Assembly (NCBI GenBank): GCA_019894975.1
Contig: JAGXNO010000050.1
Span: 1-21,309, forward strand
Direction of reading: 5' to 3'
DNA length: 21,309 nt
Origin: Promethearchaeota archaeon
Lineage (GTDB): Archaea; Asgardarchaeota; Lokiarchaeia; Sigyniarchaeales; SOKP01
A program made the translations under genes and the position numbers. Each line of letters opens with the position of its first letter. Position 1 is the stretch's first letter. The notes under the pieces are model-generated. The model worked only from the letters and a program-made list of their open reading frames with translations, searched no databases and was not told the origin of the DNA. Positions 1 through 21,309 of this stretch are shown here, in pieces.

Positions 1-1
1 A

Positions 2-1168
2 GTTGTGTTTCTAACCCATATGGGTTTCACGAGAACTTATCATGGAGATATTTCCTTACGAGGGGTTATTTCTGTGGCAGCAATAACTGGAAATGTAACG
101 ACGACAGTAAGCTCGGGATATATGCCCGCAGCCTTAAATTGGAATCCATTTCTTAAAGCTATCCCTAACAAACCAAGTTATCATAGAATAGGAATCCTTA
201 ATCTATATGATGCGGTTATTTCTGGGAATCCATACCCAATAAAGGCTCTTTGGTTTGCTTTTATTAATTTCCTAAATCAATGCGCTAACTCTAATAAAAT
301 TATCGAGCAATTCTATCCAAACGTAGAATTCATTGTACAAACTGAATTATTTATGACTCCATCAACGCGATATGCTGACCTAATTCTTCCCGTCTGTAGC
401 TTTTTAGAATTTTCTGATTTTATAGCTCAACCTTATCCTAATATTCAACTTCAACAAAAAGTTATTGAACCTTTATATGAGTCTAAATCTGATGCAATTA
501 TTGTATCTGAACTTGCAGAACGTCTCGGTTTCGGAGAATATTTCCAAGGTGGAGAGGAGGGCTTAATTGATCTTATCATGGCAAATCGCTCCTTCGAAGG
601 AATTACACGAGAAACTTTGAAGAATCAAGCGGTGCAATTACCACCCCTCCCAGAGGGAGCAAGTTTTCCACTTAGCTTTGGGACACCTTCAAGGAAAATT
701 GAATTATATGCAGAACAGCTATATGAGGATGGGGAAGCTCTTCCTGTCTATTTACCACCAATTGAAGCACCAATTACACCTGGTATTAAGAAGTACCCAT
801 TAACACTTATTAATGGTCATAGTCGTTTCCGTACTCATTCTATGTTTGCAAATGTGGAATCTTTACTAGATCTAAATCCTGAACCATTGGTAGATATTCA
901 CCCAATTGATGCTGAGAAACGAAATATAAACACTAATGATATGGTTACTGTATATAATGATAGAGCTCGAACAACACTAAAAGCTAGAGTAACCGAAGGA
1001 GTGAAACCAGGTGTATTGGATATTACTGAAGGGTGGTGGATAGAACAATTTAAAGAGGGAAGTTTGAATCATCTGACACATGATATAATTAATCCCGTAC
1101 AAGATAAAATATATGAACCGAACATGCATATGAATGATGTTGCTGTGGAGGTGGAAAAAAATGAGTAA
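2..1168 (+). CDS. DMSO-reductase-family molybdopterin (bis-MGD) oxidoreductase catalytic subunit, C-terminal part (5'-truncated by window edge)
   Basis: Frame is open from base 2. Contains 'ELFMTPSTRYADLILP', 'QQKVIEPLYESKSD', 'FGTPSRKIELY', and a C-terminal molybdopterin dinucleotide-binding domain 'YPLTLINGHSRFRTHS...IHPIDAEKRNI...VYNDRA...VTEGVKPGV...EGWW'. Followed by a DmsB-like gene. Confidence 0.92.
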   Translation, partial: VVFLTHMGFTRTYHGDISLRGVISVAAITGNVTTTVSSGYMPAALNWNPFLKAIPNKPSYHRIGILNLYDAVISGNPYPIKALWFAFINFLNQCANSNKIIEQFYPNVEFIVQTELFMTPSTRYADLILPVCSFLEFSDFIAQPYPNIQLQQKVIEPLYESKSDAIIVSELAERLGFGEYFQGGEEGLIDLIMANRSFEGITRETLKNQAVQLPPLPEGASFPLSFGTPSRKIELYAEQLYEDGEALPVYLPPIEAPITPGIKKYPLTLINGHSRFRTHSMFANVESLLDLNPEPLVDIHPIDAEKRNINTNDMVTVYNDRARTTLKARVTEGVKPGVLDITEGWWIEQFKEGSLNHLTHDIINPVQDKIYEPNMHMNDVAVEVEKNE

Positions 1169-1745
1169 AAACAAACAACTCGGAATGATTATTGATCAAG
1201 AAAGATGCATTGGATGCGAAGCATGTACAATAGCCTGTAAAATTGAAAATAATTCCACTGATTATTGGATAAAAGTTGAAACTCAAGGTGGTGCTGTGAA
1301 AGATACTCCTGCTGGAAATTTTCCCAATTTGACTATGGATTTTCTTCCTAAATTGTGTAATCATTGCGAGAATCCCCCTTGCGTTGATTCTTGTCCTGAA
1401 GCTGCCATCCAACAAAGAGATGATGGGATTGTTATTTTAGAACAGGAATTATGTACTGGATGCCAGTCGTGTTTAACAGCATGCCCCTATAATATTATTG
1501 TTTTCGATGATGAGAATAACCTTGCGGGAAAATGTAATTTCTGCTTTCATAGGGTGGATCAGGGACTTGAACCTTTCTGTGTAATATGTTGTGAAGGTCA
1601 AGCGCTATATTTTGGAGATTTAAACGACTCTTCTAGTGTTGTTTCAAAATTGAAATCTGAAAAAAACTCTTATCGACTTAAACTTGAAACAGAAACAAAC
1701 CCAAAGGTTTATTATATTCCATCTCAACCCAAAAAAAGGCTTTGA
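1161..1745 (+). CDS. dmsB: 4x[4Fe-4S] electron-transfer subunit (DmsB/NrfC-like)
   Basis: Four Cys groups: CIGCEACTIAC, CNHCENPPCVDSC, CTGCQSCLTAC, CNFC...CVICC. Start re-called at ATG 1161 (MSKNKQLGMIIDQERC), which overlaps the upstream stop (ATGAGTAA) and follows SD GGAGGTG at 1147-1153. Confidence 0.92.
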   Translation: MSKNKQLGMIIDQERCIGCEACTIACKIENNSTDYWIKVETQGGAVKDTPAGNFPNLTMDFLPKLCNHCENPPCVDSCPEAAIQQRDDGIVILEQELCTGCQSCLTACPYNIIVFDDENNLAGKCNFCFHRVDQGLEPFCVICCEGQALYFGDLNDSSSVVSKLKSEKNSYRLKLETETNPKVYYIPSQPKKRL

Positions 1746-1969
1746 TCTTTAATTTATTTCTTTCTGTTTTTCAATTACTCTACAAAAATTTCAGTAATAG
1801 ATTTCCTAAAGATGGGATATCTTTAATTTCAGCAGCTTGGCTTGTTTTAGAGAAACTGGTTAAAGACAGTAATTTAAAGGCCTTTCCAATAGCTAAGTAA
1901 TTATTCTTATTAGCGTTTTCTTGGAAATTAAAAAGAAATTGATAAAAAAATATAATAAAATAGAATCTT

Positions 1970-3280
1970 TTATACATCTGTATTTTCAATAATCATTGCT
2001 GTTCCTTGACCACCGCCACAACACATTGTAGCGAGACCATACTTTGCCTTTTTCTCTTTGAGGATTCTTGCTAAGCTGCCAACTATTCTAGGGCCTGTTG
2101 CTGCGATTGGATGGCCAAGTGCAATTCCACCGCCTTTAACATTAACATCATCTAACCTGTCGTCTAATCCCATCTCATGAACCCAGTTAAGACCTACAAT
2201 AGCAAAAGCCTCATTAATTTCCCAAAAGGCAATATCATCAGTTGTTAATCCTGCATGTTTTAGTGCCATCCAAGATGCTGGAACCGGACCTCTCCCCATT
2301 ACAGTAGGATCAACCGCCCCATAACCAACTGAAACGATACGAGCTAACGGATCTAAATCATGTTTCTTCATAGCATCTTCTGACATTAGCAATAATGTAG
2401 CTGCTCCTGCATTTGTAGGGCATGAATTCCCTGCAGTCACTAAACCTTGTTCTGTTCCAAATTCTTTAACATATTCTTCCTTAGTCATGAGTGGTCTGTA
2501 ATATCCACCATCCCATCCAGGTTTACTTAAAGCCCTTAGATCTTTTGTTCCTTCATATGTAGCATTCTTTCTAACTGAAGTATCATGTTCTATTAATAAT
2601 GGAGTATCTTCATCACCTTCTGCATGAGCCATTATAGGGACAATTTCACCTTTGAAAAAACCTTCCTCTTGGGCTTTTCCAGCTAAGTTGTGACTGCGAA
2701 CTGAGAACCTATCATTATCTTCTTTTGTAAAAATGCCAGCATTCATTTCTGAGAGTTTTTGAGCAGTCTGTAACATTGAGTAAGAGCAGCGGAAATCAAC
2801 AACATCATCTACAAAAAGTTCATGGCCTCTCCTCATAGCTGGAGGTGTTTCTCTTACCGTTGAAGCTCTTTTTGGGTTTCTGGACATTGTCGCATTATTT
2901 TTCCCTGAAGCAATTACAACATCAGAATACCCCAAAGCAATGTTATCAAAGCCTATGGAGGCGCAAGTCATTCCTGAGCCACATTGTCTATCTAGTGCGA
3001 CAGATGATACTTTAGCGGGAAATTTAGATAAAAACAGGGGGTATCTCCCTCCAAAAGTTACATATTCAAAATTGAAATGAGTAGCTCCAATGTAAAACTC
3101 ATCTACATCTTCAGGTGTTAGTTTGCCCTTTAATCGATTGTCAAACATTTCGTTTATTGTTAAGGCAGTTAATTCATCAGGACGTAAGTTTCCAAGTACA
3201 TCTCTAGGGGGTTCTCTTGGTCGAGATCTTGAAAAAGGAGTTCTTATATAATCAGTAATGTATACATCTCTTATTTTCAT
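1970..3280 (-). CDS. Acetyl-CoA C-acyltransferase (thiolase), catalytic residues intact but loops divergent
   Basis: DRQCGSG (nucleophile Cys), EINEAFA, GGGIALGHP, MCCGGGQG. Archaeal-type N-terminus 'DYIRTPFSRSRPREPPRDV'. SD AGAGGT upstream. Confidence 0.93.
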   Translation of the reverse strand: MKIRDVYITDYIRTPFSRSRPREPPRDVLGNLRPDELTALTINEMFDNRLKGKLTPEDVDEFYIGATHFNFEYVTFGGRYPLFLSKFPAKVSSVALDRQCGSGMTCASIGFDNIALGYSDVVIASGKNNATMSRNPKRASTVRETPPAMRRGHELFVDDVVDFRCSYSMLQTAQKLSEMNAGIFTKEDNDRFSVRSHNLAGKAQEEGFFKGEIVPIMAHAEGDEDTPLLIEHDTSVRKNATYEGTKDLRALSKPGWDGGYYRPLMTKEEYVKEFGTEQGLVTAGNSCPTNAGAATLLLMSEDAMKKHDLDPLARIVSVGYGAVDPTVMGRGPVPASWMALKHAGLTTDDIAFWEINEAFAIVGLNWVHEMGLDDRLDDVNVKGGGIALGHPIAATGPRIVGSLARILKEKKAKYGLATMCCGGGQGTAMIIENTDV

Positions 3281-3320
3281 AATTTTTAAACCTCTTTTAT
3301 TTCTTTTACCTCATATTTTA

Positions 3321-4652
3321 CTAATCTAAATTTTCAATTACTACAGCAGTTCCTTGACCGCCACCGCATGACATAGCAGCGAGTCCGTATTTAGCCTTTT
3401 TCTCTTTGAGAATTCTAGCTAATGTTGTTGTGATCCTCAAACCTGTAGCGGATGCGGGATTCCCTATCGCTATTGCTCCTCCATGAATATTCATTTTATT
3501 TTCCCAATCAATCCCTAATTTTTTAGCAGCATTAAGTGCTACAACACTAAAGGATTCGTTGATTTCAAAATAATCAATATCTCCTACTGTTAAATTTGCA
3601 TGTTTTAACGCCATTTGGGATGCGGGTAACACACCTCTTCCTCTTACAGTTGGATCTACTCCGGCAAAACCAATGGAGATAACTTTCGAAATGGGTTTCA
3701 AATTGTATTCTTCTAATGCATTTTTAGATGCTATTATACATAGTGAAGCCCCATTACTTATTGGAGAGCTATTTCCTGTCGTTATTATACCCTCTTCAGT
3801 TCCAAATTTCTTAAGATATTCCTCTTTAGAAATCACAGGATTTTTATAACCACCCGCCCATCCTGGAGTACTTATAGAAGGCATGCTAGCAATATTTTCC
3901 AAAGTAACTGCTTTTTTAATAGATTGATCTGTTTCAATGTCGATTTGGGCATCAGTGTCACCTACTTCATGACCCTTAAGAGACATAATTTCCTCTTTGA
4001 AATATCCACTTTCCAAAGCTTTTTCTGCTAGGCTATGACTACGTGCACCAAATTTATCCATTTCCTCTTTCGTAACATGATCTGCTTCTTCTTCCGCGAG
4101 TTTCTGAGCTGATTGGAATAATAAACGACTCGTTTTCCAATCATATAAATCATCATTATACCATTTGTTATCCGGATCAAGCATAAGTTTATCTGGGGGT
4201 ATTCCAAATACTGTTACTTTTCCATCATAGGTATGTAGCGGAACCCGAGTAAATTGATCAAAACCAACAGAGACTACTACATCGGAATAGCCCATTGAAA
4301 TATTTGCGAAACCAACATGCAAAGTTGTCATACCAGAACCGTCTTGTCTGTCAAATACCGTCGCGGGTACATGAAAGGGAAATTTTGCCATAAAAATAGG
4401 GATTCGTCCCCCAAATGTCCCGTGCTCATGTTGTAGTAAGGCACTACCAACCAAAACCTCACTAACATCCTCACGCTTCAGCGTACTACCTTTGTTTGGT
4501 ATTCTGTTATCAAACATGTCCAATAAAGCATGAGCTGCAAGTTCTAATCCCTGCTTCTCACTAAAAACATCAGCAGCAGGATCTAGAGGATTTGCTTGAG
4601 AAAATGGTGTCCTTACATGGTCTACTAAATATACTTCTTTTGCTTCTTTCAT
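3321..4652 (-). CDS. Thiolase-fold protein lacking canonical catalytic residues (pseudo-thiolase / non-canonical thiolase)
   Basis: Full-length alignment to the two neighbouring thiolases, but DRQDGSG (C->D), NESFS, GGAIAIGNP (H->N) and MSCGGGQG (C->S at the CxGGG position). Confidence 0.9.
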   Translation of the reverse strand: MKEAKEVYLVDHVRTPFSQANPLDPAADVFSEKQGLELAAHALLDMFDNRIPNKGSTLKREDVSEVLVGSALLQHEHGTFGGRIPIFMAKFPFHVPATVFDRQDGSGMTTLHVGFANISMGYSDVVVSVGFDQFTRVPLHTYDGKVTVFGIPPDKLMLDPDNKWYNDDLYDWKTSRLLFQSAQKLAEEEADHVTKEEMDKFGARSHSLAEKALESGYFKEEIMSLKGHEVGDTDAQIDIETDQSIKKAVTLENIASMPSISTPGWAGGYKNPVISKEEYLKKFGTEEGIITTGNSSPISNGASLCIIASKNALEEYNLKPISKVISIGFAGVDPTVRGRGVLPASQMALKHANLTVGDIDYFEINESFSVVALNAAKKLGIDWENKMNIHGGAIAIGNPASATGLRITTTLARILKEKKAKYGLAAMSCGGGQGTAVVIENLD

Positions 4653-4760
4653 ATTTCATTTTCTCTTTTTTGTTTAAAATATATAGAATATAATGTTGAA
4701 ATTTATCGATTGAATAAATATTTTCAGATGATCAGAAATAGGCAGGATTTCTATCTTTAA

Positions 4761-4790
4761 GAAAAAAGAAATTAGAAAAAAAATAAGAAA
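4761..4790 (-). terminator. Oligo-T tract, candidate archaeal terminator after the crotonase gene
   Basis: Minus strand reads TTTCTTATTTTTTTTCTAATTTCTTTTTTC just after the stop codon. Confidence 0.45.
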
Positions 4791-4792
4791 TA

Positions 4793-5575
4793 TTACTTCC
4801 CCTTAAATACTGGTTTACGTTTTTCAACAAAAGCCGTAGCTGCTTCTCTATGATCCTCCGAAGCATAACATTTGGCATTAAATTCACTTTCAACGTTTAA
4901 CATTTCAGCAAATAATTTATCGTAACCTCTATTTACTGCTTCCTTGGAAAGGGCTAATGCAATAGGTGCTTGGTCTGCTAGATGATTCGCAAATTCCATT
5001 GTTTTTGGTAATAATTCTTCAGGGGGAAATACAGCATTTACTAAGCCAATCTTCATAGCCTCCTCAGCGAAAATACGTTTACCACTAAAAATAAGCTCCT
5101 TTGCTTTATGAATACCTATAAATTTGGGGAGCAGGAAACTCCCATTCATATCGGGAATTAATCCCATACGAATAAAGAATTCCCCAAAACTCGCTTTTTC
5201 TGAGGCATAAATGATATCGCAACTTAGAGTTAAATTGGTTCCAAATCCAACGGCTACACCATTTACAGCGGCAATAATGGGCTTGTATAAACGGAAGAAA
5301 TCATAAGGGTGTATAGTCACCCTACCTCCTGCGATTTCTTCCCTAAATTTACCACTCGCAAATTCCTGTACATCTGCTCCTGCACAAAATGCTTTTCCTG
5401 CTCCAGTGATAACTATTGCTCTCACATCAGAATCTTCTTTGGCTACCTTTAGAGAATTTTTCAAATCAGCATTCATCTGTACATTGATTGCGTTCATTCT
5501 TTCAGGACGATTAAGTGTAATTAATGCCACCATACCTTTTTTCTCATAAATAATTGTCTCATATTCAGGACTCAT
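4793..5575 (-). CDS. Enoyl-CoA hydratase/isomerase (crotonase) family protein, PaaG-like isomerase type
   Basis: 'ITLNRPERMNA', 'AFCAGADV', 'AAVNGVAVGFG', 'GLIPD', C-terminal 'AFVEKRKPVFKGK'. The two hydratase Glu positions are N and F. Start re-called at ATG 5575 (MSPEYE), behind SD GAAGGTG. Confidence 0.9.
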   Translation of the reverse strand: MSPEYETIIYEKKGMVALITLNRPERMNAINVQMNADLKNSLKVAKEDSDVRAIVITGAGKAFCAGADVQEFASGKFREEIAGGRVTIHPYDFFRLYKPIIAAVNGVAVGFGTNLTLSCDIIYASEKASFGEFFIRMGLIPDMNGSFLLPKFIGIHKAKELIFSGKRIFAEEAMKIGLVNAVFPPEELLPKTMEFANHLADQAPIALALSKEAVNRGYDKLFAEMLNVESEFNAKCYASEDHREAATAFVEKRKPVFKGK

Positions 5576-5793
5576 AACAAATAACACCTTCAAACTAATT
5601 CTGTTAATAATATGTTAGTTTTTACTTTGTATTAATTAAAATTGATTATTGGACTATTTAATTCTTTTTTGGATAATTGGAAAAACAGCGCAACAGTAGT
5701 TATCAAGTTAAAAAATAAAATTTTATTATCATCCCAATTTAAATAAACTATTAACTATATTTTGACCAAAAAAAAAATATATGATGATAAAAA

Positions 5794-6921
5794 ATGAGTG
5801 AAGCTGAATATCAAAAAGCTCTTAAGATTTTATTTAAATCAGGAGGATTTCAATTCCCCTTCTCAGAAACTATACATGAAATTCTAAAAATAACTATTAA
5901 AGATGAAAACCTAGATTTCATGATGGCTTTTGAAAACCAGAAATCTCAAACTATGGAACAATTAAAGGAGAGTAGTGGATTATCTGAAGAAGAAATCTTA
6001 AAAAAAGCGGATGCTTTAGCAAAAATGGGGGTAATAATTAACCAACCTAATACTCAAGGGGTTATGGTATATCAAATGTTTCCGTTTCACAGGCAGTTTG
6101 AATACATATTTATGAAAAACCTTGAAAAAACAGAGGAAAATTATAAGCTAGCAAAGTTATTCTATAAATTGAATGAAGAACATAGCGATATAGTCCAATC
6201 TCAATATGATGGATATAGTGCTGCATTGAATCGTATGCCACCAATGGATCGTACAGTACCCATATTAGAAAATTTGGAAACAGGTGAAGAGATTAATATT
6301 ATCGTAAATGAAGAATTAGAAGTTCCTAAGGAAAAAATATTACCCGCTCAAAAAATTAGAGAACTTATTGAAAAATATGATGATATTGCAGTAGGTAACT
6401 GCTATTGTCGTCAACATCAAGAATTCTTGGATAATCCCTGTAAGATGATCGATCTTATACCAAGTTGTATGACTTTAGGGAAATCAGCAAGACATACTTC
6501 TAATCACGGTTTCTCTAAATTAGTGTCTAAAGAAGAAGCTTTAGAAATCCTTAAAAAATGTGAAGATGCGGGATTAGTCCATAAAGCTTATCATAAATAC
6601 GGTAATTCTTCAGCCGAGGAAGTCGCAATCTGTAATTGTTGCAATTGTTGTTGCATGACTGCTCGAGATTGCTTAATTTTTCCTGTAGTCAATGAAACTA
6701 ATTATCTAGCTGAAATTGATGAAGATTTATGTATAGGATGTGGTACTTGCGTAGATCTATGCTATAATAAAGCAATTTCGTTAAATGATGATGATAAAGC
6801 AGAAAGAATTGAAGAATTCTGTGCGGGATGTGGTGTGTGTGCTTATCATTGCTCTGAAAATGCAATTTCTCTTGTGGAAGGACCAAGGATGGTAAGAATG
6901 CTCCCTCCACGTAAAAACTAA
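5794..6921 (+). CDS. Cys-rich Fe-S protein: N-terminal winged-helix-like segment, CxCR and ICNCCxCCC motifs, C-terminal 2x[4Fe-4S] ferredoxin domain
   Basis: CIGCGTCVDLC and CAGCGVCAYHC ferredoxin motifs; GNCYCRQ; ICNCCNCCCM. 20 Cys in total. Confidence 0.88.
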   Translation: MSEAEYQKALKILFKSGGFQFPFSETIHEILKITIKDENLDFMMAFENQKSQTMEQLKESSGLSEEEILKKADALAKMGVIINQPNTQGVMVYQMFPFHRQFEYIFMKNLEKTEENYKLAKLFYKLNEEHSDIVQSQYDGYSAALNRMPPMDRTVPILENLETGEEINIIVNEELEVPKEKILPAQKIRELIEKYDDIAVGNCYCRQHQEFLDNPCKMIDLIPSCMTLGKSARHTSNHGFSKLVSKEEALEILKKCEDAGLVHKAYHKYGNSSAEEVAICNCCNCCCMTARDCLIFPVVNETNYLAEIDEDLCIGCGTCVDLCYNKAISLNDDDKAERIEEFCAGCGVCAYHCSENAISLVEGPRMVRMLPPRKN

Positions 6922-7047
6922 ATCATAAAACCATATTTTCATTCCTTTTTCTTTTAACTTAAAATTATAGGTAAATTCATTAATTTGAGAGAGGATAAAT
7001 AACAACCGTCTTTCAATTCCCCAATCTGGATTGCATAAAATATAGTT

Positions 7048-7067
7048 AAAAAGAAAAAAAATAAAAA
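7048..7067 (-). terminator. Oligo-T tract after the second hydratase-2 gene
   Basis: Minus strand reads TTTTTATTTTTTTTCTTTTT about 10 nt after the stop; convergent with the Fe-S gene. Confidence 0.45.
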
Positions 7068-7076
7068 TTTCGAAAC

Positions 7077-7913
7077 TTATTCTACAATGGCATATGCGTT
7101 CCCAAGTACAACTGGACCTCGGTCAGTTCGTAATTGAATGATATAACGACCATTATCTTTCCAACCTTCAGTCGTAAGGGTTTCTCCCGGGAACACAACG
7201 TCTTTGAATCTTGCACTGAATTCTTTAAACCGAGAAACATCCCCATCACATAACTCATTTACAATAGCACGTGTAGCAATCCCGTATGTACATAATCCAT
7301 GAAGGATTGGTTTTGGTTGACGTGCCATTTTCGCAAAATTTGGATCGATATGCAGTGGATTAAGATCTCCATTTAGTCTATAATATGCTGCTTGATTGGG
7401 ACTGGTTTGATAAGAACTGCTAAAATCTGGTTCTACACCTTCGGGAGGATTAATTGGCTCAGTTTTTGGTCCTGGATCCCCTCCAAAACCTCCTGAACCG
7501 GCAACGAAAAAGACATACTTCGTATCAAAGATATGCTCGCCTTCTAACGAATGTCCGGATACTTTTGTATGGATGAGAGCTGCTTTACCTTTACCTTTAT
7601 CGTATATATGTTCTATGACACCTTTTGTTTTTATGGTTCCACTTGGTTTAAATGGAACATAAACTCGGATTAATTGCTCACCATGTAATAAACGGACATA
7701 ATCAGTTCCTTGAGGGAAAAGCATTCCGCTCCCCGCTACTATCGTTGCAAAACTGGGAAATACTTTCATCCCGCCTTGTACTCTTTCATAAACAAAGGAT
7801 AAATCTTCTGCTTGTGCCCCAATTCCCAAATTATACAAGGCAATCCTTTTCCAATCATACTCAAATGTTCCTTCTTTTGTTTGTCCTACTGAATCTAATT
7901 CTATTTTTGACAT
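7077..7913 (-). CDS. (R)-specific enoyl-CoA hydratase 2 (MaoC double hot-dog, MFE-2 hydratase-like), copy 2
   Basis: Hydratase-2 motif YRLNGDLNPLHIDP (D-x4-H), PILHGLCTYG, LLHGEQ, YDKGKG, GSGGFGG, VFPGETL. Confidence 0.93.
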   Translation of the reverse strand: MSKIELDSVGQTKEGTFEYDWKRIALYNLGIGAQAEDLSFVYERVQGGMKVFPSFATIVAGSGMLFPQGTDYVRLLHGEQLIRVYVPFKPSGTIKTKGVIEHIYDKGKGKAALIHTKVSGHSLEGEHIFDTKYVFFVAGSGGFGGDPGPKTEPINPPEGVEPDFSSSYQTSPNQAAYYRLNGDLNPLHIDPNFAKMARQPKPILHGLCTYGIATRAIVNELCDGDVSRFKEFSARFKDVVFPGETLTTEGWKDNGRYIIQLRTDRGPVVLGNAYAIVE

Positions 7914-8047
7914 TCCTATTTTTCACTTCTTTTTCTAAATTGAATTTTTTGAGTAATTATACTAAATACGGATCAAATTAAAAATAATTTCTAAAAAATG
8001 AGTATTTAAAAAAGGTAAATAAAAGGGATTTAAAAGGCAAAATTATT

Positions 8048-8887
8048 TTACTCTACAACAGCGTATGCACTACCTAAAACTGTTGCTCTTTCAGTTTTTA
8101 CTTGGATTATATAGCGTCCGTCATCTTTCCAGCCTTCTGTTGTCAAAGTTTCACCAGGATATACTTCGCTAGTAAATCTTGCTTTAAATTCTTTAAAACG
8201 TGAAACATCTCCATCACAAAGACCATATACTATAGCTCGAGTTGCATGACCATAAGTACATAGTCCATGAAGGATTGGTCTATCAAATCTTCCACTTCTC
8301 TTAGCAAATACAGGATCTAAATGTAAAGGGTTGTAATCGCCACTTAGCCTATAGATAGCAGCTTGATTTATATTGGTTTTATATGATACACTAAAATCTG
8401 GTTCTTTTCCCTCAGGAGGATCTAATGGTTCAGCTTTAGGGCCACGATCTCCACCCCAACCACCTTCATTTATATAGAAATGAACATATTTAGCATCAAA
8501 AATGTGTTCACCATCAGGAGTTCTACCCGACATTCTAGTATGAATAACAGCTGCTTTCCCCTTATCAAACATATTTTCGCATACTCCTTTAACTTTGATT
8601 TCTCCTTCGGACGGAAAGGGCTTAACGAGTTTTATCATTTGTTCCCCATGAATAAATCGAGCGCCATCAACAGGTTTGTCGCTAAGTTTTGGGAATCCTA
8701 CTCCCGCGAGAATACATGCATAACTCGGGAAAACTTGTACTCCTCCAGGATATCGCTCATAAACAAACTTAAGCTCATCTGGTTGAGCACCAATCCCGAG
8801 ATTATAGAGTATTACGTCTTTCCAAGTATATTTAATAGTTCTTTCTTCAGTTTCTTTACCAATTACATCTAAATTTAAACTTGTCAT
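8048..8887 (-). CDS. (R)-specific enoyl-CoA hydratase 2 (MaoC double hot-dog, MFE-2 hydratase-like), copy 1
   Basis: YRLSGDYNPLHLDP, PILHGLCTYG, FIHGEQ, FDKGK, EGGWGG, VYPGETL. SD GGTGAGGAG upstream. Confidence 0.93.
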   Translation of the reverse strand: MTSLNLDVIGKETEERTIKYTWKDVILYNLGIGAQPDELKFVYERYPGGVQVFPSYACILAGVGFPKLSDKPVDGARFIHGEQMIKLVKPFPSEGEIKVKGVCENMFDKGKAAVIHTRMSGRTPDGEHIFDAKYVHFYINEGGWGGDRGPKAEPLDPPEGKEPDFSVSYKTNINQAAIYRLSGDYNPLHLDPVFAKRSGRFDRPILHGLCTYGHATRAIVYGLCDGDVSRFKEFKARFTSEVYPGETLTTEGWKDDGRYIIQVKTERATVLGSAYAVVE

Positions 8888-9042
8888 TTTTACTCCTCAC
8901 CAATTTTTTACATATTTTTAATTAATCTATATTTAGTATAAGTTTTAATTCTAATCCTATATTAATCATTTCCAATGGTCTTTTTTTCCTCAATATCACC
9001 TTTATGAAACCATCTAAACCTAAAAAATCGATCAAAATAAAT

Positions 9043-9060
9043 AAAAAAAAAGAAAAAAAA
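9043..9060 (-). terminator. Oligo-T tract after the SDR gene
   Basis: Minus strand reads T8-C-T9, starting about 10 nt after the stop codon. Confidence 0.5.
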
Positions 9061-9069
9061 TAGGGTAAT

Positions 9070-10011
9070 TTAAGGATTATTTAATTCATCTTGGCTAACA
9101 GCACCTTCCCGTTTAGAAGGTAAGTCTTTCATTAGTTCTGGCATTCTATCAGCTAATTGTTGAGTAGTAAATGGTTTCCAATCGTTTGATATTTTCTTTA
9201 CAGCCCTCCAACCACGATAAACCCACACTTTATCTGCAATAGCTCTAAAAACTTCTCCATTAATCCCTTTAGCCTCATCAGTAGCAAGATATGCTACGAT
9301 AGGAGCAAAATGAGATGGATGAAAGATATCAAAACCGTCTGGTGTTTTTGCTTTCATATAGTCACCCATTCTAGGAGTCAAATCAGTTGTCATACGAGTT
9401 CGTGCACTTGGAACTACACAATTCACAGTAGCGTATTTTGCAAGCTCTCTAGAAACTATTACTGAGAAAGTTGCTATTCCTGATTTAGCGGCACCGTAAT
9501 TTGATTGACCTACATTTCCAAATAATCCAGAATCAGAAGCGGTATTTATAATTCTACCAAAATTTCCTAATGATTCATCAGCTTTACCCCTTTCTCTAAA
9601 GTAAGAAGCAGCATGCCTGGTTAAATTAAATGTTCCCTTCATATGGACAGCAATAACAAGATCAAACTCTTCTTCTGCCATATTAAATATCATTCTGTCG
9701 CGTAAAATTCCCGCATTGTTTACTACGATATCTAATTTGCCAAATTCAGAAATAGCTTGATCTATCATAGCCTTAGTTTTATTGTAATCAACTACAGAGT
9801 CGTAATTCCCTATTGCTTTAACTCCAAGAGCTTTACATTCATCAACGACAGTATCAGCAATTTTAGCATCTTTATCCAGATGGCTAGCTCCACCGCCAAT
9901 ATCATTAATTACTAAATTACATCCTTCTTTTGCCATAAGTAATGCTTCTTCACGGCCTACACCACGACCAGCACCAGTTATTATGGCAACTTTTCCGTCT
10001 AACATTCCCAT
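9070..10011 (-). CDS. SDR-family NAD-dependent oxidoreductase, 3-hydroxyacyl-CoA dehydrogenase of MFE-2/HSD17B4-like type
   Basis: TGAGRGVG Rossmann motif, INDIGG, NNAGILRDR, VHMKGTF, GRIINTAS, GLFGNVGQSNYGAAK (YxxxK). Confidence 0.92.
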   Translation of the reverse strand: MGMLDGKVAIITGAGRGVGREEALLMAKEGCNLVINDIGGGASHLDKDAKIADTVVDECKALGVKAIGNYDSVVDYNKTKAMIDQAISEFGKLDIVVNNAGILRDRMIFNMAEEEFDLVIAVHMKGTFNLTRHAASYFRERGKADESLGNFGRIINTASDSGLFGNVGQSNYGAAKSGIATFSVIVSRELAKYATVNCVVPSARTRMTTDLTPRMGDYMKAKTPDGFDIFHPSHFAPIVAYLATDEAKGINGEVFRAIADKVWVYRGWRAVKKISNDWKPFTTQQLADRMPELMKDLPSKREGAVSQDELNNP

Positions 10012-10194
10012 AGTTTTATCACTTACAGTTTTAAAAAATATTTTACTGTATGAAATTAAACTTTAACTTTAAATTTTTCATTTTGGTTGGATCTAAAATC
10101 AGTTAAAAAACATGTTAAGTAATGAGTTCATGAAAAAAATAATAAAAAGAATTTTTTTTTGGTAATTTAGCGTCGATAAATGAGAGAACTAGGA

Positions 10195-11472
10195 TTACGC
10201 ATCAAGGTTTTCTATGACTGTTGCCACACCTTGACCGCCACCAACGCAAGCGTTAGCAACACCGTATTTAGCCTTTTTGTCTTTTAATATCCTTGCTAAA
10301 GTTCCTGCAAGTCTAATCATAGTAGAACCTAATGGATGGCCAATCGCAGTTGATCCTCCCATTACATTAACCTTTTCCATTGGGATGTTGAACTTATCCA
10401 TACAATTCAGAGCTACTATGCAAAAAGCTTCATTAATTTCCCAGTAATCGATATCATCTGCTGTCAATCCTGCGTATTCTAATGCTTTCTTAGTAGCAGG
10501 GACTGGCCCTCTTCCCATAGTTGATGGATGAACTCCTGCCCACCCAATAGATCTAATTCTCGCCATAGGTTCAAGGCCTCTCTTTTTTGCTTCTTCAGCC
10601 GTCATTGACACTGCTGCTGTAGCACCTGCATTTAAAGGAGAGGAATTTCCTACAGTTATAACACCTTGGTCTGTTCCTTCTCTTTTAACATATCCATCTT
10701 TGCCACCATTCTTCTCTAAGTAGAATGGTTGTGATAACCTCGGTAATTTTGCATGTCCTTCCATAGACGAAGCTCTTACATTCATATCCTTGTCAACAAT
10801 TAGAGGAGTATTCACATCTCCAGCTACATGTCCCTCGATTGGTATGATTTCACCTTTGAACCATCCGTCTTCCTGACTTTTAACAGCTAGATTGTGGCTT
10901 CTAACACCTATCTCGTCTAAATTTTCCTTGGTAAATGTAGGTACTTCTTCTTCATAAAGTTTCTGAGCAGTTTGAAGCATATTGAATGATGTTTGCATTT
11001 CTAGATCAGGCCGATAAAATTCGCTATTCTTATCCAACAATTTTAAATTTGGTTCAGTTCCTCGCCCTCTGACTCTAGTCATATGTTCAAAACCTGTCGC
11101 TAATACAGCTTTAGAAATTCCAGTCATTAATTCCATGATACCAACATGCATTCCTGAACCTGCTGAACCACATTGTCTATCAATGAAAAATGCTGGTACA
11201 TTTACAGGGAAACCAGCTAAAAAGATAGGGAGTCGTCCTCCATATGTCCAATTCTCTAAAACACCTGCAGCAACTCCTACTGATACTTCATCCATGTGTC
11301 CTCTTTCTATGCCTTTATCAGCTAGCCTTCCATCAAAGAATTTATTTAATAATTTTGCTAATAATTCGTCTCCCCTAATTTCTCCAAAAACATCTCTTTC
11401 AGGTTGTTTTCCCCTTGAACGAGAGAAAGCGGTACGCGCATAATCAATTAACCATACTTCTTTTAAATCCAT
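10195..11472 (-). CDS. fadA: Acetyl-CoA C-acyltransferase (3-ketoacyl-CoA thiolase), canonical
   Basis: DRQCGSA, GFEHMTRV, EINEAFC, GGSTAIGHPLG, ACVGGGQG. All catalytic motifs are canonical. Confidence 0.94.
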   Translation of the reverse strand: MDLKEVWLIDYARTAFSRSRGKQPERDVFGEIRGDELLAKLLNKFFDGRLADKGIERGHMDEVSVGVAAGVLENWTYGGRLPIFLAGFPVNVPAFFIDRQCGSAGSGMHVGIMELMTGISKAVLATGFEHMTRVRGRGTEPNLKLLDKNSEFYRPDLEMQTSFNMLQTAQKLYEEEVPTFTKENLDEIGVRSHNLAVKSQEDGWFKGEIIPIEGHVAGDVNTPLIVDKDMNVRASSMEGHAKLPRLSQPFYLEKNGGKDGYVKREGTDQGVITVGNSSPLNAGATAAVSMTAEEAKKRGLEPMARIRSIGWAGVHPSTMGRGPVPATKKALEYAGLTADDIDYWEINEAFCIVALNCMDKFNIPMEKVNVMGGSTAIGHPLGSTMIRLAGTLARILKDKKAKYGVANACVGGGQGVATVIENLDA

Positions 11473-11621
11473 TTTATTTTCACTTTTGTATCTGTTATTT
11501 TTTTGTCAAATGAAATATTCATTTAAAAATTAAAATTAAGGATGATATTTTAACAATTTTAATTTGTAAAACAAAACTTTGTCAAGCGGATAGACGTTAC
11601 AGCGTTTGCTAAAATTGAAGT

Positions 11622-11636
11622 GAAAAAGTATTTATA
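11622..11636 (+). promoter_or_regulatory. Candidate archaeal BRE + TATA box for the CMD-family gene
   Basis: GAAAAAG-TA-TTTATA about 45 nt upstream of ATG 11681, with SD AGGTGA at 11667-11672 in between. Confidence 0.5.
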
Positions 11637-11680
11637 CCACAAAGCTCATTGTATTCTATTATTTATAGGTGAAAAAATAA

Positions 11681-12493
11681 ATGAGTAGAAAAAATAGAGA
11701 GAAGATAACAAAAAGAGCTATCAAAACAGATTTTCATCAGCTTGATAAACCTCGTATACCTCCTCTAGATGAAATTGAGTTTATAAAAGAAGTATTTCTA
11801 TTTCAAAGTGCTATGGATAAACTTGAATATCCTAATCGAGAGATAGTTGAATCTGAATGGGAGCGTGAAATGAATTCTCTTGTACAATGGTTAAAAGGAT
11901 ATAATGAAAATATACTTGATGATTTATCTTCTTTTCTTAAACTTGAAGAGAAAGGCCTGAGTCTCAACTTAATAAATTCTGGGGCGTCAAAGGACCCTAT
12001 TAACTCATTCATTCGAGAAAAAGGGTCAATTTTTAACGTTATGGCTACTATGGGAAGATACAGAAAATTACGATTGAAATGGATATTAATGGCAAGTCAT
12101 GTTACGTATAATACATCCCTTCCCCCAAAAGATAAAGAAATTTTAATTCTACGTATTGCATGGCTCTGTGGATCCGAATATGAATGGGATCATCATGTCA
12201 TTGTTGGAATGCGAGTTGGTCTCTCAATAGAAGAGATAAATAAAATAAAAATTGGTTCAAAAGCCCAAGGATGGAATGATTTTGATAAATTACTATTAAG
12301 CTCTGTGGATGAACTTTATGCTAACACAATTTTATCAGATACAACATGGAACGCACTATCTGAAAGATATGAAGAAAAACAACGAATGGATTTAATTTTT
12401 GTAGTAGGGGCTTATAATATGTTAGCCATGTTTATGAATTCCATCGGATTTAAAACTGAGGGTTGTGTAAAAAAAAGCTTGAAAGAAAGCTAG
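11681..12493 (+). CDS. Carboxymuconolactone decarboxylase (CMD)/AhpD-like family protein
   Basis: 'PRIPPL', 'FNVMATMGR', 'LPPKDKEILILRIAWLCGSEYEWDHHV...GLSIEEI', 'VDEL...LSDTTWNAL...MDLIFVVGAYNM'. Confidence 0.85.
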   Translation: MSRKNREKITKRAIKTDFHQLDKPRIPPLDEIEFIKEVFLFQSAMDKLEYPNREIVESEWEREMNSLVQWLKGYNENILDDLSSFLKLEEKGLSLNLINSGASKDPINSFIREKGSIFNVMATMGRYRKLRLKWILMASHVTYNTSLPPKDKEILILRIAWLCGSEYEWDHHVIVGMRVGLSIEEINKIKIGSKAQGWNDFDKLLLSSVDELYANTILSDTTWNALSERYEEKQRMDLIFVVGAYNMLAMFMNSIGFKTEGCVKKSLKES

Positions 12494-12514
12494 ACTACTA
12501 ATTTAGAGTTACCA

Positions 12515-13750
12515 TTATAACCAGTATACTAGTATAAGCCCAATTAATGGAAAAATTGCAGCAAATGGTAAAACTGCGGTATAAGAAAAGATAATCCATA
12601 AAAATGCAAATACTTGATATGAAATAATTTTTGCAATTTGGAGATCTGTTATCCAGACACCCATGTAAAACGCCCTATCCCTTGGTGCCCGATTAATAAT
12701 ATACTTTACTGCCCCAGTATAAATACAACCCCATCCGAATCCCAAGAAAATCTGCCCTACTATGAAAAAGAGAATATTACCTGTTGTTGCCCCTCCTGCA
12801 TAGCAAAACAAGGTTAAAGCTGATAAAATGAAACCAATAGCCATCATCATTTTTTCTGAAATTTTAGGATTATCAATCATCCTTCCATTAATTATCATAG
12901 CTATTATTTGTGAAATAGGGTTAAGAGCTATAATAAAACCTGCTGCTCCAATAGAAAAACCCGTGTCTGTTATAAGGATACTTAATATTTGGAGAAATGG
13001 TATTAAGCCAAATTGACGGAAAAATACAGTAAGAAAAAGTAATGATTTAACTTTATCTCGTTTTCTTTTTGATTCTGGAATTAGAATAATCTTACTTTCT
13101 TCTCTAACTTCATGATCTTTCTTTATATCTCTTACAGGGATTGCAAATATTAATGAAATAGTCGTTGCAATAATTAGGAAGATGACTAATGCATTGATTC
13201 CAAAAAAACTGATTACAACACTTGAACCGAGGACACCAATAGCCCAACCTGTACTCTTAACAGCATTGAGCAGTGATAATTGAACTCCACTAACTTCTAC
13301 AGTTTCTAAATTTAGACTTACTTCTTTTCTCCTGTTTTCTTTTTCCACAATATCCGCAAATAAAGCATTTGATGCAGGCATCCTCATACCTAAAAGCGAT
13401 CCCCTCACAAAATTTAATATACAGTGGTAGATAATATGATTACTTAGATTTAACAGCAAAAATACGATTATTTGAGCGAAAATAGCAGAAATAAATAAAA
13501 GTTTTCTACGACCCGTCCTATCACTTACTCTTCCTAAAAGCCAGGAAAAAAAAGCCATACCTACACCCATCCAGGTCATAGTAAACAATATGGCTCCATC
13601 AGAGAATCCTTTTGATTCTAAAAACTTGGGTAAGAAAGCAAAATAAGCATACCCTGCAATCCCTGCGAAAAAAACGGCGGTAGTAAGAGAAAATTTATTT
13701 ACAAGTGACTTTTGTTCCTCAGTTTTCAGTTGTAGTCGTAACGTTTTCAT
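12515..13750 (-). CDS. MFS transporter
   Basis: About 12 hydrophobic segments in two halves. MFS motif A 'LLGRVSDRTGRRKL' and repeat 'GRMIDN'. Start could be ATG 13750 or TTG 13762. Confidence 0.9.
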   Translation of the reverse strand: MKTLRLQLKTEEQKSLVNKFSLTTAVFFAGIAGYAYFAFLPKFLESKGFSDGAILFTMTWMGVGMAFFSWLLGRVSDRTGRRKLLFISAIFAQIIVFLLLNLSNHIIYHCILNFVRGSLLGMRMPASNALFADIVEKENRRKEVSLNLETVEVSGVQLSLLNAVKSTGWAIGVLGSSVVISFFGINALVIFLIIATTISLIFAIPVRDIKKDHEVREESKIILIPESKRKRDKVKSLLFLTVFFRQFGLIPFLQILSILITDTGFSIGAAGFIIALNPISQIIAMIINGRMIDNPKISEKMMMAIGFILSALTLFCYAGGATTGNILFFIVGQIFLGFGWGCIYTGAVKYIINRAPRDRAFYMGVWITDLQIAKIISYQVFAFLWIIFSYTAVLPFAAIFPLIGLILVYWL

Positions 13751-13943
13751 GACATGAATCAAATTAAATGCTATAAATTGGATGAATAAATTAAATAAGG
13801 TAAAAAAAGCTTTTCAGACATCTAATAGTGTGAAGATCATATATTAATAACAATCTTAAAAACCTAAAAAAGAACAATTAAATGATATTATTGATTTTTC
13901 TTCTCATTAGTTTAGGATTAACATAAAAAATTAATAAGGGGAT

Positions 13944-15095
13944 ATGATATTGGAGAAAAATTTAAAGATTCATGGTTTTTGTGATGAGCAATTTGAACCA
14001 GTTAAAAAAGTCTTTTTAGAAAATTTTAAGTCTGGTTTGGAAGTAGGTGCTTCTCTTGCTATTACAATAAATGGTAAGTATGTTTTAGATATTTGGGCGG
14101 GCTTTGCTGATGAGGACCAAACAAAGCCATGGGAAGAAGAAACAATAGTTAATGTATATTCTACAACAAAAGTGATGACTACACTTTGTGTTCTCATGCT
14201 TGTAGATAGGAATCTCATTGACTTAGATGCACCCATCGCTAATTATTGGCCTGAATTCAAACAAGCAGGAAAGGAAGAGATTCCTGTTCGTTATCTTCTT
14301 AGCCATACGGCAGGACTCCCTGGTTTTGACCAACGGATTCAACCAGAAACACTTTATGATTGGGATCGGTGTACAAGTCTTTTAGCTGCCCAAAAACCAT
14401 GGTGGGAACCTGGAACTAAAAATGGATATCACTCTATAACATTTGGTTATCTTTTGGGTGAATTGGTTCGACGTGTTTCAGGCAAAAGTCTTGGTACATT
14501 TTTTCGAGAGGAGGTTGCAATACCACTTAAAGCTGATTTCCATATAGGATTGCTTGAAGAACACGATTCCCGGGTTGCGGGATTGATTCCACCTATTCCG
14601 CCAGTACCCCAAAATACCGGTAAAGTTGATCCAAATTCAATACCTGTTCGAGTATTTTCGAATCCCATTCTGACATCAAGAGAAACTTTAACACGTGAAT
14701 GGAGAGCTGCGGAAATTCCCGCTTCAAATGGGCATGGTAATGCTAGATCCATAGCAAGAGTAGGATCAGCATTAGCTTGTGGTGGTGAACTTGATGGTGT
14801 GAAATTACTTTCATTAAATACAATCGAAAAAGCTATTGAAGAACAATCATATAATACTGATTTAGTTCTTAGTAAACCTATTCGCTTTGGCTTAGGTTTT
14901 GGTCTTGTTAGTAAAGAAATGCCAATCAGCCCAAATCCCAGATCTTTTTACTGGCAAGGATGGGGGGGCTCACATCTTACTATGGATCTTGATGCTAAAA
15001 TGAGCTGGGCATATGCTATGAATAGGATGGTGATGTCTCTAACTGGAGACCCTCGTACTATGAAATTGCGAAAAGAAATTAACAAAGTTCTATAA
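13944..15095 (+). CDS. Beta-lactamase-fold serine hydrolase (family VIII esterase / EstA-like)
   Basis: SxxK motif 'YSTTK', 'LDAPIANYWPEF', 'LLSHTAGL', 'PWWEPG...GYHSITFG', 'EIPASNG', 'GWGGS'. No signal peptide. Confidence 0.92.
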   Translation: MILEKNLKIHGFCDEQFEPVKKVFLENFKSGLEVGASLAITINGKYVLDIWAGFADEDQTKPWEEETIVNVYSTTKVMTTLCVLMLVDRNLIDLDAPIANYWPEFKQAGKEEIPVRYLLSHTAGLPGFDQRIQPETLYDWDRCTSLLAAQKPWWEPGTKNGYHSITFGYLLGELVRRVSGKSLGTFFREEVAIPLKADFHIGLLEEHDSRVAGLIPPIPPVPQNTGKVDPNSIPVRVFSNPILTSRETLTREWRAAEIPASNGHGNARSIARVGSALACGGELDGVKLLSLNTIEKAIEEQSYNTDLVLSKPIRFGLGFGLVSKEMPISPNPRSFYWQGWGGSHLTMDLDAKMSWAYAMNRMVMSLTGDPRTMKLRKEINKVL

Positions 15096-15142
15096 GTCAT
15101 AACCTTATTTTTAAAGAATAAAATAAAAAAAAGTAAAAATCC

Positions 15143-15976
15143 CTATTTACCCTCAAACTTTGGGGGTCTTTTTTCATTAAATGCTCTTACTCCTTCAAAT
15201 GCATCTTTTGAAGTAGTGTTCAGAGCGTATCCCCAATGTTCAAATTGTAATCCCACGTTCAAAGGTACTTGAGTTCCATACTGAATACACTTTTTAATGA
15301 CATAGAGAGCGTTTGTTGCAGCATTTCCTAGCCAAGATGCTTTTTCATGGACAAAATCTTCAAACTGGTCATCATCCACCAAAAACGAGATAAAACCCCA
15401 TTCATCCATTTGCTGAGCAGTGAAATGTTCTCCAAAGTATACCATTCGATTGACTCTCATCTTCCCTAAGTGCCTAATCATGCGTTGAGTCCCTCCATTC
15501 CCCGGAAAAATTCCTCTTTTAATTTCAGGAAAGCCAAATTGAGATCTCTTTGATGCTATAACAATATCACAAACTAAAACTAATTCTAAACCTCCTCCTA
15601 AGGCATATCCATCGACAGCAGCGATTAATGGTTTTGGAAACTCCTCAATTAAATCATAATATTTATGTCTTAGAAACATAGCATGACCGCGGTGTCTAAT
15701 GTTGTCCATATCCAATGGAATACCTCGATCACCTCGAGAGGAAAGATCAGCACCCGCAGAAAACGCACGTTTCTTGGTAAAATCTTTTGTTCCCCTTAAG
15801 ACAACACATCTAACACTTGTGTCTACTTCTACAGACTCTAATGCTTTAGCAATCTCATACAATGTTTTATTTTGAAGAGCATTTAATTTGTCTGGTCGTA
15901 TAATTGATAGAACAGCATAGTTACCCTCCTCAACTTTTTCAATTTTTACATGTTCAAATTTTATTGGTTCAGACAT
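15143..15976 (-). CDS. Enoyl-CoA hydratase (crotonase) with both catalytic glutamates
   Basis: AFSAGADL, AAVDGYALGGGLEL (Glu 1), FGFPEIKRGIFPGNGGT (Glu 2), AFNEKRPPKFEGK. SD AAGGTG. Confidence 0.92.
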   Translation of the reverse strand: MSEPIKFEHVKIEKVEEGNYAVLSIIRPDKLNALQNKTLYEIAKALESVEVDTSVRCVVLRGTKDFTKKRAFSAGADLSSRGDRGIPLDMDNIRHRGHAMFLRHKYYDLIEEFPKPLIAAVDGYALGGGLELVLVCDIVIASKRSQFGFPEIKRGIFPGNGGTQRMIRHLGKMRVNRMVYFGEHFTAQQMDEWGFISFLVDDDQFEDFVHEKASWLGNAATNALYVIKKCIQYGTQVPLNVGLQFEHWGYALNTTSKDAFEGVRAFNEKRPPKFEGK

Positions 15977-16163
15977 TATTTACACCTTATTTCTTATATG
16001 TTACATATTCAAATTTTAATTTTTATCTTTGTAATTATATCTTACAATAAATAAAGGAACTATTAAGAAAAAAAATTACTAAAAATAGAATTTTATTAAT
16101 CTGAACAAAGGAATCAATATAAAATCTATCACTTCTGAAAAACTAAAACAACACAATCGAACA

Positions 16164-17063
16164 TTACTCAGTTTCAACCAATGAGTCATTAGGCATTAAA
16201 ATCCATGTTTCTCTAATTTTTTTCCTACTTCTTAATTCATCCAATTTATGTCGTGGAATATGTGCTAAAAATTTTGTTGAACTTAATTGACCAGAGGATA
16301 TTTCTACTTTTTTATGTACATCTAAGCCACATTTTTTAAAAAAAATTTCCGCCGACTTAAAATTCTCAAATTTATTTTCTTCTACTTGGTGTTCTGCTAT
16401 AAATCTTCTTCCCTTCTCGTCATAGAAGCCATTTGTGATTGGTTCTTGGGTTTCTTTCTTTATATAGACATCTGCCGTAATCCAATAACCACCTTTTTCT
16501 CTTAATAAATCATAGATGATTGAACAAACTCTTCGTTTTTGATCTTCATTAAGATAAACCAATAATCCTTCATTTACGATTGCAACCGGACCAGTAGGAA
16601 AGCGATTTATTGTTTCGGCAAAGTCATTTTTATCTAACACATTCAATGCCTGCAGGAATAAATTATCTGTTGGATAATCACAAAAATTTTTAGTCAGTTC
16701 CAGTAAAATTCCCTTTTTACTTTCAATTATTTCCGGCAGATCTGTATCTATATAAAAAACTCTGGGATCCTTGCACATACTTAAACCACGAAAAGAAAAG
16801 CCAGATGATAATTCAATGATGTTTTTTATCCCAATTTCAATTAACGCCTTATCAATAGATGAATACCTTTTTTCAAAATGAAGAAGTCTCATCAAGAAAC
16901 CAATTGATGATAATTTTTCTTGTGGGTATTGTATGTTTTTAACACCCCAAATCAATGCTGCCGCTTCTTTTGCAAAAGGAATAGTTGTTAATGCTTTTGT
17001 TAAAAGTAGCGATTTAGCAGAAGAACTGATTGACTCAAAACGGGGATTTAATGAATCTTTCAT
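16164..17063 (-). CDS. Putative class I SAM-dependent methyltransferase (LCM/TcmP-like)
   Basis: Motif I-like 'IIELSSGFSFRG', motif II-like 'YIDTDLPEII', 'LNVLD', 'IVNEGLLVYL', 'GGYWITAD'. Confidence 0.75.
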   Translation of the reverse strand: MKDSLNPRFESISSSAKSLLLTKALTTIPFAKEAAALIWGVKNIQYPQEKLSSIGFLMRLLHFEKRYSSIDKALIEIGIKNIIELSSGFSFRGLSMCKDPRVFYIDTDLPEIIESKKGILLELTKNFCDYPTDNLFLQALNVLDKNDFAETINRFPTGPVAIVNEGLLVYLNEDQKRRVCSIIYDLLREKGGYWITADVYIKKETQEPITNGFYDEKGRRFIAEHQVEENKFENFKSAEIFFKKCGLDVHKKVEISSGQLSSTKFLAHIPRHKLDELRSRKKIRETWILMPNDSLVETE

Positions 17064-17179
17064 TATGCTTAATAATAATTATTCTTCAAATTATAATAAG
17101 CTTTTATTTTGCTATTGCGATAAGAATTTACTAAAAAAAAACAAAAAAATGAGAATTTAATTCTAAATATTAGAGATAG

Positions 17180-18679
17180 CTAAATAATACCCTCCCATGC
17201 TACTCTTTCATTTCCATAGGGATCTTGTTCGATTGTCACTTCCTTATCAAAAAGTATTGTAGCTCTATTTTCTTTATCATAGGGAGGTAATTCTGGAATA
17301 TTTTCATGATTTGGGTTACCTGAACGAGCAAATGCAATCCAAGTATCCATCATTTGTTCTGATAATCTCTGAGTTTCTTCAGTTCTGCCTGGAAAAAATC
17401 CAATATCTCTGTCCCCAAAAAGACCGAATACAAAAGGAAGTTCAAGAGCATGCATTGCACCAAATTTTCCCCCACCCAAAGGACTCTGCCAAGTGAAAAG
17501 ATACATGTAAATATTCTTTTGATGTTTGGATTGTTCTTCAGCAAGACGAATAGAAGGTATCCGAAACGTAAAATCTGTTAATATTGCATCCGTGATATTT
17601 CTTGGTGTTTTTCTTAATTCTCGATACCTATCTATTATCTCTTTAGCTTTACTTTCTTTCTGCTTTGTAAATCTCATAAATGTATTTACTGTTTTATGTA
17701 ATCTTTCCTCTGAAAGCTCGAAAGCCTTTGGATTCCACATTAAAAACATTTTGTTTTCATCCAAATTTGATCCGATGAATACATCAATATCTTTAGCATC
17801 ACCTTTAGATATGGCTTCTAGTGGGTGAACTGGTAAAGTACTTTTTTCTATAACTGGTCCCACTCTTAATCCACTTGCTCGGAATTCTGTCATATCCATC
17901 TGTGGTACAATAAAATTTTCAGCTGGAGATTTCCGTAATGCTTCTATATTTCCTTTTTCAACACCCAATTTTTGAATCAATTCTTCATAAACTTTAATCG
18001 CAGAAACAGGATTATAACTGAATTTATTTGCGGCTCCAGATTGGGGGATTGCTCTATGAAACAATCCCTTCGCTGAAGGCGTAGCAAGTAAGGTAGAAAC
18101 AGCCATACCACCAGCGGATTCCCCAAAAATAGTGACATTATTAGGATCTCCTCCAAACTTTTGGATATTCTCTTTTACCCATTCAAGTGCTGCAACCATA
18201 TCAAGTATTCCCGCATTAGCAGTCGTATCAGGCATATCTGGCATATATAAAAAACCAAGATATCCAAGACGATAATTAATGCTAACTACAACCACGTCCC
18301 CCCTAAAAACTAGCCGCGTTCCATCTAAGGAAGCACCACTTCCTGTAGTAAATCCACCCCCATGAATCCAAAACATAACTGGCCTCTTACCAATATCTAA
18401 TCCTTGCGTCCATATATTTAAAGTTAAACATTCAGCTTCACTCTGAGGCATAGGTTCTCCAAATTGTGCTTCGAGGAGTGAAGGAGGCTGAATTGAAACA
18501 GGACTATAATTTGTTGCATCAAGTACATCACTCCAAGGCTCAACAGGAGCTGGAGGTTTGAAACGAAGATTTCCTTTAGGTGGGGCAGCATAAGGAATAC
18601 CCTTAAATTTGAACACACCTCTTCGACTATATCCCCTTACTATACCATTTGTTGTTTCTACTATAACATCTTCTCCCAT
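17180..18679 (-). CDS. Type-B carboxylesterase (PnbA/COesterase family), copy 2
   Basis: FKGIPYAAPP.GNLRF, ECLTLNIW, WIHGGGF, NYRLG, FGESAGG (Ser), GSNLDE (Glu), MHALEL (His). Start ATG 18679 or 18688. Confidence 0.94.
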   Translation of the reverse strand: MGEDVIVETTNGIVRGYSRRGVFKFKGIPYAAPPKGNLRFKPPAPVEPWSDVLDATNYSPVSIQPPSLLEAQFGEPMPQSEAECLTLNIWTQGLDIGKRPVMFWIHGGGFTTGSGASLDGTRLVFRGDVVVVSINYRLGYLGFLYMPDMPDTTANAGILDMVAALEWVKENIQKFGGDPNNVTIFGESAGGMAVSTLLATPSAKGLFHRAIPQSGAANKFSYNPVSAIKVYEELIQKLGVEKGNIEALRKSPAENFIVPQMDMTEFRASGLRVGPVIEKSTLPVHPLEAISKGDAKDIDVFIGSNLDENKMFLMWNPKAFELSEERLHKTVNTFMRFTKQKESKAKEIIDRYRELRKTPRNITDAILTDFTFRIPSIRLAEEQSKHQKNIYMYLFTWQSPLGGGKFGAMHALELPFVFGLFGDRDIGFFPGRTEETQRLSEQMMDTWIAFARSGNPNHENIPELPPYDKENRATILFDKEVTIEQDPYGNERVAWEGII

Positions 18680-18751
18680 TTTTATCATCTTCCATAATAG
18701 ATTTTTAAATAAAATAAAACATTTTTTTAATAAATATTTAAATTAAATATT

Positions 18752-20251
18752 CTATAAAATACCTTCCCAAGAAATCCTTTCATTTCCAAAAGGATCTTGC
18801 TGAATCGAAACCTCCTTATCAAAAATAATAGTTGCTCTTTTTTCTTGATCATAAGGAGGTAATTCTGGAATATTTTTATGATTAGGATTCCCAGAACGCG
18901 CAAAATTAATCCAAGCATCCATCATTTTTTCCGATAATTCTAAAGTTTCTTTAGTTTTACGGGGAAATATACCAACATCTCGATCAAGAAGAATTCCGAA
19001 TACAAATGAAAGCTCAAGAGCATGCATTGCCCCGTATTTCCCTCCCTCCCAGGGAGTTTTCCAAGAAAATAAGTACATATAAGTATTCTTATTGTGTTGA
19101 GATTGTGCTTCAGCAAGACGAATGGAAGGAATACGAAATTGATAATCAGTATTTATTGCATCAAAGATATCCTTTGGAGTTTTTCTTAGATTTTTATAAA
19201 CCTCAATGAGTTCTTTAGATTTTATTTCATTTTGATTTACTAATCGCATTATACCATTAACTCTTCTCTCTAATCTTTCTTCAGTAAAATCGTCTTCCCC
19301 CGAGACCCAAACAGACCAAAGTTTAGTCTCGTCAAAATTAGAGCCTACAAATAAATCTATATCCTTGGCAAAACCGTTTTTAACAGCTTCATAAGGATTT
19401 TCGGGTAAAGTATCTTCATCAATCGTTGGAGTAAAACTTAATACATCCTGTCCAGCATTCTCGAAACTGGCTAATTTCTCAATAATCTTTTCATAAGGAA
19501 GTTTCCTTAAAGATTCTATATCTCCTCTTTCAATTCTTAACCTTTCAGTTAAAGTCTCATAGATTTTTATCCCAGTTGAAGGTTGGCAACTAAAATTGGT
19601 TACATAACCAGATTGAACAATAGCTCTTTTAAACAATCCTTTTGCAGACGGCGTAGCAAGTAGACTATGTACCGCAAAAGCTCCCGCAGATTCACCAAAA
19701 ATTGTTATTTCTTCAGGATTTCCTCCAAAACGGTTTATGTTTTCTCTTACCCATTTGAGTGCTTCAACCATATCAAGTAGCCCTATATTCGCAGATGTAT
19801 CCGGTACATCAGGCATATACAAAAATCCAAAAGGACCAAGTCGGTAATTAATACTTACAACCACTACATCTCCCCTTAAAACTAAACGTGAACCATCCAA
19901 AGCTCGTCCACTGCCAGTTCGAAATGCACCTCCATGAATAAAAAACATTACTGGACGTTTCTCATCATTGAGTTTTTGTGTCCATATGTTCAATGTTAAT
20001 GAGTCAGCTTCGTTCTGAGGAAATGGGTCTGAAAACATTTCTTCTAGTGCAGATGGAGGTTGAGGACAAACTGGACTATACATTGTTGCATCACGGATAT
20101 CATCCCAAGGTTTAATCGAGACTGGTGGTTTGAAACGTAAATTCCCTATAGGTGGTTCCGCATAAGGAATTCCCTTAAATTTTGTAACACTTCTGTTTGA
20201 ATATCCTCTCACACTGCCTGATGATGTTTTTACTATATCATTCTCTTCCAT
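18752..20251 (-). CDS. Type-B carboxylesterase (PnbA/COesterase family), copy 1
   Basis: FKGIPYAEPP.GNLRF, FIHGGAF, NYRLG, FGESAGA, GSNFDE, MHALEL. Start ATG 20251 (GTGAT SD) or GTG 20260. Confidence 0.94.
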   Translation of the reverse strand: MEENDIVKTSSGSVRGYSNRSVTKFKGIPYAEPPIGNLRFKPPVSIKPWDDIRDATMYSPVCPQPPSALEEMFSDPFPQNEADSLTLNIWTQKLNDEKRPVMFFIHGGAFRTGSGRALDGSRLVLRGDVVVVSINYRLGPFGFLYMPDVPDTSANIGLLDMVEALKWVRENINRFGGNPEEITIFGESAGAFAVHSLLATPSAKGLFKRAIVQSGYVTNFSCQPSTGIKIYETLTERLRIERGDIESLRKLPYEKIIEKLASFENAGQDVLSFTPTIDEDTLPENPYEAVKNGFAKDIDLFVGSNFDETKLWSVWVSGEDDFTEERLERRVNGIMRLVNQNEIKSKELIEVYKNLRKTPKDIFDAINTDYQFRIPSIRLAEAQSQHNKNTYMYLFSWKTPWEGGKYGAMHALELSFVFGILLDRDVGIFPRKTKETLELSEKMMDAWINFARSGNPNHKNIPELPPYDQEKRATIIFDKEVSIQQDPFGNERISWEGIL

Positions 20252-20265
20252 TATAATCACATTTT

Positions 20266-20829
20266 CTATTTTTTTTGTTTTGGTTTAAATATAATTGATG
20301 GTCCAAACTTTTCATGATATTGAAATCCTTCAGCTTCAATATTTTTACCATATTTTTTGTGTAATTTATCCATGGGCCCTACATCCAAAGCATACATAGG
20401 ACAAGATTCAACACAAATTGCTTGCTTATCATCGTCTAATCTTTCTACACATAGTTGGCATTTTCTCATTTTTGCATTTTCAGTTGAATTGAATTGAGGG
20501 GCATCCCAAGGACACACTTTTAAGCATTTTGATCCACATTCAGTCTTGCCCAAACATACATTTTGATCCACTATAACAATCCCATCTATTTCTCTTTTGG
20601 TTATAGCATTTACAGGGCAACCTTTAATACACGGAGGATCAGCACAATGATTACACGCTATAGCAAGGTAAGAAAGAGATAAGTTTGGGAACTTTCCTTT
20701 TTCAATTGGAATTATACGCATCCAATTTTCTGGTCCTGCTTCAATATTATACCAGTCCTTACAGGAAACCGAACATGTATAACAACCAGTACATCTTGTT
20801 TGATCGAAATAAAAACCCATTTGTTTCAT
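20266..20829 (-). CDS. dmsB: 4x[4Fe-4S] electron-transfer subunit (DmsB-like)
   Basis: MKQMGFYFDQTRCTGCYTCSVSCKD, CNHCADPPCIKGC, CLGKTECGSKCLKVC, CQLC...CVESC. Start re-called at ATG 20829, an ATGA overlap with the upstream stop. Confidence 0.92.
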   Translation of the reverse strand: MKQMGFYFDQTRCTGCYTCSVSCKDWYNIEAGPENWMRIIPIEKGKFPNLSLSYLAIACNHCADPPCIKGCPVNAITKREIDGIVIVDQNVCLGKTECGSKCLKVCPWDAPQFNSTENAKMRKCQLCVERLDDDKQAICVESCPMYALDVGPMDKLHKKYGKNIEAEGFQYHEKFGPSIIFKPKQKK

Positions 20830-21308
20830 GATAAGTCCCCCGAATTCTTTTTTGAAAATAGTTCTACTTGAACAAGTGCACTGTTCATCGGAAAAGCACC
20901 TCCAGGAGAACGCGAATCTTTTGTTAGAACATTCCCACATCCTCCAATATCAACACCGTCTTTATTTGGATTATACCATGCACCTTGATAAACTACCACA
21001 ACTCCAGGAATCACACGTTCTGTAACATTAGCGGGGATACGAACTTTACCCCTATCGTTGAACGTGTCGACTAGATCTCCTTGCTCAATCCCTCTTGGTT
21101 CAGCATCTATAGGATTTATCCATACCATATGTGGTTCTACTTCTTCTAACCATGGGATCATACTAATACTTGAATGAGTTCTTCTTTTATTATGGGGTGT
21201 CAGTAGCTGTAATGGATACTTTTTCGCTAAAGGGGCATCATAATGCTCTTCATGACTTAGATATTTAGGAATTGGTGGCATATTTGGGATACCTAGCTCA
21301 TCCATGTG
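20826..21308 (-). CDS. dmsA: DmsA/YnfE-like molybdopterin oxidoreductase catalytic subunit, C-terminal domain (5'-truncated by window edge)
   Basis: 'YPLQLLTPH..RRTHS', 'VWINPIDAEPRGI', 'FNDRG', 'VTERVIPGVV', 'QGAWY.P...GVDIGGCGNVLT', 'NSALVQVE'. Frame is open to the window edge. Confidence 0.88.
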   Translation of the reverse strand, partial: HMDELGIPNMPPIPKYLSHEEHYDAPLAKKYPLQLLTPHNKRRTHSSISMIPWLEEVEPHMVWINPIDAEPRGIEQGDLVDTFNDRGKVRIPANVTERVIPGVVVVYQGAWYNPNKDGVDIGGCGNVLTKDSRSPGGAFPMNSALVQVELFSKKNSGDLS

Positions 21309-21309
21309 C

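Follow-up and report, generated by a model that had tools for sequence, protein, structure and literature searches.

The DNA analyzed here, to which we will refer as the window, is a stretch of 21,309 nucleotides (positions 1–21,309 of contig JAGXNO010000050.1, assembly GCA_019894975.1) from a Promethearchaeota archaeon (Sigyniarchaeales; SOKP01). Two intact thiolase-type open reading frames (ORFs) lie on the same strand of it, separated by a gap of exactly 40 nt (Table 1); a preliminary description of this DNA had placed a pseudo-thiolase 40 bp upstream of an intact, co-directional thiolase, and the ORF coordinates and strand agree. We will refer to the upstream ORF as the dead gene (product P0002) and to the downstream one as the live gene (product P0001). 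Two MFE-2-type hydratases, an SDR, a crotonase and esterases are encoded around the pair, a context that is, as judged from gene content, an (R)-specific β-oxidation set; no FadB-type fused hydratase/dehydrogenase was found in the window. The crotonase gene lies directly 5′ of the pair in 7/13 loci compared, with T-runs following its stop codon, and we regard it as context and not as core, since it is a frequent but not a constant neighbor. The 375-aa Cys-rich protein is the sole neighbor that stays near the pair (adjacent or one gene away) throughout the 12 Asp-type loci; a family of winged-helix regulators matches it weakly, short of the cut-off (E = 0.01).

Table 1. Position and assignment of the features discussed, all within the window.
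Feature	Position	Strand	Basis
Pseudo-thiolase P0002, 443 aa, whole thiolase fold	3321..4652	−	Pfam, residue alignment, AF2, Foldseek
Active partner thiolase P0001, 436 aa	1970..3280	−	Pfam, intact catalytic residues, AF2
Intergenic spacer, 40 nt, A-rich on coding strand, SD-like AAGAGGT	3281..3320	−	13-locus comparison
Conserved non-coding upstream region, ~75 nt, TATA-like A/T boxes	4653..4727	−	Locus comparison
T-runs just 3′ of the live-gene stop codon	1930..1969	−	13-locus comparison
Crotonase-type enoyl-CoA hydratase, 5′ of the pair	4793..5593	−	ECH_1, E = 3.5e-66
375-aa Cys-rich protein, C-terminal 2x[4Fe-4S] domain	5794..6921	+	Domain search; N-terminal part without family match
Third thiolase P0003, active-type	10195–11472	−	Cys/Asn/His/Cys all kept

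Catalytic residues, family membership and descent

Both proteins belong to the thiolase family proper, with both domains and the overall fold present. With a threshold of E ≤ 0.001, Pfam assigns only Thiolase_N, Thiolase_C and Thiolase_C_1 to the pair (P0001: Thiolase_N, PF00108, E = 6e-33, and Thiolase_C, PF02803, E = 4e-41; P0002: 5e-25 and 2e-35, respectively), and both exceed the TIGR01930 cut-off of 240.55 (319 bits for P0001, 281 bits for P0002). The catalytic set of P0001 is intact (Cys100, Asn356, His390, Cys420). In P0002 the nucleophilic Cys is replaced by Asp (residue 104, in a motif reading DRQDGSG), the His by Asn (residue 398, the GHP motif reading GNP) and the base Cys preceding GGG by Ser (residue 428), while the Asn of NEAF is retained; with Asp, Asn, Asn and Ser at the four sites, P0002 fails as a catalytically competent thiolase. 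The earlier proposal of an inactive upstream copy is thus borne out by three catalytic substitutions in P0002, with P0001 and P0003 intact. The loss extends to the whole clade of dead copies: among the members examined, the nucleophilic Cys is absent in 35/35 (Asp, Trp, Ala or Ser instead), the base Cys also in 35/35 (Ser, Pro, Ala or Thr), and the His is absent as well (Asn, Glu or Leu; n = 35, with one fragment unreadable at this site). The Asn of NEAF is also gone in deeper members, giving Asn/Asp across the clade, and no catalytic position is conserved over all of it. Every member of the partner clade keeps all four catalytic residues.

In the tree the dead copies group as one clade, with the live partners as its sister clade (SH-aLRT of 99 for the dead clade, 100 for the partner clade and 99 for both jointly), and deep pairs mirror each other. 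An approximately unbiased (AU) test rejects a single clade of all active relatives without the dead clade (p = 0.012), for a group chosen after the tree was seen and a sister relation that joins two long stems. The preliminary view of a duplication followed by asymmetric loss of catalysis is in line with this monophyly, sister relation and AU result. Its statement that the two genes are each other's closest paralogues holds in the tree, but is only marginal in pairwise identity (47% vs. 46% and 44%). P0064, from the nearest active sister clade, was sought in 400 genomes of the phylum and gave no match. Recent horizontal transfer of the pair was considered and rejected, the GC and GC3 of both genes being those of the neighboring genes.

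Linkage, co-occurrence and expression signals

In the genus of the window, the complete dead gene was found in 14 of 53 other species; in a 15th it runs off the end of the contig. Orthologues of the live gene (≥80% identity) occur in exactly the same 14 species; besides the truncated copy, no genome in this survey has one gene without the other. At the 12 other loci that were read, the live gene lies directly 3′ of the dead gene and on the same strand, and other neighbors of the pair shuffle between loci. The two comparative checks proposed beforehand gave clear results, the dead-live order being held in 13/13 loci and co-occurrence being perfect within the genus, with 14 species having both genes. 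Two features typical of live/dead heterodimers in this superfamily (KS/CLF, PqsBC type) are found here: adjacent co-oriented paralogues, one of them without the Cys, and always together.

The linkage reaches further than close relatives. Dead-clade members at 55–60% identity are still paired, and the deepest (Ala-type) pair is adjacent by consecutive NCBI accessions (MHA1727932/31), as are several others, the neighborhoods of metagenomic homologues having been judged in this way. A single genome contains two pairs, one Asp-type and one Trp-type. A metagenome scan with the dead-clade alignment, based on generic peptide patterns, added no pairs, the matches listed all being at ≤47% identity. Further thiolase tandems in this family of genomes were discarded as live/dead examples, as they consist of two active P0003-type genes; the tandem arrangement alone is therefore common here. 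In one species pair, the two genes show discordant divergence (86% vs. 96%), which suggests that they can recombine independently.

The spacer measures 32–46 nt over the 13 loci, and in all of them AAGAGGT precedes the live-gene ATG by 8–10 nt (in the window at 3290–3296, 9 nt before the ATG). The spacer had been described as T-rich on the coding strand and as a possible terminator; it is in fact A-rich on the coding (minus) strand, and termination is contradicted by the sequence, with no T-run in the spacer of any of the 13 loci. T-runs of T6 to T15 do occur within ~30 nt of the live-gene stop codon in 13/13 loci (T7 at 1944–1950 and T5 near 1930–1934 in the window) and resemble an archaeal terminator. 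Among the 12 Asp-type loci the upstream region hardly varies, whatever gene lies 5′, and the Trp-type locus L030 has a different one; a promoter or operator serving the pair is its probable role. These signals give the pair the look of a separate operon of two genes. In four loci the dead and live genes are in frame and the stop codon could be read through, with a second stop in one of the four. Such a natural read-through fusion was tried as a basis for alignment and abandoned; MAFFT put every single-gene homologue on one half.

Structural divergence of the two lineages

The AF2 monomer models are confident for both proteins (pLDDT 95.6 and pTM 0.93 for P0002; 94.9 and 0.94 for P0001), and the top solved structures retrieved by Foldseek with P0002 are the FadA thiolases 3goa and 1wdk_C (TM 0.92 on the target, ~30% identity). 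Divergence of both lineages after the duplication is concentrated in the opening part of the loop domain, which in solved thiolases provides loops over the acyl pocket and serves oligomerization. In P0002 the loop at residues 138–160 is 7–9 residues longer than in its partner and is followed by a private, near-invariant aromatic motif, KWYNDDLYDWKTS (residues 163–175); in the live clade the loop is shortened, and a segment at the beginning of the loop domain that is otherwise conserved has changed, reading GKNNATM where relatives have G.EHMT. A loop is known to cover the acyl pocket in solved thiolases (PMC7337054). The two clades have fixed different residues at 21 positions, many of them derived in the live clade (N128, S133, R134, C165, N180, G321). 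They also show a charge reversal, P0001 E154 against P0002 K163, which could be a complementary interface contact.

Several segments of the dead copy are strongly constrained: around residues 164–178 and 388–402 its conservation equals or exceeds that of the live copy, the motifs lining its dead site are strongly conserved, and it keeps the pantetheine-loop motif GNSSP together with the glycine-rich C-terminal motif. Its SIKKA segment, by alignment the counterpart of the part that binds the CoA nucleotide in solved thiolases, keeps the basic residues, and the relaxed segment is the hairpin preceding the nucleotide-binding stretch; the dead protein may still bind CoA on its own. Regarding shared motifs, GSGMT, GYSDVV, VDPTV.GRG and the Cys directly before GGGQG occur in both P0001 and P0002 and differ in P0003, as had been noted. 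The insertion PGW.GGY...KE.Y..FGTE.G, also proposed as a mark of the pair, is present in both members but is not private to them: neighboring active clades have it, and P0003 has a version that is shorter by 4 residues. It is a trait of this Asgard thiolase family.

A candidate heteromeric thiolase and its alternatives

The pair is best explained as a heteromeric thiolase with a non-catalytic subunit, to which we assign a probability of roughly 0.6. Since a dead copy under selection always lies ~40 bases upstream of its intact sister, the two products are likely to make up one thiolase of two proteins, with a single site that works. Thiolases are obligate dimers, and the likeliest dimer partner of the live protein is therefore its closest paralogue, translated from the same message. 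Under this proposal, the bicistronic unit would encode both subunits, P0001 being the only catalytic one and P0002 taking the second-subunit place of the canonical thiolase dimer in physical association with it; the assembly may be an α-β dimer, or a dimer of such dimers, so that each dimer would have a single live site. The longer loop of P0002 and its invariant aromatic motif could contribute to or gate the live pocket, or stabilize the live subunit, and the substrate, in this (R)-specific β-oxidation locus, would be a bulkier or unusual 3-ketoacyl-CoA. A fuller version, to which we give slightly less than an even chance, is that a true degradative thiolase operates in these Asgard archaea as an obligate α-β heteromer, in which the dead paralogue confers specificity or stability on the one live site; it would be the thiolase-family counterpart of KS/CLF and may suit acyl-CoAs that are bulky or branched, within an (R)-specific β-oxidation route of MFE-2-like type.

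Linkage and co-occurrence would also arise if both proteins acted separately in one pathway. The dead protein could be a stand-alone non-catalytic binder of acyl-CoA or CoA, a carrier, a sensor or a scaffold for β-oxidation enzymes, with no mixed dimer, and its retained GNSSP and glycine-rich motifs, the basic residues of its CoA-nucleotide segment and the conservation around its dead site speak for such a protein. There is also a precedent in thiolase-like protein type 1 (TLP1) of Mycobacterium smegmatis, which is described as non-catalytic and monomeric (PMC3406046). We consider this unlikely, as one-to-one co-occurrence in fixed order with one thiolase clade, while other pathway genes shuffle, is tighter than a general binder predicts; moreover, the live partner's lineage was itself strongly changed after the duplication, and the obligate dimerization of thiolases makes the closest co-transcribed paralogue the likeliest partner. 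TLP1 resembles the dead protein in being thiolase-like but non-canonical, and differs from it in being described as monomeric and stand-alone, whereas the dead protein is always paired and stands close to the classical FadA-like thiolases; the best 60 of the 76 solved-structure matches of P0002 include no TLP.

Less probable still is a neo-functionalized enzyme on the thiolase scaffold (for instance a retro-aldolase, hydrolase or decarboxylase), comparable to Ltp2 and Sal, two steroid aldolases that reuse the thiolase fold. Against it, these two are of the SCP-x-like branch and have DUF35 or hydratase partners, and partner genes of this type are absent from the window. In its favor, the Asp/Asn/Ser set is strictly conserved at three sites in the main dead subclade (~30 sequences, 69–94% identity), the active-site framework is highly conserved, and thiolase-fold aldolases have precedent (PMC12329534). 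Over the whole dead clade, however, the four sites vary (Asp/Trp/Ala/Ser; Asn/Asp; Asn/Glu/Leu; Ser/Pro/Ala/Thr), and a new catalytic apparatus common to the clade at these sites is unlikely because none of them is conserved throughout. As for a decaying, functionless pseudogene kept by linkage alone, the loss of catalytic residues and the somewhat faster change of the dead copy (dN higher than that of the live gene in 65/78 comparisons; 187 vs. 270 invariant columns) speak for it, and the clade residue survey together with dN/dS effectively refutes it. The dead gene has a dN/dS of about 0.15 (0.12–0.20), against about 0.10 (0.07–0.17) for the live gene, and is under purifying selection; in all copies seen, from genomes and metagenomes alike, its ORF is intact and of full length, without stops or frameshifts, the clade is old enough for members at 55–60% identity to remain paired, and the AF2 model is confident.

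The heteromeric thiolase proposed here has relatives in principle among known systems. In the KS/CLF (KS-α/KS-β) of type II polyketide synthases (PKS), the dead subunit is an obligate dimer partner that helps to set chain length, and, as in our pair, adjacent co-directional paralogues of the thiolase superfamily are involved, one without the nucleophilic Cys. KS/CLF proteins, on the other hand, are of ketoacyl-synthase families, carry out decarboxylative condensation on ACP-bound substrates with a Cys-His-His triad and serve biosynthesis, whereas our putative heteromer has Thiolase_N/Thiolase_C domains, CoA esters as substrates, a Cys-Asn-His-Cys set and a degradative context; by domain content, with no ketoacyl-synthase domains, it is an analogue and not a member of KS/CLF. 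PqsB/PqsC of Pseudomonas aeruginosa are likewise live and dead paralogues of the superfamily encoded side by side, with the active site in one subunit only, but form a bacterial FabH-type condensing enzyme of quinolone biosynthesis and not a thiolase proper. FadA (1wdk_C, 3goa) is the closest solved fold to P0002, which also passes TIGR01930, and differs in being a homodimer of active subunits bound to FadB, 1wdk_C coming from a β-oxidation multienzyme complex. In catabolism, BbsCD is reported to be an SDR in which one subunit is an inactive pseudoenzyme (doi 10.1111/febs.16216, cited in PMC10818641); steroid side-chain degradation has the heteromers ChsE4-ChsE5 and ChsH1-ChsH2 (PMC6678751). 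They share with the proposed complex a β-oxidation-type step carried out by a paralogue heteromer with half of the sites dead and bulky CoA esters, although at dehydrogenase and hydratase steps; the thiolase step in Bbs/Chs-type pathways is performed by BbsAB (a thiolase with a Zn-finger/DUF35-type subunit) or an aldolase, without a dead-thiolase partner. A literature search, with most subscription journals outside its coverage, found no heteromeric or inactive-subunit true thiolase. If the complex is real, a heteromeric thiolase with a dead subunit would be a new variant on the KS/CLF and PqsBC principle.

Since the dead protein scores above the NCBIfam cut-off and is named "acetyl-CoA C-acyltransferase" in public MAG records, Asgard metabolic reconstructions count a non-working thiolase. 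Its patchy occurrence in the genus (15/53 other species) marks the pair as an accessory catabolic module. If the complex is true, the principle of a dead paralogue as partner, so far known from condensing enzymes (KS/CLF, PqsBC) and from dehydrogenase and hydratase steps of β-oxidation (BbsCD, ChsE, ChsH), would reach degradative thiolases and provide a defined, testable handle on substrate range, in a conserved lipid/ester catabolic locus of the Asgard archaea, a group whose handling of fatty acids bears on how eukaryote origins are modeled.

Catalytic residues of the pair and of its dead clade

On the minus strand of the window (GC about 35%; source Asgard genome, G000, with 95% marker-gene completeness), exactly 40 nt separate the ORF of the dead thiolase P0002 from that of the live thiolase P0001 downstream. 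P0001 has a complete Cys/Asn/His/Cys apparatus; P0002 has Asp at the nucleophile position, Asn for His and Ser for the base Cys. The nearest proteins in the database belong to MAGs that carry the labels Promethearchaeota, Hermod-, Hod-, Thor- or Odinarchaeota. Both exceed the cut-off of NCBIfam TIGR01930 (240.55 bits), P0002 with 281 bits, so automatic pipelines will go on mislabelling the dead protein; public MAG records call it "acetyl-CoA C-acyltransferase" (e.g., MHA1727932.1, MFW9939718.1).

Features of the pair and its surroundings
Feature	Coordinates	Strand	Description
Oxidoreductase genes, first set	2-1168, 1134-1745	+	DMSO-reductase-family molybdopterin oxidoreductase; 4Fe-4S dicluster subunit
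P0001, live thiolase	1970-3280	-	ORF, 436 aa; Thiolase_N + Thiolase_C
P0002, dead thiolase	3321-4652	-	ORF, 443 aa; Thiolase_N + Thiolase_C
Conserved non-coding region	4653-4727	-	Two TATA-like boxes; same position in loci L023-L029, L031-L034
Cys-rich protein	5794-6921	+	375 aa; C-terminal 2x[4Fe-4S] domain
Two tandem MFE-2-type double-hot-dog hydratases, then SDR	7077-7913, 8048-8887, 9070-10011	-	GDxNPLH intact in both hydratases
P0003, third thiolase	10195-11472	-	Catalytically intact
Beta-lactamase-fold protein	13944-15095
Two tandem type-B carboxylesterases	17180-18688, 18752-20260	-	COesterase, E about 1e-120
Oxidoreductase genes, second set	20826-21308, 20266-20940	-	DMSO-reductase-family molybdopterin oxidoreductase; 4Fe-4S dicluster subunit

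A search of 5.8 billion proteins yielded about 35 orthologues of P0002 (55-94% identity), which form one cluster in a representative library at 50% identity. None retains the nucleophile Cys: most have Asp at its position, and deep members Trp, Ala or Ser. The base Cys is likewise always gone, to Ser, Pro, Ala or Thr; His is replaced by Asn, Glu or Leu, one fragment being unreadable there, and the Asn of NEAF becomes Asp in deep members. Among neighbouring thiolases, in a set containing P0001 and P0002, 114 of the 128 sequences checked are catalytically complete. P0107, a 403-aa protein encoded on a metagenome contig of 2108 bp, keeps the nucleophile Cys but matches the dead clade at the His (Asn) and base Cys (Ser) positions; it falls with the outgroup in the tree and may stem from chimeric assembly or from recombination. 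An unrelated thiolase of the representative library, P0176 (378 aa), carries Gly/Asn/Asp/Asn at the four catalytic positions and is another fully dead thiolase lineage.

Linkage, expression signals and phylogeny

The adjacency and co-occurrence to which the preliminary description looked for support are both borne out in relatives. In 12 further loci the dead gene precedes the live one on the same strand with a spacer of 32-46 nt, without exception, while the surrounding genes (crotonase, MaoC hydratases, Fe-S protein, molybdopterin oxidoreductase) are reshuffled; consecutive NCBI accessions show adjacency also for the deepest pair (Ala at the nucleophile position) and others, and one genome carries two pairs, of Asp and Trp type. 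Across 400 genomes of the phylum, close dead-gene orthologues are confined to the window's genus (15 of its 53 other species), except for one fragment from a different family. Live orthologues (at least 80% identity) are present in exactly the 14 species with a complete dead gene, and no solo copy of either gene was found among the 400 genomes, the dead copy of the 15th species being interrupted by a contig end. The remaining thiolase tandems of this genome family, taken as a control, consist of two active P0003-type genes; as such tandems are common, the tandem layout alone is not special, and it is the live/dead combination that is. Two of them, L013 2707-5434 (G125:C144) and L014 3579-6289 (G138:C142), have both copies catalytically intact, with 58% and 72-77% identity to P0003. 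Between loci L023 (G266) and L031 (G255), identity is 86% for the dead genes (dS 0.37) and 96% for the adjoining live genes (dS 0.16), which suggests recombination with a breakpoint inside or between the two genes.

The spacer, initially described as T-rich on the coding strand, is in fact A-rich there, and a T-run is found in it at none of the 13 loci. At all 13, AAGAGGT lies 8-10 nt 5' of the live-gene ATG and T-runs (T6 to T15) follow the live-gene stop; in the window, T-runs also lie 3' of the crotonase stop. The stretch of roughly 75 nt preceding the dead gene is near-identical in the 12 Asp-type loci, irrespective of the upstream gene; such similarity across 12 species whose proteins are only ~80% identical suggests a conserved promoter plus operator. 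Together, these spacer, T-run and upstream signals, as read from the sequence, make the pair look like its own bicistronic unit.

A maximum-likelihood phylogeny of 57 Asgard thiolases recovers the dead clade (SH-aLRT 99) and the live-neighbour clade including P0001 (SH-aLRT 100) as each monophyletic and as sisters (SH-aLRT 99), deep dead members being matched by deep live members of the same contigs. A tree in which all the active relatives are held in one clade without the dead clade is worse by 15.6 log-likelihood units and is rejected (AU test, p = 0.012), for a group chosen after the tree was seen and with long dead and live stems. The two genes had been presented as each other's closest paralogues: the tree agrees, whereas identities among the three paralogues of the window are near-equal (47, 46 and 44%). 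Likewise, the motifs listed as common to P0002 and P0001 are real in comparison with P0003, but the insertion of 20-odd residues N-terminal to the GNS(S/C)P motif is not private to the pair, as it occurs in neighbouring active clades and, shortened, in P0003. Since the live-clade stem is also long, the live lineage changed after the duplication as well. At many of the 21 positions fixed differently between the clades, it is the live clade that is derived and the dead clade that keeps the outgroup state. These positions concentrate where the loop domain begins; there the live clade has GKNNATM and a short loop (G.EHMT in relatives) and the dead clade 7-9 additional residues followed by an invariant aromatic motif.

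Roles considered for the dead copy

The live/dead feature is real, conserved and selected. Decay of the upstream gene into a pseudogene is effectively excluded, and we give it almost no credence: the gene is intact at all 13 orthologous loci, with dN/dS of 0.12-0.20 (0.07-0.17 for the live neighbour), and the AlphaFold2 model of P0002 is confident (pLDDT 95.6, pTM 0.93), its top solved-structure matches being FadA-type thiolases. The dead copy is somewhat more variable overall (187 invariant columns vs 270); its conservation equals or exceeds that of the live gene around residues 164-178, the private aromatic motif, and 388-402. A neo-functionalised enzyme is improbable, as none of the catalytic positions is conserved across the dead clade, which speaks against a new catalytic set common to its members at those sites. 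A stand-alone binder of CoA or acyl-CoA, or a scaffold, is rather unlikely, though in keeping with the retained pantetheine-loop motif and basic residues of the nucleotide-binding stretch.

Thiolases are obligate dimers, and the closest paralogue from the same transcript is the likeliest partner; on these grounds, our preferred interpretation of the pair is an alpha-beta thiolase whose subunits would associate with one live site per dimer (probability about 0.6), a reading that is well motivated, not proven. Its arrangement would work in the manner of KS/CLF and PqsBC, which are thiolase-superfamily heterodimers made of a live and a dead paralogue. It also resembles beta-oxidation heteromers with inert partners, namely ChsE4-ChsE5 and ChsH1-ChsH2 (PMC6678751) and BbsCD (doi 10.1111/febs.16216 via PMC10818641). 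Nonetheless, it falls outside all of these families, its domains being those of thiolases proper. Literature searches, in which few subscription journals were covered, brought up no account of a thiolase paired with a dead thiolase partner, which does not prove absence.

Metabolic context

In the 12 Asp-type loci, where other neighbours shuffle, the gene of the Cys-rich protein either adjoins the pair or has one gene in between. Its product gave no family match over the N-terminal 300 aa, apart from a weak sub-threshold one to a winged-helix regulator family at residues 49-84 (E = 0.01), and may serve the locus as an Fe-S regulator or a redox partner. The third thiolase comes after the hydratases and SDR, and together they make up an (R)-specific beta-oxidation set resembling the peroxisomal MFE-2 route, in an Asgard archaeon. 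The carboxylesterases and the beta-lactamase-fold protein suggest ester hydrolysis supplying these genes. The two oxidoreductase sets flank the lipid-catabolic genes, the first being downstream of the pair in 9 of 13 loci. The two hydratases, the SDR, the crotonase and the two carboxylesterases suggest that esters and fatty acyls are broken down via an MFE-2-like route, without identifying the substrate. In the proposed heteromer, the extended loop and aromatic motif of the dead subunit would be the best candidate contacts for shaping or gating the live pocket, with a presumed effect on specificity, or for stabilising the live subunit.

Follow-up and report, generated by a model that had tools for sequence, protein, structure and literature searches.

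Textbooks describe true thiolases (EC 2.3.1.9 and 2.3.1.16) as homo-oligomers in which every subunit has an active site. Elsewhere in the catabolism of CoA esters, ChsH1-ChsH2, ChsE4-ChsE5, BbsCD and PqsBC are reportedly heteromers of an active and an inactive paralogue, with a single active site per dimer. To our knowledge, these are a MaoC hydratase, an acyl-CoA dehydrogenase, an SDR and a FabH-like enzyme, respectively, and none is a thiolase I or II; they share with the gene pair described here the logic of a duplicated enzyme with one degenerate subunit. A trypanosomatid SCP2-thiolase-like protein is also said to have a thiolase fold that lacks the conserved catalytic fingerprints. Five such fingerprints are recognised in thiolases (CxS, VMG, NEAF, GHP and CxG), and they are not conserved in Mycobacterium smegmatis TLP1, a thiolase-fold protein with no thiolase activity (PMC3406046). 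TLP1 is a monomer with an additional C-terminal domain; its identity to thiolases is just ~15%, and it lacks an active paralogue as a fixed neighbour.

By analogy, the closest functional counterpart of our pair would be the KS-alpha/KS-beta (KS/CLF) heterodimer of type II polyketide biosynthesis. KS and CLF are also adjacent paralogues of the thiolase superfamily, one of which lacks the catalytic Cys and is held under selection as a dimer partner, a role that we can only predict for the protein studied here. They are members of the ketosynthase branch, their substrates are bound to ACP, and the conserved Gln of CLF aids decarboxylative priming. In contrast, our pair belongs to the CoA-thiolase family (Thiolase_N/Thiolase_C), has Asp or Trp, Ala or Ser rather than Gln at the Cys position, and involves no ACP. 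Another comparison is offered by the steroid side-chain retro-aldolases Ltp2-ChsH2(DUF35) and Sal-Shy, whose thiolase-fold subunits also have no nucleophile and are encoded in beta-oxidation-like clusters with MaoC hydratases. Ltp2 and Sal, both of the SCP2-thiolase type, depend on a DUF35 partner and employ the catalytic positions anew for aldol cleavage (PMC12329534).

Here we describe an Asgard archaeal thiolase pair within a 21,309-nucleotide stretch of a Promethearchaeota archaeon genome (GCA_019894975.1, JAGXNO010000050.1:1-21309; hereafter the window). One member, the pseudo-thiolase, has the fold, loop domain and N-beta-3 dimer strand of canonical homodimeric or homotetrameric thiolases (Zoogloea ramigera 1DM3, Clostridium acetobutylicum 4N45 and FadA 1WDK/3GOA), and differs from them in that four of the five fingerprints are lost and in that it is always paired with an intact paralogue. 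Since its gene lies directly upstream of this intact sister, the likeliest reading is that it forms the non-catalytic half of a two-subunit thiolase. That it is the non-catalytic subunit of an obligate heteromer comparable to KS/CLF, found so far only in Asgard archaea, seems to us probable, although well short of certain. A full-text literature search on heteromeric, heterodimeric, inactive or pseudo-thiolases retrieved nothing relevant; the principle is familiar, and we found no description of it within true thiolases.

Table 1. Features of the window, with positions counted from its first nucleotide; coordinates preceded by L007 refer to that locus
Feature	Position	Strand	Remarks
Molybdopterin oxidoreductases of the DMSO-reductase family (two different)	2-1745; 20266-21308; L007:12770-15615	+; -	flank the cluster, each with a four-cluster Fe-S subunit
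Active partner thiolase	1970-3280	-	436 aa; Cys100, Asn356, His390, Cys420 and VMG kept
Spacer between the pair genes	3281-3320	-	40 bp; two GAGGT (Shine-Dalgarno-like) motifs
Pseudo-thiolase	3321-4652	-	443 aa, thiolase fold; Asp104/Asn398/Ser428 for Cys/His/Cys, VRG for VMG, NESF for NEAF
Ser428 codon TCA	3369-3371	-	position of Cys378 (CxG)
Asn398 codon AAT	3459-3461	-	position of His348 (GHP)
Arg337 codon	3642-3644	-	position of Met288 (VMG); R, M, Q, I or W across the pseudo clade
Asp104 codon GAC	4341-4343	-	position of nucleophile Cys89
Spacer upstream of the pseudo-thiolase	4653-4792	-	140 bp, AT-rich; TATA-like stretch ~25-35 nt before the ATG
Enoyl-CoA hydratase (crotonase)	4793-5593	-	directly upstream of the pseudo-thiolase; frequent, not invariant neighbour
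375-aa protein	5794-6921	+	known-domain match only in the C-terminal ferredoxin region; divergent from the crotonase and thiolase genes
MFE-2-type hydratase	7077-7913	-	conserved module beside the pair
MFE-2-type hydratase	8048-8887	-	same module
SDR	9070-10011	-	same module
Canonical thiolase	10195-11472	-	same module and gene cluster, separate clade; C/N/H/C, GFEHMTR; comparison sequence
Beta-lactamase-family serine hydrolase	13944-15095	+	
299-aa ORF	16164-17063	-	no Pfam match
Type-B carboxylesterase	17180-18688	-	first of a tandem pair
Type-B carboxylesterase	18752-20260	-	second of the tandem pair

Catalytic positions of the pseudo-thiolase

The window contains three thiolase genes, all on the minus strand (Table 1). 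One of them had been described in an earlier note, made from the sequence alone, as encoding a full-length thiolase-fold protein with three catalytic residues replaced, and this description held. The 443-aa frame is uninterrupted, and the product exceeds the Pfam cut-offs for Thiolase_N (88.9 bits) and Thiolase_C (121.3 bits) and reaches 281 bits with the NCBIfam subfamily model TIGR01930, whose cut-off is 240. It is 46-48% identical to the active thiolases of the same window, far from the ~15% of TLP1, and its best sequence matches to canonical thiolases reach E = 1e-52. An AlphaFold2 monomer model, which served for fold assignment only (mean pLDDT only 65, and less than 50 in the loops of the interface, the insertion and the catalytic site), gave best matches to solved thiolases with TM scores of 0.63-0.77.

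The protein was aligned with its neighbour, with the third thiolase of the window and with the C. acetobutylicum thiolase (4n45/4n44). These alignments place Asp104, Asn398 and Ser428 opposite Cys88/89, His348 and Cys378, so that the nucleophile (Cys89 of CxS), the oxyanion-hole His (GHP) and the acid/base Cys (CxG) are all absent; Cys429, at the 'x' of CxG, remains. The altered fingerprints read DGS, VRG, GNP and SCG, while the NEAF fingerprint keeps its Asn (Asn316 of the reference thiolase) and reads NESF, with Ser in the place of Ala. Codons and alignments thus agree with the three substitutions that the earlier note had listed, as well as with its NESF, its GFDQF for GxEHM and its surviving Cys. 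Two details required correction. The note had counted two base changes for two of the swaps, but Cys to Ser takes one non-synonymous change, the other difference in TCA being synonymous. The change in GxEHM is real, but this motif is not one of the five recognised fingerprints and aligns with residues 114-119 of the solved thiolase (PMC3406046). The alignments also revealed two changes that the note had not reported: Met288 of the VMG fingerprint is Arg337, and the position of the CoA-phosphate residue Arg220 is occupied by Lys246.

Assignment to the Ltp2/Sal type of aldolase was rejected, because there is no DUF35 gene on the contig and the protein, at 19.7 bits, falls short of the 28 bits required by Thiolase_C_1, the SCP2-type model of Pfam. 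DUF35 (OB_ChsH2_C) is absent from the contig and from the related loci, and the four matches in the genome all lie on other contigs. The pseudo-thiolase belongs to another Pfam family than Ltp2 and Sal, and its residues at the catalytic positions vary between subclades.

Homologues, selection and the fate of the active site

Searching 5.8 billion protein clusters gave ~35 homologue clusters that are 55-94% identical to the pseudo-thiolase and come without exception from bins of Asgard archaea or from sediment metagenomes. A profile built on the most divergent members contributed just one more pseudo-type cluster (P0123, with S/D/L/S), for a total of ~36, and no bacterial members. Cys/His/Cys occurs in none of these clusters, including the close orthologues in which strain-specific decay would have left it. 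The catalytic positions are occupied by Asp and Asn together with Ser, Pro or Ala in 30 sequences, by Trp/Asn/Ser in one subclade, by Ala/Glu/Thr in one sequence and by Ser/Leu/Ser in two, and the Asn of NEAF has become Asp in all three divergent groups. As to the Asp/Asn/Ser pattern, whose conservation the earlier note had proposed to examine, Asp104 and Asn398 are invariant in 30/30 sequences of the main subclade, and the deeper subclades have the other combinations; Cys429 is nearly invariant.

Pairwise Nei-Gojobori dN/dS was 0.08-0.17 for the pseudo-thiolase and 0.05-0.12 for its partner, and the Asp, Asn and Ser codons differ synonymously between species. Among 20 species, the codon for residue 104 is GAC in ten, GAT in eight, TGG in one and GCG in one, and that for Ser428 is TCA, TCG, TCT or AGT. 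On these two grounds, purifying selection acts on the pseudo-thiolase, if a little less strongly than on its active sister. Nothing beyond the loss of the catalytic residues speaks for a decaying pseudogene, a strain-specific loss or a sequencing error, and all three are refuted by the residues of the homologues, the dN/dS values and the same substitutions being written with different synonymous codons; the frame is also intact in more than 30 independent assemblies, and we regard the chance of such an origin as negligible. The earlier argument that this is a selected protein, with dN/dS below 1, is thereby borne out.

Of the 107 alignment columns with at least 90% conservation in the canonical clade as well as in the partner clade, the pseudo clade retains 86. 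Among the 21 others, which have changed or drifted, are the three catalytic residues, the NEAF Ala, an N-terminal Arg-Ser-Arg (RSR) motif and the equivalents of Met157, Met288 and Arg220. Met157 and Met288 line the acyl/pantetheine pocket, and Arg220 contacts the CoA phosphate in solved thiolases. These three positions and the RSR motif are invariant in all active relatives and have drifted in the pseudo clade only. Conversely, just seven residues are peculiar to the pseudo clade and conserved throughout it, and all except Asn398 lie outside the catalytic fingerprints. The Ser247 equivalent, the GNSS pantetheine loop and most of the loop domain are largely kept, and the protein may for this reason still bind some ligand.

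Two of the roles that the earlier note had offered, a thiolase-fold enzyme with different chemistry and an acyl-CoA sensor, are to be weighed against this pattern. In the first, a new active site would have arisen in the main subclade from Asp104 together with Asn398, Ser428 and Cys429, perhaps one in which a carboxylate nucleophile or base acts on a thioester, making the protein a hydrolase, transferase, decarboxylase or retro-aldolase that works before or after the active thiolase in the pathway. The invariance of Asp104 and Asn398 in the 30 main-subclade members despite dS of ~1 and the near-invariance of Cys429 fit such an enzyme, and Sal and Ltp2 provide a precedent for thiolase-fold proteins with repurposed catalytic positions (PMC12329534). 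However, in sister subclades whose genes are arranged alike, residue 104 is Trp, Ala or Ser, residue 398 can be Glu or Leu and the NEAF Asn has become Asp; the Arg220 equivalent and the RSR motif have drifted, Asn398 is the sole clade-wide specific residue in a catalytic fingerprint, and the cluster has no DUF35 partner. We consider new chemistry improbable.

In the second, the protein would not be a constitutive structural subunit but would still bind CoA or acyl-CoA and exert allosteric control over the neighbouring thiolase or some other protein. There are well-known cases of pseudoenzymes regulating their active paralogues (PMC5201418, PMC10211241), and the kept GNSS pantetheine-loop region and loop domain would suit a sensor. 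Against this, the Arg220, Met157 and RSR positions vary only where the active site has been lost, a Pfam domain search found no DNA-binding or signalling domain in the pseudo-thiolase, and a one-to-one tandem arrangement suits a stoichiometric partner better than a regulator; this role too strikes us as unlikely. Both alternatives are thus disfavoured by the variation of the catalytic positions between subclades and by the drift of the CoA site. The losses look like those expected for a subunit in which substrate binding and turnover have ceased while folding and pairing remain necessary, rather than for a new active site or a sensor, which favours the first option of the earlier note, a non-catalytic subunit.

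One sequence, P0106, appeared to be an evolutionary intermediate, with an intact nucleophile Cys alongside GNP and SCG. Identity to the pseudo-thiolase of the window is 93% over its last 83 residues and only 31-45% over the rest, its first 360 residues resembling a distant canonical thiolase. It was set aside as most likely an assembly chimera, the ENA contig being only 2.1 kb long (2108 bp). Separately, a 78%-identical pseudo-thiolase fragment was found on a 2.6-kb contig (G073:C408, locus L029) of a genome assigned to another family, which may reflect mis-binning or gene transfer.

The active sister and the predicted heteromer

The gene immediately downstream encodes a thiolase with a complete catalytic apparatus. 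Its clade has peculiarities of its own, namely GKNNATM for GxEHMTR, a Cys (Cys287) at the Ser247 position and a fixed His68-Phe69-Asn70 in a segment of the predicted interface. The GxEHM motif is changed in both members of the pair, which also have insertions in common that are absent from the canonical clade. In a maximum-likelihood tree of 117 full-length relatives, the 35 pseudo sequences formed one clade (SH-aLRT 99) and the 21 partner sequences another (100), and the two clades were sisters (96), with the clade of the third, canonical thiolase lying apart from both. The contigs that encode the deepest pseudo-type sequences (P0037 and P0038) also encode the deepest partner-type ones (P0040 and P0047), which points to a single tandem duplication followed by joint divergence of the pair.

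The two genes are adjacent, co-oriented, one active and one inactive, and inherited together, as are those for KS and CLF. Starting from the pseudo-thiolase, a partner-type gene followed on the same strand after ~30-60 bp in 22/22 untruncated loci, and a reverse search from four partner-type proteins found a pseudo-type gene directly upstream in all five places. At one locus (L010), the pair is intact although every other neighbour differs. Across 400 genomes of the phylum, the pseudo-thiolase was present in 17, two of them with the gene at a contig end, and the partner clade in 15, all 15 of which also encode the pseudo-thiolase; in the window's genus, the pair occurs in 14 or 15 of 53 species. 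One genome of this genus (G225; loci L054 and L060; see also locus L008) has two pairs, an Asp-type and a Trp-type, in different neighbourhoods, and two complete pairs in one genome suggest that the putative heteromer has diversified for two substrates.

In the window, one of the GAGGT motifs of the intergenic spacer ends 9 nt before the ATG of the partner, an arrangement consistent with co-transcription of the pair. The upstream spacer may hold a promoter for the pair alone, and several genomes have the pair without the upstream crotonase.

Structure prediction was compatible with pairing of the two proteins. Judged against a mark that was reached by 58 of 80 solved complexes and by 2 of 110 mismatched pairs, the model of pseudo-thiolase and partner passed with a score of 0.96 (best of three controls, 0.00), a pass that, given the abundance of thiolase homodimers among solved structures, would reflect only likeness to or compatibility with these homodimers and not a preference for the hetero over the homo pair. 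The runs agreed in at least 91% of contacts, with a pLDDT of at least 92 for the partner. The predicted interface is the classical tight-dimer interface of thiolases, in which the strand just before the nucleophile pairs with its counterpart. Conservation of this interface did not significantly exceed that of the remaining residues in either the pseudo clade (p = 0.06) or the partner clade (p = 0.57), and so its conservation adds no support for a heteromer.

The same unremarkable conservation would suit a protein that is tied to the pathway as an independent scaffold or homodimer, unbound to the neighbouring thiolase and perhaps binding the hydratases, the Fe-S protein or the molybdenum enzyme, all of which, with the SDR, are conserved around the pair in most genomes. 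Yet the active thiolase is the only invariant neighbour, and L010 lacks all other genes of the cluster. We give a scaffold of this kind little credence, and prefer a heteromeric thiolase.

On that preferred reading, an ancestral Asgard thiolase gene would have duplicated in tandem, the downstream copy keeping its full catalytic apparatus. The upstream copy would have given up the Met288 fingerprint along with three catalytic residues (the nucleophile, the acid/base Cys and the oxyanion-hole His), and its CoA-binding residues would have drifted, while it retained the fold and the dimerisation surface. Both proteins would be made from one transcript and would assemble into the tight dimer that is usual for thiolases, here as an alpha-beta pair or possibly alpha2beta2, and each dimer would have a single working active site. 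The dead subunit would act as a structural partner and may shape the pocket of the active subunit; that it makes room for a bulky substrate receives no direct support, as the partner retains both Met157 and Met288. The complex would then cleave a 3-oxoacyl-CoA thiolytically, or condense one, within a beta-oxidation-type gene cluster.

A counterpoint is that the invariant Asp104 and Asn398 of the main subclade (30/30) could be a sign of a specific role. In that subclade, the 'dead' subunit might even be a second, non-thiolytic catalyst within the heteromer, using its carboxylate for acyl transfer, hydrolysis or decarboxylation, in a two-activity machine of an anaerobic Asgard pathway linked to a cytoplasmic molybdenum enzyme. 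We think this very unlikely.

Gene neighbourhood and implications

In most genomes, the thiolase pair belongs to a conserved cluster with a molybdopterin oxidoreductase and its Fe-S subunit and often a crotonase. A canonical thiolase, an SDR, the 375-aa Fe-S protein, which is rich in Cys, and one or two hydratases of the MFE-2 type belong to it as well. The pathway of this cluster is beta-oxidation-like. A full-length orthologue of the molybdopterin oxidoreductase has 754 residues and is probably cytoplasmic, as it has an N-terminal Cys motif and no Tat signal. A molybdenum enzyme adjoins the pair in most loci of the Asp type; the one beside the Trp-type pair is different (31% identical). The serine hydrolase and the two carboxylesterases nearby hint that the cluster may process an ester-linked substrate.

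If the heteromer is real, the KS/CLF principle would reach CoA-dependent thiolases too, in the form of a conserved alpha/beta enzyme with one degenerate subunit, and there would be a clean natural system in which to study the role of the second subunit of a thiolase dimer. Asgard archaea are much discussed for their lipid and fatty-acid metabolism. Because pseudo-thiolases are labelled in databases as 'acetyl-CoA C-acyltransferase' and are thus mis-annotated as active enzymes, metabolic reconstructions of these archaea would overcount thiolases by one for each pair-bearing genome. The pair is also a marker of a conserved, uncharacterised beta-oxidation-type cluster with MFE-2-like hydratases, a dehydrogenase, a crotonase and a cytoplasmic molybdenum enzyme.

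Further observations concern the other genes around the pair. Zinc-ribbon (DZR) genes near two related loci were considered as a conserved third partner and discarded, being unrelated to each other and to the 299-aa ORF of the window. The two adjacent MFE-2-type hydratases are double-hot-dog paralogues that are ~60% identical across genomes, and may themselves form a heteromer. The 375-aa protein is kept beside the pair at 69-91% identity in nearly all genomes of the genus.
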